This document shows, in pieces, positions 1 to 64,000 of a stretch of 64,000 nucleotides of DNA. Both the position numbers and the translations under genes were made by a program. Below the pieces are notes generated by a model. That model did not search any database, was not told the DNA's origin, and was given only the letters and a program-made list of their open reading frames with translations. The stretch is from Macrostomum lignano (lineage: Eukaryota). Position 1 is the stretch's first letter, and every line of letters begins with the position of its first letter. The stretch lies in contig NIVC01001547.1 in assembly GCA_002269645.1 (NCBI GenBank), positions 186,001-250,000 on the forward strand, written 5' to 3'.

Positions 1-305
1 TGGCTTCCCTGGAATATTCTAAACGGTGAGTTTGCTGCCATATCGCTCTAAAGATACACTGTAGAGCTGATTGCTAATGCAAACTCTAGGTGTAGCTTAA
101 CGTGACAGTTTAAGCTTTCTACAATGATATTTTTCAAAACGGGTTATAAAAAAGGTATTGTTCAGAGTTAGCACTCGATAGCGTGTTGTCGTCTAGAAAG
201 CGTTTGAATTCCAAATAAAGCAATTATATGTCCGATATTGTGGTCTGATTGTGATTGTCGAGTGCATCAAGACAGCTGAAATGCGATTGCAACGAGCCAC
301 CTCAG

Positions 306-1469
306 TCACACCTCAGCCCTGACCAGTACAAACAATGGGTGCAGGTGAATACTCAACCCCGTATAGTTGACGCTGTTGAGTCCATCGGTGGCCATTGTTT
401 GTCGGACTTTGTGCGCGTAGGGCCAGGGCATTTTGTTGACAATGACGTCTTCACTGTGTCGGAGGTTGATGTAGCGGGCCTCCGCGCCGCCGCTGTACCG
501 GATGCTGAACCCGGATATGGACAGCCTGGCCGCCAGCTCGTCATCCTCTCGGCCCCAGCCGTAGTACCGATTCGAATTGCCATTGATCTTGACGAAAGCG
601 TCTTTAGTGACGGCTGAGACTCCGCCGAAAAAATTGTGATACAATTTGCCTTTAGAATACTTGCTACTGGCCTGCGATCGCATCTCGGAGATGAGCAGCT
701 TCGGAGCGTTCTTGCAGTCGTAGACGTTGGCAACATTCTCGGGCACCTTGTCGGAATCGTGGAAGACAAAGCAGTCGAACTGGTAGAATCTCTGCGACAG
801 TAGAAAGCCAATGTTGAGCAGCTTGGCTCGATTGAACAGTCGCCAGTCCGCCTGTTCCACCACGAACAGTCCGAACAGGATGTTCTGCTTGCGCAGCAGT
901 CTGTGCATGTAGGGCACAAATGTGTCCAGATTTTTGCTGCGGTTCCGGTAAGGCACGAGCACTGCGGTTCGCGACAGCGGCGGCCAGCAGCTCCGCGGGG
1001 CCCAGAAGCCGCCGTCAACTATCCCTGAGTTCTTCGGCTCCTGCAGCTGCATCTTCGGTGTCGCATTGGCTTGAAGGCAGTGCACCATGCTCTCCGACTT
1101 CGGCCGCTGACAGGCACCGGCGCTTGCAGCCGCGGCCGCTGCTGCCGCAACTGCAGCCGAGAAGTTGACCGGGCCAGAGACTGGTTTCAGCGCGTCGTAC
1201 AACATTGGATAAGTGATATTGTGGGCACTTCTGTTCCACCGCGTTGAGACCACCGATTTCAGGGCAACTGTTCGTGACTTATTTCTCGTTCCTACTGTAG
1301 AATTTGAGCGATGGAACGTCATGTGCTCATTCAGGTAGCTCACCAGCAGGCGCGGATACACGGACGGCCGGCTGGCAGTGGTGACTAATAGCTCTCTGGT
1401 CAGGAGCACTATGAGACTGACAACTGCTCCCGATGCCAGGATCTTTAAGCATAGACGATTCTTGCCCAT
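306..1469 (-). CDS. Beta-1,4-galactosyltransferase-like glycosyltransferase (GT7 family), intronless
   Basis: 387-aa ORF with N-terminal hydrophobic anchor and GT7 motifs AVLVPYRNR, FNRAKLLNIG, CFVFHDSD (DxD), FFGGVSA and YYGWGREDD. Confidence 0.9.
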   Translation of the reverse strand: MGKNRLCLKILASGAVVSLIVLLTRELLVTTASRPSVYPRLLVSYLNEHMTFHRSNSTVGTRNKSRTVALKSVVSTRWNRSAHNITYPMLYDALKPVSGPVNFSAAVAAAAAAAASAGACQRPKSESMVHCLQANATPKMQLQEPKNSGIVDGGFWAPRSCWPPLSRTAVLVPYRNRSKNLDTFVPYMHRLLRKQNILFGLFVVEQADWRLFNRAKLLNIGFLLSQRFYQFDCFVFHDSDKVPENVANVYDCKNAPKLLISEMRSQASSKYSKGKLYHNFFGGVSAVTKDAFVKINGNSNRYYGWGREDDELAARLSISGFSIRYSGGAEARYINLRHSEDVIVNKMPWPYAHKVRQTMATDGLNSVNYTGLSIHLHPLFVLVRAEV

Positions 1470-2794
1470 CTAGCAGTTAGGGCCAGTGAGAGTCGGTTAG
1501 AGCAAAATAGAAATGGATGCAAAATGGCTTTTAAGCAACGGCTGCTTTTGCTAATGAAAGCGATTCCTATTGTTTTTTACCTTACTCTTACCCTTTGGGC
1601 GTGACTCAGTGATATGCGCCACTTCTCAAGTGGATTTTAATATATCAGTTGAGTTGAAAGCAGCGTAGTATTCTCTACAGGCTAGACTGAAAACACCCCC
1701 ATAGCCAGCCAATTCTATTGACCCAGCGTTTTAGCCATGCAGCGACCAGAGCCAGTCAGTGTTTCTCTCGGCACGCGAGCGCACAGCTGATTTCTTTAAT
1801 TTCCTTCTCCAGTGTTCTCCTCTCGGTTGGCGAGCAGGCCTTGCAGAATGGTTTCATTCATGGACTACTAATGATAAAGCGTGTATGGACTAGAAGTTCT
1901 ATGCATGCATATGCAAATAACGCGGAGAGAGAGAGAGAGCCAAATTCAAATTTTCCAAATCGTGCACGCGCAGAGAAAGATACACAAGCAAAATTGCCCT
2001 TAACAGGGCATTGTCACGATATGCTGAATCATGCCTCATCGATTCCTAAATGCGTCCTAAATAAAAGGCATTCAAAGCTTTTTTGTTTTAACTTGACGTT
2101 TGCATCAAGAAGAAATTTGATTGGCATTTTCTTAGGGAGATTTTTTTGTCTTCGTTGGGGTTCTAATCCAGTTACTAACCGTTATAAAAGTCCATGACTT
2201 TACACTTCCTGCTGAAGCGCTGCTTGTATACACAGGCAAGCTGCAAAGTTACAAAGTTTAAAACAGCTTTTGTTTCAGCAATCTTAATCAACGTTTAGTT
2301 TGGTATCGTATGCACGTCATTGCGGGTAAGTTAAAAACATTTTCACCTTCCTGTAACGAATACAGAGCTAAGCCCTTCACAATATTTAATTAAATTTTCT
2401 CAATCTTTCATTACTTTCCAGGTTAAATGTGGGCTGAGAACGTATTGGCTCAGAAAACCAGATGAATATTCAGCACAAAAATGCATGCGTCACATACGCC
2501 TGTGGTAGAGGGCTAAACAAGTGAGACCGGAGACTGTCTCCATCTGGAGGAAAACTATCTTGACTTGCACTGCAGTACGCTGTTGCGTGGCTGAACTCAA
2601 TAAGCCATTGTGTTGAATTAGTTTTTTTCCTGCAGTCCTGTTTCTCAGGGTTGAGCAGTATTCTGCGATTATAAAAACAAATAATGCACTCGATTCAATT
2701 CAATATAAGCTTGCTTGTCTGTACTATTAGAGATCGGTTAGTTTTTTAGAAACCCACAAAATTTATGGAAGGCTATGGCGACCCACCTTCTAAT

Positions 2795-3165
2795 ATCTAT
2801 AACAGCAAACTCGAGAAAACACTTTCTCATATGTGGAACACTCTACTTACACAAGTAGTGCAATCGGTATAATATTATTCCAGACATGTGCTCAGTGGCA
2901 AACTAGATGCTCATCACACCCTCGCTAGGAAGAAGCAATCTTTCAGTGTTTCTGGCAGCGAACAGTTCAGAGGCTGAGGCTGCTCAGTTTAGTTAGAGAC
3001 AAGGAGCTTAGGTGCACTTTAAGTGACATTGTTACACAACCAGTGAGAGGCATTGCCCATTCCGACTCCCCTGAGCAGGCACAAGCGCGCGGATACGTAC
3101 GCAGTCATATGCACAGGCACACACTCACACAGGAGTGTACAGCGGCCCTGGCTTTATTTATTTGT
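2795..3165 (-). repeat. Body/tail of dispersed SINE-like repeat family
   Basis: Similar sequence (atctataacagcaaactcg...ctctacttacac...ttattccagacatg) at 46950-47200; parts also recur at 4290-4500 and 56885-57090. Confidence 0.55.
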
Positions 3166-3834
3166 AGTGAGCCGCCAGTTTGGTGTTATGCGTCGCACTA
3201 CTGTCAACAGTTTCCTTCGCCCTTGCCCTCGCCCTGGGTTGCTGTCTGCCGCTGGGCAGCCTCCCTCCACTTTTTCTGACTGTTCTCTGTCGTCGTCGAC
3301 CCTCTCTTCTCTGTGCTCTTGCTTGCAGCCACGAGCTTCTCTGCTGTGGCCTGCTCTGCGTTTCGTTCCTGTCCTGAGGTCACGCTGGTGGCCTCTTCCC
3401 TTGTCATGTGAGCAAGTCGGTAAGCATATTTACTGCACTTGCTGGTCCGTGTTTACTAGGGAATCACCTGCCCTGGGGCCATTGCCTTCTCTAAGGTGAG
3501 AGATGACTCATGTTTCTAAAAATAGACACTGAGTCACACGGCCCTGTGCACTTTTTGTCTAGGGACCCATGCCTTCTTCTCTGGCGGGAAGTGACGTCAC
3601 GGTTCTAAAAATAGAACAAGTCACGAGGTCTCGCGTACAAAGGTGCACTGGGGATTCCCAGGCTATACGGACCCCCCGGCCCTCACCCTTGGTTCAGTCA
3701 AGGAGTTCTTAGCTAGTTCTTACTCTCTAGCTCTTTAGTTTCTCTGTTCTTAGTGTCTAGTTTCTCAGTTTCCAAAGTTTTCTGACAGTTATTGGCCTGA
3801 CTAAACTTAGACGCCCAAGCCTAAAGGAGGCTGA

Positions 3835-3949
3835 CACGAGCCAAGCCGATATTTATATTGAGCCCCAAATTAATGTGACTGCACTTGGAATCGAGCCTGG
3901 GTCGCTGGCACACCAGAGCAGCTGCGCTACCGCTCGGCTACGGCCCCCC
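3835..3949 (-). mobile_element. tRNA-derived SINE head
   Basis: Minus strand reads GGGGCCGTAGCCGAGCGG...CCAGGCTCGATTCCAAGTGCAGTCAC, with A-box-like and B-box-like motifs; near-identical copy at 4890-4966, diverged copies near 47305-47340 and 57145-57219. Confidence 0.6.
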
Positions 3950-4289
3950 TCTTAATGGACTGATACTGACTGACCGAGTAATTGATTACATCATAACTGC
4001 TTTCTGTGGCTTCTGCTCTGACCTACTTAACATGTGAGTGTTGAACTATACATAAAAGTGCAACAACTCTTTGTATAAATTCAATGAGAGCCAGTCTACA
4101 CTCAGCAACAGCAAAACTCCCCACCCCTCTGGCGCGGCGCGGCGAGGCTGTTGCTTGCTGGGTGCCATGGCTCAGCAGAGTTGCGTAACAGCCACTGCGT
4201 CTCAGCAGAATGCTGTGATGTTGACTCGGGAGGGGGATATCGCTGAAATTCTGTAGCTTTTGAGGGAATTTCCTGAGATTCTGAAGCTC

Positions 4290-4966
4290 CTTTTTTAATT
4301 AGAGGCAGGGGGTTGTGTGCACCCTGGCGCACTTTAAGCGACATAGGCACACAACCGGCGAGAGGCATTACTGCCCATTCCGCCGACTCATCTGAGCAGG
4401 CATACAAGCGCGCGGATACGTACGCAGGCACACACTCACACAGGAGTGTTCAGCGGCCCTAACTTTATTTTATCGTTAGGCATGTACACTTTACTGCGCC
4501 CAGGGACTACAATGCCCCGCATTGATGCCAACAACACAAGCAGAAAAATTGAGCTTGTCCTGCGCGTCTGCCAGAAACTTAGCTGCTATAATATAATGCA
4601 AGCATCCCCTGCTAGACTGCAGTGGAAATAACGGTATCACAAGCTTCAAATAATAGAAAATAACCATAGACAACAAAGTATCGCTCTATACGAGCCAGCC
4701 AGCCTCGTCAGCTGCTAACAAACCAGCCTCGTAAAAACTTCGCCATGATTTGCCTAGTTTCCCGTCCCGATGTTTGAGTAGTCCCTGACTGCGCCTTGGG
4801 GGGTTGGCTCTCAAGGCCGTTAATTGCACGAGCAGAGTTAAGCCGAGCTTCCAAATTAGCCCCAAAACTCAAAACTCAGCCCCAAATTAATGTGACTGCA
4901 CTTGGAATCGAGCCTGGGTCGCTGGCACACCAGAGCAGCTGCGCTACCGCTTGGCTACGGCCCCCC
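4290..4966 (-). mobile_element. tRNA-derived SINE-like element copy
   Basis: Same tRNA-like head at 4890-4966 plus body segments shared with 2990-3165 and 56885-57090. Confidence 0.55.
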
Positions 4967-5140
4967 GATTCTAAGGCTCACAGAGGAATTTCTGAGATGT
5001 CAAGACTCATGAGGAATTGCTGAGATGCCTATGTTTCAATTGGAACTTGTTGGTAGGCCAAGTAAAAAGTAGGTCAAGTGGAGAGTTATTGGGAAGTGGG
5101 TAGATGGTGAGTGGGTAGATGGGGAGTGGGTAGACAGGGA

Positions 5141-6188
5141 GGGGTGCTTTCACAAGGTCGAAATTTCACAACGTCGAAAAGCAAATTATTGCACAAGGTC
5201 GAAACTTCACAAGGTCGAAATTTCACAACATCGAAAACTCTAGCAGAAGACTTCATAAGGTCGAAATTTCACAAGGTAGAAATTTCACAACATCGAAAAC
5301 TTTAGCAAGAGACTTCATAAGGTCGAAATTTCACAACATCGAAAACTCGAAAAGCAGCCACTTTCATAAGGTCGAAATTTCATAACATCGAAACTCAAAT
5401 AGCAGCCACTTTCACAAGGTCGAAATTTCACAAGGTCGAAATTTCACAACATCGAAAACTCTAGCAGAAGACTTAATAATTGTAAGCCTTCGAGGCTTTT
5501 CTATATTCTATTGTTGTTTAGTAGGCCTATATATGTTGTAGGTGTTTTTCTGTTTGTCACTTAGTCTAATTTATCCTAACCAGTCATTGCCAAAGTTATA
5601 GGGCTTTTTTCTCTTTTCAAAGTTTTTCTCTTTTCCCCTAAATTTATCCTACTTCGGATACCAAATTTTAGGTGCTTTTTACTGCTCTAATTCCAAAATG
5701 CTTCCCAACTATATAGCTAAACTTACAGCTTATGTAAACTAACCCATCGTCCCAGTAGTGATAAGACACTTAGCAGAGCACTCAGCACTCCTTGACGTTG
5801 AACTACTTAAAGAAGAGGTGATTAAAAACTTCTCTGAACCAAAGCTATTAAAACAAAAAATAATAATATAAACATTGACACAATAAAGACATTAGTTTTC
5901 TACATTGTAAAATTTTGATCTTTTCAAACTTGAAGCTGCTAAATTCTCAGTTTTTACATTGTAAAATTTCGATCTTATGAAAGTGGCTGCTATTTGAGTT
6001 TTCGACCTTGTGAAATTTCGACCTTATGAAGTCTCTTGCTAAAGTTTTCGATGTTGTGAAATTTCTACTTATGAAAGTGGCTGCTTTTCGAGTTTTCGAT
6101 GTTTTGAAATTTCGACCTTGTGAAATTTCGACCTTATGAAAGAGGGTGCTTTCGACGTTGTGAAATTTCGAGTTTGTGAAACACCCCC
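5141..6188. mobile_element. Foldback/MITE-like element with internally repetitive inverted arms
   Basis: Arm 5141-5478 is built from aaggtcgaaatttcac(aa) units; arm 5940-6188 is its reverse complement; the ~460-bp AT-rich centre is non-coding. Confidence 0.65.
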
Positions 6189-6236
6189 CCCCCCTATTTT
6201 TTATCAAAAAGATCGAATAATAATATTACCTCGTAA

Positions 6237-6477
6237 TTATCGTATGTTTGTTTCTTCACACTCGAACAACTCTCCGGTCGTGTTGTACAGATCCGGATAA
6301 GGTATCAGTGGATACCTCAACGGGTGGCAGGCGCGTCGACGCTCATCAAACAGCACAGCCTCGCACTGACCAGCTTTGCACCTGGTCGTGCAATCCAGGC
6401 TGCTCATCACGTGGTCAGTCCAGTAGAGCGGGTCAGTGAAGGATGTGGGTGCCGAGATGGCGATGTAGTTCCTTGGA
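6237..6477 (-). pseudogene. PAN/apple-like domain fragment
   Basis: Translation LDCTTRCKAGQCEAVLFDERRRACHPL has a PAN/apple-like cysteine spacing (C-x3-C-x4-C...F...C); no supportable start or splice structure. Confidence 0.3.
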
Positions 6478-6976
6478 AGTAGTATGAGTTTATGCAACTC
6501 TGCCGCACTTGCACTGCGGAGATAGGCGGTAATGTAAAAGGATAGGAGGGCGTAAAAGAGCCAGCTGAGATAGCCAATGGAAATAAGGGCGTGGGGTGGG
6601 TGTGATTGGCTGGGCGGCGCGGGTGGTGAAACGCTTAATGCAACTCTGCCGCACTGGGGGTGGCAGGCAGCAAAGCAAAGAATCGGAAGGTTTTGGAATA
6701 GCAGAGTAAACAAATTAAAAACAAGGTAGGCATGGCGTGGAAACGTCCACCTCAATTTGTGCCTGGCCATTGCAACTCCTCGGCGTCCCCACTGTGTTTA
6801 TCCTATAGCATGCCTATGCACTATTTGTCAGTGCGGAGTGAAATAGATAAGAGAGAGGCTCTGGTCTTCTTGAGTGTCTGGCTCTGGCGATTCTAATAAA
6901 TGGGCAATAAACTTTGTAACGGGTGCGGTGCTTGAGTGGAAAGGGTAGGGTTTGAAGTGGAGGTGAGGTTGGTGAG

Positions 6977-7693
6977 CTCTAAAACAGTTGTTCAACTCTG
7001 CCGCACTTTCACTGTGCAGGGACAGAGAGGTGGGCTCTAAAACAGTTGTTCAACTCTGCCGCACTTTCACTGTGCAGGGACAGAGAGGTGAGCTCTAAAA
7101 CAGTTGTTCAACTCTGCCGCACTTTCACTGTGCAGGGACAGAGAGGTGAGCTCTAAAACAGTTGTTCAACTCTGCCGCACTTTCACTGTGCAGGGACAGA
7201 GAGGTGAGCTCTAAAACAGTTGTTCCACTCTGCCGCACTTTCACTGTGCAGGGACAGAGAGGTGAGCTCTAAAACAGTTGTTCAACTCTGCCGCACTTTC
7301 ACTGTGCAGGGACAGAGAGGTGAGCTCTAAAACAGTTGTTCAACTCTGCCGCACTTTCACTGTGCAGGGACAGAGAGGTGAGCTCTAAAACAGTTGTTCC
7401 ACTCTGCCGCACTTTCACTGTGCAGGGACAGAGAGGTGAGCTCTAAAACAGTTGTTCCACTCTGCCGCACTTTCACTGTGCAGGGACAGAGAGGTGAGCT
7501 CTAAAACAGTTGTTCAACTCTGCCGCACTTTCACTGTGCAGGGACAGAGAGGTGAGCTCTAAAACAGTTATTCAACTCTGCCGCACTTTCACTGTGCAGG
7601 GACAGAGAGGTGAGCTCTAAAACAGTTGTTCAACTCTGCCGCAATTTCACTGTGCAGGGACAGAGAGGTGAGCTCTAAAACAGTTGTTCCACT
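6977..7693 (+). repeat. 58-bp tandem array, about 12 copies
   Basis: Unit cagttgttcaactctgccgcactttcactgtgcagggacagagaggtgagctctaaaa. Confidence 0.95.
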
Positions 7694-8568
7694 CTAGTGG
7701 TGAAACGCATATGCAATTCTGCCCTGGGTTTTTTTTCGTCCATAACTTGGGTGCGATTTCGCACCCTGTGCTAGATTTCAGGGTGCGATCTTCAAGACCA
7801 GGATGCGCTGCACTGCTGCAGACAAAAACTGGTCTAACACTAATAACACTAAAGACGTCCATAACACTAAATTGTTAAATCCGCATCACATCCTTGCAAA
7901 AAATTCTGGTGCGCTTTTCACACCCTGAGTCAAATTTCAGGGTGCGATTTTTAAGACCAGGATGCTATTCGCACCCATTCGCACAAAAAACCCAGACTCT
8001 GCCGAGATAGGAGGGCCATGGTAGTATAGAGCCCTATTGCATTGGGTTTGAAAGTGGGATGGGGGAAATCCGAGAGGAGGGGGTTAGGCGTTGTATGGGT
8101 CTGAGGTTGGTTAGGCAATGGCGCAGGCCTACGCACCTATGTCCCTCCCCCCTCCCCATTGTACACTGAGAGATATAAGGGGCTGGGCAGAGCTGTGGTT
8201 AGTTCAAGTCTTGCCGGCGGTGTAAAGGGAAAAATATAGGTATGAAAATCCGAAGGGCTGGATGATACAGTGTTCGGATCATAAAAGCTAGTTGGGGCTC
8301 ACGACGCTCTCACTGCTAGGCTCTTCCGTTGATCTCAGTTTTACAACTGTATAGGCGGTTTATGGTACAGAACGAAGCCCAATGAATATAAAGTAAATAT
8401 TGTGGGAAATTTTATTAGATAAAGGTCTGGGGTCTACTAAGCACAAAGTTTGTTATTGCGCCAGAATAATATCGGCGTGTACGAGTAATTATTTTTCTTC
8501 TTCTAGTCTACCACAACAACTGCGCTGTGTACACCGTTCTTGGAAAGAAAATTAGGGAGGGGGGTTCG

Positions 8569-9025
8569 ATTGGTCGGTTTGAGGAACAACTGGATTGGGG
8601 TTGGTGGGGAACAAATAATGATGTACATTTTATGCTGATTGGAGAGGATTGGTCGGTTTGAGGAACAACTGGATTGGGGTTGGTGGGGAACAAATAATGA
8701 TGTACATTTTATGCTGATTGGAGAGGATTGGTCGGTTTGAGGAACAACTGGATTGGGGTTGGTGGGGAACAAATAATGATGTACATTTTATGCTGATTGG
8801 AGAGGATTGGTCGGTTTGAGGAACAACTGGATTGGGGTTGGTGGGAACAAATAATGATGTACATTTTATGCTGATTGGAGAGGATTGGTCGGTTTGAGGA
8901 ACAACTGGATTGGGGTTGGTGGGAACAAATAATGATGTAAATTTTATGCTGATTGGAGAGGATTGGTCGGTTTGAGGAACAACTGGATTGGGGTTGGTGG
9001 GGAACAAATAATGATGTACATTTAA
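8569..9025 (-). repeat. 78/79-bp tandem array, about 6 copies
   Basis: Unit (minus strand) ccccaccaaccccaatccagttgttcctcaaaccgaccaatcctctccaatcagcataaaatgtacatcattatttgtt. Confidence 0.95.
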
Positions 9026-9134
9026 TGGGGATTGGAGGGTACTGTATTCAGTGGTCAGTGTTCCGCAAATTGTATATATATAAATGAAGTGAAAAATAAC
9101 TGCAGTCTTCCGAATTCTCACTTCCGCCGCAACA

Positions 9135-10154
9135 ATGAAGAAGATTAGCGACTCATGTGCTACCTTTGAAGTCTGCCTAACTTGCAACAAGTGCGTTGTT
9201 GGATTTTTAAAGCCTGGCCATCACAAAGAGTGCAACAAGAGCACTTTCAACGTTTGCTGGCAGTGTGGCGTTGTAATGAAGCGTGAAGGAAAAGCGGGAA
9301 AATTCACAGCTCACCGCGGGCATCAGCAGCTGCCTACTGGAGACAATGGAATGAAAAATTTAAGACGCATAGTTATGCAGAAAGCGCATCAAATAGCCGG
9401 AGAGCAAACCGCTGCACGACAGGCTCTCAGCCAATTAATAAACGGTGTAATTAGAGACGGCTGTAGCAGCGAGGATGACTTTGTTCAGCAGCCGCAGCAG
9501 TCACAATTCCAACGCCCACTCGGTGCTCAGTCGGCTAGACATCCCCCGGATATCAGAGGAAAGCAGATCCGCATGGACAGTCCCGACAGCCTTCTGTACG
9601 AAGAGCCAACCGATGAGGAGACTGAGGACAGCGACATTGCTATCAACAATGAGCAGCCTCTTAGCATCAGCGAGCGGCAGCAGCAGCAGCCTCCAGCCAT
9701 CGGCGAGCAGCCTCCTAGCATCAGCGAGCAGCAACAGCAGCCTCTTAGCATCAGCGAGCAGCAGCAGCAGCCTCCAGGCATCGGCGAGCAGCCTCCTAGC
9801 ATCAGCGAGCAGCAGCAGCAGCCTCCAGGCATCGGCGAGCAGCAACAGCAGCCTCCCAGCATCAGCAAGCAGCAACAGCAGCCTCTTAGCATCAGCGAGC
9901 AGCAGCAGCAGCCTCCAGGCATCGGCGTGCAGCTTTCAAGCATCAACAACATTGGTGAACAGATTGCTCAGCTAAACATTATTGAAGAACCGGCTGGATT
10001 GGATTCCCTGATGGAGGTATTGGGAGACGGGGAATTTGAGGCTGCTAATAATGTCGTACCTCGATGCCAACTGCAACTGGTGCTGCCACCAGTAATTGGA
10101 GCAGGATATATTGTAAAAATTGAAAATGACAGCATTATTTTTGTGTCTCGTTGA
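9135..10154 (+). CDS. Unknown protein: Cys/His-rich (zinc-binding-like) N-terminus, acidic patch, ISEQQQQPP repeats; encoded in the inverted arm
   Basis: ATG-started 339-aa ORF; CLTC...HHKEC and CWQC...HRGH motifs; mirrored, frameshifted copy at 20291-21368. Confidence 0.55.
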   Translation: MKKISDSCATFEVCLTCNKCVVGFLKPGHHKECNKSTFNVCWQCGVVMKREGKAGKFTAHRGHQQLPTGDNGMKNLRRIVMQKAHQIAGEQTAARQALSQLINGVIRDGCSSEDDFVQQPQQSQFQRPLGAQSARHPPDIRGKQIRMDSPDSLLYEEPTDEETEDSDIAINNEQPLSISERQQQQPPAIGEQPPSISEQQQQPLSISEQQQQPPGIGEQPPSISEQQQQPPGIGEQQQQPPSISKQQQQPLSISEQQQQPPGIGVQLSSINNIGEQIAQLNIIEEPAGLDSLMEVLGDGEFEAANNVVPRCQLQLVLPPVIGAGYIVKIENDSIIFVSR

Positions 10155-10306
10155 GCAAGCGAATTCTTGGTCACTTGGTCATTCTTGGCTATTGTGTATC
10201 TTAAAAATTCAGTTTAACTTACATTTTTTACTTTAATTTGTACTTTACCTTTTTTATTTACAATAAGCCAAGAAGTGTTTTTTGTTTAAATCAATAGCGA
10301 TTAGCA

Positions 10307-10650
10307 TCCATGGGAGAGGGTCTCCCCTGACATGCGAGTTTGCTACAGACAGCTATCAAAGAGTGTGCACCAGTTTAAGTGGAACGATGGAACCCGTCCG
10401 TACATGGAACTGGCGGAAGACATTCTGGGGATTGCCAGTGGTCCGATCTGGACAAATGGGGAAAGGAAGTCTATTTTCCTGACTGAGCTGCTTGGTAGAC
10501 AGGTTTATAACCTAGAAGATTTGGGAGCACCCTCGATTAAAGATTCAGATACTGGCTGTGCAGTGAGAAATTCATTGCTGCACTACAGTTGGCTTAAGCC
10601 AAAGTTCTGCATCAACTTAAGAAGCGAGCAGTGTCCGTGGCACAGGGGCA
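10307..10650 (+). pseudogene. 5'-truncated fragment resembling a small Cys/His-containing Polinton-associated protein
   Basis: PWERV...HQFKWNDG...PY...GERKSIFL...VYNLEDLGAPS...C...H...C resembles, from recall only, a conserved small Polinton/adintovirus ORF; the resemblance begins exactly at the inner end of the left arm. Confidence 0.35.
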
Positions 10651-11277
10651 GTGAAGTTGGCAGAAGATTTGGTGAAGAAGTCAAGGATCGAAATGAGTCC
10701 ACCTGCAGCTACAGCCCTAAGAGTGGCCAATCTGGTTGGCGGAGTGGATCTGAGACTGGATGGTGGCAGGGGCGCCCAGCTGCCTCTACGGGAACTGGCT
10801 CTCAGCATGGCTCATGTGATCTACCGGCCCGTCTGGCCCCGGGTGCTCATCAAGCGGATGCGAAGTCCCAGAGTGACTCTGCTACTCTACCCTACTGGGC
10901 AACTGAGCATCTGTGGCGCCAAGACCCACGCAGACGCCAAAAGGGCTGCCCGTCGCTTTGTGGCTATGCTGCATCGGAGAGTGCCGGATCAACTGCTGCC
11001 TCATCAAACAATTTGTGTTCGAATTAAAACTATTACTGCTCATGGACGTTTTAAGCTCCAAAATGCGCTACCGCTTACTGAACTTGTTAAAGTTTTGCCC
11101 AAAGCCCAGTATGAACCAGAAACATTTTCAGCTTTAGTTTGTCAACTTAAGTATTGTAAATGCTTGCTTTTTCATAATGCTTCTTATATTCTAAGTGGGG
11201 CGAAATCTCTGCGTATGCTAAAATCCGACAGTTCTTCCCTGTTTCGCTCTGTTAACACACTTATGCAACTAAAATAA
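10651..11277 (+). CDS. Divergent TATA-binding protein (TBP/TRF)-like protein, intronless, core domain only
   Basis: Both TBP repeats align by eye: ANLVGGVDL, YRP, RSPRVTLLLYPTGQLSICGAK...AKRAARR, then YEPETFSALV and LLFHNASYILSGAK. Confidence 0.8.
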   Translation: MKLAEDLVKKSRIEMSPPAATALRVANLVGGVDLRLDGGRGAQLPLRELALSMAHVIYRPVWPRVLIKRMRSPRVTLLLYPTGQLSICGAKTHADAKRAARRFVAMLHRRVPDQLLPHQTICVRIKTITAHGRFKLQNALPLTELVKVLPKAQYEPETFSALVCQLKYCKCLLFHNASYILSGAKSLRMLKSDSSSLFRSVNTLMQLK

Positions 11278-11461
11278 AGCACAATAATTACCCGTCTTTA
11301 ATCTTCCGACAAGAACTAGCAGAAAAAAACTTTAATATGCCTTGTTTACTAGTTTTATTTTTTGGTTAGAAAAGATGCTAAAAAATTGTCAGCAAACTGC
11401 AACACAACGAAAATTGATACTAATATTAAAATAACATAGGAAAAGAAAGAAAATGAAAATG

Positions 11462-14154
11462 CTAACACTCATAAAAGTTAAGCAAGTTTTGAAAAAGCAT
11501 TTGCACAGGTGCTTCTCGATTGTAACGGCGGCAGCTGTGGCGGCAGGGGTCTCTTAGAGCAAAGTGCCCATACGGAAGACTTTGGTTTGGGGAAGTCCAC
11601 GCACGCTTGTCCTCCCATACAGTCAGGGCACGCTTCTGTTGCTCTAAAGTGACTACTCTGTGTCGTCGGCTAGCGATTCTGCGTGTCAAGACGCGAAGCT
11701 CCTTCAAACTGGCAAACGCCTGCATGTAGTCATCGTGTGTGATTTCTGCCCGCAGCACACTCTTCTGAACACCTTTGGCTGCCTTCTTCCCTCCAGACTC
11801 GGCCTTCATCGAGTATAGTTTTGGTCTCAAAAGGATCCATTCACGATGGGGATTGCCTGCAGATTCGTCCTTTATGCAGCCTAACTTGGCTTTTAGATCA
11901 TCGGATCGGAATTGATGGTCGGCCGGGAAGTTTGAGGTATCTAGCAATCGCTGGCGAATGAGTTCTGGTAGAACAGCACTCTGAACATCGATGTTTTTAA
12001 AGCACAGAAAGAAGGAATCGGTGTCCCCACCGCATAGGGAAACTCCTTGTTGGAGAGCAGGATTCTCAAATGTTGGCTTTAGCTTTTCATAGTACAATCG
12101 GTACATCGCCAGCTTAGAGTCATCAAAAACACATTGACCTACGTAGATTGGGCGGTCAAGAGTGATTGAAGTCTTGAAAAATTGAAAAACTACTAAGTCT
12201 TGAGTCACAATCGTAAAGTCCTTAAGATTCGGACGCGATGAATAGATTTTGAACTGCTCCTCATTGTTAGAAATTCGAACACTGAGCCTCTTCCGTACGT
12301 TTTCCATCGTTTTGCCGAACAGGGAGTTATTCTTCAGTTTGTAATAGTCTTTTTCGAATTCCGTTGTAGCCGCTGAGCGCTTTTTGCTGTTTCTGTCAAT
12401 GTAGGCTTGGAAAATTGCAGCTTGACAAAATTGAATAGCTCTTCGGACCTTTTTTAGTCGCATACCGTGACGCAAGTAGAACTTCAAAATTCGGAAATGT
12501 ACGACGTAGGATTCCTTGTCATGACATGTGAGTAAAAGTTTCACACAGCCTTTGTACGGCTCGTTGCGAGTGTTCAATTCGCCCCAAAGACGTTTCATGA
12601 ATGGCGGAAACTCTTTCGAGCTTAGGCGCGGCCTTCTCGGGGGCAAATGGCAAATCTTGTGTCTGCGTGTGGATTACATCTGGATATTCCAAATCAACCT
12701 CAAATAGGTAGCCAACTGGACCATCGTCATCAAAATTTAAAATTTAGAAGCTTTTAGAAGCTACTTAAATTTAATTTAAGTAGCTTCTCTTCTGTCCATT
12801 CACACAGTTCTTCTTCACTAAGCCACTCAAAGTCACTGACGGGTAGTTTTTCGGACAGCGCTTGCCCGTAGAGATTATTCATGTCTACGGGGAGCAAAGA
12901 ATTTGTCTCGGCATTAGAAGCTGCGCTTGATGAATCTGCACCATCTGACGACTGGTGACTGGTGACTGGTCCGGCAGTAACATGATGAACGTTCGTGAAG
13001 GTCATTCCTCCACGAATGCCAAGCTCAAAGAGTCTGTACTTCTCAGCATCGTCGAGCAACTGGAGCGGTGTTGGCGCGGATTTCAGCGCGGAATCAAATG
13101 ATAGACCTGGTGTAGTAAAGTAGTGGGCTGGGTCAAGACCGTCATCATGGAGACTCAAACGGCGAAAGTTCTGAAAAACATCGGCAAGTTGACGGATGTC
13201 AAGCTGCAGGTAGGCAAGCATGTAGTCGTGCAAATTTTTTGCTTCGATCTGCTTCCAGGCTTTGCGCGCATGAGCATAGCTCTCCTCACTGCAAGCTGTC
13301 TTTGTCAGAGAGTTAAAAAACTCTTCTCTGCTCGGAAGTTCGGTCACTGCCAAATTCGCGGGGGATTTGACGAAATCATAGGGAAAGACTCCCTTGATAG
13401 ACAAAGTTTCATTAGTTAACTTTGGAAAGCAGCTTTTCATTTGCTGAGTGATTTTTCTGTCCTGGAGTGGTAAGTTGCGAATCAGTTTGTCTAGACCCGC
13501 GTTTAAAAACTGGAATGAATCGAGGAACTGCAGAGTGAAGAAAATTGTTTTCTTTTTGCCTTTCGGTAGAGTGATTTCGGCGATTGGGAAATCTACTCGA
13601 AGAGACATATAGCGTTCAGAAGTCTGAGGAATGACACTCAGCTTCCAGTTTTTCATATTTCCTAACGCTGTTGAAAACAGGAGGTGCATGTCATAATTTC
13701 GGAGATTATGGAAGAAACTCGGCAGAAATCTTCGGCGAAGTTGCGCTAATTTGTTACACCGTGAACATGCGGCGCCTTTGAATTTTCCAGTCAGATGATC
13801 AGGGTCATAGTGCTTGTCATTAGTGTCAGTAAACTGTCGATCACAGTAATGACAGTTGGAGGATTCACTGAAGATATGACTAGCAATAGTGTCTGCTTCA
13901 GCCGTTTGGTAGCTGTGCCTTCTGTTCCATTCATAGACTTCTCGAGCCACGCGTTCCAGCTCATGAAGAAACGTTTCCATACACTCCAATGGATTCGAAC
14001 TGGAGACCAACTTCACCTTACCTTGATCCTTGAGTGGTGGTCCCTTCATGCCTTCACGAGAAACGAGTAGAAATCCACCCGCTGCAGGCAGATGCTCGCT
14101 AATAAAGACGGTTTTGCCAGTTACCATGACCTCATCTGGTCTTGCTTGTACATG

Positions 14155-14234
<80 letters not shown>

Positions 14235-15395
14235 GTGTGCTGCAGACTTGCTCATTGTCGCTGACCTCCATTTCCTTAACCTTCTGATGCATGACCTCTC
14301 GAGTGTGGGGGCCTAGCGGAGAATTAAATGCTTCAATATCAGCATAGATGGCGAACGGTGCTTCAATAGTTTTGAAGTAGTTTTGAAAAGACAGCACGCT
14401 GCGCTTCTCAGTAGGAACTCGTTCCTTGACAGCAAACTCATTAGAGCGATAGCACTGCTCTCTGTGCTCACTTAGCTTCTGATCAGTAACGAAAGAGCTC
14501 AAGCAGCGTTCACACCATTTTCTGTGGTAAAGACCGCTTTTACTGTTTAGTAGCCTATCAAGGCTCACAATTCCGCACCAGTGTTTATCCTCTTCATCCT
14601 TGTTAGCTGATTTGTTCAATAGTAGGAGAATAACTACTTTGCGACTGCATGCGACTTCAACTCGTGGCTGCCTCAGCACACTGACACCGTTACTGCTTGA
14701 CCAAGAAAAAACTACAAAACATAACCTTGGGTTCAGTAATTCGATTCGATTTAGCTGGTTGAGTCCAACGGGTAAGGAAATTCCTGAAAGATTGATATCG
14801 TTCAACCAGTCCTTGTAAGTAGAAAACCTTTGAGGGTTTTTCCTCAAATTCTCATCACCGTGATGCAGCGCTGCAAGGCAGGCATACAAAAAACAATCAG
14901 AGCCAGTACTAGGAGGATTGATGACGGCTTTTTTTGCCTTCAGCAGAGGAGGTAATTCAAAATTTCTTGCGTGACCAGAGTAGAAGCGCAGTCTTTGACC
15001 AACCGCAATATTCAAGTCGATGCAGTTGACGCACACAATCACCCAACCACTGCCATTTGTGTTCATCTTCTCAATGATGCCTTCGCAACCATCAATCTGC
15101 TGCTTCCACCAATCATCAAAGCAAGCGGCGTCATTGACAGGTTGCAAACGAGTGCTTACCCATCTTTCTTCCTGGTTCACCACTTCACCAGCTTGGATTC
15201 TGTTCATTCGGATGCTCATTTTTAGCTGCGCTCTAACTAAAAGATTTGGATTCACCATCTTCTCGAATAAAATTCGCTGTATTGCTTCCCTGCTCCGTCG
15301 GGCGAGTTCAAATGGGTCACATGGTGCATCGCTTGGCACGGAAATTCGATACACCACCAGGGTTTCGTTGTGCGCACTTGCTACTTGCTGAATGT
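11462..15395 (-). pseudogene. Polinton-type (protein-primed class) family-B DNA polymerase with endonuclease VII-like zinc motif, disrupted
   Basis: GSGW N-terminal motif, C2HC-like finger CERC...HREQC, Exo I IYADIE, CHYC...DHLTGKFKGAACSRCN, Exo II HNLRNYD, Exo III YLQLD, Pol A DMNNLYG, Pol B KLKNNSLFGK, Pol C GDTDS; stop/frameshifts around 12620-12790. Confidence 0.9.
14153..14234 (+). repeat. (GCT)n microsatellite, in frame as poly-Ser inside the polymerase
   Basis: About 27 GCT units read as AGC (Ser) on the coding strand. Confidence 0.95.
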
Positions 15396-15578
15396 CTAAA
15401 ATGAAAAATTAACAGCTTTGCTTATTTTCTGTTACTCAAAGGATGGTATTCCATGATAAAGAAATTTAGACTCAATAAGCACACTTAAATCGAATTTCTC
15501 GATTTTTAAATACAAAACTTCGAATGCACCCAGGAATTAAATAACTTAAGGCTGAAATTAAAAATGTTGTTGACTCAC

Positions 15579-16005
15579 GATAAGGATGAATATTGCTGGC
15601 ACCGTTGTTTTCGATCAAGCTGAGTTCACTTCTTGCACTGCCGCCGCCGGTGTCGCTTCCTGCACTGCCGCCGCCGGTGTCGCTTCCTGCACTACCGCCG
15701 CCGGTGTCGCTTCCTGCACTACCGCCGCCGGTGTCGCTTCCTGCACTGCCGCCGCCGGTGTCGCTTCCTGCACTGCCGCCGCCGGTGTCGCTTCCTGCAC
15801 TACCACCGCCGGTGTCGATCAGACTGGAACCGCTACTAGCACAATCTTGCTTAGTGTTGTTGGTGTCGGTTTCAGAGAGCCCATCGAAATCACTCTCCGA
15901 GTAGTCTGCCCCGGAACTTGATTCAGACCAATTATCTTCGCTCTCTGATTCTGACCAGCAGTCACAATCGGACTCTGAAAACTCGCTTGAGTCCTGCTCT
16001 GCCAC
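15579..16005 (-). CDS. Probable first exon of the polymerase: acidic Ser/Asp/Glu-rich region plus 27-bp repeats (DTGGGSAGS)n
   Basis: ATG at 16005; donor C|GTGAGT at 15579/15578 and acceptor TTTTCATTTTAG| at 15396/15395 are both phase 1 and join in frame to PolB, which otherwise lacks an ATG. Confidence 0.5.
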
Positions 16006-16476
16006 TTTGCCTGTTATTTGGTTCCCTTAGCTGCAATTAGTTGAGTGGTCAAATACATCTCTAATACAAAGTATGGATACAAATTAAACTTTCAAACTAT
16101 TATATTTAAGTGAAAAACTAATATTGAAATTGATTAAATAGAAACGAAATTCCAACTTATCCAGTCATAATGAAGTAAAAAATCGAATGCTAGCAGTATA
16201 TTTTTACTTCAATTTTTCTGCATCAAAGTATTTAGACTTACAATTACAATGCTATCAGGGTAAGCTTTTGATTGTCAAAATGAATTTAATAGCCCCTGCC
16301 AGTTACCGCAGGCAAAAAAAAATTGAAAACTGGGGCTACGACCGGTGCTGCTTGAGGCAGTTCTAGATTTTCAAAAACTTGTATTCATATTTGAGTCAAC
16401 AATTAAATGATTGGCTTATTTAATTGTAGATTGATACTACTAAAAGCTATGATGCTCGAAATATTCTATCTAGCTT

Positions 16477-16572
16477 TGCTAATCGCTATTGATTTAAACA
16501 AAAAACACTTCTTGGCTTATTGTAAATAAAAAAAAGCTAAAGTACAAATTAAAGAAAAAATTTAGGTTAAAA
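16477..16572 (-). repeat. Inner segment of right inverted arm
   Basis: Reverse complement of 10212-10306 (tgctaatcgctattgatttaaacaaaaaacacttcttggcttattg...). Confidence 0.85.
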
Positions 16573-16924
16573 CTAGCAATCTAGCGCCCCCCTTCGGGGT
16601 GGCCAATAAGCAAGGGACGAATCCTTTAAAATGAAAAAAAATTCTTAGGGAGGGGGGCTAGGAATCGAATTCTCATTTTAATTCCAGGCTTATGTACCAA
16701 TAAAACATGCTTGTGCAGAATTTTATAACAGACATTGAAATTCAACCATACTTGCCTTCTTTCAGAGCTACTTCTACCAGTATGCTTCAGTACGCTACCA
16801 GTACCCTTGTAAGCCTTGACATGTCAGCAATCCCCCCCCACAAGCCTTAACATATCAACTCCCCCCTTGATATCTCAGCAATGCTCCCATAAGCCTTGAA
16901 ATCTTAAAAAATCTGTCTACTTTC

Positions 16925-16960
16925 TAACCCTAACCCTAACCCTAACCCTAACCCTAACCC
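16925..16960 (-). repeat. Interstitial telomere-type repeat (TTAGGG)6
   Basis: Six taaccc units on the plus strand. Confidence 0.85.
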
Positions 16961-17899
16961 TAAAGCATTGAAATTTCAGTAATTCTCTCTAAGAGTCTAT
17001 AGCACTACTACAGCATTATATCGATTCCCTGCAAGCCTCGACATCGTAGGGATTCCCAAATGAATCTCTTAACTTTGACATGAAGCTTCTTTTTTTTACA
17101 TTACGCTTTTTCTATCAGCGATCCCTCCCGTGAGGAGCCAACAAATAATGTAATAACTTTTTTCCAATAAACTACATGTAGCTTCTGACATTAGCCTTGA
17201 CATCTCATTTATTCCCCCGTGAGCCTTGACATCTCAGCTATAGATAGATAGATAGATTCCCCTCGTAAGCCTTGACATGTCAGCGATGCCCCCCATAAAC
17301 CTTGAAATCTAAAAAATCCCCTGTTAACCTTGAAACGCGCTAAAATCTAACCCTCAACCCAAACCTGACGTAAACCTAACTTTCACCCAACCTAAAGCCT
17401 TGAAATCACAGCAATTCTTCTTCCCTAAGCCTTGGCATTTAAGTGATTCCTTCTTTAAGAATCACAGCACTATAACGATTCCCTCCAAGCTTTGACATCG
17501 TAGCAATTCCCAAATGAATCTTTTAACTTTGACATGACTTTTATTTTATGTATACATAGTGCTCCTTTTATTTTTACATGACTCTTCTTCTATCAGCGCC
17601 CCCCCCACCGTGGCAAGCCAACAAAGAATACAATAAAAAAACTTAAGTAAAGTACATGTACTTTGAAGTAGCTTCTGACTTTTGCTTTAACATCTCAGAA
17701 ACCCCCCTGTAATCTCAGTTATTCTCTGTGAGCCTTGACGTCTCAGTAATTCTCCCCAGCACAGCACTATAGCTTCATTTAATTTTTATATGACACTTCT
17801 TTCATGTCTGACATGACGCTTCTTTTGATTTTTACGTTACGCTTCTTTTATTCTTCCATGATGCTTCTTAATTTTTTAAATGACACTTTCATTAGTTTT

Positions 17900-18455
17900 T
17901 ATATGAGGCTTCTATGATTTTTTCATGACGCTTCTATGTTAACATGACGCTTCTATGCTTGTTTACATGACGCTTTTATGATTGTTTACATGACGCTTCT
18001 ATGATTGTTTACATGACGCTTGTATGATTGTTTACATGACGCTTGTATGATTGTTTACATGACGCTTCTATGATTTTTACATGACGCTTCTATGATTGTT
18101 TACATGACGCTTGTATGATTGTTTACATGACGCTTCTATGATTTTAACATGACGCTTCTATGATTGTTTACATGACGCTTTTATGATTGTTTACATGACG
18201 CTTCTATGATTTTTGCATGACGCTTCTATGATTTTTACATGACGCTTCTATGATTTTTACATGACGCTTCTATGATTGTTTACATGACGCTTGTATGATT
18301 GTTTACATGACGCTTGTATGATTTTAACATGACGCTTCTATGATTGTTTACATTACGCTTCTATGATTGCTTGCATGACGCTTCTATGATTGTTTACATT
18401 ACGCTTCTATGATTGCTTGCATGACGCTTCTATGATTTTTTACATGACGCTTCCA
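17900..18455 (+). repeat. ~21-22-bp minisatellite inside the Helitron
   Basis: Unit catgacgcttctatgattgttta and variants. Confidence 0.9.
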
Positions 18456-18764
18456 TAATTTTTTTTTGTCTTGGCGTTAAAAAGCTTTAATTAAAAAAAC
18501 TCTACTCTCTAAAAATTCGAACCATCGTCCCTGCATTTAGCAGTTTAGTCTGTTTACCTCTAGGCTAGCTCTCATGAATTTTAGTCATTACCCCTAAATA
18601 GAAAATATTCCCAAGACAGCAAGCATCCCCCCAGTAGCAAGCATCCCCTAATACTCCTAGCAAGCATCCACCCAGATAGCAAGCATCCTGCACATAGCAA
18701 GAATCCCTAAATAGCAAGCATCCCTGGATAGAAATAATCCTATACATGTAGCCAAGCTTATCAA

Positions 18765-19592
18765 GCGCAGTAATCCTTGGCTATCGAGTGCAGTAATCCT
18801 TGGTTTATTAATAGCAATAATCCATGGCTTATCGAGTGCAGTAATTCTTGGTTTGCCAAGTGCAGTAAGTAATCCTTGGTTTATTACTAGCAATAATCCA
18901 TGGCTTATCGAGTGCAGTAATCCTTGGTTTATTAATAGCAATAATCCTTGGCTTATCGAGTGCAGTAATCCTTGGTTCGGGTTGCATTAATCCTTGGTTT
19001 ATTAATAGCAATAATCCTTGGCTTATCGAGTGAAGTAATCCTTGGTTTATTAATAGCAATAATCCTTGATAAATCAAGTGCAGTAATCCTTGGTTTGCCA
19101 AGAGCAATAGTCCTTGGTTTATTGAGTGCAGTAATTCTTGGTTTATTAATAGCAATAGTCCTTGGTTTATTGAGTGCAGTAATCCTTGGTTTATTAATAG
19201 CAATAATCCTTGGCTTATCGAGTGCAGTAATCCTTGGTTTGCCAAGTGCATAATCCTTGGTTTATTAATAGCAATAATCCTTGGCTTATTGAGTGCAGTA
19301 ATCCTTGGTTTATTAATAGCAATAATCCATGGCTTATCGAGTGCAGTAATCCTTGGTTTGCCAAGAGCAATAGTCCTTGGTTTATTGAGTGCAGTAATCC
19401 TTGGTTTATTAATAGCAATAGTCCTTGGTTTATTGAGTGCAGTAATCCTTGGTTTATTAATATCAATAATCCTTGGCTTATCGAGTGCAGTAATCCTTGG
19501 TTTATTAATAGCAACAATCCTTGGCTTATCGAGTGCAGTAATCCTTGGTTTGCCAAGAGCAATAATCCTTAGCTTATCGAGTGCAGTAATCT
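18765..19592 (+). repeat. ~24-bp minisatellite with alternating sub-units inside the Helitron
   Basis: Units gagtgcagtaatccttggtttattaatagcaataatccttggcttatc and variants. Confidence 0.9.
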
Positions 19593-20290
19593 AAGTGTTT
19601 TTTTTTAGTCCTTTAATAAAAGCTTTTAATAAAAAAATTTACACTACTACTTAGATTCGAACCCAGGTCGCTGCATTAGCAGTCTGGTCTGTTCAGCTCT
19701 AGGCTAGCTCTCATCGAAGTTATCAGTGAATTTGTACCACTTATATAATTCAACACTCACACCAAGTCAGGTAGAGTAAAAAGTCACACGAAGCAGTTAT
19801 GACATAATCAATTTCTTAGGCAAGTCAGTACCAGTGTCTATGAAAGCTAACAATATGGTTACGTAATATAAATTCAGTACTGCGCTATGCTTTCACACTC
19901 AAAGCTGTGACGCAATTCAATTGAGTGTCAAATTCAGCCAGTACACAGGCGATAAATAAAGTGTATTGTGATGCAATCTATTTCAGAATCAGAATTCAAC
20001 CAGTCAGTTTTATCTCTAGCATTCTTACAATGCATTTCAAGTCAAAAAGTTTGCTTGACCTTTGCAAAAAAGCATGTTTTTCGAATATTTAATCCCTTTA
20101 GCATCGAGCAATTTCTTAGCCACGGTGCATGTACAGTCACGGGAAAATTTCTGATCGAACAGTGCAAGTTCGAACAAAATCGGTCCAGCCATTTTTTCTC
20201 TAATCGATCACATAGACACAGACAGACTTAAGATGAATTTTTAAGATACACAATAGCCAAGAATGACCAAGTGACCAAGAATTCGCTTGC

Positions 20291-21368
20291 TCAACGAGAC
20301 ACAAAAATAATGCTGTCATTTTCAATTTTTACAATATATCCTGCTCCAATTACTGGTGGCAGCACCAGTTGCAGTTGGCATCGAGGTACGACATTATTAG
20401 CAGCCTCAAATTCCCCTTCTCCCAATACCTCCATCAGGGAATCCAATCCAGCCGGTTCTTCAAAATGTTTGGCTGAGCAATCTGTTCACCAATGTTGTTG
20501 ATGCTTGAAAGCTGCTCGCCGATGCCTGGAGGCTGCTGCTGCTGCTCGCTGATGCTAAGAGGCTGCTGTTGCTGCTTGCTGATGCTGGGAGGCTGCTGTT
20601 GCTGCTCGCCGATGCCTGGAGGCTGCTGCTGCTGCTCGCTGATGCTAGGAGGCTGCTCGCCGATGCCTGGAGGCTGCTGCTGCTGCTCGCCGATGCCTGG
20701 AGGCTGCTGCTGCTGCTCGCCGATGCCTGGAGGCTGCTGCTGCTGCTCGCTGATGCTAAGAGGCTGCTGTTGCTGCTCGCTGATGCTAGGAGGCTGCTCG
20801 CCGATGCCTGGAGGCTGCTGCTGCTGCCGCTCGCTGATGCTAAGAGGCTGCTCATTGTTGATAGCAATGTCGCTGTCCTCAGTCTCCTCATCGGTTGGCT
20901 CTTCGTACAGAAGGCTGTCGGGACTGTCCATGCGGATCTGCTTTCCTCTGATATCCGGGGATGTCTAGCCGACTGAGCACCGAGTGGGCGTTGGAATTGT
21001 GACTGCTGCGGCTGCTGAACAAAGTCATCCTCGCTGCTACAGCCGTCTCTAATTACACCGTTTATTAATTGGCTGAGAGCCTGTCGTGCAGCGGTTTGCT
21101 CTCCGGCTATTTGATGCGCTTTCTGCATAACTATGCGTCTTAAATTTTTCATTCCATTGTCTCCAGTAGGCAGCTGCTGATGCCCGCGGTGAGCTGTGAA
21201 TTTTCCCGCTTTTCCTTCACGCTTCATTACAACGCCACACTGCCAGCAAACGTTGAAAGTGCTCTTGTTGCACTCTTTGTGATGGCCAGGCTTTAAAAAT
21301 CCAACAACGCACTTGTTGCAAGTTAGGCAGACTTCAAAGGTAGCACATGAGTCGCTAATCTTCTTCAT
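20291..21368 (-). pseudogene. Frameshifted mirror copy of the 9135-10154 arm ORF
   Basis: Identical N-terminus MKKISDSCATFEVC; frame lost near 20960 (C5 run versus C4) and again near 20462. Confidence 0.7.
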
Positions 21369-21477
21369 TGTTGCGGCGGAAGAGAGAATTCGGAAGACTG
21401 CAGTTATTTTTCACTTCATTTATATATATACAATTTGCGGAACACTGACCACTGAATACAGTACCCTCCAATCCCCA

Positions 21478-22328
21478 TTAAATGTACATCATTATTTGTT
21501 CCCCACCAACCCCAATCCAGTTGTTCCTCAAACCGACCAATCCTCTCCAATCAGCATAAAATGTACATCATTATTTGTTCCCCACCAACCCCAATCCAGT
21601 TGTTCCTCAAACCGACCAATCCTCTCCAATCAGCATAAAATGTACATCATTATTTGTTCCCCACCAACCCCAATCCAGTTGTTCCTCAAACCGACCAATC
21701 CTCTCCAATCAGCATAAAATGTACATCATTATTTGTTCCCACCAACCCCAATCCAGTTGTTCCTCAAACCGACCAATCCTCTCCAATCAGCATAAAATGT
21801 ACATCATTATTTGTTCCCCACCAACCCCAATCCAGTTGTTCCTCAAACCGACCAATCCTCTCCAATCAGCATAAAATGTACATCATTATTTGTTCCCCAC
21901 CAACCCCAATCCAGTTGTTCCTCAAACCGACCAATCCTCTCCAATCAGCATAAAATTTACATCATTATTTGTTCCCACCAACCCCAATCCAGTTGTTCCT
22001 CAAACCGACCAATCCTCTCCAATCAGCATAAAATGTACATCATTATTTGTTCCCCACCAACCCCAATCCAGTTGTTCCTCAAACCGACCAATCCTCTCCA
22101 ATCAGCATAAAATGTACATCATTATTTGTTCCCCACCAACCCCAATCCAGTTGTTCCTCAAACCGACCAATCCTCTCCAATCAGCATAAAATGTACATCA
22201 TTATTTGTTCCCCACCAACCCCAATCCAGTTGTTCCTCAAACCGACCAATCCTCTCCAATCAGCATAAAATGTACATCATTATTTGTTCCCCACCAACCC
22301 CAATCCAGTTGTTCCTCAAACCGACCAA
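21478..22328 (+). repeat. 78/79-bp tandem array, about 11 copies
   Basis: Same unit as 8569-9025, opposite strand. Confidence 0.95.
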
Positions 22329-23204
22329 TCGAACCCCCATCCCTAATTTTCTTTCCAAGAACGGTGTACACAGCGCAGTTGTTGTGGTAGACTAGAAGAA
22401 GAAAAATAATTACTCGTACACGCCGATATTATTCTGGCGCAATAACAAACTTTGTGCTTAGTAGACCCCAGACCTTTATCTAATAAAATTTCCCACAATA
22501 TTTACTTTATATTCATTGGGCTTCGTTCTGTACCATAAACCGCCTATACAGTTGTAAAACTGAGATCAACGGAAGAGCCTAGCAGTGAGAGCGTCGTGAG
22601 CCCCAACTAGCTTTTATGATCCGAACACTGTATCATCCAGCCCTTCGGATTTTCATACCTATATTTTTCCCTTTACACCGCCGGCAAGACTTGAACTAAC
22701 CACAGCTCTGCCCAGCCCCTTATATCTCTCAGTGTACAATGGGGAGGGGGAGGGACATAGGTGCGTAGGCCTGCGCCATTGCCTAACCAACCTCAGACCC
22801 ATACAACGCCTAACCCCCTCCTCTCGGATTTCCCCCATCCCACTTTCAAACCCAATGCAATAGGGCTCTATACTACCATGGCCCTCCTATCTCGGCAGAG
22901 TCTGGGTTTTTTGTGCGAATGGGTGCGAATAGCATCCTGGTCTTAAAAATCGCACCCTGAAATTTGACTCAGGGTGTGAAAAGCGCACCAGAATTTTTTG
23001 CAAGGATGTGATGCGGATTTAACAATTTAGTGTTATGGACGTCTTTAGTGTTATTAGTGTTAGACCAGTTTTTGTCTGCAGCAGTGCAGCGCATCCTGGT
23101 CTTGAAGATCGCACCCTGAAATCTAGCACAGGGTGCGAAATCGCACCCAAGTTATGGACGAAAAAAAACCCAGGGCAGAATTGCATATGCGTTTCACCAC
23201 TAGA

Positions 23205-25143
23205 GTGGAACAACTGTTTTAGAGCTCACCTCTCTGACCCTGCACAGTGAAAGTGCGACAGAGTTGAACAACTGTTTTAGAGCTCACCTCTCTGACCCTG
23301 CACAGTGAAAGTGCGGCAGAGTGGAACAACTGTTTTAGAGCTCACCTCTCTGACCCTGCACAGTGAAAGTGCGGCAGAGTTGAATAACTGTTTTAGAGCC
23401 CACCTCTCTGACCCTGCACAGTGAAAGTGCGGCAGAGTTGAACAACTGTTTTAGAGCTCACCTCTCTGTCCCTGCACAGTGAAAGTGCGGCAGAGTTGAA
23501 CAACTGTTTTAGAGCTCACCTCTCTGTCCCTGCACAGTGAAAGTGCGGCAGAGTTGAACAACTGTTTTAGAGCTCACCTCTCTGTCCCTGCACAGTGAAA
23601 GTGCGGCAGAGTTGAACAACTGTTTTAGAGCCCACCTCTCTGTCCCTGCACAGTGAAAGTGCGGCAGAGTTGAACAACTGTTTTAGAGCCCACCTCTCTG
23701 TCCCTGCACAGTGAAAGTGCGGCAGAGTTGAACAACTGTTTTAGAGCTCACCTCTCTGTCCCTGCACAGTGAAAGTGCGGCAGAGTTGAACAACTGTTTT
23801 AGAGCCCACCTCTCTGTCCCTGCACAGTGAAAGTGCGGCAGAGTTGAACAACTGTTTTAGAGCCCACCTCTCTGTCCCTGCACAGTGAAAGTGCGGCAGA
23901 GTTGAATAACTGTTTTAGAGCTCACCTCTCTTTCCCTGCACAGTGAAAGTGCGGCAGAGTTGAACAACTGTTTTAGAGCCCACCTCTCTGTCCCTGCACA
24001 GTGAAAGTGCGGCAGAGTTGAATAACTGTTTTAGAGCTCACCTCTCTGTCCCTGCACAGTGAAAGTGCGGCAGAGTTGAACAACTGTTTTAGAGCCCACC
24101 TCTCTGTCCCTGCACAGTGAAAGTGCGGCAGAGTTGAATAACTGTTTTAGAGCTCACCTCTCTTTCCCTGCACAGTGAAAGTGCGGCAGAGTTGAACAAC
24201 TGTTTTAGTGCCCACCTCTCTGTCCCTGCACAGTGAAAGTGCGGCAGAGTTGAACAACTGTTTTAGAGCTCACCTCTCTGTCCCTGCACAGTGAAAGTGC
24301 GGCAGAGTTGAATAACTGTTTTAGAGCTCACCTCTCTTTCCCTGCACAGTGAAAGTGCGGCAGAGTTGAACAACTGTTTTAGAGCCCACCTCTCTGTCCC
24401 TGCACAGTGAAAGTGCGGCAGAGTTGAACAACTGTTTTAGAGCTCACCTCTCTGTCCCTGCACAGTGAAAGTGCGGCAGAGTTGAACAACTGTTTTAGAG
24501 CTCACCTCTCTGTCCCTGCACAGTGAAAGTGCGGCAGAGTTGAACAACTGTTTTAGAGCTCACCTCTCTGTCCCTGCACAGTGAAAGTGCGGCAGAGTTG
24601 AATAACTGTTTTAGAGCTCACCTCTCTGTCCCTGCACAGTGAAAGTGCGGCAGAGTTGAATAACTGTTTTAGAGCTCACCTCTCTGTCCCTGCACAGTGA
24701 AAGTGCGGCAGAGTTGAACAACTGTTTTAGAGCTCACCTCTCTGTCCCTGCACAGTGAAAGTGCGGCAGAGTTGAACAACTGTTTTAGAGCTCACCTCTC
24801 TGTCCCTGCACAGTGAAAGTGCGGCAGAGTTGAACAACTGTTTTAGAGCTCACCTCTCTGTCCCTGCACAGTGAAAGTGCGGCAGAGTTGAACAACTGTT
24901 TTAGAGCTCACCTCTCTGTCCCTGCACAGTGAAAGTGCGGCAGAGTTGAACAACTGTTTTAGAGCTCACCTCTCTGTCCCTGCACAGTGAAAGTGCGGCA
25001 GAGTTGAACAACTGTTTTAGAGCTCACCTCTCTGTCCCTGCACAGTGAAAGTGCGGCAGAGTTGAACAACTGTTTTAGAGCCCACCTCTCTGTCCCTGCA
25101 CAGTGAAAGTGCGGCAGAGTTGAACAACTGTTTTAGAGCTCAC
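23205..25143 (-). repeat. 58-bp tandem array, about 33 copies
   Basis: Reverse complement of the 6977-7693 unit. Confidence 0.95.
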
Positions 25144-28100
25144 CAATCTCACCTCCACTTCAAACCCTACCCTTTCCACTCAAGCCCCGCACCCGTTACA
25201 AAGTTTATTGCCCATTTATTAGAATCGCCAGAGCCAGACACTCAAGAAGACCAGAGCCTCTCTCTTATCTATTTCACTCCGCACTGACAAATAGTGCATA
25301 GGCATGCTATAGGATAAACACAGTGGGGACACCGAGGAGTTGCAATGGCCAGGCACAAATTGAGGTGGACGTTTCCACGCTATGCCTACCTTGTTTTTAA
25401 TTTGTTTACTCTGCTATTCCAAAACCTTCCGATTCTTTGCTTTGCTGCCTGCCACCCCCAGTGCGGCAGAGTTGCATAAGCGTTTCACCACCCAGCCAAT
25501 CACACCCACCCCACGCCCTTATTTCCATTGGCTATCTCAGCTGGCTCTTTTACGCCCTGCTATCCTTTTACATTACCGCCAATGTTTGGGATTCACCAAT
25601 GTTTGGGATCCACCAATGTTTAGAATCCACCAATGTTTGGGTTCCACCAATGTTTGGGATCCCCCAATGTTTGGGTTCCACCAATGTTTGGGATTCACCA
25701 ATGTTTGGGATCCACCAATGTTTAGGATCCACCAATGTTTAGGATGCCCCAATGTTTGGGATCCACCAATGTTTGGGTTCCACCAATGTTTAGGATCCAG
25801 CAATGTTTGGGTTCCACCATTGTTTGGGATTAACCAATGTTTGGGATTCACCAATGTTTGGGATCCAGTAATGTTTGGGATTCACCAATGTTTGGGATCC
25901 AGCAATGTTTGGGATCCAATAATGTTTGGGTTGCACCAATGTTTAGGATCCACCAATGTTTGGGATTCACCAATGTTTGGGATCCAGCAATGTTTTTGAT
26001 AACCTAATGTTGGGGAAACCAATGTTTATGATCGACCAATAATAAGGATCAACCAGTGTTTTGCATTCACCAATGTTTTGGTTTCACCAATGTTTGGGTT
26101 CCACCAATGTTTGGGATTCACCAATGTTTGGGATCCACCAATGTTTAGGATCCACCAATGTTTAGGATCCCCCAATGTTTGGGATCCACCAATGTTTAGG
26201 ATCCACCAATATTTGGGATTCACCAATGTTTGCGATCCAGCAATGTTTGGGTTCCACCAATGTTTAGGATCCAGCAATGTTTTGCATTCACCAATGTTTG
26301 GGTTCCACCAATGTTTAGGATCCACCAATGTTTGGATCCACCAATGTTTGGGATCCCCCAATGTTTGGGATCCACGGATGTTTGGGTTCCACCAATGTTT
26401 AGGATTCACCAATGTTTGCGATCCAGCAATGTTTGGGTTCCACCAATGTTTGGGATTAACCAATGTTTGGGATTCACCAATGTTTGGGATCCAGTAATGT
26501 TTGGGATTCACCAATGTTTGGGATCCAGCAATGTTTGGGATCCAATAATGTTTGGGTTCCACCAATGTTTAGGATCCACCAATGTTTGGGATTCACCAAT
26601 GTTTTGGTTTCACCAATGTTTGGGTTCCACCAATGTTTGGGATTCACCAATGTTTGGGATCCAGTAATGTTTAGGATCCCCCAAGGTTTGGGTTCCACCA
26701 ATGTTTGGGATCCACCAATGTTTGGGTTCCACCAATGTTTAGGATCCACCAATGTTTGGGATTCACCAATGTTTGCGATCCAGCAATGTTTGGGTTCCAC
26801 CAATGTTTGGGATTAACCAATGTTTGGGATTCACCAATGTTTGGGATCCAGTAATGTTTGGGATTCACCAATGTTTGGGATCCAGCAATGTTTGGGATCC
26901 AATAATGTTTGGGTTGCACCAATGTTTAGGATCCACCAATGTTTGGGATTCACCAATGTTTGGGATCCAGCAATGTTTGGGTTCCACCAATGTTGGAGAT
27001 TAACCAACGTTTGGGATTAACCAATGTTTTTGATAACCTAATGTTGGGGAAACCAATGTTTATGATCGACCAATAATTAGGATCAACCAGTGTTTTGCAT
27101 TCACCAATGTTTTGGTTTCACCAATGTTTGGGTTCCACCAATGTTTGGGATCCACCAATGTTTGGGTTCCACCAATGTTTAGGATCCCCCAATGTTTGGG
27201 ATCCACCAATGTTTAGGATCCACCAATGTTTGGGATTCACCAATGTTTGCGATCCAGCAATGTTTGGGTTCCACCAATTTTTAGGATCCAGCAATGTTTT
27301 GCATTCACCAATGTTTGAGTTCCACCAATGTTTAGGATCCACCAATGTTTAGGATCCACCAATGTTTAGGATCCCCCAATGTTTGGGATCCACGGATGTT
27401 TGGGTTCCACCAATGTTTGGGATCCACCAATGTTTGGGATTCACCAATGTTTTGGTTTCACCAATGTTTGGGTTCCACCAATGTTTGGGATTCACCAATG
27501 TTTGGGTTCCACCAATGTTTGGGATTCACCAATGTTTGGGATCCCCCAATGTTTGGGATCCACGGATGTTTGGGTTCCACCAATGTTTAGGATCCACCAA
27601 TGTTTGGGATTCACCAATGTTTGGGTTCCACCAATGTTTGGGATTCACCAATGTTTGGGATCCAGCAATGTTTGGGATTCACCAATGTTTGGGATTCACC
27701 AATGTTTGGGATTCACCAATGTTTGGGATTCACCAATGTTTTGGTTTCACCAATGTTTGGGTTCCACCAATGTTTGGGATTCACCAATGTTTGGGTTCCA
27801 CCAATGTTTGGGATTCACCAATGTTTGGGATTCACCAATGTTTGGGATTCACCAATGTTTGGGATCCAGTAATGTTTGGGATTCACCAATGTTTGGGATC
27901 CAGCAATGTTTGGGATCCAATAATGTTTGGGATCCAGTAATGTTTGGGATTCACCAATGTTTGGGATCCAGCAATGTTTGGGATCCAATAATGTTTGGGA
28001 TTCACCAATGTTTGGGATCCAGCAATGTTTGGGATTCACCAATGTTTGGGATCCAGCAATGTTTGGGATCCACCAATGTTTGGGATTCACCAATTTTTTG

Positions 28101-28511
28101 GATTCACCAATGTTTGGGATTCACCAATGTTTGGGATCCACCAATGTTTGGGATTAACCAATGTTTTTTGTAACACGCGGTATTTGGCAGCACCAAAAAC
28201 ACGCGAAGGCCCCGTGAGGCAGTGATCGCTTTATTTATGCAAGTTGAAGCTAAGCCTGCGATGTACATAGAGAGCGAACGTACATTAAATCAATACGATG
28301 ATTCAGCTAATTATTTGTCACGATTGCTAACAGTTCAGACTGCCTCTAAGGCAAGGAATAAACTATTACATTTCTCCCCCACAAAAGGAGCATAGCGACA
28401 GGGAATAAAAAAAATGAGAGTGAGACACAGCTAGCGAAATGTAGAGTAAAAAGAGGAACGCACACAGTAAAATACATTTCAATCACAGTCTCTGACAGTC
28501 CATGGCCTCAG

Positions 28512-31500
28512 TCACTCAGCGCTCACACCGAGGTAGTCCGGAGGACGCCGCACCCTGGCCGGGTACCGCCGCTCTGCCTGGCTCGACTCCGGGGCGACCT
28601 CGTGGGTCACCGGCTGCTCGCGGAGCTGCTCCGCATCGGCCTGGGCTGCGAGCCGCCTGCGCAGCCGGTTCACGTGCACCCAGCGGACCGGCCGAATGCC
28701 GAAGGCGTGGCGGATGCGCACCGAGTGGCCGCGCTGCTCGAGCACCGTCCAGCCCGGCTCCCAGTACGGCGCCAGCTTCGATCGCCGCATCTCGATGCTG
28801 AGCAACACCTCGGTGCCTTGCAGAAACTGCGGCAGGTCCGACGCCTTCTTGTCCTGCGCCGCCTTCTGTTGCTGTCCGGCGGCCACCAGGTTTTCCTCAA
28901 CGAACTCGCGGATGCGGGCCAACCGACGCTCCAGCAGCGCCGAGTAGGTGCCGATGTCATACTGCTGCTCGCTAGCCTGCACCTGTGGTGGAAGCTGCGG
29001 GTCGCGGCCGGTCATCACAGTCAGCGGCGTCACCTTGGTTGAGCTGTGGACCCTGGAGTTGTAGGACAGGACCACCAGCGGCAGCTGCTCCTCCCAGCTG
29101 GACTCACTCTCGGTGAACAGCCGCAGCAGTTGCAACAGCGATGGTTGGTAGGGCATGGTAGGGCGATGTGCGCGTCTTCCTGATGCCCAGCGCTCGCAGC
29201 GTCTCCTGGAACAGCTCGCTCTCGAAGTTCGCGCCCTGATCCGAGTGGATGACCGATGGGACTCCGAACAGCGAGAAAACCTTGACTGCAGCGTCCGCGA
29301 TGGTCTTGGCAGTCTGGTCTGGCATCGGCGTGGCGGTCAGGAACTTGGAGAACTGGTCCTGCATCACCAGCAGGTAGCTGTTGCCGCGGTCTGACAGCGG
29401 CACCTTCAGCACGTCGATGGCCACAGTCTGCCAGGGCTTGCCGATCGGCATCTCTCCAAGTGGAGCCGCGGGCGCTGCTGCGCCTTCTTTAGCTGGCAGG
29501 TCTGGCACTCCTGGCAGAAACTCACCACGTCGCTCTGCAGTCCCGGCCAGTACGCGGCCTGCTTCAGCGTATCGACCATCTTCTCTGGCCCGAAGTGGCC
29601 GCCGATGCCTTCGTGGAAGTCGGTCAGGAACTGGCGCCGCAGTGACTCCGGAATCACAGGAACGTCTCTCGGTCCTGCGGCGTCGTTGAATGCCCGGCAG
29701 AGAAAGCCATCTTGGATCCTCAGCTTCCGCCAGATGCGGCTGAGGTGTCTCAGGCTGGTGTCCGACCATCTTGGTGGCGTCGTGCTGTCCTTCTCCAGCG
29801 CCGCGAGGACCAGCTTGAGCTTCGGATCGGCAAGTTGCGCCTGCCGCATCTCCTGATTGGACACCTTCGGCTGTAGCTCCGTTGCCGACGCTCCGATCAC
29901 CTCGCCGTGGCTTTCGTGCATCCTGGACAGGCCGTCCGCCTCGACGTTGTCGACGCCCTTGGTATACTTGATGGTGAAGGCGAACTCCTGCAGCAGCAAC
30001 CGCCAGCGCCCAAGCCGGCCATGGCTGTCGACCCGCTGAGAATTCAGAAACGTGAGCGGGCAGTGGTCGGTGAAGACCGTGAAGTGCCGGCCAAGCAGGT
30101 AGTGCCTGTAGGTCTTCAGGGCGTGCAGGATAGCCAGGCACTCCTTCTCGACAGTTGAGTAGCCCTTCTCCGGTGCCGTAAGCGCTTTGCTGCAGTACTC
30201 AATCACCTGGTCTCCTTGCTTGAGCACGATGCCGACTCCGGTGTTGCTGGCATCCGTGTAAAGCTGGAACTCCTTGGAGAAATCCGGGTGGCCGATGATC
30301 GGCGGCTGCTGCAGGGCCTCCTTGAGACGTCGGAATGCCGTGCCGCACTCGCTGTTCCACTCGAACTTCTCTGTTTTGCTCGTCAGTCTGTGCAGCGGCC
30401 CGGCGATGTCGGAGAAGCTCGGCACGTACTTCCTGTACTGGTTGCAGAGGCCCAGGAACTGCCGCACCTGCGTTGGCGAATGCGGTATCGGCCACTCCTG
30501 GATAGCGCGCACCTTCTCAGGGCTCACGGTGGCACCCTTGGCCGAGAACACGATGCCGAGAAAAGTGACCTCCGGCAGGCCTAGCTGGCACTTGCTGCCT
30601 CGGACGGTGAGCCCAGCGCCTCTGATCTTCTCGAAGACTTCTCGCAGGTGCCGGAGATGCTCAGCCTTCGATCTGGAGAAGCACAGCGTGTCGTCCTTGT
30701 AGGTGAAGGTCTGCGCGGCGCCTTTGAACACGCGGTTCATTAGGATGGTGAACGAGCTCGGGCCGCCACAGACGCCCTGCGGCATCCGCTTGAACTGGTA
30801 CAGCGGCATTCCGGGTCCTGGGCTGAAGGCCGTCTTCTGCTTTTCTTCCGGCTTCATCGGAATTTGGAAGTAGCCGCCGTTCAGGTCGATCACCGAGAAA
30901 ATCTGGTTGCCAGCCAACTTGTCCTTGACGAAGTCCATCTGCGGAATGCCCTGCGCTGACCGCACCGTCTTCTTGTTCAGCTCGCGGTAATCGATCGTCA
31001 ACCGCAGGTCACCGTTCTTCTTCCGCACGTACACTGGGGTCGCCACGTACGGGCTGTCCGACTCCTCGATGACGTCATTGTCCAGCAGCTCCTGAATCAG
31101 CTTCCTCACCTCGGGCTCCCAGTGCACCGGCAGCTTCCTCGGCGGGATCCGCACCGGAACATCGTCAGTCAGCGGGATGCTGTGCTCGTGTCGATCCGTC
31201 AGCCCTGGCCGCCTGGTGAAAATGTCGCTGAACTCGCGCACCAAAGCTCGGATGTCCGGGTCCTCCGCGACTGGCAGGTCGATCTCCTCCTTGGTGAAAT
31301 CCGGCACCAGCTTCTCTTCAATTTCCTCGAGCTGACTGTCAGCATCGAGGTGACTCACGCCGTTGATCACACAAGAGTCCTTTGATGGGGTCTCTGCTGC
31401 ACTGTCGCTGAAGTCCAGGCACATGTTGCAGGCCTTGATGAAGTCCAGCCCGATGATGACGGCAGCAACCAGACCTTCAGACACGTAAAACGGGTGCCGC

Positions 31501-31796
31501 CGCTCGATGCCGCCGAGCGACACTGCCAGGCTGGCCACCTGCCGCACCGGCACCGCTTGCTGGATGACTGCCCGCAGCTCCAGGTGCACGCTCTCCAGCT
31601 GAGCTGGCCGCATGCTCTGCAGGACCCGCTTGTCCACGATTGACACCTGGCTGCCTGAGTCGATAAGCGCCGTGACGTCCGCGCCTCCGATCCTGCACTG
31701 CAGCTTGGATGTCGCCGAGTTCGGCCTGATGACGACTGCCGCTGCGCTGCTGCTGGCTGCACCGCTCCCCTCTGCGCCCAGGAACAACCCACTCAC
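28512..31796 (-). pseudogene. Gypsy pol: protease, RT, RNase H, integrase (two frameshifts in integrase)
   Basis: LIDSGS, LTIDYRELN, FSVIDLNGGYFQI, YKDD, YTDAS, HEGIGGH...CQEC, AIDVL...SDQGANF, LSYNSRVHSST; split over ORFs 29406-31796, 29104-30141 (3' part) and 28512-29156. Confidence 0.9.
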
Positions 31797-31810
31797 GCTG
31801 GGGCCCGCGC

Positions 31811-32604
31811 TCAGAACTGGCCAGGGGTGCGGGCTCTGCCCCGGCCTGTGCCGTTTCCCGACGGCTGATTACAGTTCCTGGCGATGTGGCCGCGGCGGTG
31901 GCAGTTCCAGCAGGTCACCTCGCGCTGTCTCCACGCACCGCGAATCGCGCAGGAGTCCGAAACCTCTGAGCTCAGCTTCGCCGCCAGGTCTTGGACCGTC
32001 GCCTGCAGCGAGCTGACCGCAGCCCTCAGTTCTGCCGTCTCCGCGCTGCCTGCAGCTCCGGCTGCCGCTGCAAGAGGCTGCTTGAATCCGTCCGTGGTGG
32101 CAGAAGGCAGCTCCAGTAGCAGTTGTGCCCGTGCGAGAGCGTCACTCACGGTCTTGGCTGACGCGTCCGCTCTGATCTGCTTGCTGATGTCCACCGGCAG
32201 TCCGCGGATGAACTGGTGAGTCAGCATGGTGGCCGTTGCGCCTGCCTCGCTGATGCCAGCGTCCTTTAGCAGCTGCTTCAGGTGATAGAGAAAAAGAGCC
32301 GAGGAGATTCGCCCGGCAGCAGCTTCCGGCTCTCGAATGCATCCAGCGCTGAGAATTGCTGGCTGTCCGGGTGAAATGCCTGGCTCAGAGCTTTGGTCAC
32401 TTTGCTGTAGTCGCTCTTGCTATTCTCGTCGAGCTCAAGAAAAACAGCCAGAGCCTCACCATCCAAAAACGTTGGCAGGTGCAAATGCTTGTCATTTACC
32501 CACTTGTTGGCTGCCGCGCACAGCTCAAACCGCTGGAGCCACTCCTTAAAGTTGCCTGAGCTGAACGCCCTAGGAATCGCACGGTGACTGCCGCCCTCTG
32601 CCAT
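31811..32604 (-). pseudogene. Gypsy gag with CCHC zinc knuckle (one frameshift near 32290)
   Basis: MAEGGSHRAIP...WLQRFELCA...; C-terminal CWNCHRRGHIARNC. Confidence 0.85.
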
Positions 32605-34626
32605 AGTACACTCTGCTACCACTTGTAACACGCGGTATTTGGCAGCACCAAAAACACGAAGGCCCCGTGAGGCAGTGATCGCTTTATTTATGCAAGTTGA
32701 AGTTAAGCCTGCGATGTACATAGAGAGCGAACGTACATTAAATCAATACGATGATTCAGCTAATTATTTGTCACGATTGCTAACAGTTTAGACTGCCTCT
32801 AAGGCAAGGAATAAAATATTACATTTGATAACCTAATGTTGAGGAAACCAATGTTTATGATCGACCAATAATTAGGATCAACCAGTGTTTGGCATTCACC
32901 AATGTTTTGGTTTCACCACTGTTTGGGATTCACCAATGTTTGGGATCCAGTAATGTTTGGGTTGCACCAATGTTTGGAATTAACCAATGTTTGGGATCCA
33001 CCAATGTTTGGGATTCACTAATGTTTAGGATCCACCAATGTTTGGGATTCACTAATGTTTAGGATCCACCAATGTTTAGGATCCCCCAATGTTTGAGATC
33101 CACCAATGTTTGGGATTCACCTATGCTTGGGATTCACTAATTTTTTGGATTCACCAATGTTTGGGATTCACCAATGTTTGGGATCCAGTAATGTTTGGGT
33201 TGCACCAATGTTTGGAATTAACCAATTTTTAGGATCCACCAATGTTTAGGATCCCCCAATTTTTGGGATCCACCAATGTTTGGGATTCACCAATTTTTTA
33301 GATTCACCAATGTTTGGGATTGACCAATGTTTGGGATCCAGTAATGTTTGGGTTGCACCAATGTGTGGAATTAACCAATGTTTGGGATCCACGTATGTTT
33401 GGGTTCCACCAATGTTTAGGATCCACCAATGTTAGGGATTCACCAATGTTTGCGATCCAGCAATGTTTGGGTTCCACCAATGTTTAGGATCCAGCAATGT
33501 TTGGGATTCACCAATGTTTTGGATCTACCAATGTTTGGGATTTTCCAATGTTTGGGTTCCACCAATGTTGGAGATTAACCAATGTTTAGGATTAACCAAT
33601 GTTTTTGATAACCTAATTTTGGGGAAACCAATGTTTATGATCGACCAATAATTAAGATCAACCAGTGTTTGGCATTCACCAATGTTTTGGTTTCACTAAT
33701 GTTTTGGTTTCACCAATGTTTGGGTTCCACCAATGTTTTGGAGTCACCAATGTTTGAGTTCCACCAATGTTTAGGATCCACCAATGTTTAGGATGCCCCA
33801 ATGTTTGGGTTCCACCAATGTTTAGGATTCACCAATTTTTTGGATTCACCAATGTTTGGGATAAACCAATGTTTGGGATCCAGTAATGTTTGGGTTGCAC
33901 CAATGTTTGGAATTAACCAATGTTTGGGATTCACCAATGTTTGGGATCCAGTAATGTTTGGGTTGCACCAATGTTTTGGATTCACCAATGTTTGGGATTC
34001 ACCAATGTTTGGGATCCACCAATGTTTGGGATTCACCAATTTTTTGGATTCACCAATGTTTGGGATTCACCAATGTTTGGGTTGCACCAATGTTTGGAAA
34101 ATCACCAATGTTTGGGTTCCACCAATGTTTAGGATGCCCCAATGTTTGGGATCCACCAATGTTTGGGTTCCACCAATGTTTAGGATCCACCAATGTTTGG
34201 GATTCACCAATGTTTGCGATCCAGCAATTTTTGGGTTCCACCAATGTTTGGGATTCACCAATGTTTGGGATCCACCAATTTTTAGGATCCACCAATGTTT
34301 AGGATCCCCCAATGTTTGGGATCCACCAATGTTTGGGATTCACCATTTTTTTGGATTCACCAATGTTTGGGATTCACCAATGTTTGGTATCCAGTAATGT
34401 TTGGGTTGCACCAATGTTTGGAATTAACCAATGTTTGGGATCCACAGATGTTTGGGTTCCACCAATGTTTAGGATCCACCAATGTTAGGGATTCACCAAT
34501 GTTTGCGATCCAGCAATGTTTGGGTTCCACCAATTTTTTGGATTCACCAATGTTTGGGATTCACCAATGTTTTGGATCTACCAATGTTTGGGAAAGCTTA
34601 ATATCAACATTTGAATATGATTACAA

Positions 34627-34685
34627 TTTTTAACAACTTCAACGCGTTTCGCACGCCATGGTGCATCGTCAGGATTTTATTAGAA
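34627..34685 (-). ncRNA. Minimal hammerhead ribozyme (Penelope-type)
   Basis: Reverse complement of the 37035-37092 motif. Confidence 0.7.
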
Positions 34686-34969
34686 CGATTTGAGAAATTG
34701 AGATTGAAAGCGATTGATTAAATATTGGTTTTTGCAACGTACACAGGTAAGGAGGGTAAGATTGAAAACAATTGATTACAACTTGGCTTTAACAACATAC
34801 ATAGGTATAGTAGGTAGGAGAGAGAATTATAGATTGAGAATGAAAGTTAAACCAAATGTACACAATTCTTGTCCAGTGGTCAAAAGGCAGAATCAGGGGC
34901 GGTAGCTAGCTTAGGTAATTGAACGTCAAGCTAAGTGTACACAGCGTGCACGACTGTGTCACTCACTGT

Positions 34970-36249
34970 TCAGAAAAAGCGGAGAACGTGACCTGCACCA
35001 CTATGTTGTAATTGGGTGTTGAGATTCGGGGTCTGAGCTTTAATGTGCAGGGCCTCGAGAATTCTGAGTTTGGCGTCAGTATGGCTTTGGTCAATGATTT
35101 TAAAGTGTTCTTCTGGTTTGCAGTCATTGCAGTTAGTGCATTCAAGGAGGTGAGTTTGTATAGCAGATGGTTTGAGCCAGTGTTCCCTGATCCTCGTGTG
35201 TAGGTGTCTTTTGGTTTTCCCCACGTAGGAGACGCTCTGGTCCACAGAGCAGTTAAATTGGTAGACAACACCTGCACGCAGAGTACAAGGAACACGCGAC
35301 TTTAATCTGCTAACAAAGTTCCCAATCTTGTTCGTGTGGAAGACGACCCGGATGTTACGATTGAAAGAGGCAAAGAATAACCTACGCATTCTGTTTTTAA
35401 AGGCTAGAGATGGAGGTCCGAGGAAGAGGAGACGCAGAATGGGTTCAAATTCTTCAGTGGTAACAGATTGCTCAGGTTTTTGTTTGGTGATTTTGTCCGA
35501 GATGAACTTGTTGATGATTTTTTGGACCAGACAAACGGGGTAGTCATTTTGATGGAACAGTCTGGTGAGGAACTGCACCTCCCGGTCAAAGTTGATCCAG
35601 GTGTAACAGGTAGTGAAAGCTCTATGGAGCAAACACCTCACGAGCCCAGTTTTCCATTGTCTGGGGCAAGTGGCTTGGAAGTTGAGAATGAGATTGGTAA
35701 AGCTTTTCTTACGGAAGACTTTTGTGGAGAGGGTTTCCTTACTGTAGTCAATGTCAATGTCCAGGAAGGGGAGTCTTTGGTCAACAGCATGTTCAACCGT
35801 GAATTTTATGTTCTTATGAGTGGAGTTGAGAGCGTGGAGGAACTGATCAATTTTTTGCTCTTGATCAAAGATGGCAAACGTATCGTCGACGTAGCGCCTG
35901 TAGAATTTGGGGGCACAGTTGAGAGACATCCAGTTTTCGGTTTCCCAATGGGCCAAGCAGACGTTCGCCAGAGTGGGGGCCAAGGGGCTTCCCATGGCAC
36001 AGCCATCAACTTGCCTATAGTATTTATTGTCAAACATAAAGATTCCAGAGGTAGCAAAGCCCAGGAGTTTTCTAAAGGACGACTTGGCCATGGTGGGAGG
36101 GTTCGTGTTGTACACCAACTCAGTGGCATAGTCAATGGCCAGATCAAGGGGGATGTTGGTGAAGAGAGAAACAACATCAAAACTACATAGAGAGTCGGAT
36201 CTGTTGAGCGTAGGGTTGAACTTTTGAAGGTCATTGAGGAAGACTTCCT
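34970..36249 (-). pseudogene. Penelope-like RT (C-terminal part) and GIY-YIG endonuclease
   Basis: SFDVVSLFTNIP, GCAMGSPLAP, RYVDDTF, LPFLD, GVVYQFNC...SYVGKT.R.L..RIREH; frame open from the inversion junction to the stop at 34970. Confidence 0.9.
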
Positions 36250-36250
36250 C

Positions 36251-36750
36251 AATCTGTTACCACTGAAGAATTTGAACCCATTCTGCGTCTCCCCTTCCTC
36301 GGACCTCCATCTCTAGCCTTTAAAAACAGAATGCGTAGGTTATTCTTTGCCTCTTTCAATCGTAACATCCGGGTCGTCTTCCACACGAACAAGATTGGGA
36401 ACTTTGTTAGCAGATTAAAGTCGCGTGTTCCTTGTACTCTGCGTGCAGGTGTTGTCTACCAATTTAACTGCTCTGTGGACCAGAGCGTCTCCTACGTGGG
36501 GAAAACCAAAAGACACCTACACACGAGGATCAGGGAACACTGGCTCAAACCATCTGCTATACAAACTCACCTCCTTGAATGCACTAACTGCAATGACTGC
36601 AAACCAGAAGAACACTTTAAAATCATTGACAAAAGCCATACTGACGCCAAACTCAGAATTCTCGAGGCCCTGCACATTAAAGCTCAGACCCCGAATCTCA
36701 ACACCCAATTACAACATAGTGGTGCCGGTCACGTTCTCCGCGTTTTCTGA
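36251..36750 (+). pseudogene. Inverted copy of the Penelope GIY-YIG endonuclease region
   Basis: Near-identical to the C-terminus of the 34970-36249 ORF. Confidence 0.85.
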
Positions 36751-37034
36751 ACAGTGAGTGACACAGTCGTGCACGCTGTGTACACTTAGCTTGACGTTCA
36801 ATTACCTAAGCTAGCTACCGCCCCTGATTCTGCCTTTTGACCACTGGACAAGAATTGTGTACATTTGGTTTAACTTTCATTCTCAATCTATAATTCTCTC
36901 TCCTACCTACTATACCTATGTATGTTGTTAAAGCCAAGTTGTAATCAATTGTTTTCAATCTTACCCTCCTTACCTGTGTACGTTGCAAAAACCAATATTT
37001 AATCAATCGCTTTCAATCGCAATTTCTCAAATCG

Positions 37035-37092
37035 TTCTAATAAAATCCTGACGATGCACCATGGCGTGCGAAACGCGTTGAAGTTGTTAGAA
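37035..37092 (+). ncRNA. Minimal hammerhead ribozyme (Penelope-type)
   Basis: Core CTGACGA (37048-37054), stem II gcac/gtgc, GAAA, palindromic CGCG stem III, and flanks ttctaataaaatc / gaagttgttagaa able to form an imperfect stem I. Confidence 0.7.
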
Positions 37093-39264
37093 ATTGTAAT
37101 CATATTCAAATGTTGATATTAAGCTTTCTATTTATTCTTCTCGCCAAGCGAGCGACTCTACCAGCACCAATGTTTGGGATTTTCCAATGTTTGGGTTCCA
37201 CCAATGTTGGAGATTAACCAATGTTTAGGATTAACCAATGTTTTTGATAACCTAATTTTGTGGAAACCAATGTTTATGATCGACCAATAATTAGGATCAA
37301 CCAGTGTTTGGCATTCACCAATGTTTTGGTTTCACTAATGTTTTGGTTTCACCAATGTTTGGGTTCCACCAATGTTTGGGATCCACCAATGTTTAGGATC
37401 CACCAATGTTTAGGATGCCCCTATGTTTGGGATCCACCAATGTTTGGGTTCCACCAATGTTTAGGATCCACCAATGTTTGGGATTCACCAATGTTTGCGA
37501 TCCAGCAATGTTTGGGTTCCACCAATGTTTGGGATTACCCAATGTTTGGGATTCACCATTTTTTTGGATTCACCAATGTTTGGGATCCAGTAATGTTTGG
37601 GTTGCACCAATGTTTAGGATTAACCAATGTTTGGGATCCACGGATGTTTGGGTTCCACCAATGTTTAGGATCCACCAATGTTTGGGATTCACCTATGTTT
37701 GGGTTCCAGCAATGTTTGGGATTCACCAATGTTTTGGTTTCACTAATTTTTTGGTTTCACCAATGTTTGGGTTCCACCAATGTTTGGGATTCACCAATGT
37801 TTTGGTTTCACTAATTTTTTGGTTTCACCAATGTTTGGGTTCCACCTATGTTTGGGATTCACCAATGTTTGGGATCCACCAATTTTTAGGATTCACCAAT
37901 GTTTGGGATCCACCAATGTTTGGGATCCACCAATGTTTGTTATTCACCAATGTTCGGGATCTACCAATGTTTTGGAAATACCGATGTTGGGGACTTTCCT
38001 ACGTTTAGGATCTAATAATGTTTGGGTTGCACCAATGTTTGGGATTCACCAATGTTTGGGATTCACCAATGTTTGGGAATCACCAATGTTTGGGATTCAC
38101 CAATGTTTGGGATTTACCAATCTTTGGGTTCAACCAATGTTTAATATTCAGCAATGTTTGGGTTCCACCAATGTTTAGGATCCACCAATGTTTTGGTTCA
38201 ATCAACGTTTAAGATCAACCAATTTTTTGGATCCACCAATGTTTGGGATTCAACAATGTTGGGGATCAACCAATGTTTGGGATTTACCAATGTTTGGGAT
38301 ACACCAATGTTGGGGATCAACCAATATTTTGGATATACCGATGTTTTGGACTTTCCTACGTTTAGGATCCAGTAATGTTTGGGTTGCACCAACGTTTGGG
38401 ATTCACCAATGTTTGGGATTCACCAATGTTTGGGATTCACCAATGTTTGGGATTCAACAATGTTAGGGATCAATCAATGTTTTGGATATACCGATGTTTG
38501 GGATTTTCCAATGTTTGGGGTCAACCAATGTTTAGGATCCACCAATGTTTGGGATTCACCAATTATGGGATCCACCAATGTTTTGGATAACCTAATGTTG
38601 GGAAAACCAATGTTTTATGATCCACAAGTATAATGGATCAACCAGTGTTTAGCATCCAATAATGTTTTGGTTTCACCAATGTTTAGGTTCCACCAATGTT
38701 TGAGATTTACCAATGTTTGGTTTACCAATAATTAAAATCCACCAATGTTTAGGATTCACCAATGTTTGGAATTCACCAATGTTTGGGTTCCAACAATGTT
38801 TGGGATTCACCAATGTTTGGGTTCCAACAATGTTTGGGATTCACCAATGTTTGGGTTCCAACAATGTTTGGGATTCACCAATGTTTGGGTTCCAACAATG
38901 TTTGGGATTCACCAATGTTTGGGTTCCAACAATGTTTGGGATTCACCAATGTTTGGGTTCCAACAATGTTTGGGATTCACCAATGTTTGGGTTCCAACAA
39001 TGTTTGGGATTCACCAATATTTAGGAGCAACCACTGTTTCGGTTTTTACAATGTTACGGATTTACCAATGTTTAGAATCCACCAACGTCTTTGATCAACC
39101 AATTTTTGGGTTCTAGGATATTTTCGATTCAAGAATTCTCGGGATCCACCAATGTTTGGGATTCAACAATGTTGGGGATCAACCAATGTTTGGGAGCAAC
39201 CAATGTTTGGGATTTACCAATATTTAGGAGCAACCAATGTTTGGAATTTACCAATGTTTAGAAG

Positions 39265-40526
39265 TGAGGAGCTGATTCGGGAGGTGATCAGTCACCCGAA
39301 AACTCCCACTTCCAGACACTTAAGCCTGGGAACAAAATCAAGTGATCACTTACTGTGGCGGGCTCCTCTTCTTTGTCGGGCAGGTTCTCCGATCTTGTTC
39401 CTTGTATCTTCTTTGTTGTGCACGTTTGTTGATTCGCTTCTTCAAATCTTCTTCTTCTCCGGAGGAATCTTCTTGAAGTCTAGAATCGGCCGAATGAGAG
39501 CGTGACAATCAGATCAGGCGACGTCGCAGTATTTCTCGAATGCAAAATCAATTTAGGCCTTAAGCTCAGTAATCAATATCAACGATGCGCCCTTATAACA
39601 AATCAACTTTCTGTAATAATCACGAGGTCCTCCAAGAAGGGCGTCTTCTTCTAGCAATAACGGAATCGGATTCGTGTGCTCCTATCGGTTAATCTAGGAT
39701 AACCAAAATTAATCAACTCGATAATCCTCTAAGGGTATCGGAATCGGTCCGCAGATCCTATCCAATCCCTTAGGAAAATGGGAGGCCTCAAATTCAATGA
39801 ACTCAGTTAAATCAACTGATACATGTAAATAACGGCCGGCAGTAAAATCGCTCTCAAATCAATTCAATAACAAAGGCTCGAACAAGAGCTCACCAATTGG
39901 TTTACTTCTTACTCAGAGATGTAGCCTCGAGTAGCTTCTGCAGTAAGCCCAAGATGTTTTGAGGCTGCTCCGAGTCTGAGATTTTTAGCTCGGATTTTGG
40001 CTTGAATTTATAGGGAAACTTGTTACCCTTGCCACTGTGTTGGTGGTAAGGGCGTTTAAACTGCGGGGGGAGGGGCTCGCTTGGCTGGGGCGGGTGCGTG
40101 CGGGGTGGCGTGTGCTGCGGGGGGCGGGGGGTCGCGGGTTGCTAGCTTGATTTCATATTTCGTCCGGTCCTCCGCTTGTTCGCCGTGCGTTCGTGTTTGC
40201 TCAGAACAGCGGAGGTTCCGTTTCGCGCCATCCCTTGTCTTGCCTCGAACGTTCCTTTCCCCGCGGTTTAATCTTGAAAACAGATTATTTTTGGTAGGTG
40301 ACAGTTTAGCGTTTTGGAAATTTGACCCCTATAGAATACATTAGGTTTGAACCTCATTACCATATTCAGTGTTCTAAATTTAAATGTTGCAAAAGATGGT
40401 CAGTTGTTGCTTTCGTGGTCTTAAAAATCAAGTGTGACAATTTGCAGTTTTTAGCTTTTGAGTTTTCACGTTTTTACGTTACTACTTATAGTAGTTTACT
40501 TTGGACCGTATTTGGAGATCTCTACA
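39265..40526 (-). mobile_element. Probable solo LTR (1262 bp)
   Basis: TG...CA ends, GAAG duplicated on both sides (39261-39264, 40527-40530), interrupts one satellite unit; on the minus strand a GC-rich tract is followed by TATAAA near 40010. Confidence 0.6.
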
Positions 40527-41457
40527 GAAGCAACTAATGTTTGGAATTTATCAATGTTTCGGATTCACCAAAGTAAAGGATCCACCGATGTTGGGAATCC
40601 AGCGATGTTGAAATTCCTACAATTTTGAGGATCTAACAAGGTTTGAGATCCTACGATGTTTGGAATCCACCAATGTTTCGGATCCACCAATGTTTAGGAT
40701 CCACCAATGTTGGGGATTAACCAATGTTTGGGATCAACCAATGTTTGGGATTTACCAATGTTTTCGGTCAACCAGTGTTTAGAATCATCCAATGTTTGGG
40801 ATCCATCAATTTTTGGGATCCACCGATGTTTGGGTTCCACTTCCACCAATGTTACGGATCAACCAATGTTTGAGATCTAGGATATTTTCAATCCAAGAAT
40901 TCTCGGGATTCACCAATGTTTGGGATCCACCAAAGTCTTTGATCAACCAATGTTTGAGATCTAGGATATTTTCAATCCAAGAATTCTCGGGATCAACCAA
41001 TGTTTGGGATTCAACAATGTTTAGGATCCACCAATGTTGGGGATTTACCAATGTTTGGGATCAACCAATGTTTGCGATTTACCAATGTTTTCGGTCAACC
41101 AGTGTTTACAATCCACCAATGTTTGGGATCCACCAATTTTTGGGATCCACCATATTTTTTAATTACCTAATTTTGGGGAAACCAATGTTTATGATCCACG
41201 AATATTTAGGATCCACCAGTGTTTGGGATCCACCAATGTTTTGGTTCAACCAATGTTTGGGTTCAACCAATGTTTGGGTTCAACCAATGTTTGGGTTCCA
41301 CCAATGTTTGGGTTCCACCAATGTTTGGGATTCACTAATGTTTAGGAGCAACCAATGTTTGGGATTTACTAATGATTGGAAGCAACTAATGTTTGGGATT
41401 TACCAATGTTTGGGATCCACTGATGTTGGGGATCCAGCGATGTTAAAATTCCTAAGT

Positions 41458-42090
41458 AGAATGCATGAGGGGGCTTTTGGGACAAATTTTTTAACGTCCT
41501 GCATAATCATATTAAATCTATTCATATTATCCCCGACAGAATCAGAGCATAACAGGTGTCCTACTTGCTCCGAAAACTTCGAACATAATCCTATTAAATC
41601 CATCTATATTATCCCTGAATCAGAAAAAATGGGTCACACTTGCTCCGAAAACTTCGAACATAATCCTCCTAAATCCATCCATATTATCCCAGAATCAGAG
41701 CATAACAGCAGTTGTCCTAAATAATCCACTGACATCCACCCATGGCATCTTCGAAACAATCAGAAAATAATTTGCGAAACCAGATCCCTAAGACTTTAAA
41801 TTATCAGCGCAGGGTCCTTACCCTTTGAAAAAAATTAAATTTTCTCTAAAAATGTTTCCAGTTGTCTCTCCAGGTTCTTATAAATTGAGCCTAATTATAA
41901 GAGCAAGTACCAGTGCAAGAAGGAATGCAGCGAGTACATGAGAAAATATTGGCCCAGCGTTGATATCAATGTCCCTAAAGTTAATCTAGCTCTCCAAAGA
42001 CACTGGTTTCATAAGTATGGAGTAACCTTCGTAAAAGACTACGACAGCTACTACAGCTTCGCAGAAATCATGAAGCATTTGTAGAATTTC
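41458..42090 (+). repeat. Left arm of diverged inverted repeat containing an exon-like segment
   Basis: Similar to the reverse complement of 46320-46948. Confidence 0.8.
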
Positions 42091-42479
42091 GTTACAATAC
42101 GCATTAAAACTTTTAGACTGCAATAAAATCGATATTTTTACGCATGGTATTTTGCTGTGTGGCGGGTGGGTGTTGAGCGGAATGGGAGCTGTTTCTTGTC
42201 ATAGCGCGAGCGGCGTTGGTAGCCACTCCCAGTTGGCTCTACCCCCCCCCCCCCCCAAAACGCTATTAAAACGAACGTGTTGAATAGCTGCATGAGAACT
42301 CCACCATAAGTCAAACCGGAACTTTCTTCAATGAACGGAATACGGTTTATCATGGCCTTGTCAAAGGAGACAAGAATTGCAACGATTGCCGAACTGGCGC
42401 TCTCGCTGTCATCTTAAATTTCTCGCTGTGTTTTATTAAAACACCTTGAAAACACAAAACTGCTAAACGTAAAAGTAGC

Positions 42480-45300
42480 GCAATGTCAAACATAGAAGAG
42501 CCACCATGTCAAACATATACGTGACTTCATCTCAAACATTAAATAGCCACTATGTCAAACATAAAAGAGCCACCATTTCGAACATTAAAGAGCTACCATG
42601 TCAAACATAAAGGAGCCACCATGTCAAATATAAGAGAGCCACCATGTCAAACATAAAAGAGCCACCATTTCGAACATTAAAGAGCCACCATATCAAACAT
42701 CTACGTGACTCCATGTCGAACATTAAAGAGTCACCATGTCAAACATAAAAGAGCCACCATGTCAAACATATACGTGACTCCATGTCAAATATTAAAGAGG
42801 CACCATGTCAAACATTAAAGAGACACCATGTCAAACATTAAAGAGCCACCATGTTGAACATTTAAGAATCACAATGTCAAACATTAAAGAGCCACCATGT
42901 CAAACATAAGAGAGCCACCATGTCAAACATTAAAGAGTCACAATGTCAAACATTAAAGAGCCACCATGTTGAACATTAGAGAACCACAATGTCAAACATA
43001 AGAGAGCCACCATGTCGAACATTAAAGAGTCACCATGTACAACATAAAAGAGCCACCATGTCAAACATAAAAGAGCCACCATGTCAAACATAAGAGAGCC
43101 ACCATGTCAAACATAAGAGAGCCACCATGTCAAACATAGAAGAGCCACCATTTCGAACATTAAAGTGTCACCCTGTCAAACATCGACGTGACTCCATGTC
43201 AAACATTAAAGAGCCTTCATGTCAAACATAAAAGAGCCACCATGTCAAACATAAAAAAGCCACCATTTCGAACATTAAAGAGCCACCATGTCAAACATCT
43301 ACGTGACTCCATGTCAAACATAAGACAGCCACCGTGTCAAACATTAAAGATCCACCATGTCAATATAAAAGAGCCATCAGGTCAAACATATACGTGTCTC
43401 CATGACAAACATTAAAGAGTCATTATGTCAAGCATTAAAGGGCTACCATGTCAAACATTAAAGAGCCTTCATGTCAAACATAAAAGAGCCACCATGTCAA
43501 ACATAAGAGAGCCACCATGTCGAACATTAAAGAGTCACCATGTCAAACATAAAAGAGCCACCATGTCAAACATAAGAGAGCCACCATGTCAAACATAAAA
43601 GAGCCACCATGTCAAACATAAAAGAGCCACAATGTCAAACGTAAAAGAACCACCATGTCGAACATTAAGGATCTACCATGTCAAACATTTAAGAGCTACC
43701 ATGTCAAACATAAAAAAGCCGACATGTAGAACATAAAAAGCCACCACGTCAAACATGAACGAAACACCATGTCAAACATCAAAGAGCCACCATGTCAAAC
43801 ATATACGTGACTTCATGTCAAACATTAAAGAGCCACCATGTCAAACATTAAAGAGCCACCATGTTGAACATTAGAGAACCACAATGTCAAACACAAGAGA
43901 GCCACCATGTCTAACATTAAAGAGTCACCATGTAAAACATAAAAGAGCCACCATGTCAAACATAAAAGAGCCACCATGTCAAACATAAGAGAGCCACCAT
44001 GTCAAACATAAAAGAGCCACCATGTCAAACATAAGAGAGCCACCATGTCAAACATAAAAGAGCCACCATGTCAAACATAAGAGAGCCACCATGTCAAACA
44101 TAGAAGAGCCACCATTTCGAACATTAAAGTGTCACCCTGTCAAACAGCGACGTGACTCCATGTCGAACATTAAAGAGTCACCATGTCAAACATAAAACAG
44201 CCACCATGTCAAACATAAAAGAGCCACCATTTCGAACATTAAAGAGCCACCATGTCAAACATCTACGTGACTCCATGTCAAACATAAGACAGCCACCGTG
44301 TCAAACATTAAAGATCCACCATGTCAATATTAAAGAGCCATCAGGTCAAACATATACGTGTCTCCATGACAAACATTAAAAAGTCATTATGTCAAGCATT
44401 AAAGGGCTACCATGTCAAACATTAAAGAGCCTTCATGTCAAACATAAAAGAGCCACCATGTCAAACATAAGAGAGCCACCATGTCAAACATTAGAGAGCC
44501 ACCATGTCAAACATTAAAGAGTCAACATGTCAAACATAAAAGAGCCACCATGTCAAACATAAAAGAGCCACCATGTCGAACTTTAAAGAGCCACCATGTC
44601 AAACGTAAAAGAACCACCATGTCGAACATAAAAGAGCCGACATGTAGAACATAAAAAAGCCACCACGTCAAACATGAACGAAACACCATGTCAAACATCA
44701 AAGAGCCACCATGTCAAACATTAAAGAGCCACCATGTCAAACATAAAAGAGCAACCATTTCGAACATTAAAGAGCCACCATGTCAAACATTGAAGAGCCA
44801 CCATGTCAAACATTAAAGAGCCACTTTGTCGAGCTTTAAAGAGCTACCATGTCAAACATAAAGGAGCCGACATGTAGAACATTAAAAAGCCAACACGTCA
44901 AACATTAACGAGCCACCATGTCAAACATAAAAGAGCCACCATGTCGAACATTAAAGAGCCAAAAGTGTAAAATATAAAGGAGCCACCATGTCGAACACTA
45001 AAGAGCCACCACGTCGAACATCAAAGAGCCACCATGTCGAATATTAAAGAGCCACCATGTCAAACAATAAAGAGCCATCATGAAGAACATTATAGAGTCA
45101 GTATGTCGAACATTAAGGAGCCACCATGTGGAACATTAAAGAGCTACCATGTCAAACATTAAAGAGCCAGCATGCCAAACATTAAAGAACCACTTTGTCG
45201 AACATTAAAGAGCCACCATGTGGAACATTAAAGAGCTACTATGTCAAACATTAAAGAGCCACCATGTCGAAACATTATTGAGCCACCATGCCAAACATAA
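42480..45300 (+). repeat. ~22-bp minisatellite
   Basis: Unit gccaccatgtcaaacattaaaga and variants; a larger block is duplicated (43130-43500 versus 44095-44470). Confidence 0.95.
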
Positions 45301-46319
45301 AAAGAAGTGTCATACCAAACAAAATGGAACCACTATAAAGCTAAGGAAATTGTTGCACTAGCTACTTGTTCTCTGGTGGATGCTTGCTATTTAAGGATGG
45401 ATACTTGCTATTGGGGGGATGCTTGCTACCGGGTTAACTTGCTATTGGGAGATGCTTGCTCTTGGGGGTGGAGGGAACTTGCTATCTGAGAGGGGGTTGC
45501 TAGATATCTATAAGGTCTCTTTGTATCCAAGGTTATGCTTGCTATCTGGGGTTGCATGTGGTCTGGGGGATGCTTGCTATCTGGGGGATGCTTGCAGTCT
45601 GGGGGATGCTTGCTATTTGGGGATCGATGCTTGAGTGACGTCTTGGAATGTTTTTAGAGGGAATGTCTGTTGTTTTTTATGAAGGCTTTATTTCCCTGTC
45701 CATTTGTTATTCGTAAAATGCTTAGGAGACTAGACAATATGGGGACTTCAAGGGGGTGGAAGGAATCGATCGCTCGAAAGCTACTTAAAGCTGTTATTTT
45801 TGGTAAGGCAAAGTTGGGGTTGGGGATTGACGGTGAGGGTGGGTGTTGGGAAGAGAGGGCTGGTGGATGAGGAGAGAGGGTGGAGGCTCAGGAGCAGGGT
45901 TTATTTTGTGCGCTCCTAAAAAGGAATTGGGAAGACTTTTGAATGCTATGGGGGTAGAGAGAGCGCGCGTGGGGGAAAGAGATTTTCACTTTAACTGAGC
46001 CCAGGCGAGGAAGAATTCAGTGTTGAGCGAAGGCCAGAATGCAAACGATTTCGGCCTCGCGTAAGGCCAGAATGCCAAAATGAAAAGGAATACAGTCAAA
46101 TACAAATACATGAAAGCGATTTTGGCCTTTCAGTTTTTTTGGCTGCATACTATTAATTATAAGTCCTGTAACTCAAGTGAGAATACCGCTACTTTTCACC
46201 CTTAGATTATGTTGATTTTTTTGCTGTCCAAGGGAGGGGGGTGGTAGACTGATGCTATCCCCCTTAGATGAGTGGTTGTAAGGATTGCCACTACTGACAA
46301 CTACTGAGTTTCGGTTTGA

Positions 46320-46948
46320 GATTTTTAACGCAATTGTCTAATGATTTCTGCAAAGTTATAGTAGCTGTCGTAATCTTTTACATAGGTTACTCCATACTTA
46401 TGAAACCAGTGTCTTTGGAGAGCTAGATTAATATTAGGGACATTGATATCAACGCCGGGCCAATATTTTCTCATGTATTCGCTGCATTCAAGTTTGCATT
46501 GGTACTTGGATTTGTACAATGGATGAGGCTGAGTATAATAGGAACCTGGAGAGACAACTGGAAACATTTTTATTAAGAATTTAATTTTTTCAAAGGGTAA
46601 GGACCCTGCGCTGATAATTTAAAGTCTTAGGGATTTGGTTTCGCGTTGCAAATTGAATGTGTGGAGAAGAATGCAGATTCTTTTCTGATTGTTTCGAATA
46701 TGCTATGGGTGGATGTCAGTGGATTATAATGGGATTATGTTCGCAGTTTTCGGAACAAGTAGGACACCTGTTATGCTCTGATTCTGTCGGGGATAATACG
46801 GATGGATTGAATGGGATTATGGAGGACGTTTTGTGAGCGAGTGCGACTTCCTCTTTTTTTCTGATTCTGTCAGGGATAATATGGATGGATTTAATGGGAT
46901 TATGGAGGAGGTGAAAAATTTTGTCCTAAAAGTCCCCTCATGCATTCT
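46320..46948 (-). repeat. Right arm of diverged inverted repeat containing an exon-like segment
   Basis: Encodes GSYYTQPHPLYKSKYQCKLECSEYMRKYWP...FAEIIRQLR* after a ctctccag| acceptor-like site. Confidence 0.8.
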
Positions 46949-46949
46949 A

Positions 46950-47340
46950 TATAATATCTATAACAGCAAACTCGTGAAAAACGTTCACAATAAGTGCCAT
47001 ACTCTACTTACACCAGTAGTGGCGTTGTAATATTATTCCAGACATGCATGTAGTCAGTAGCAAGCTAGATTACTCATCACACAGTGTCTTTTTTCACACA
47101 GGATGAGGTTTTTTAGTAATTTAATTAGTGGCAAGGAGTTCATGTGCACTTTAAGGCACACACTCACACAGGAGGGTACAGCGGCCTTAACTTTATTTAT
47201 CGTTAGGCATGTACACTTCACTGTGCCTTGGGGTTGGCCGATCAATTTCGTTAATTGAACGAACAGAGCCAAGCCGAAATTTTAATTTAGCCCCCAAATT
47301 ATTTAATGTGACTGCACTTGGAATCGAGCCTGGGCCGCCG
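46950..47340 (-). mobile_element. SINE-like family copy
   Basis: Matches 2795-3165 and the partial tRNA-like head gtgactgcacttggaatcgagcctggg. Confidence 0.55.
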
Positions 47341-48288
47341 GCTCATTTGTACGGTTGCAGTTAAGGAATTCTGGTCAGCAATTTTTGAGTGAACTTGGCG
47401 CCAAACATTATAACGAAACTTGCACCATTCGATCAGAAATTGACGGTAGTAACATATACAAAGTTTTTCAAAAAACAAATGCTCTCTTGCAAGGGTCAAG
47501 CAAATTTTTCGACTGTAAAACGAATTTGTAATTATTGTGTAGAGCCAAAACGGACTGACCGAATTCTGATTCTGATAAGGATTGTATCACAACCGTGACT
47601 CCGACTTGAATTGCGTCACAGTGTGGAAAACAGTGCAGAATAGCAGCATAGCATAGTGCACGACTGATTTAGATTGCTTAACCATATTGTTAACTTTAAT
47701 AGACTGCTACTGACTGACTGAGAGGTTGATTATGTCAAAACTGCTTCCTGTGACTTTTGCTTTAGCCGACTTAGTATGAATGTAGATTTATTACGTGCTA
47801 CAATTCATGTCTTAAAATGCAGCAACGTGGTTTCAAATTTTGAAAATTTTGAAAATGCTGAGATGCTGAGATAAGCAAAGCTCATGGATGGTGGGAGAGT
47901 TGTTGAGATGTCAATTGCTCTAGGAAATCGTTGAGATTCTGAGGTAAGAAGGATGGAGTGACGCAAAGGGGCGGTTGCAATAGGGTGATCATGGGTATAG
48001 TACAGGCTGCATGCAACCAATATCCACGAAAAACTCTTTACCTTAAAAAAATCACCGGGCACTTGCTTTCCTTACGTCACTTTAGCGTAAGAGCAGGTAG
48101 GGCTGAGGGCAGCCAGCAAGGCAGGATTTGGTGAGCTCAAATCTATAAATAGCCCTCTGCCGAAGATTGAAAACCACGCTCGTACAAGACATGAGTAAAA
48201 ATTATTTGTTTGTATTTCGGTCATATAGAATTTACTCAGCCGCTTTGAAACGCAACACAGCGGGCTTGTTGCAATTTCACGCAATCTA

Positions 48289-49786
48289 CAGGTGGTCCAG
48301 GAAGGTCTCCCAGATTACAAACAGAGTTTTCTCTGCACTGGATTGATGAATTGGGCTGAAACTTGACCTGCTTAAACTTTATTCTGAATATGATTTTTTG
48401 TCTAAAAATCTTAGCAATTGCTAAAAAAATCACGAAGTTACAGCAGTTTTTCTAAAAAAACACCGTTTTCACTTACTGATGAGCACATTTCATTCCAGAC
48501 TTACACGACTTACACGCCAGTTGAAAGATTTAAAATGGCATCCTGGCTGGATGAATTGAAGAGTCCGCTGTTGGTCCAGCGGCGATGGCGTCGTGAGTTC
48601 AATTTGGCTGCCAACCAACGCCCTCCAGATGCTAAGACCATCAAAGATGCACTTAAGGTGGCCTGTGAGTTTGGTTTGGCTCGACGACCAATTTCTGGGC
48701 GTCCACGGACTGCTCGTTCTGCTGAGAATGTGGAACAAGTTGTTCAACACTTCAAGGAGCGACCACAACAGTCAGTACGTCGTGCGAGTCGGGAGCTGAA
48801 TGTTAGCCATCAGTCCATCCTTCGTGTGCTGGATAAGAGTGGCTTTCACCCCTATCGCATGCGCCGTCAACAGGCAATGAATGAGGCCGGCAATGAGGCG
48901 CGAGTGCTATTCGCAACTGATCTGCTGGAGATGTTTGACAGTGATCCTGAAATGTTAACCAACATCATTTTCTCTGATGAGGCTCATTTCTCCCTGCATG
49001 GCCGCAATAACACCTGGAACTCGCGGTATTGGGCCATTGAAAACCCAGATTTCTCTATCCAGATGCCCCTTCACAGACCACGCGTCTCATGCTGGGCTGG
49101 AATTTGGTCCCGCGGCATTGTTGGACCTTTCTTCTGTGAGGATGCGCAGGGTGCAACTGTTACGTTGGATTCTGAGCGGTACGTGGAAATGCTGGATACA
49201 AATTTTCTGCCTGTGGTTCAGAATTACGAGGCATTTGTTGCTGGTGACTTGTGGCTGATGCAGGATGGTGCTCCAGCCCACATCGGGCTTAATGTGCGTG
49301 AATGGATTCAGCACAACTTTGAGGAGCGCGAAATCGGACGCTATGAGACAATTCATTGGCTTGTACCTAGTCCTGATCTCAACCCTAAGGACTTCATTGT
49401 CTGGGGATGGGTGAAAGACGTCTACCGACAGCCAGTGGACAGCCTGGATGAGCTAAGGCACGGATAACGCAGCTAATGCAGGATATTCCAGTGGACTTTG
49501 GTGTCAACAGCCTAAATAGCTTTAAGAAGCGCCTGCAGACTTGTATCGACAACAAAGGTCATCATGTGGAGCATTGACTAACAGTTGCATAGCAGATTGT
49601 GCTAAAACCCTACTGATTTAACAAAAAACTGCTGTAACTTCATGATTTTTTAAGCAATTGCTAAGATTTTTAGACAAAAAATATATTTAGAATAAAGTTG
49701 AAGCAGGTCAAATTTCAGCCCAATCCATCAATCCAGTGCAGAGAAAACTCTGCTTCTAGTCCGGGAGACCTTTCTGGACCTCCCTG
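48289..49786 (+). mobile_element. Tc1/mariner DNA transposon, DD41D group, long imperfect TIRs
   Basis: TA on both sides (48287-88, 49787-88); TIRs about 48289-48451 and 49625-49786. Confidence 0.9.
48535..49577 (+). pseudogene. DD41D transposase with a 1-bp frameshift near 49457
   Basis: HTH region, IIFSDEAHF, MQDGAPAH, SPDLNPKDF with 41 residues between the second and third Asp; C-terminus RLQTCIDNKGHHVEH* continues in another frame. Confidence 0.85.
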
Positions 49787-50806
49787 TATTTTGCTAAGCT
49801 GAAGTGAGATTCTTATCGTGTGATGGGTTGGGTTTCCGGTCCAAAAATATCAATGCGTTCATTCTACCCTCACGTTTGACTATTTAGGTGGCTAGCTGGT
49901 AGTGCAGCTCATACGAGCCATTTATCTGCAACAGCTAGGTAGAGCTAGGGGCAGCAGTGTATACTTTGCACGGATGTATTTGCATGAGGCCATAAACAAA
50001 CTTACGAGTTTAAATATAAGTTGTTGGTCAAAGCTTCACAGTGTCGCAGAAACAAAATTAGTCAACAACTTTTGAATTTTAAATAATTCACTCTAACGTG
50101 TCAAGTAATTTTTTACTGCCTGCCTGCTGTGTCTATTTTGTTTTCATTTTAAATAACTAAAACAAGTTTATTTTAAAGAAAAGAGTTTGTTATGTTATCC
50201 TTAGCAGCATTGAAACTCGCCCCTCTAGGCTAAACGCCGTCCACGAGGTTAGAAGGGTCGAAAGTTGCTGAATTATTGTTGGCAACAAGCATGAGGAAGA
50301 TTGCCGGGAGCTCAAGACTTAGAGTTTGATTGGGTTGAGTAGTCGATCACCAATGACATGTTTGTGCGATGTACTACTGGGGAGCAATGACCCATTCATA
50401 GAAGCACTGTACCCATGGCAGGGGTACTTCCTTTAAATGTTAAAGGTTGCGCCGACAAAAATACGGGTAGAGTACAGTTTTCAAGATACGGCTTAGCGCG
50501 ATACACAGAAAAATTTTAGAGAGGACCCTCTGAACCTTAAATGAATATGTCCGCCAATAAAAGGCGATGCCATTTGAAATCTAATTTTTATATTCTTGTG
50601 TACAAATTTTAATGTTGCATTTTTACTTAATTTAATTTCTTTATACTGTAATTTATAACAGTGTGAAAGATTACACTAGGCCTATTATAACAGATTCGAA
50701 GCAGAACATTTCGTTTGTTACAATATAATTGTTAGATTTCAATTGTTTTTTTGCGTTAATTTGTCATTCAGTTGGTTGTTCAAATGCAAACTAGCTCGTA
50801 TCTCTA

Positions 50807-50810
<4 letters not shown>

Positions 50811-50886
<76 letters not shown>
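50811..50886 (+). repeat. (CT)n microsatellite
   Basis: Pure CT run. Confidence 0.95.
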
Positions 50887-50892
<6 letters not shown>

Positions 50893-52554
50893 TCCCCCTC
50901 TCTCCTCTCTTTGTCGTTGTCTCTTTCCCTCTCTCTCTTCTTTTTAGTTCGCTTTTTAAGTTATTTTGCGGTCTGTGCATCGGGAGCTGCGGATAACGGT
51001 GGTAGGGGAGATGGGGAGACAAGGAATATGAGGAGACATGGAGATGGAGGCTCAAAAGTAATTTGTGACAAAAAGAAAAAAGTAAAGAAACAGTTTGGGG
51101 TACGCTCGTAATTGGACCAAAAAGGGAATACTAAATTGCGATCATGCCAAACCTTTTTTGCTTTTGTCTTTTTGTCAAGAATTACCTTTGAGCCTGCTGC
51201 AATCGAGTGCTAACGTCTCGCAGTCTCATTATAAGCATTATTGTACATTCTATTCTCAAGTGAAATGTCTATTGCTGTATCACTAATAAATCTTTTTTAT
51301 GGATCAGCTCAGTTTATATGCATGGTCAGGCATCGGTCGCTACTCGTCATGTCACTATAAATTTTGCAGCTCCAGTTGCCCCTGTGTAAGCAGTGCCATC
51401 CATCATGTTTTGCATCTACAATAACTGGTATAATAAATCATCATAAGCAGTAGTTTTTATTCTTGTAAATTCCCAAATAAGTTTTGAGACTTTGCCGCAA
51501 CAGTTCGTTCTTTATTCAATGTTAAAATGAACATTGTATACCAAAAACTCTGTCACAGAAACTCTTGTTTGAGTTTGAGATTTGTCTGAGAGCTCATTCA
51601 AACTCTGGTGAGACTGGTATGAATTCAGTTCCCCGTTACACTATTTAGGGTTGCTATCAGGGGTGAGATTTTCACTGAATGCTTGAAATGGTCTCTCCTC
51701 CTTCCTCCACTTCTGTCCGCCCCTTCTATCCTCGTGCTCTCCCTCCTTCCCTTTCCTCTCTTCCTTCTCCTTTCTCATTTTAAGGAAGAGACCTGCACCA
51801 GTGATTTCGGGGAGGTGAAAAGGCGTCAACTTTTCATTTTATAAAAGCAAAATCTGAAGCAATTGTTCGCACTTTGCTGCTTCGATCCAACCAAAATACA
51901 CTACTGTCAAGTTTTACCGCGAATAGTAGCATCTTGTCTTGAACAGATTGTTTCGATCCCGTAGCCACACTTTCCCCACTAAGGCTTGAATTAGTGGCTC
52001 AATTGACGTGGAAAATGATTTACCCCCTTTCGGACCCGCGTAATATGCAGCTTAAACTGGGCACCCGATGATATCAGTAGCGAATGAACTCAAGGTCTTA
52101 CTGGCCGCATCAGCCGCCGCCAAAGAATCCGCTGCCAAGTGCAGCACTGTACTGCTGTTGCTGCTGCTGCTGGTGGGGTCTTGTAGCCTATGGTTAATTT
52201 ATCTGGTCAGGCAACGCTTTTGCCCCCATTCTGGAGTGTCTCTTTATTTGTGTGGCTATTTTAAATACACCCGTTCAAAGCCCTCTCTCTCCCTTGCTAA
52301 GTTTGGCGAAGCAACCACGAAATTATCGTTTACACTTTCAAATTTCCAGCTAAGCCGCCACCGTTCGGCCTGTCTTAATGAGCGAGGTCACCGACGTGAA
52401 AAAAATTATCGTCAAGTAGGTCTTTTTTGAATGATGAATGTAGTTTAAATTCCCATAGAAGAGTTTTTACCTGTCGAACTTTTAGCTCATTCTTCTAAAC
52501 TTTACGAAAGGAAGGTTAACACTACAGAACTGTTGTCTTTATTATTGCTTTCAG

Positions 52555-55500
52555 CTCTTCTTGAAAGTAGTTCTGCCGATGATTTCAAATTTGAAGATGA
52601 ACTATGTAAGTTTTACAATCAAGTTTTGCTAAAATTTTTCCTTGCAAACGAACTAAAATACGCGATGTACAGATTTTACACTGCTGAGACTGGTAGTTTC
52701 AAGTAGAATCCTCTAGCTATTTCTGCTTTGCTCAGAGCTGTGACCCTTCCTACTAGAGTGATAGAACTGAACTAAGCTACAATAGCAATGAAAACCCGCT
52801 GATCCCTTGTTGAATAACCAACTATGAAAAACCCTCTGCCAAATAATGATATTTTAGGCTCCCGAAGATTGGCTCTGTTCTTCGACGCTGGCGGTGAGTC
52901 TGTGACGGCTGAGTACGCCGACTTTCTGACAGAGTGCAACTTTAACGTAAAGAGGAGCCTGGAACAGCAGTATGAAAGCAAACTGGAGTCGTGTCTACCC
53001 GACTCCGTGAATAACTTCGAGGTCCAGCAGCTAATTGTAGTCGTGATAGCTGGCAATGCTTTCATGAATGACGTCTTAGATTTCATGACAACGGATAAAT
53101 TTCCCAACTGCCAAAACAGATGTTTATTATTTTGTCGCGCTGGTGAAGAAAGCCCGGATGACATGAAACTTGCAAACGAATTTTCGAATGCGAATTTTAA
53201 ATACAAGTGTACAACTATCGCTTACATCGTTGCTAAGGAACTTGAAAGCATACAGCGCTTCTATAAAAACTTTCTGGATGACTGCAAGTGCAAGTGGGAA
53301 GCTACAAGTATATTTTCTATCCTGGAGACGCTATCAATCGCTTACGAGTCCCTTTCTATGTATCATAGGGAAGGAAAGCTCGGTGGAGATTTCCTGCGCG
53401 ACATTTTCAAATTTATCAGGGAACCCAAGAGCAACCTTGATGAAGTTGATGCCTTACCAGCAGCATCAGAGCAGACTGCTCAAGACAAACCGACTGATTG
53501 GATGCGCGAGAATGCCTCAATAATCTATCCTAATCGGCGCAATCCGAAAAAGCCTCGAGCGTTGGTCATCATCAACTATGACCGAGGAGACTCTCTATAC
53601 TCTGCTCTGCAAGTTGACTGCAGCAGAGTTATGCGTATGCTAAAAAATCTTGGCTACATTGTAACGGACGTGCAAACCCACTCCAATGACGCCTTGAAAA
53701 GAAGGATCGAGCTTCTCTCAGGAGATACTGAACACGGTGACTCCTGCATCCTTGTCGTGCTGTCCCAGTCTCAGCAGCAGCTGAGCAGCTTTACTGTCAT
53801 GAAAAGCTTGGCTATTGGCGAAAAGCTCGCGGCCAAGCCCCGACTCTTTATTCTGCACGAGTGGGATGTCACAACACTGCAGACAGACTCTGTTACTGAT
53901 GGTTTCAGCAGCGATACTTATGAGATCGTTGAAGATGCTGTGGACGGTTTGCAGGCCTATTTTCGCAAGCATGATTCAACCATCAAGGTTCATCCACACA
54001 GCGGCATGGTGTTCGGTCGATCAGTTAGTAGCGATGTGACAAGAGCAGAGGGAAGCGCTTTTATTCAGACACTGTGCGAAACTTTCAGCCAGTATGGGCG
54101 CACAGAGGACGTGGCCTCCATGATTACCATAATTAATGAGCACAAGCGACTAGAGAAAACTGTGCCCATGTGGTTTATTCAGACTAGCAAGCTCTTTTAT
54201 ATCACGGGAACAGACGGAATCCAGGGTAAGAGCCCTTGTTTAGCTCAGTGCATGTATACTTTTCAATTCGAACTTTGCCAAAAGTGACTTCAATTTCGGC
54301 AACACGATAAATTATGACTGTCACTGTTACTGTCAAAGTGACTTAAAATTCTTTGTGATCAATATCATTGTAGTTCTGTAGCTCAGACTGCTTGTGCCAC
54401 CGCCAACATTTTTTGGTGTTAGTGTGCGACACTGGTGGTGTAAATTTTGACCTAACGGTTCCTTCTAGTTGCCTTTAAACAATACAATCTTGAATGACAA
54501 ATCTGTGATTGACTGCTTTGGCCGTGTTTACATTTATGTCGAGGTACTTCACTAGTCGTCTTCAGTCTCTCCTTGTTGTTGTCAAAATTGGTCACTTTTG
54601 CCAAAGTCGAAATTGAAAAGTTAAAACTATGCAGAAATCATTATTGCATAATCATTTGCACTATTTTGCTTTTAGCTACCGGTCAGGAGGTTTCGCAACA
54701 AAGTCTACAGAAGAAATCTAAAGAACCTAAACAAAGTCTAGAGAAGAAATCTAAAGAACCTGAAAGCGCCAGAATTGGTAAGTGGCATATTAAATTATCG
54801 AGAAACACCTCTTACGACGTAGAGATCAGATTCATGCGTTATAGTCATATAAAGATATGCGCAACATCTTTGCAAGACTACTCACTTCTAATTATATCTG
54901 TTCCGTTTTGCTGCGATGTCCAAACATTTTTATCCTATCAAGAATTATTTCATCTAAAAACTTTCTGATAAGTACATGTATTTCAGAAAGATACGCTTGA
55001 GTTTTAAACATTATTAGATTCATGTATTAAAGAACACCTGTGCCTGTATAAGCCAATAAAACTCGCTAATCTCAGCAAAGCTCAGTTGTACTTGCACTTT
55101 TACGCTCGTATTTTCAGCTCGAACAGAATTTGCGATGATTCTCACCGAAGGACAGTATGATGGGGCCAGAAACTATCAGATGTTTCTGGAGTATGCAGCC
55201 TTCAAAGTGCTCTTCGATTACACGGATGGCAATTCGAGCTCAATCAAGACAGCCATCAGGCTTCCAAAAGAAACTGAAGGAAATGTTGTCCTTTATCTAA
55301 TTGTACGCACGCATCGCAACGACAACGTCTTGCAAGAAATAGTCGATGAACTTTCTAAACAGCAATCTTCTCAAAAGTGCAGCAGTAGCATTTTGCTTAT
55401 TCTTTGCGAAGTGTCCGAGTCTGAAGAGAATTTCGCGAACACTCAGATGCCAGAGGAGCTACCCGAGAAGTTCAGCGTTGTCAGAGTTTGCAGGAATCGG

Positions 55501-56580
55501 TGCGGCGTGATTGAATTTCTGGACTCCCTGCTGGAATCTCCCAGGAAGAACATCTCTCTCAATGGCAGCCTTGTGGTTGGTAGAGATTTTTCCTGCCACT
55601 CCTGCCATCACGGAATAATGCACTGCAAAGTCAATGACGAAAACCCAGGCTGGAGGAAGAGAATCACTTGGCTTGAAAACTTTTATATAGAAGAGAGTTC
55701 ATCGCACCCAAATCTGTCTTCAATTGACGTTAGTGACGACACGCAGACGAGACCAGCAATAAGAGGATCTCTCCGATTAGAGAGTTTCAGAAGCGAATGG
55801 AATGCACCTGGATTAGATACTCAAGAGTGCAAGGCTGTAGCCCTCATCGTTCACAACGTTGTCTTCCAGAAAAAGGAACTATCTACTCGGTTCGGAAGTC
55901 AGTACGACTGCCAGCGAATGGCTGACACTTTGCTCAGGCTTGGCTACTCAGTGAGCATCAGGTCGAATCTCACCAAAGTAGAAATCGAAAGCGAATTAGA
56001 CATGTTTTGCAGTGACGCACGACACGGCAGCTCAGTCGTAGTTGCTTTTATGTCTCACGGATGTCTCGGTGAAGTAGTTGGTTTCGACGGCGAATCAGCG
56101 AAGGAAAGTAAAATTCTAAAACGAATTTCCAAAGGAAACCGCACAAGTGAAAAGCAGCAATTGGTCATCTTCCAGAACTGTCTAGACCCTGGTCGATTGC
56201 CTAAATCAGAGCTGTCGTTTTTTCCTGGCATGATCGTCGCTCACTCGACTTCGCCGAATGAAAGCAGCTATCGAATGACAGACAGAGGCAGTCGGTTCAT
56301 CCAGTGTCTGTGCACTGTTCTCGACCTGTTCGCCGACACGTGCGACATTGCGTCAATGGTTCCTATCGTTAATTATGTGGTGCAAAACGCTACTTTTTAT
56401 ATGGGCATCAGCCAGCTGCCCTGGTGGTCTGTGCAGACAAGCAAGAAATTTTGGATTCGAGTCAATGAGCCTCCTCAAAGCAGTCGTGAATCGCGCCATC
56501 AAGCCAATTCAGCTAGGAACCAAACAACGAATGACTGCAGGGTTCAGGTGACGGAACTTCTTCAAAAAATGCGGTTGTAA
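52555..56580 (+). CDS. Multi-domain caspase-like gene 1 (pseudo-caspase fused to caspase with His/Cys dyad); exons 52555-52605, 52858-54225, 54676-54777, 55118-56580; 5' end unresolved
   Basis: All junctions are GT-AG, phase 1 and in frame. Large exon A: RALVII, HGDSCILVVLSQS, KPRLFILHEW, GSAFIQTLC. Large exon B: RFGSQYD, FMSHG, IFQNCLD, SYR...GSRFIQ. Confidence 0.75.
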
Positions 56581-56884
56581 TAATCTACGCAGAGGCAGTT
56601 TATCAATTTGACTATTGTGGTGACTGAATAGGTTTAATTGCTTATATTGTAGCTACCAGTGGCAATATTTTAATTCTTACATTTTTTTCTTAGCGGTTCA
56701 AAATCTGATGAATTTCTGTGAGAGCGGTATATATGATTTTAACATTCAAACCATAAAAAATTTACTATTGACAACTGTTGGGACAATTAAAGATAACGCC
56801 TGTTTATAGGCGTTTGTAAATTTGTTTTACTTTGAAGACTTTTTACACAAATATTAAATTAATAAACTGCTAGTTAGCTTCTTG

Positions 56885-57219
56885 GTTAGAGGCAGGGGGC
56901 TGTTTACCCTGGTGCACTTTAAGCGACATTGTCACACAATCAGCGAGAGGCATTACTGCCCATTCCGCCGGCTCCCTAAGCAGGCACACAAGCAAGCGCG
57001 CGGATATGTATACAGTCATTCGTAAAGGCACACACGCACACAGGGGTGTACAGTGGCTTTAACAATTTTTATCGCTAGGCATGTACACTTTACTGTGTCT
57101 TGAGGTTGGCCCTTAAGGCCGTTACTTGCATGAGCAGAGCCAAGCTGACTGCACTTGGAATCGAGTATGGACCGCTGGCACATCAGAACGCCGCGTTAGA
57201 CCACAAGGCTACGGCCCCC
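56885..57219 (-). mobile_element. SINE-like family copy
   Basis: Body similar to 4290-4500 and tRNA-like head ending ggctacggccccc. Confidence 0.5.
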
Positions 57220-58353
57220 GTAATAAATTACTACGTAGTATAATAACATAATTATTACAAAAGGAGCGTGTTTCCGTAAGTGCTTCGATGGAACAAATTT
57301 GTTTTTATTGTTTTAATGAAAGACGTTAGACTGACCATTCTAAACAGTTTAAGCCAGTCTAAGTTAAAAACAGCAGCAGAAATGCTCTCGCTATAACTAA
57401 CCGTTGCCGAATTTTTAATTGAGAAAAATGTTATCCTAGTGTATGTTTTCATTATTAAAACTAATTATAAATGATTACAAAGTTTTCCTGATTTTTAATG
57501 TTTTATTGAAAGAAGTATAATTAGCATTGGAGTACGAGTTGTATTTAATGTAATCGATCTTTTGAATTTGAATGTATCAAAATCGCAAACTGCGACTGGC
57601 CCTCGATAGTAGTGCATCACTGCATTAGATTTTCCTCCAGCTCTGATTATTTTATTTATAGTAAACATAAAACTAACAGGCTCGTAAACTGCTGATTCCT
57701 AATTCAATTGTTTATTTAAATGTGAACGATTATCCAATCAAGTACAACAACTAAGTTCAAATAAATCAAAGGAAACTAAGAGTTTTCCGCTTGTCACCGA
57801 ATGTCTGCTTTTTTTATTTTGACCAACGTTTAGTATAACTTAGCTAGTTAATATATAGGTGTATCTACAAGTGTATAGGAGTACGAGTGCATATAGTAGT
57901 ATAGAAAGTATATATACATGGTTACTAGCTTAGCTAGCTTAGAATTAGTTTTACATTACAAAAAAGCTTTATGGGATATTTTAACTTTCCATCCAACAAT
58001 CCAAATTTCCCCCTTTCAGATGAATTACAAAAAAATTGTTATATAACTAAGCCTTATCTGGTATTCGAAGAAACGATCCAACTCAGTATCGATGGCTGAT
58101 TTTCCTGAGACATTTGAGACCGAAAGCCCAGCTACTAGTAAGTGCAAACCTACAATAAAATTATTTAGCAAATAAATTCGAACAAACATAGGCTGATTGA
58201 TTCCTCTGAGTAATTTTTCCCACATTTAAATTTTCAGTATTGCATGAAATTTCAACAGCTTCAGGTCTGTTAGATGTTTAAAACCAAATTTATTACTAAT
58301 TTAAAATCATTCTCCAATACTTTTAATAAGCTGCATATGCTTCATAATTGCAG

Positions 58354-61300
58354 AAACTACAGAAGCAAGTCGTGCTACTCGCAGTGCATTTGGTAAGATG
58401 CGCGCATAGGGGGGTTTGGGGGGGGGGGGGCAGAGCTGTTCTGCGGTGAACGCGTCGGATCAATATTGGCCAAGAAAGATTTGTCATGCGATTTAAACCC
58501 CCGATGACCAGTACTCAACACACAGAGAGTGTGCATGTTGGACGATTAGACAGTCAAGGGCTGCTGTACACCCTATTTTTTAAGTTTCTTTCAAAAACTT
58601 ACAGGAGCCATTCAAGATGTACAGGCAGGATCGAAGCTTCCCAGCTGGCAGGGAACATTCGGTGAGCACTTCTCAAGGACACATTAAGTAGGCTATCTTT
58701 TAGTTGTCCTTTGCACTTCAACTATAACATGCAGTTTTGTAAAATTTTTACAATTGTAGCTTATCAGAGGCTACTGCTAGTATTCGCTGATGAGACTACA
58801 GCGAAGATGGACAGCTACATTGAATTTATGAGCTCTCGTTGCGGCTTTTACACTGAGAAGCTCGCCCTGAACAGTCACCTTGCCGAATCCGAGACACTAT
58901 CTCGAGCACCAGTCAGGCAGATTGTCTGCCTAGTAATTTTCTCCGCTTCGCAGCCACAGCGCTACATGAAGGACTACCTAGATTTTCTGAACCAATTTGA
59001 CGAATCCGTGGATCAGCTACTGCTGTACTGCAACTTGTCCGAGACAGAGACCCAAATCGATCAGGATCTGCGAAATCAATTCTGCAGCAGTGCCTTTCCT
59101 TATCGAAAGTCTAGCATTGCTTACACTTTCGGAACTTCCTATGGAGTCGGACGATTTTTTGATAAATTTAAGAACGATTGCAACTTGAAATGGAATCGTA
59201 CTGTTGGCCTTTGTGACGTCCTGGAATCACTTGATATGGACCAGTCGTCTGAACTTTACATTAAAAAGCCTAGGAGCGAAAAGTGCTTCTTCCCACGCGA
59301 AATATTTTACCCTTGCAGCTCACAAGAACTGATCAAAATAGCCGGCATTGAGTCCTTCACCAACCGAGTTGACCCGGATACTCTGGCGTTATACGGTGAT
59401 TTTATATATCTGAACAGCCGCATACAAAAGCCGCAGGCCTTGATCGTTCTAAACATCAAACTAGAGAGCGGCATGACAAACAAGTCAATGCACGCAGACT
59501 GGAGGCGCCTTCTTTGGCTGTTTGATAAGCTCCAGTTCGAGGTCAAAGATGTTCAAACAGACGCGTCAAGCTGCAGTCAGCTTGAAGAATGCGTGAAGAC
59601 TTTTGCTGATTCTGAGTTGCACGGTGACTCCTGCTGCCTGGTTGTGCTCTCCGAAGGCTGGCTAGAAAGCAGCTGCATTGACAGCATCAGTAAGAGCATG
59701 GCCTTCGGAAAGCTTATCAAGGGTAAGCCGAGGCTGATCATCATTCAGGAGTACCAACCGAAGTCCTCAGAAGCATCGGATGCTGCGCCGAAGTCGCTCC
59801 CCCAATTCCTGCCTGACGCAGTGGAAGCGATGCGATTGCAGTTCAGAAACGACAAGCCTGAGGTCAGAGTCCATCCGCTAAGCGGAACCGTCTGGTGTCA
59901 GTCCGAAGCGTCGGACACCGAAAGCGACAATGCGACACCGCTGATTGGATCCATCTGCGAGACTTTCATCAATCACTCAGCCATCGAGGATTTGGTTTCG
60001 ATGATTTCAATCATCAACGAGAGACTGCAGGACGCCCCACCCACTTGGTGTGTGCAAACTGCCAAACTTTTCTATGTTGGAAATACTGAGTTCACAGGGA
60101 GCGGAAGCGCAAGTAAGTTTGTTTGAGTTTTTGAAAAAATAAGCAGATTGTTTAATAAAGTTTTCTGTCAAAATTTTCAATTCCAGGCAAGGCTCAATCC
60201 GAAAATACCCCTGAAAATCCTGCACCTGCAACCGATCCGTTAGCGACTTTGCAGACAATGCAAGGCTTAGCAGCAGAGTCGGACAAGCCGCGTCCCATTC
60301 TCGATCAAAACAGTAAGAATGAACTAAAAATTTGAGACAAAAATCGATTTGGAGGTCCCAAAATTTTTGAAGCTATAAACTTAATGAATTTCAGATCGCC
60401 CTGGAGTAGCACTGATTCTCACTGAAGGCTTGTTCGACAAAGTCCGAGATTATCAAATGTTTCTGGATTTTGCTGGCTTTCAAGTAATCTCGGAACGAAT
60501 CGATGGTATTAGCGCTTCTTTGAGAGAAATTGTGACTTCATCGGCCGCTCAAAGCCCGCTAGCAGTTGTGCTGATCGTTAAGAAGCACCAGGCCGGAGCC
60601 GGCGTAGATGATGTAATTGCGTGCATGTCGGAGACTGCAACCAAGCACGAAAACAGTTCCCTACTCATCTACTTTGAGATACTAGGTACTGATGAGCTGC
60701 CCTCTGAGATTCGCTTACCGGATGAACTGCCAGAGAAGTTCAGCATGGTTTGCTACCAGGGCACTCGAGACCGAATCAATCTCTGCCTTGACTTATTTCT
60801 AAAAACGCCGAGGAAGAATCTTAAAAGCAGTCCAATTGTTGGTTACAATTTTGAGAAGCTACGTACTAGGAAAAAAGAGCCAAAAATGATTTACCAATCC
60901 AGCGATAGCAATCCTGGTTGGAAGCTGACACCCAAATGGCCAGAGAGCCGAAATATCAGGGGTGACGACATCATGAAACAGGACTTATTCCGCACAGCCA
61001 GTATGCGAAAGAAATGGTTCCCAAAGAAACCTATTCTACAGAATGTCACTATGCAGAGCAGGGCTCTAATCGTTCAGAATATTGTCTTCAAATCCGGCGA
61101 GATCAGATTTGGCACCCAGAACGACTGTCAGAGGCTGACGGAATGTCTTACAGGCTTGGGGTTTCGAGTGTCAATCAGAACGAACCTCACGGCAGCTGAA
61201 ATCTTGCAAACTGTGCAGCTCTTTGCTGGTGCCAACGACCACGGCCGCTCCTGCATCTTGGCAATCATGTCCCATGGATATCTGGGAAAATTTTTGGGAT

Positions 61301-61824
61301 GCGACGAAAGGACTGTGAAAGAAGCAGATATTATTGATCAGCTGAGCAAAGGCAGTGGGCTTCAGGGTAGATCAAAGTTTGTTGTGTTTCAAGCGTGCAG
61401 GCCATTGGAAGAACCACATTCCAGCAGCTCAGCAGAGCGATTGATTAGACCCTATCCCGACATGGTGATTTCTCACTGCACCTCCCCAGAGGAGTTCGGT
61501 TATCGAAATCGCTTCGAAGGTAGCTGGTTCGTGCAGAGCCTGTGCTCCGTGCTTAATGAATGCGGAGCCGATGCGGACATCCTATCAGTGATAACTGCGG
61601 TGAACTACATGGTTTTGGCCTGCTTCAATCGGTCCGACTGTAAAGATGAGCGAACTCAGCAGCCGTGGTGGCTGCTGCAAACGAGAGGCGCTTTTGTGCT
61701 CGGCAGCGGCACACCAATGAAAGAAATCGGCGACACCAATCTTAGTTCAGCTGCACCTGCCGGGAGCCGAAAGTGTCGGGCAAGCGTTTGGAAAAAGTTG
61801 GAGGCCTTTTTCGCGAGGTGGTGA
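58354..61824 (+). CDS. Multi-domain caspase-like gene 2 (tandem paralog); exons 58354-58392, 58760-60112, 60187-60312, 60395-61824; 5' end unresolved
   Basis: All junctions GT-AG, phase 1 and in frame. Exon A: HGDSCCLVVLSEG, KPRLIIIQEY. Exon B: RFGTQND, IMSHG, VFQACRP, GYR...GSWFVQ. Confidence 0.78.
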
Positions 61825-62419
61825 ATTTGTACTTCTTGTGTTATTATTGAGAAACTTTGCTTACTTGCTTCTCAACTTTACTTCTCAACTCCTGATTAGA
61901 TAGTGTAATCCAATTTTTTTCTCTGGCCTTATTATTTTTAGCGTTAAATCTAACTGCTAATGCTTTGTTTGAGTCTTATTAATATGAAGATCGCAGAAGT
62001 AATGGAAAAATGTCTGACATTGAGGGTTGCTACAAGTCCAATTGGTTGTCATAACCAAACTAAAGTGCCACTGTAGTGGATTATATGCTGCACCGCAAAT
62101 TCTAAAAACATTAGACGTTTCAACTCAAATTTAAAAAGTGGTCACTATTTTTGCTTGAGTTCCACAAATAGCTCGTAGAAATGTCGATTTCGCCTCAAGA
62201 GCTGATGCACCTGTTAGATTATATTATTGTTATGGCTGTTGCAGTTGCCGAGGTATTTCTGTCAGTAAATAGCTGTTAGGTTCAATATGGCCATATTTTG
62301 CATTATTTGATACTCGTAACCGACTGCTCAGCCGCAGCTATTGCGCGGCGCATCTGAAGGCTGCGTACGGCTGTTCAGTCCAAGAACTGGGGGGTCACCA
62401 CACACCCTCAATTACCCCA

Positions 62420-62560
62420 GCGAATGCTGGTAGCAGGGTGACCTGAAGCACTGCAGAGTTTAGTGTCTTGCTCAAGAACACAAATTGTTTTGTATAGGTC
62501 GAGAATCGAACTTCGGACCTTTCAGTCGTGAGTCCGACGCTCTAACCACTAGCTAGGTCG
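62420..62560. repeat. tRNA-like SINE fragment
   Basis: gtgtcttgctcaagaacac...aatcgaac...gctctaaccactag; the minus strand has A-box-like and B-box-like motifs. Confidence 0.4.
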
Positions 62561-63935
62561 CAAGCCCTCATTATATTTTGTATTATTTGAGACTTTGAGC
62601 CTGGTGGAACAATCTCTAGGCGAAACTAACCTTTTATGTGTGCGTCAAATGCAACAAAAAAGTGAAGTCTTTTTATTTTGAGGTGACATACAGTGTTTTG
62701 GGATCGTAAGCTGCACTCTTAAATCGTGCACATTTCGCCAGACGCCTGTTTTCGCTATCTTTGTTCTCTATCACTTTCAGTCCCTAATTATTTTTCGTTC
62801 TGAAAGACAATACAATAGGTGATATGTAACAACTTCTTGAAATGATTATTTTAAAGCCTAATAAAACTGAAGCATGACAAAACTAACAAGAAAACTGTTA
62901 ACTGTAAACACTAACTTCCTGTATTTCATTGGCTCGCATTTGAACGAGATGTTGTTGTCATTGTCATGCTGTCACTCATCAAATATGTCAAAATCTACTG
63001 TCAAGGAATTCTGAAACGTTAAGAGTGCTTTATGGGCGGTTATACATGTAGGCCGCGTACGTACAGTGTGTACAAAGTGTGTTAGGGGGGTGACGTCGGC
63101 GTTGGGGGTTTTTGTTGGGGGCTAGTTAACCGCAGCCTCAGCCACTGCTACCGCTCAACGATCGGGTCAGGACCTGCGCGATGAGATCGAAGCGACCGAA
63201 GAACGCATCGGGCTACTGAGGCTTCAAAACGGGGAAGCGAAGTTGAGCTCAGCGCAAGACGCCATGGCACGAAGACTGGTGGTAAGCCTGCTTTTTCTGC
63301 TGGTTGGGGCGCAACTCATTCAGCCTTTAAGAATATTCCCCTACTGGCGCAAGATGCTGAACCCACCATGAGAGGGCCACTTCTGATTTCTGACTTTGTC
63401 AAAGACTCGGGAAATGTCATCACTGGCAATAAAAAAGGTACAAATATCGAACTGAAGCCGCAGGAGCATTTAGCAAGTGGATTAAGTGCGAAGGCAATAA
63501 TTTTCCCGTCCCTGATTGAATCTGGCAAGGTGTTGACTGGGAAGCGCGCGCTGCTCCAAGGCTGCATGAATACCTTGCCTACAACCGTCAGTTAGGCAAG
63601 CTGGTGAATTGTGGCTTTGACTTCAGACGCAGGTATTGAGTCAGTGGCATTCGAGTTGGCCTCACTCCAAGCAAACGAATCCGTCACACAGGCTGCCAAG
63701 AACGAGCAAGCTCGCAGCCTGCTGGAGTGCTCAGTCCTGTGCTTCGCCGTTTTTTTAACTCCATGAATCTGAATTTGGCTTCTTTGGCAAGGAGTATCTA
63801 ATTTCTCAATGACAGGCTGTCGGTTATTTGTCTAAGTTGGCTAGCTCGTACATACAATGGCTCAAAATTCGCATGAAAAAGTACGACCCCATATTCAAAA
63901 ATGGCGGCACTTGTACTTTTAATTCCTTCTTTAAC

Positions 63936-64000
<65 letters not shown>
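63936..64000 (+). repeat. (AGAT)n microsatellite
   Basis: Pure tetranucleotide run to the window end. Confidence 0.95.

Follow-up and report, generated by a model that had tools for sequence, protein, structure and literature searches.

With good confidence, the palindromic Polinton-type element described here belongs to an ordinary Polinton family and is a defective copy present at a single site; its left 8.65 kb was swapped for an inverted copy of its other end, likely by TIR-primed break repair. That the locus is a single-site derivative is close to certain, and repair in the chromosome is the route that we somewhat favour. An earlier reading, made from the sequence only, had offered a heavily rearranged Polinton derivative as one of two possibilities. 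This is borne out. The parent layout is found in sibling copies, of which contig C4659 served as the reference.

Structure of the locus

In the window, which is the whole 64-kb stretch of DNA analysed, a core of 6.2 kb lies between two inverted arms, 3.8 kb long on the left and about 5.45 kb on the right, and this structure is real (Table 1). The arms and the core with PolB, a TBP-like gene and a gene fragment stand as the sequence-only reading had them, while the left end, placed there at 6525, moves to the AGTAGT at 6478. The left arm equals C4659 from 18840 to 15165 in reverse. The right arm consists, by BLAST ends, of segments 16477-16571 and 20228-25583, together 5,451 bp. The unique core (10307-16476, about 6.17 kb) holds PolB, the TBP-family ORF and the 5'-truncated ORF.

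Identity between the arms is 94-99%, depending on the segment. Their lengths are unequal because the tandem arrays differ in copy number: arrays make up 1,477 of 3,829 bp in the left arm and 3,162 of 5,451 bp in the right arm. Further, the right arm is without its last ~44 bp, and a satellite starts there. Related empty sites in four contigs read across the CTTGGA point without an element. The expected right terminus and flank were not found in C1547:176001-270000 (the window's contig) or C3259:1-88000 (the second allele), and a matching right flank is absent from all 31 exact termini genome-wide. Since the right terminus and its flank are lost, the locus offers no TSD test, and the rearrangement can be placed before or after insertion.

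Table 1. Features of the palindromic locus (positions in the window).
Feature	Position	Strand	Remarks
Host flank CTTGGA	6472..6477	+	expected 6-bp target site; right-hand partner lost
Left arm	6478..10306 (3,829 bp)	+	AGTAGT terminus; right-hand 3.68 kb of the element, inverted
58-bp tandem array in TIR	6971..7695		12.5 copies; right arm 23202-25144, 33.5 copies
79-bp tandem array	8568..9037		6 copies; right arm 21466-22330, 11 copies
Duplicated terminal ORF, 339 aa	9135..10154	+	CxxC pairs, Q/P-rich repeat
5'-truncated remnant of ~283-aa family ORF	10305..11027	+	sibling ORF 96% identical
Rearrangement junction	10306		joins sibling 15165, read in reverse, to 8655, read forward; one base in common and nothing inserted
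TBP-like gene, 194 aa	10693..11277	+	two TBP repeats, open frame; Pfam TBP E 9.5e-21
PolB, protein-primed, endonuclease-VII-like insert	11462..15408	-	Pfam DNA_pol_B_2, Endonuclease_7; two frames
Acidic ORF, 27-bp repeat	15472..16026	-	upstream of PolB; siblings have the same ORF
Right arm	16477..25583	-	element's native right end; Helitron-like insert inside; truncated
Non-coding Helitron-like insert	16573..20233	-	5' TC, 3' hairpin and CTAG, between A and T
Native terminal ORF copy	20460..21368	-	frameshifted relative to left-arm copy
17-bp satellite, unrelated	25579..28166		abuts truncated right end

The Helitron noticed in the right arm by the sequence-only reading was confirmed by its ends and its copies: all 40 genome matches scored, among 556 candidates, are ~100% identical to it. 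With these ends, an A/T target and many copies it is a non-autonomous Helitron. Neither the left arm nor allele C3259 has it, and its insertion is later than the formation of the palindrome.

Genes in the core and arms

PolB retains exonuclease motifs I-III and polymerase motifs A-C. Its frame is broken between about 12600 and 12780; allele C3259 has the same break, while all three other siblings compared do not. The truncated ORF and the TBP-like gene overlap in different frames. The ~283-aa family ORF, of which the truncated ORF is a remnant, is putatively exonuclease-like by motif; it has no match in Pfam, PHROG or the PDB. The terminal ORF, present once in each window arm, lies at the PolB end in siblings too and has no Pfam or PHROG match.

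In agreement with the sequence-only reading, which had listed neither integrase nor virion genes, a tblastn search with the sibling genes over the 64-kb window and 30 kb of neighbouring contig gave no match for integrase, ATPase, protease, capsid or PC4. The window copy is not an intact Polinton: integrase, virion genes, an open PolB and a pair of termini with TSD are all missing. It is unable to supply its own integrase or capsid, its polymerase is broken and it has one terminus.

The parent Polinton family

Sibling copies, 96-98% identical, occupy 13 insertion sites in the same genome; the sites are defined by the flanks of 31 exact terminal matches, the AGTAGT terminus being common to 31 ends genome-wide. 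The gene set from integrase to PolB is present at 7/13 sites, where mapping of the genomic copies, as the sequence-only reading had proposed, gives complete Polinton layouts of 15-19 kb, longer with later insertions. The complete siblings have AGTAGT ends, TIRs of 0.5-1.2 kb and 6-bp TSDs, and carry integrase, putative ATPase, protease-like and double-jelly-roll capsid genes. Eight of the 13 sites show both ends with an exact 6-bp TSD, that is, the TIR, (AGT)2-end and 6-bp TSD features by which Polintons are recognised in PMC8097293.

The support for the single genes varies. The rve integrase domain is found at E 5e-13 in both sibling ORFs scanned, with visible DDE residues and, in one, a chromodomain. 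A structural model of the capsid ORF (mean pLDDT 53, low) matches the PBCV-1, Sputnik and mavirus capsids with E 1e-5 to 2e-4, and a 78%-identical homologue scores 0.98 to one of the DJR clusters of the Atlas, with a recognition value below threshold. A sequence search of the PDB with this ORF gave no match, and the fold from the single sequence reached only pLDDT 30. Judged by its modelled fold, the ORF is a predicted double-jelly-roll major capsid protein. The ATPase candidate has visible Walker A and B motifs (Pox_A32 E 0.028, below the curated cut-off); the protease candidate matches Peptidase_C5 (E 0.003, also below the curated cut-off) and has no PDB match. Between integrase and major capsid gene lies a 273-aa ORF without Pfam or PHROG match, presumably minor capsid-like by position.

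Of 7,997 candidates scored, 246 are PolB homologues at E<=0.001. Other rearranged family copies are seen in C255, C38/C144, C4113 and C346. The flatworm, a laboratory animal, holds a large, recently active Polinton population, with PolB matched more than 100 times and TBP about 150 times.

The junction and the second allele

Compared with C4659, the window reads as the reverse complement of 15165-18840 followed by 8655-18840: the right 3.7 kb, copied in inverted form, stands in place of the left 8.65 kb of the parent layout, which is the part with the PC4, integrase, capsid, protease and ATPase genes. A 27-nt pattern spanning the junction occurs twice in the genome, in C1547 and in the allelic C3259, with the same host flank. 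Palindromes are a familiar artefact of long reads. A fold-back chimera of this kind is nevertheless highly improbable, because C3259 has the same junction with other secondary insertions; further, the arms are unlike in array copy number and by the 3.66-kb insert. It should be kept in mind that C1547 and C3259 come from the same assembly and are therefore not fully independent. No piece across 10306 was among the matches listed from four runs, all of them short assembled contigs, and the listing contained no RNA data set, which is uninformative as to expression. The loose ends have the normal upstream continuation in all four runs; a normal continuation at the right end is seen in two of the four.

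At non-tandem sites the two window arms differ by 7 substitutions in 2,124, while they differ from the allele's left arm by 17 in 1,530 and from C4659 by 32 in 2,122. Among 1,264 sites, five derived substitutions are present in both window arms and not in the allele, against none in the left arm only and two in the right arm only. The five shared substitutions indicate arm-to-arm conversion in place, although the homogenised arms could partly be an effect of assembly polishing.

At offsets 135-143 the window's left end has a 9-bp insert typical of integrase-side ends, and from offset 191 it is of the right-end type. This marker, compared with 5+4 reference ends chosen by the analyst, is weak: it is absent from the allele and present in at least one PolB-side end (C2498), and several ends are mosaic.

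Origin of the palindrome

According to the explanation that we prefer, a complete element would have inserted at CTTGGA and suffered a break in its left half, which was repaired by invasion of its own right TIR. Copying would then have run 3.7 kb inward beyond the TIR, before the ends rejoined inside the exonuclease-like gene with one base of overlap. The arms may have gone on converting each other, and afterwards the two alleles would have decayed separately. The same route of TIR extension has been proposed for Galileo in PMC3573991, where reports in Polintons are cited.

The main alternative, unlikely on the present evidence, is a defective genome formed by copy-back. While a free element was being replicated by protein-primed strand displacement, the polymerase would have set out from the right end and changed template 3.7 kb further on, and the product, with two right ends, would have been inserted by the integrase of a helper Polinton. 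The geometry of the product fits such a switch, as does a junction with one shared base and no filler; helper copies are many in the genome, and other fold-back copies exist (C4113 and C38/C144). The single site speaks against it, and so do the integrase-side marker retained at the window's left end and the arm conversion. The latter postdates the allele split, so in-place conversion seems to operate at this locus.

It is much less probable that two sibling Polintons, inserted nearby in opposite orientation, were fused by a deletion. Recent near-identical copies exist and nested insertions are common in the region, but the arms differ by 0.3% compared with 1.5% to the nearest sibling, and nine derived sites are common to both window arms and the allele, though later conversion could mask such an origin.

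The other possibility of the sequence-only reading, a new autonomous linear replicon without capsid or integrase, has in its favour the long inverted arms, the protein-primed PolB and the missing integrase and capsid genes, but has next to no probability left. The siblings are complete Polintons with ordinary TIRs, the very finding that the sequence-only reading had named as refuting it. A family gene is cut at the junction, which is confined to one insertion site; neither allele has an intact PolB, and one terminus is missing.

A TBP-like gene in flatworm Polintons

Two TBP repeats place the predicted product of the TBP-like gene in the TBP family, and it matches 35 TBP sequences of the PDB (best E 3.6e-14). 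Such a protein is encoded in all eight Polinton loci compared, which belong to several families, and is under purifying selection; in one family it is only 37% identical. In a tree of 45 rows, in which long branches meet, the TBP-like proteins form a long-branch group of their own. As 37 of the rows are database sequences hand-picked from about 155 (last 200 residues) and include no named host TBP, the tree cannot give the origin of the gene. A metagenome scan with the nearest outside TBP relative gave a weak match on one 1.5-kb contig with no context.

Tentatively, these sequences may represent a flatworm Polinton lineage whose own TATA-binding protein selects its own promoters, as in herpesviruses for late genes; the window copy would then be a decayed member of it. 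The literature search, outside of which lay most subscription papers and RepBase, gave no paper describing these flatworm Polintons and no account of animal Polintons with a TBP, though such a case could appear among the genome maps that supplement PMC8502044.

Comparison with known systems

In general the family resembles other Polintons/Mavericks in its AGTAGT ends, its TSDs of 6 bp, its TIRs of 0.5-1.2 kb, its length of 15-19 kb and the arrangement of its genes in two converging modules. It encodes pPolB, an rve integrase and a DJR major capsid protein, with candidates for the ATPase and the adenain-like protease. It differs by the TBP-like gene overlapping the exonuclease-like ORF, and the window copy differs by its multi-kb arms and missing integrase/virion module. 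Vertebrate Polintons measure 12.7-24.6 kb with TIRs of 46-1,447 bp (PMC8097293). Weak PF03175 scores suggest that the PolB may be of the Beta adintovirus type, as defined in PMC8502044.

The TIR1-F1-F1-TIR2 copies of Galileo/Foldback (PMC3573991) are likewise non-autonomous, with a TIR lengthened by an inverted copy of the sequence beside the other TIR, and tandem-array expansion is alike. However, Galileo belongs to another element class, and the tract recruited here reaches about 2.5 kb past the TIR and takes in a gene. In the present Polinton, TIR extension and arm conversion are cleanly recorded in two alleles.

Linear plasmids have a pPolB between long inverted arms and no capsid gene. 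In contrast, the window copy is chromosomal and derives from a capsid-encoding parent; with a broken PolB, one terminus and one site it is not an autonomous linear plasmid-like replicon. The palindrome itself, a dead single-site derivative, is of little weight beyond the reminder that a new class of element cannot be defined from the TIR length and gene losses of a single copy.

More value lies in the side result, a Polinton population carrying a TBP-like gene under selection. A TBP label appears in the Fig. 5 legend of PMC8502044, for MELD viruses of non-animal eukaryotes, and PMC7498053 concerns the herpesvirus late-gene TBP. As in these viruses, a gene with a predicted TBP fold is part of a DNA virus-like genome, while here the genomes are animal Polintons and the proteins appear to form their own long-branch group. 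If the TBP-like protein directs transcription of the element, it would bring the onset of Polinton gene expression, a poorly known subject, within reach of tests.

Structure of the palindromic copy

The Polinton copy in the window has decayed; it is palindromic, occurs at one insertion site only and derives from a canonical Polinton family. Self-comparison gives two inverted arms, 94-99% identical depending on the segment and separated by a core of about 6.17 kb (see the table). This agrees with the sequence-only reading, which described multi-kb palindromic arms around about 6.2 kb holding PolB (the protein-primed DNA polymerase), a TBP-like gene and one gene fragment; all three are found, the fragment being the truncated ORF.

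Features of the window (window positions)
Feature	Position	Strand	Details
Intronless ORF	306-1469	minus	glycosyltransferase family 7 domains
MITE-like element	5137-6191		immediately left of the Polinton; internally repetitive inverted arms of ~300 bp
Left arm	6478/6522-10306
Truncated ORF	10305-11027		core
TBP-family ORF			core; 194 aa
PolB		minus	core; protein-primed; coding split over two frames
(CTG)29 microsatellite	14156-14243		poly-serine run within PolB
Acidic repeat ORF			core
Right arm	16477-16571 + 20228-25583
Helitron-type insert	16573-20233		3.66 kb; Helitron ends
17-bp satellite arrays	25579-41444		long; flank the Gypsy-like retroelement
Gypsy-like retroelement	28200-32800		protease, RT, RNase H and integrase matches
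879-bp inverted repeat	34592-37128

The arms are unequal in length because their tandem arrays differ in extent: 1,477 of 3,829 bp on the left, 3,162 of 5,451 bp on the right. The right arm ends about 44 bp before the terminus, abutting the 17-bp satellite, and a search for the right host flank predicted from related empty sites did not find it. More divergent Polinton-like genes lie nearby, at C1547:262232-265478, on the contig of the window, and C3259:24127-31492 (PolB 23-38%; integrase 58%, capsid 38%).

Contig C3259 has the same host flank as the window and runs colinear with C1547 for tens of kb, 94-99% identical where there are no satellite arrays, and is therefore an allele of this site. 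Its secondary insertions differ, as does the deletion on its right side. The Helitron-type insert, with at least 40 near-identical copies, is missing both there and in the left arm. Both alleles have a disrupted PolB, the break lying between about 12600 and 12780; in all three other siblings (near-identical copies at other sites) compared, PolB is unbroken. At the (CTG)29 spot there is a 3.5-kb insertion in C3259 and a 4.9-kb one in contig C1238.

The canonical family

Near-identical proteins carry source names of the flatworm Macrostomum lignano. The 25-nt terminal pattern starting AGTAGT has 31 matches in the genome (control matches: 0), which by their flanks fall into 13 insertion sites. 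At eight of these the element has its two ends and a perfect 6-bp target site duplication (TSD): GTCGAC, CTAGTT, CACCAC, GTCTTG, GCTAGG, TATCGC, CAAGCC and GTCGTT, the last split across two contigs. At seven of the 13 the gene order is PC4, integrase, minor-capsid-like ORF, small ORF, major capsid, protease, ATPase, two small ORFs, exonuclease-like ORF, TBP and PolB, with PolB on the strand opposite to the preceding genes. The other six are C255 (internally deleted), C38/C144, C4113 and C346 (rearranged or decayed), C822 (known only close to its end) and the window's site.

The sibling integrase matches rve (E 5e-13) and PC4 is matched at E 2.4e-9, while ATPase and protease show visible motifs, with matches under curated cut-offs. 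For a 378-aa ORF of a sibling, a model predicted from nine aligned sequences (mean pLDDT 53) has matches to the PBCV-1, Sputnik and mavirus capsids of double-jelly-roll type (E 1e-5 to 2e-4). These features fit a Maverick as defined in the available text of PMC8097293.

None of the PC4, integrase, capsid, protease and ATPase genes is found in the 64-kb window or the 30 kb of adjoining contig examined, so the absence of integrase and virion genes had been noticed correctly. The main proposal drawn from it, a new capsid-less, integrase-less linear self-replicating element, is wrong: the full integrase-to-PolB gene set exists at seven sites, the palindrome junction at one. What holds is its alternative, a rearranged Polinton derivative. 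Set against the 18,840-bp sibling C4659, the window copy corresponds to the reverse complement of 15165-18840 joined to 8655-18840: it has lost the left 8.65 kb and has the right 3.68 kb there instead, in inverted copy. The two parts meet at 10306 with one shared base and no filler, in a junction that interrupts the exonuclease-like gene. Its pattern occurs twice in the genome, in the window and in C3259.

A PolB query gave 111 genome matches (109 of 1,033 candidates scored). Twelve are close copies including the window, a decayed one at 84% identity and the other 11 at 96-100%, and many more lie at 45-62%. The Polinton families of this genome look recombined: in C878 the integrase/capsid module is 94-99% identical although PolB is only 47-61%. 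The two terminal inverted repeats (TIRs) of one element are often about 7% apart, side-specifically, with mosaic or nearly matched ends in other copies (C96, C4659, C1424, C2498 versus C986). Near PolB, the terminal ORF exists in two or more types that are about 46-50% identical and are exchanged within one family (C96/C765/C1424 versus C4659/window). Rearranged copies (C38:1028422, C144:112719, C4113:25036, C255:198317) include one form with a doubled end that has lost PolB, another with an internal fold-back, and a third that is internally deleted but keeps an intact TSD.

The TBP-like gene

A TBP query (150 of 232 candidates scored) gave 151 genome matches, most of them adjoining PolB. The gene is present in all eight loci compared, the window and seven chosen from other PolB groups; six of the seven have the family's gene order over the length available for each, and C254 is ordered differently. 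In the six closer loci dN (0.27-0.46) is far below dS (1.2-2.5, one saturated), by simple counting over 74 codons outside the overlap with the upstream ORF, indicating purifying selection. Against 1.84 billion representatives the protein has only 22 matches at E<=1e-10, of which 5 reach E<=1e-30, and in a 45-row tree these proteins form a long branch separate from other TBPs.

Over 335 bp, at 10693-11027, the gene and the 3' part of the exonuclease-like ORF share DNA that is read in different frames, as in related families. Across families the first ~110 TBP codons are much closer (dS 0.09-0.5) than the remainder (dS >1.2), and contig loose ends cluster at 11045-11047, within the gene. Both fit the recombined look of the families, although a constraint imposed by the overlapping ORF may play a part. 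In the portions available of PMC8502044 and its preprint, the TBP label appears solely in legends to figures of MELD viruses from non-animal eukaryotes, and the literature searched, whose coverage is incomplete, gave no report of TBP in animal Polintons.

Origin of the palindrome

The best reading, we infer, is repair in place, primed from the element's own right TIR. A complete Polinton would have inserted and later broken in its left half; repair from the right TIR would have carried synthesis beyond the TIR before the ends rejoined without homology. The single insertion site supports this. The arms differ from each other at 7 of 2,124 non-tandem sites, from the allele's arm at 17 of 1,530 and from C4659 at 32 of 2,122. 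Five derived substitutions are common to both window arms but missing in the allele, with 0 and 2 private ones, and the left end of the window copy retains a 9-bp marker of the integrase side, after which it is of the right-end type. Arm similarity, shared derived substitutions and marker all appear to favour repair in place. Weighing against it, the marker is not in the allele yet occurs at some PolB-side ends, the signal of arm-to-arm conversion could be imitated by assembly polishing, and the window copy has lost the right end at which a TSD would lie. Copy-back during free replication, followed by insertion by a helper, yields an identical geometry; we regard it as plausible but the less likely of the two.

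There is a proposed precedent in Galileo: the accessible text of PMC3573991 puts forward the same repair route to TIR extension there, and cites reports (second-hand here) of this route in Polintons.

Follow-up and report, generated by a model that had tools for sequence, protein, structure and literature searches.

A TBP-like gene is a standing gene of two multicopy Polinton families in the genome of Macrostomum lignano, not a domesticated relic, and the genes of the block in which it lies are enriched for the upstream hexamer TAAGAA. It is probable (about 0.6) that the encoded protein reads a TAAGAA box and switches on the internal block of the element after the host TBP has fired the terminal genes. 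The locus offers a candidate timing factor, a candidate binding site and an internal control family for the study of Polinton virion genes. The analysis started from one window (the whole stretch of 64,000 nucleotides), in which an intronless open frame was found at 10621-11277 on the plus strand.

Carrier families and the copy in the window

A genome search with the TBP-like protein, in which 150 of 232 candidates were scored, returned 152 matches; this is a minimum and does not give the number of copies. The matches comprised family A, with subfamilies at ~97-100, 80 and 77% identity, and family B, at 37-39% (~26 long matches); the TBP-like proteins of the two families are 37% identical. A convergent PolB lies within 1.5 kb of the gene in 26 of the 30 best loci, so its linkage to PolB is kept in other copies. 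Furthermore, at least three of five core Polinton genes were found within 10 kb in 18/20 family A loci and 18/20 family B loci, the two family A exceptions being located at contig ends.

Full family A copies span ~17 kb and begin with a PC4-like gene, an rve integrase, a putative minor capsid gene, a small basic ORF and a putative major capsid gene; protease, ATPase, a 110-aa ORF and a 230-aa ORF follow, and the end is formed by a DnaQ-like ORF, the TBP-like gene, the convergent PolB and a terminal ORF. In family B the internal block is the same, but PolB precedes the integrase and PC4 follows the TBP-like gene. A protein-primed-type PolB (PF03175, just under or over the cut-off depending on the piece) and an rve integrase (PF00665, E 1e-13 in both) were found in families A and B. 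The ATPase matched Pox_A32 under the cut-off (E 0.011), with a visible Walker A motif, and the protease matched Peptidase_C5 (E 0.002) and C48 (E 0.009), both also under it. Two conserved ORFs (427 aa and 269 aa; 41% and 24% identity between families, without Pfam match) are putative double and single jelly-roll capsid genes, labelled so with gene order as a guide. The family A copy C114, on which termini and target duplication were scored, has a 413-bp terminal inverted repeat (TIR), AGTAGT...ACTACT ends and a 6-bp direct flank marking the target duplication. A PC4/Sub1-like gene (PF02229) is also present in both TBP-bearing families, preceded by a TATA box of the ordinary type (L037:872-1531 and L049:6794-7432).

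The DnaQ-like ORF has 278-293 aa in full copies, of which the N-terminal ~160 aa resemble a DnaQ/DEDD-type fold (a lead only). It overlaps the TBP-like gene in another frame and stays stop-free for 110 codons in family A (window 10693-11027) and 129 codons in family B (L049:5712-6097), with P 0.002-0.03 per copy tested by synonymous shuffles. A functional overlap tail was rejected, as the tail shows dN/dS of 2-4 in its own frame, without amino-acid constraint.

A third Polinton family (C) of the same genome spans 16.1 kb (L125:1935 to L126:8036; G000 C142), has 472-bp terminal repeats and yielded at least 98 capsid matches at 97-100% identity. It encodes integrase, PolB, protease, ATPase and a PLA2-like protein, and no TBP or PC4 match was found in it. 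Its start codons are preceded by T-rich and then A-rich tracts.

The features of the window copy are as follows.

6478-10305: left arm, with an AGTAGT terminus; mostly an inverted duplicate of the element's other end
6971-7695: 58-bp tandem array in the terminal repeat, without TAAGAA or TATAWA
8568-9037: 79-bp tandem array, likewise without TAAGAA or TATAWA
9135-10154 (plus): terminal 'arm' ORF of 339 aa, with a Cys-rich N-terminus and Gln-rich repeats; TATATATAAA box ahead
10305/10306: rearrangement junction, where the duplicated arm meets the native gene block; also in L008, another contig
10306-11027 (plus): 5'-truncated DnaQ-like ORF, its tail overlapping the first 110 codons of the TBP-like gene
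10616-10623 (plus): CTTAAGAA, candidate TATA-variant box; its TAAGAA begins 75 nt before the TBP-like ATG
10693-11277 (plus): TBP-like gene, 194 aa, two repeats, without N-terminal tail
11273-11278 (plus): AATAAA, probable polyadenylation signal, overlapping the TBP-like stop codon
11462-15408 (minus): Polinton-type PolB with an endonuclease VII-like domain (PF03175, Endonuclease_7)
15472-16026 (minus): acidic repeat-containing ORF of the element
16572-20227: insertion, not seen in any full copy compared, that holds minisatellites, a (CTAACC)n tract and high-copy host repeats
20228-25583: right arm, with a frame-changed arm ORF, the 79-bp and 58-bp arrays and the terminal repeat

Rather than being a whole element, this copy is a derivative that is young and has been rearranged. 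From 10306 to ~16370 it is 96-98% identical to copies C96 and C986. Its left arm begins with the same first bases as those two copies, matches 20228-25580 in inverted orientation at 95-99% and occupies the place that PC4, integrase, capsids, protease and ATPase hold in full copies. Since these genes are missing and PolB is interrupted, the gene set is short of that of an autonomous Polinton. The presence of the same junction in the window and in L008 argues against a one-off assembly error. The arm ORF, which has homologues in family A copies and no Pfam family, recurs in the right arm, which lacks the outermost ~45 bp and is followed by a 17-bp satellite. The interstitial, telomere-like (CTAACC)n tract (16924-16963) lies within a high-copy repeat inserted in the element.

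The TBP-like gene is convergent with a broken PolB, as first described: the stop codon is 185 bp from the end of PolB, which lies on the opposite (minus) strand and is split by an interruption at ~12.6-12.8 kb into the frames 12754-15408 and 11462-12673. An intact TBP-like gene beside a broken PolB is no sign of selective retention, as the copy shares 97-99% identity with others and PolB is uninterrupted, in frames of 1066-1277 aa, in four further copies; the gene is intact in the window because the copy is young. The start at 10651 was corrected, as that position is an in-frame GTG and the ATG of intact copies corresponds to 10693. At the other end, AATAAA or ATTAAA was found within 131 nt of the TBP-like stop in 6/6 copies. 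Four sequencing runs that may be of RNA have contigs over the gene block, and in two of them contigs are missing from parts of the window that are covered in the other two; as the type of run is a guess and contigs show neither strand, start nor level, this is not counted as evidence of expression.

Fold and DNA-facing residues of the TBP-like protein

The initial annotation had read the gene by eye as an intact, core-only TBP fold, and this reading was borne out. The 194-aa protein matched PF00352 in two stretches (E 9.5e-21; 73.9 bits against a Pfam cut-off of 22.9), that is, with two TBP repeats in one chain, which places it in that family, and 35 TBP entries were matched among PDB sequences. 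An AlphaFold2 model from a 10-row alignment reached a pLDDT of 91 and took the saddle fold in a Foldseek comparison with solved cellular TBPs (TM 0.78-0.83); viral TBP-like models (BFVD) were matched with TM up to 0.75, so the model is closer to cellular TBPs than to those of Nucleocytoviricota and mirusviruses.

Residue positions were assigned by profile alignment to the host TBP, which upheld the by-eye reading of the DNA-contacting residues. The intercalating Phe of the second repeat are retained (F145 and F160), and the first-repeat pair is replaced by P49 (with W48 adjacent, the register being uncertain) and Y66; of the two central Asn, the first is kept (N13) and the second is T113. The protein therefore has two of the four intercalating Phe and one of the two central Asn of a canonical TBP. 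The C-terminal stirrup glutamates that serve TFIIB are both present (E141 and E143) in 48/48 rows of an alignment that holds 41 intact sequences of both families plus 7 outside relatives and represents, in effect, two lineages. N13, P49, Y66, C74, T113, E141, E143, F145, K156 and F160 are invariant in all 48, among them the DNA-facing substitutions P49, Y66, C74, T113 and K156, so the altered face is maintained and not decaying. The Pro that follows the second-repeat Phe is replaced in 48/48 rows, by S, T or N in 47 of them.

The TAAGAA motif and its candidate reader

Across the integrase-to-TBP block, TAAGAA ranked top of all hexamers in windows from -160 to -14 of three elements that share ancestry, being present in 21/29 upstream windows versus 13/478 in the background (Bonferroni 2e-18). 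Single elements gave 8/10 versus 2/198, 8/10 versus 7/150 and, in family B, 5/9 versus 4/130. Against a null in which the upstream proteins were held fixed and their codons resampled synonymously, three A copies showed 7/9 versus 1.2-1.7 expected (P 2e-6 to 4e-5) and family B 4/8 versus 1.5 expected (P 0.019). The motif falls in different reading frames at different genes and is tied to starts, lying in non-coding DNA before the integrase and in mid-ORF before the TBP-like ATG, at 33 to 147 nt from the ATG. Almost all copies scored retain it, for instance 17/17 before the family A TBP-like gene, 16/16 before the family A ATPase and 17/17 before the family B DnaQ-like gene; one family B minor-capsid copy has it 10 nt before the ATG and again at -93. 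In both families the protease and the 230-aa gene lack it, as does the ATPase of family B. The family B TBP-like gene has TATAAAA at the equivalent place (16/16), and the terminal genes are preceded by TATAWA in 5/5 cases and by TAAGAA in 0/5. A stop-codon artefact was rejected as the source of the motif, an upstream stop being involved at one gene only and the motif lying inside coding frames elsewhere; an end signal is disfavoured by position.

The octamers seen were CTTAAGAA, TTTAAGAA, TATAAGAA, CATAAGAA and CCTAAGAA. They have the form of a TATA box in which position 6 is G and positions 1-2 are loose. CTTAAGAA, the box met most often in family A, differs from TATAWAWR at three positions, and the TATAAGAA boxes are one base off a normal TATA box.

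TAAGAA is not enriched in the TBP-less family C (1/12 versus 12/186), and it precedes 1/6 host-side ORFs of the window, a small sample. With a single TBP-less control set against two families that bear a TBP, joint inheritance of the motif and the gene would be a simple explanation of the pattern.

In the preferred reading, the host TBP would first transcribe the terminal genes (PC4, the arm ORF and, in family B, PolB), and the TBP-like protein would be made early, in family B via its ordinary TATAAAA. The family A gene, behind a variant box, would first need leaky or read-through expression. The protein would then bind the TATA-variant box of the elements (N-N-TAAGAA) and bring in TFIIB and RNA polymerase II from the host, so that integrase, capsid and packaging genes would be expressed late, possibly with the element's PC4 as a co-factor. 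Most of these presumed target genes have been lost from the window copy. A phmmer search with host TFIIB/Brf exon frames found only low-complexity matches to TFIIB among 568 frames of 5 copies, a search that a very divergent TFIIB could escape. Together with the kept stirrup glutamates, this makes host TFIIB the likely partner. The chances are about even that the whole forms a two-step, virus-style programme in which an element TBP with a re-tuned DNA face uses a private TAAGAA box with unmodified host TFIIB and Pol II.

As described in a passage of PMC10005294, TBP uses two Phe pairs to kink its box, one between base pairs 1-2 and one between base pairs 7-8, and contact with TFIIB is made by the stirrup glutamates. 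According to an excerpt of PMC12529657, the Pro after the second-repeat Phe favours T at box position 1; the loss of this Pro would fit a loose position 1, a match drawn from that one passage. Against the preferred reading stand the block genes without a box (several), the spread in distance between motif and ATG and the replacement of two of the four intercalating Phe: TRF2, having lost such Phe, does not bind TATA boxes (PMC10005294), and the KSHV mimic requires all four (PMC12529657). A further difficulty is the location of the family A gene behind its own presumed target box, which leaves its first-round expression to be accounted for.

The proposal of the initial annotation that the element redirects host machinery with altered specificity is thus backed indirectly, by selection, the fixed DNA face, the glutamates and the motif. 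The part that placed the DNA target in the arm repeats is probably wrong, as the 58-bp and 79-bp repeats hold neither motif.

An unlikely alternative is that the protein acts as a decoy or competitor that soaks up host TFIIB, Mot1, NC2 or TAFs while a host factor reads TAAGAA; its aim, equally doubtful, would be to damp host transcription or to shield the element's promoters. Such a role would suit a protein whose two stirrup glutamates never vary and whose first-repeat Phe pair has been altered, and a host reader is conceivable for the TATAAGAA boxes, as normal TBP has, judging by structure titles, been solved in complex with TATA variants that differ by one base. However, a decoy has no need of a fixed DNA-facing surface, yet the substitutions are invariant across families of 37% identity, and the commonest family A box is three positions away from TATAWAWR. 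Furthermore, no enrichment was seen in the TBP-less family of the same host, and the motif precedes 1/6 host-side ORFs of the window.

It is still less probable, with roughly a one-in-eight standing in our judgement, that TAAGAA is an initiator-type signal or a late signal of a helper virus, comparable to TAAG in baculoviruses, where a viral RNA polymerase reads it. The TBP-like protein would then have another site of action, for example the termini or, jointly with PC4, single-stranded intermediates of replication. The motif does contain TAAG, the baculovirus late element in the part of PMC4893493 used here, and the Phe-less Giardia TBP binds single-stranded DNA according to a section of PMC12209930. 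The copy of the family B minor-capsid gene with a motif 10 nt before the ATG would suit an initiator, but the same gene has a second motif at -93. Moreover, the octamer aligns base for base with a TATA box, and the family B TBP-like gene carries TATAAAA at the equivalent place. No helper virus was noticed in the loci retrieved.

Selection, ancestry and relation to known systems

Selection was estimated from 41 distinct intact coding sequences out of 70 matches (some loci overlap), by pairwise Nei-Gojobori dN/dS between natural copies with bootstrap intervals, the pairs being non-independent. The TBP-like gene is under purifying selection in family A: dN/dS was 0.18-0.39 in 14/14 pairs between subfamilies, with bootstrap upper limits <0.6 and with the second half of the gene near saturation. 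The three family B pairs are too close to judge (0.30, 0.80 and 0.39; 2/3 intervals include 1). Where family A subfamilies are close, the first TBP repeat has a dS of ~0.1, whereas the second reaches >1.1 or saturation, and contigs part ways near window 11047 (codon 118). The jump and the divergence suggest recombination between the repeats and chimeric TBP-like genes.

Two quick trees were built without ten short, fused or duplicated proteins, the reduced one from 49 hand-picked rows of 152. Both trees place families A and B, together with outside relatives, in a single long-branch group that is distinct from host TBP and TRF2, with a support of 88 in the large tree and an SH-aLRT of 99 in the reduced one. 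The separate clade is therefore recovered, yet forcing the element TBPs together with the host TBP is not rejected (AU p 0.056, quick tree). The host genome has its own TBP and a TRF2-like gene, with three matches each. The close outside relatives are proteins on short contigs only, and for two of them the longest contig has the same length as for relatives of the 230-aa ORF, which is no more than a hint. Scans of viral contigs and metagenome contigs with TBP-like and capsid alignments returned no matches. In the large tree, eight short, divergent TBP-like proteins on long branches (P0058, P0139, P0019, P0021, P0032, P0041, P0088 and P0154) branch near the element clade; possibly they too are TBPs of mobile elements.

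Capture of a host TBP or TRF2 retrocopy, now neutrally decaying or domesticated for a host role, would be in keeping with the intronless gene and with the unrejected joining to host TBP, but it is highly improbable given ~30% identity to TBP, purifying selection, fixed synteny in two Polinton families, a single long-branch clade shared with outside relatives and separate host TBP and TRF2-like genes. Neutral decay is largely refuted. Retention for a host function, which had been offered as an alternative, does not agree with a gene that accompanies Polintons in more than 100 matches in a host that has both TBP and a TRF2-like gene, and among the loci examined no fixed, element-free orthologous locus was seen.

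With cellular TBP and TRF2/TBPL1 (PF00352), the element protein shares the two-repeat saddle (TM ~0.8), N13, the second-repeat Phe pair and the YEPE stirrup glutamates. It differs in being 22-25% identical in structural alignments, encoded by a mobile element and without an N-terminal tail, and in having P and Y for the first-repeat Phe, T for the second Asn and no post-Phe Pro.

A functional analogy may be drawn to the TBP mimics of beta- and gammaherpesviruses (EBV BcRF1, KSHV ORF24, CMV UL87), which use TATT late boxes according to parts of PMC4893493 and PMC12529657. The proposed shared logic would be the lack of an own RNA polymerase, an own TBP-fold protein and a TATA-variant late box. 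According to these sources, the mimics are ~10% identical to TBP and work in a six-protein viral complex, whereas the element protein is a bare core of 190 aa. In ORF24 all four Phe are present, the glutamates for TFIIB are missing and Pol II is bound directly, whereas the element protein keeps the glutamates. No herpesvirus vTBP/vPIC family was found in a Pfam scan of the element ORFs, so the protein is not of the ORF24 type; it would work like the herpesvirus mimics without being a member of their family. That an altered-specificity TBP-promoter pair arose here independently of the herpesvirus TATT system, which is part of the two-step reading, could with equal chance be right or wrong.

Nucleocytoviricota and mirusviruses also have a virus-borne TBP fold, and most of those with a TBP have their own RNA polymerase. 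Most of these viral TBPs have changed stirrup glutamates and are accompanied by an own TFIIB, according to a portion of PMC7221094. Such a TBP and TFIIB pair was not detected in the five element copies searched.

The carriers themselves resemble Polintons/Mavericks (adintoviruses) and the MELD elements of Starrett et al. 2021 (PMC8502044), with which they share pPolB and rve integrase, in the family A copy C114 a TIR with AGT ends and a 6-bp target duplication, and, going by matches under the cut-off, a putative ATPase and a putative cysteine protease. The Fig. 5 legend of that paper lists TBP among adintovirus-like elements; in the available part of its text the carrier is unnamed and neither promoter motif nor function is given, and the supplement text has no TBP. 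Here, in contrast, two families in an animal genome have both TBP and PC4 as fixed genes, and a matching motif lies upstream. No published account of a Polinton TBP gene or of the TAAGAA motif was found in a survey mainly of titles and abstracts with few subscription papers, nor any work, in titles and abstract starts, on the timing of virion genes in Polintons without an own RNA polymerase. If the preferred reading is true, a TBP with host TFIIB contacts that reads another box would be a natural orthogonal transcription part, and the view that Polintons keep a real viral cycle would be supported.

The remainder of the window holds several other features. At 52824-61824, four long ORFs (455-487 aa) stand in tandem, and caspase-like domains (Peptidase_C14) were found in them. 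A Penelope-like element (RT plus GIY-YIG) is located at 34592-37128 between 879-bp inverted repeats, within arrays of the 17-bp satellite, and a GC-rich, LTR-retrotransposon-like pol/gag (RT, RNase H, integrase and zinc knuckle) is found inside the 17-bp satellite at 28512-32227. Furthermore, a Tc1-like transposase is located at 48535-49467 and a Glycosyltransferase family 7 ORF at 306-1469 on the minus strand.
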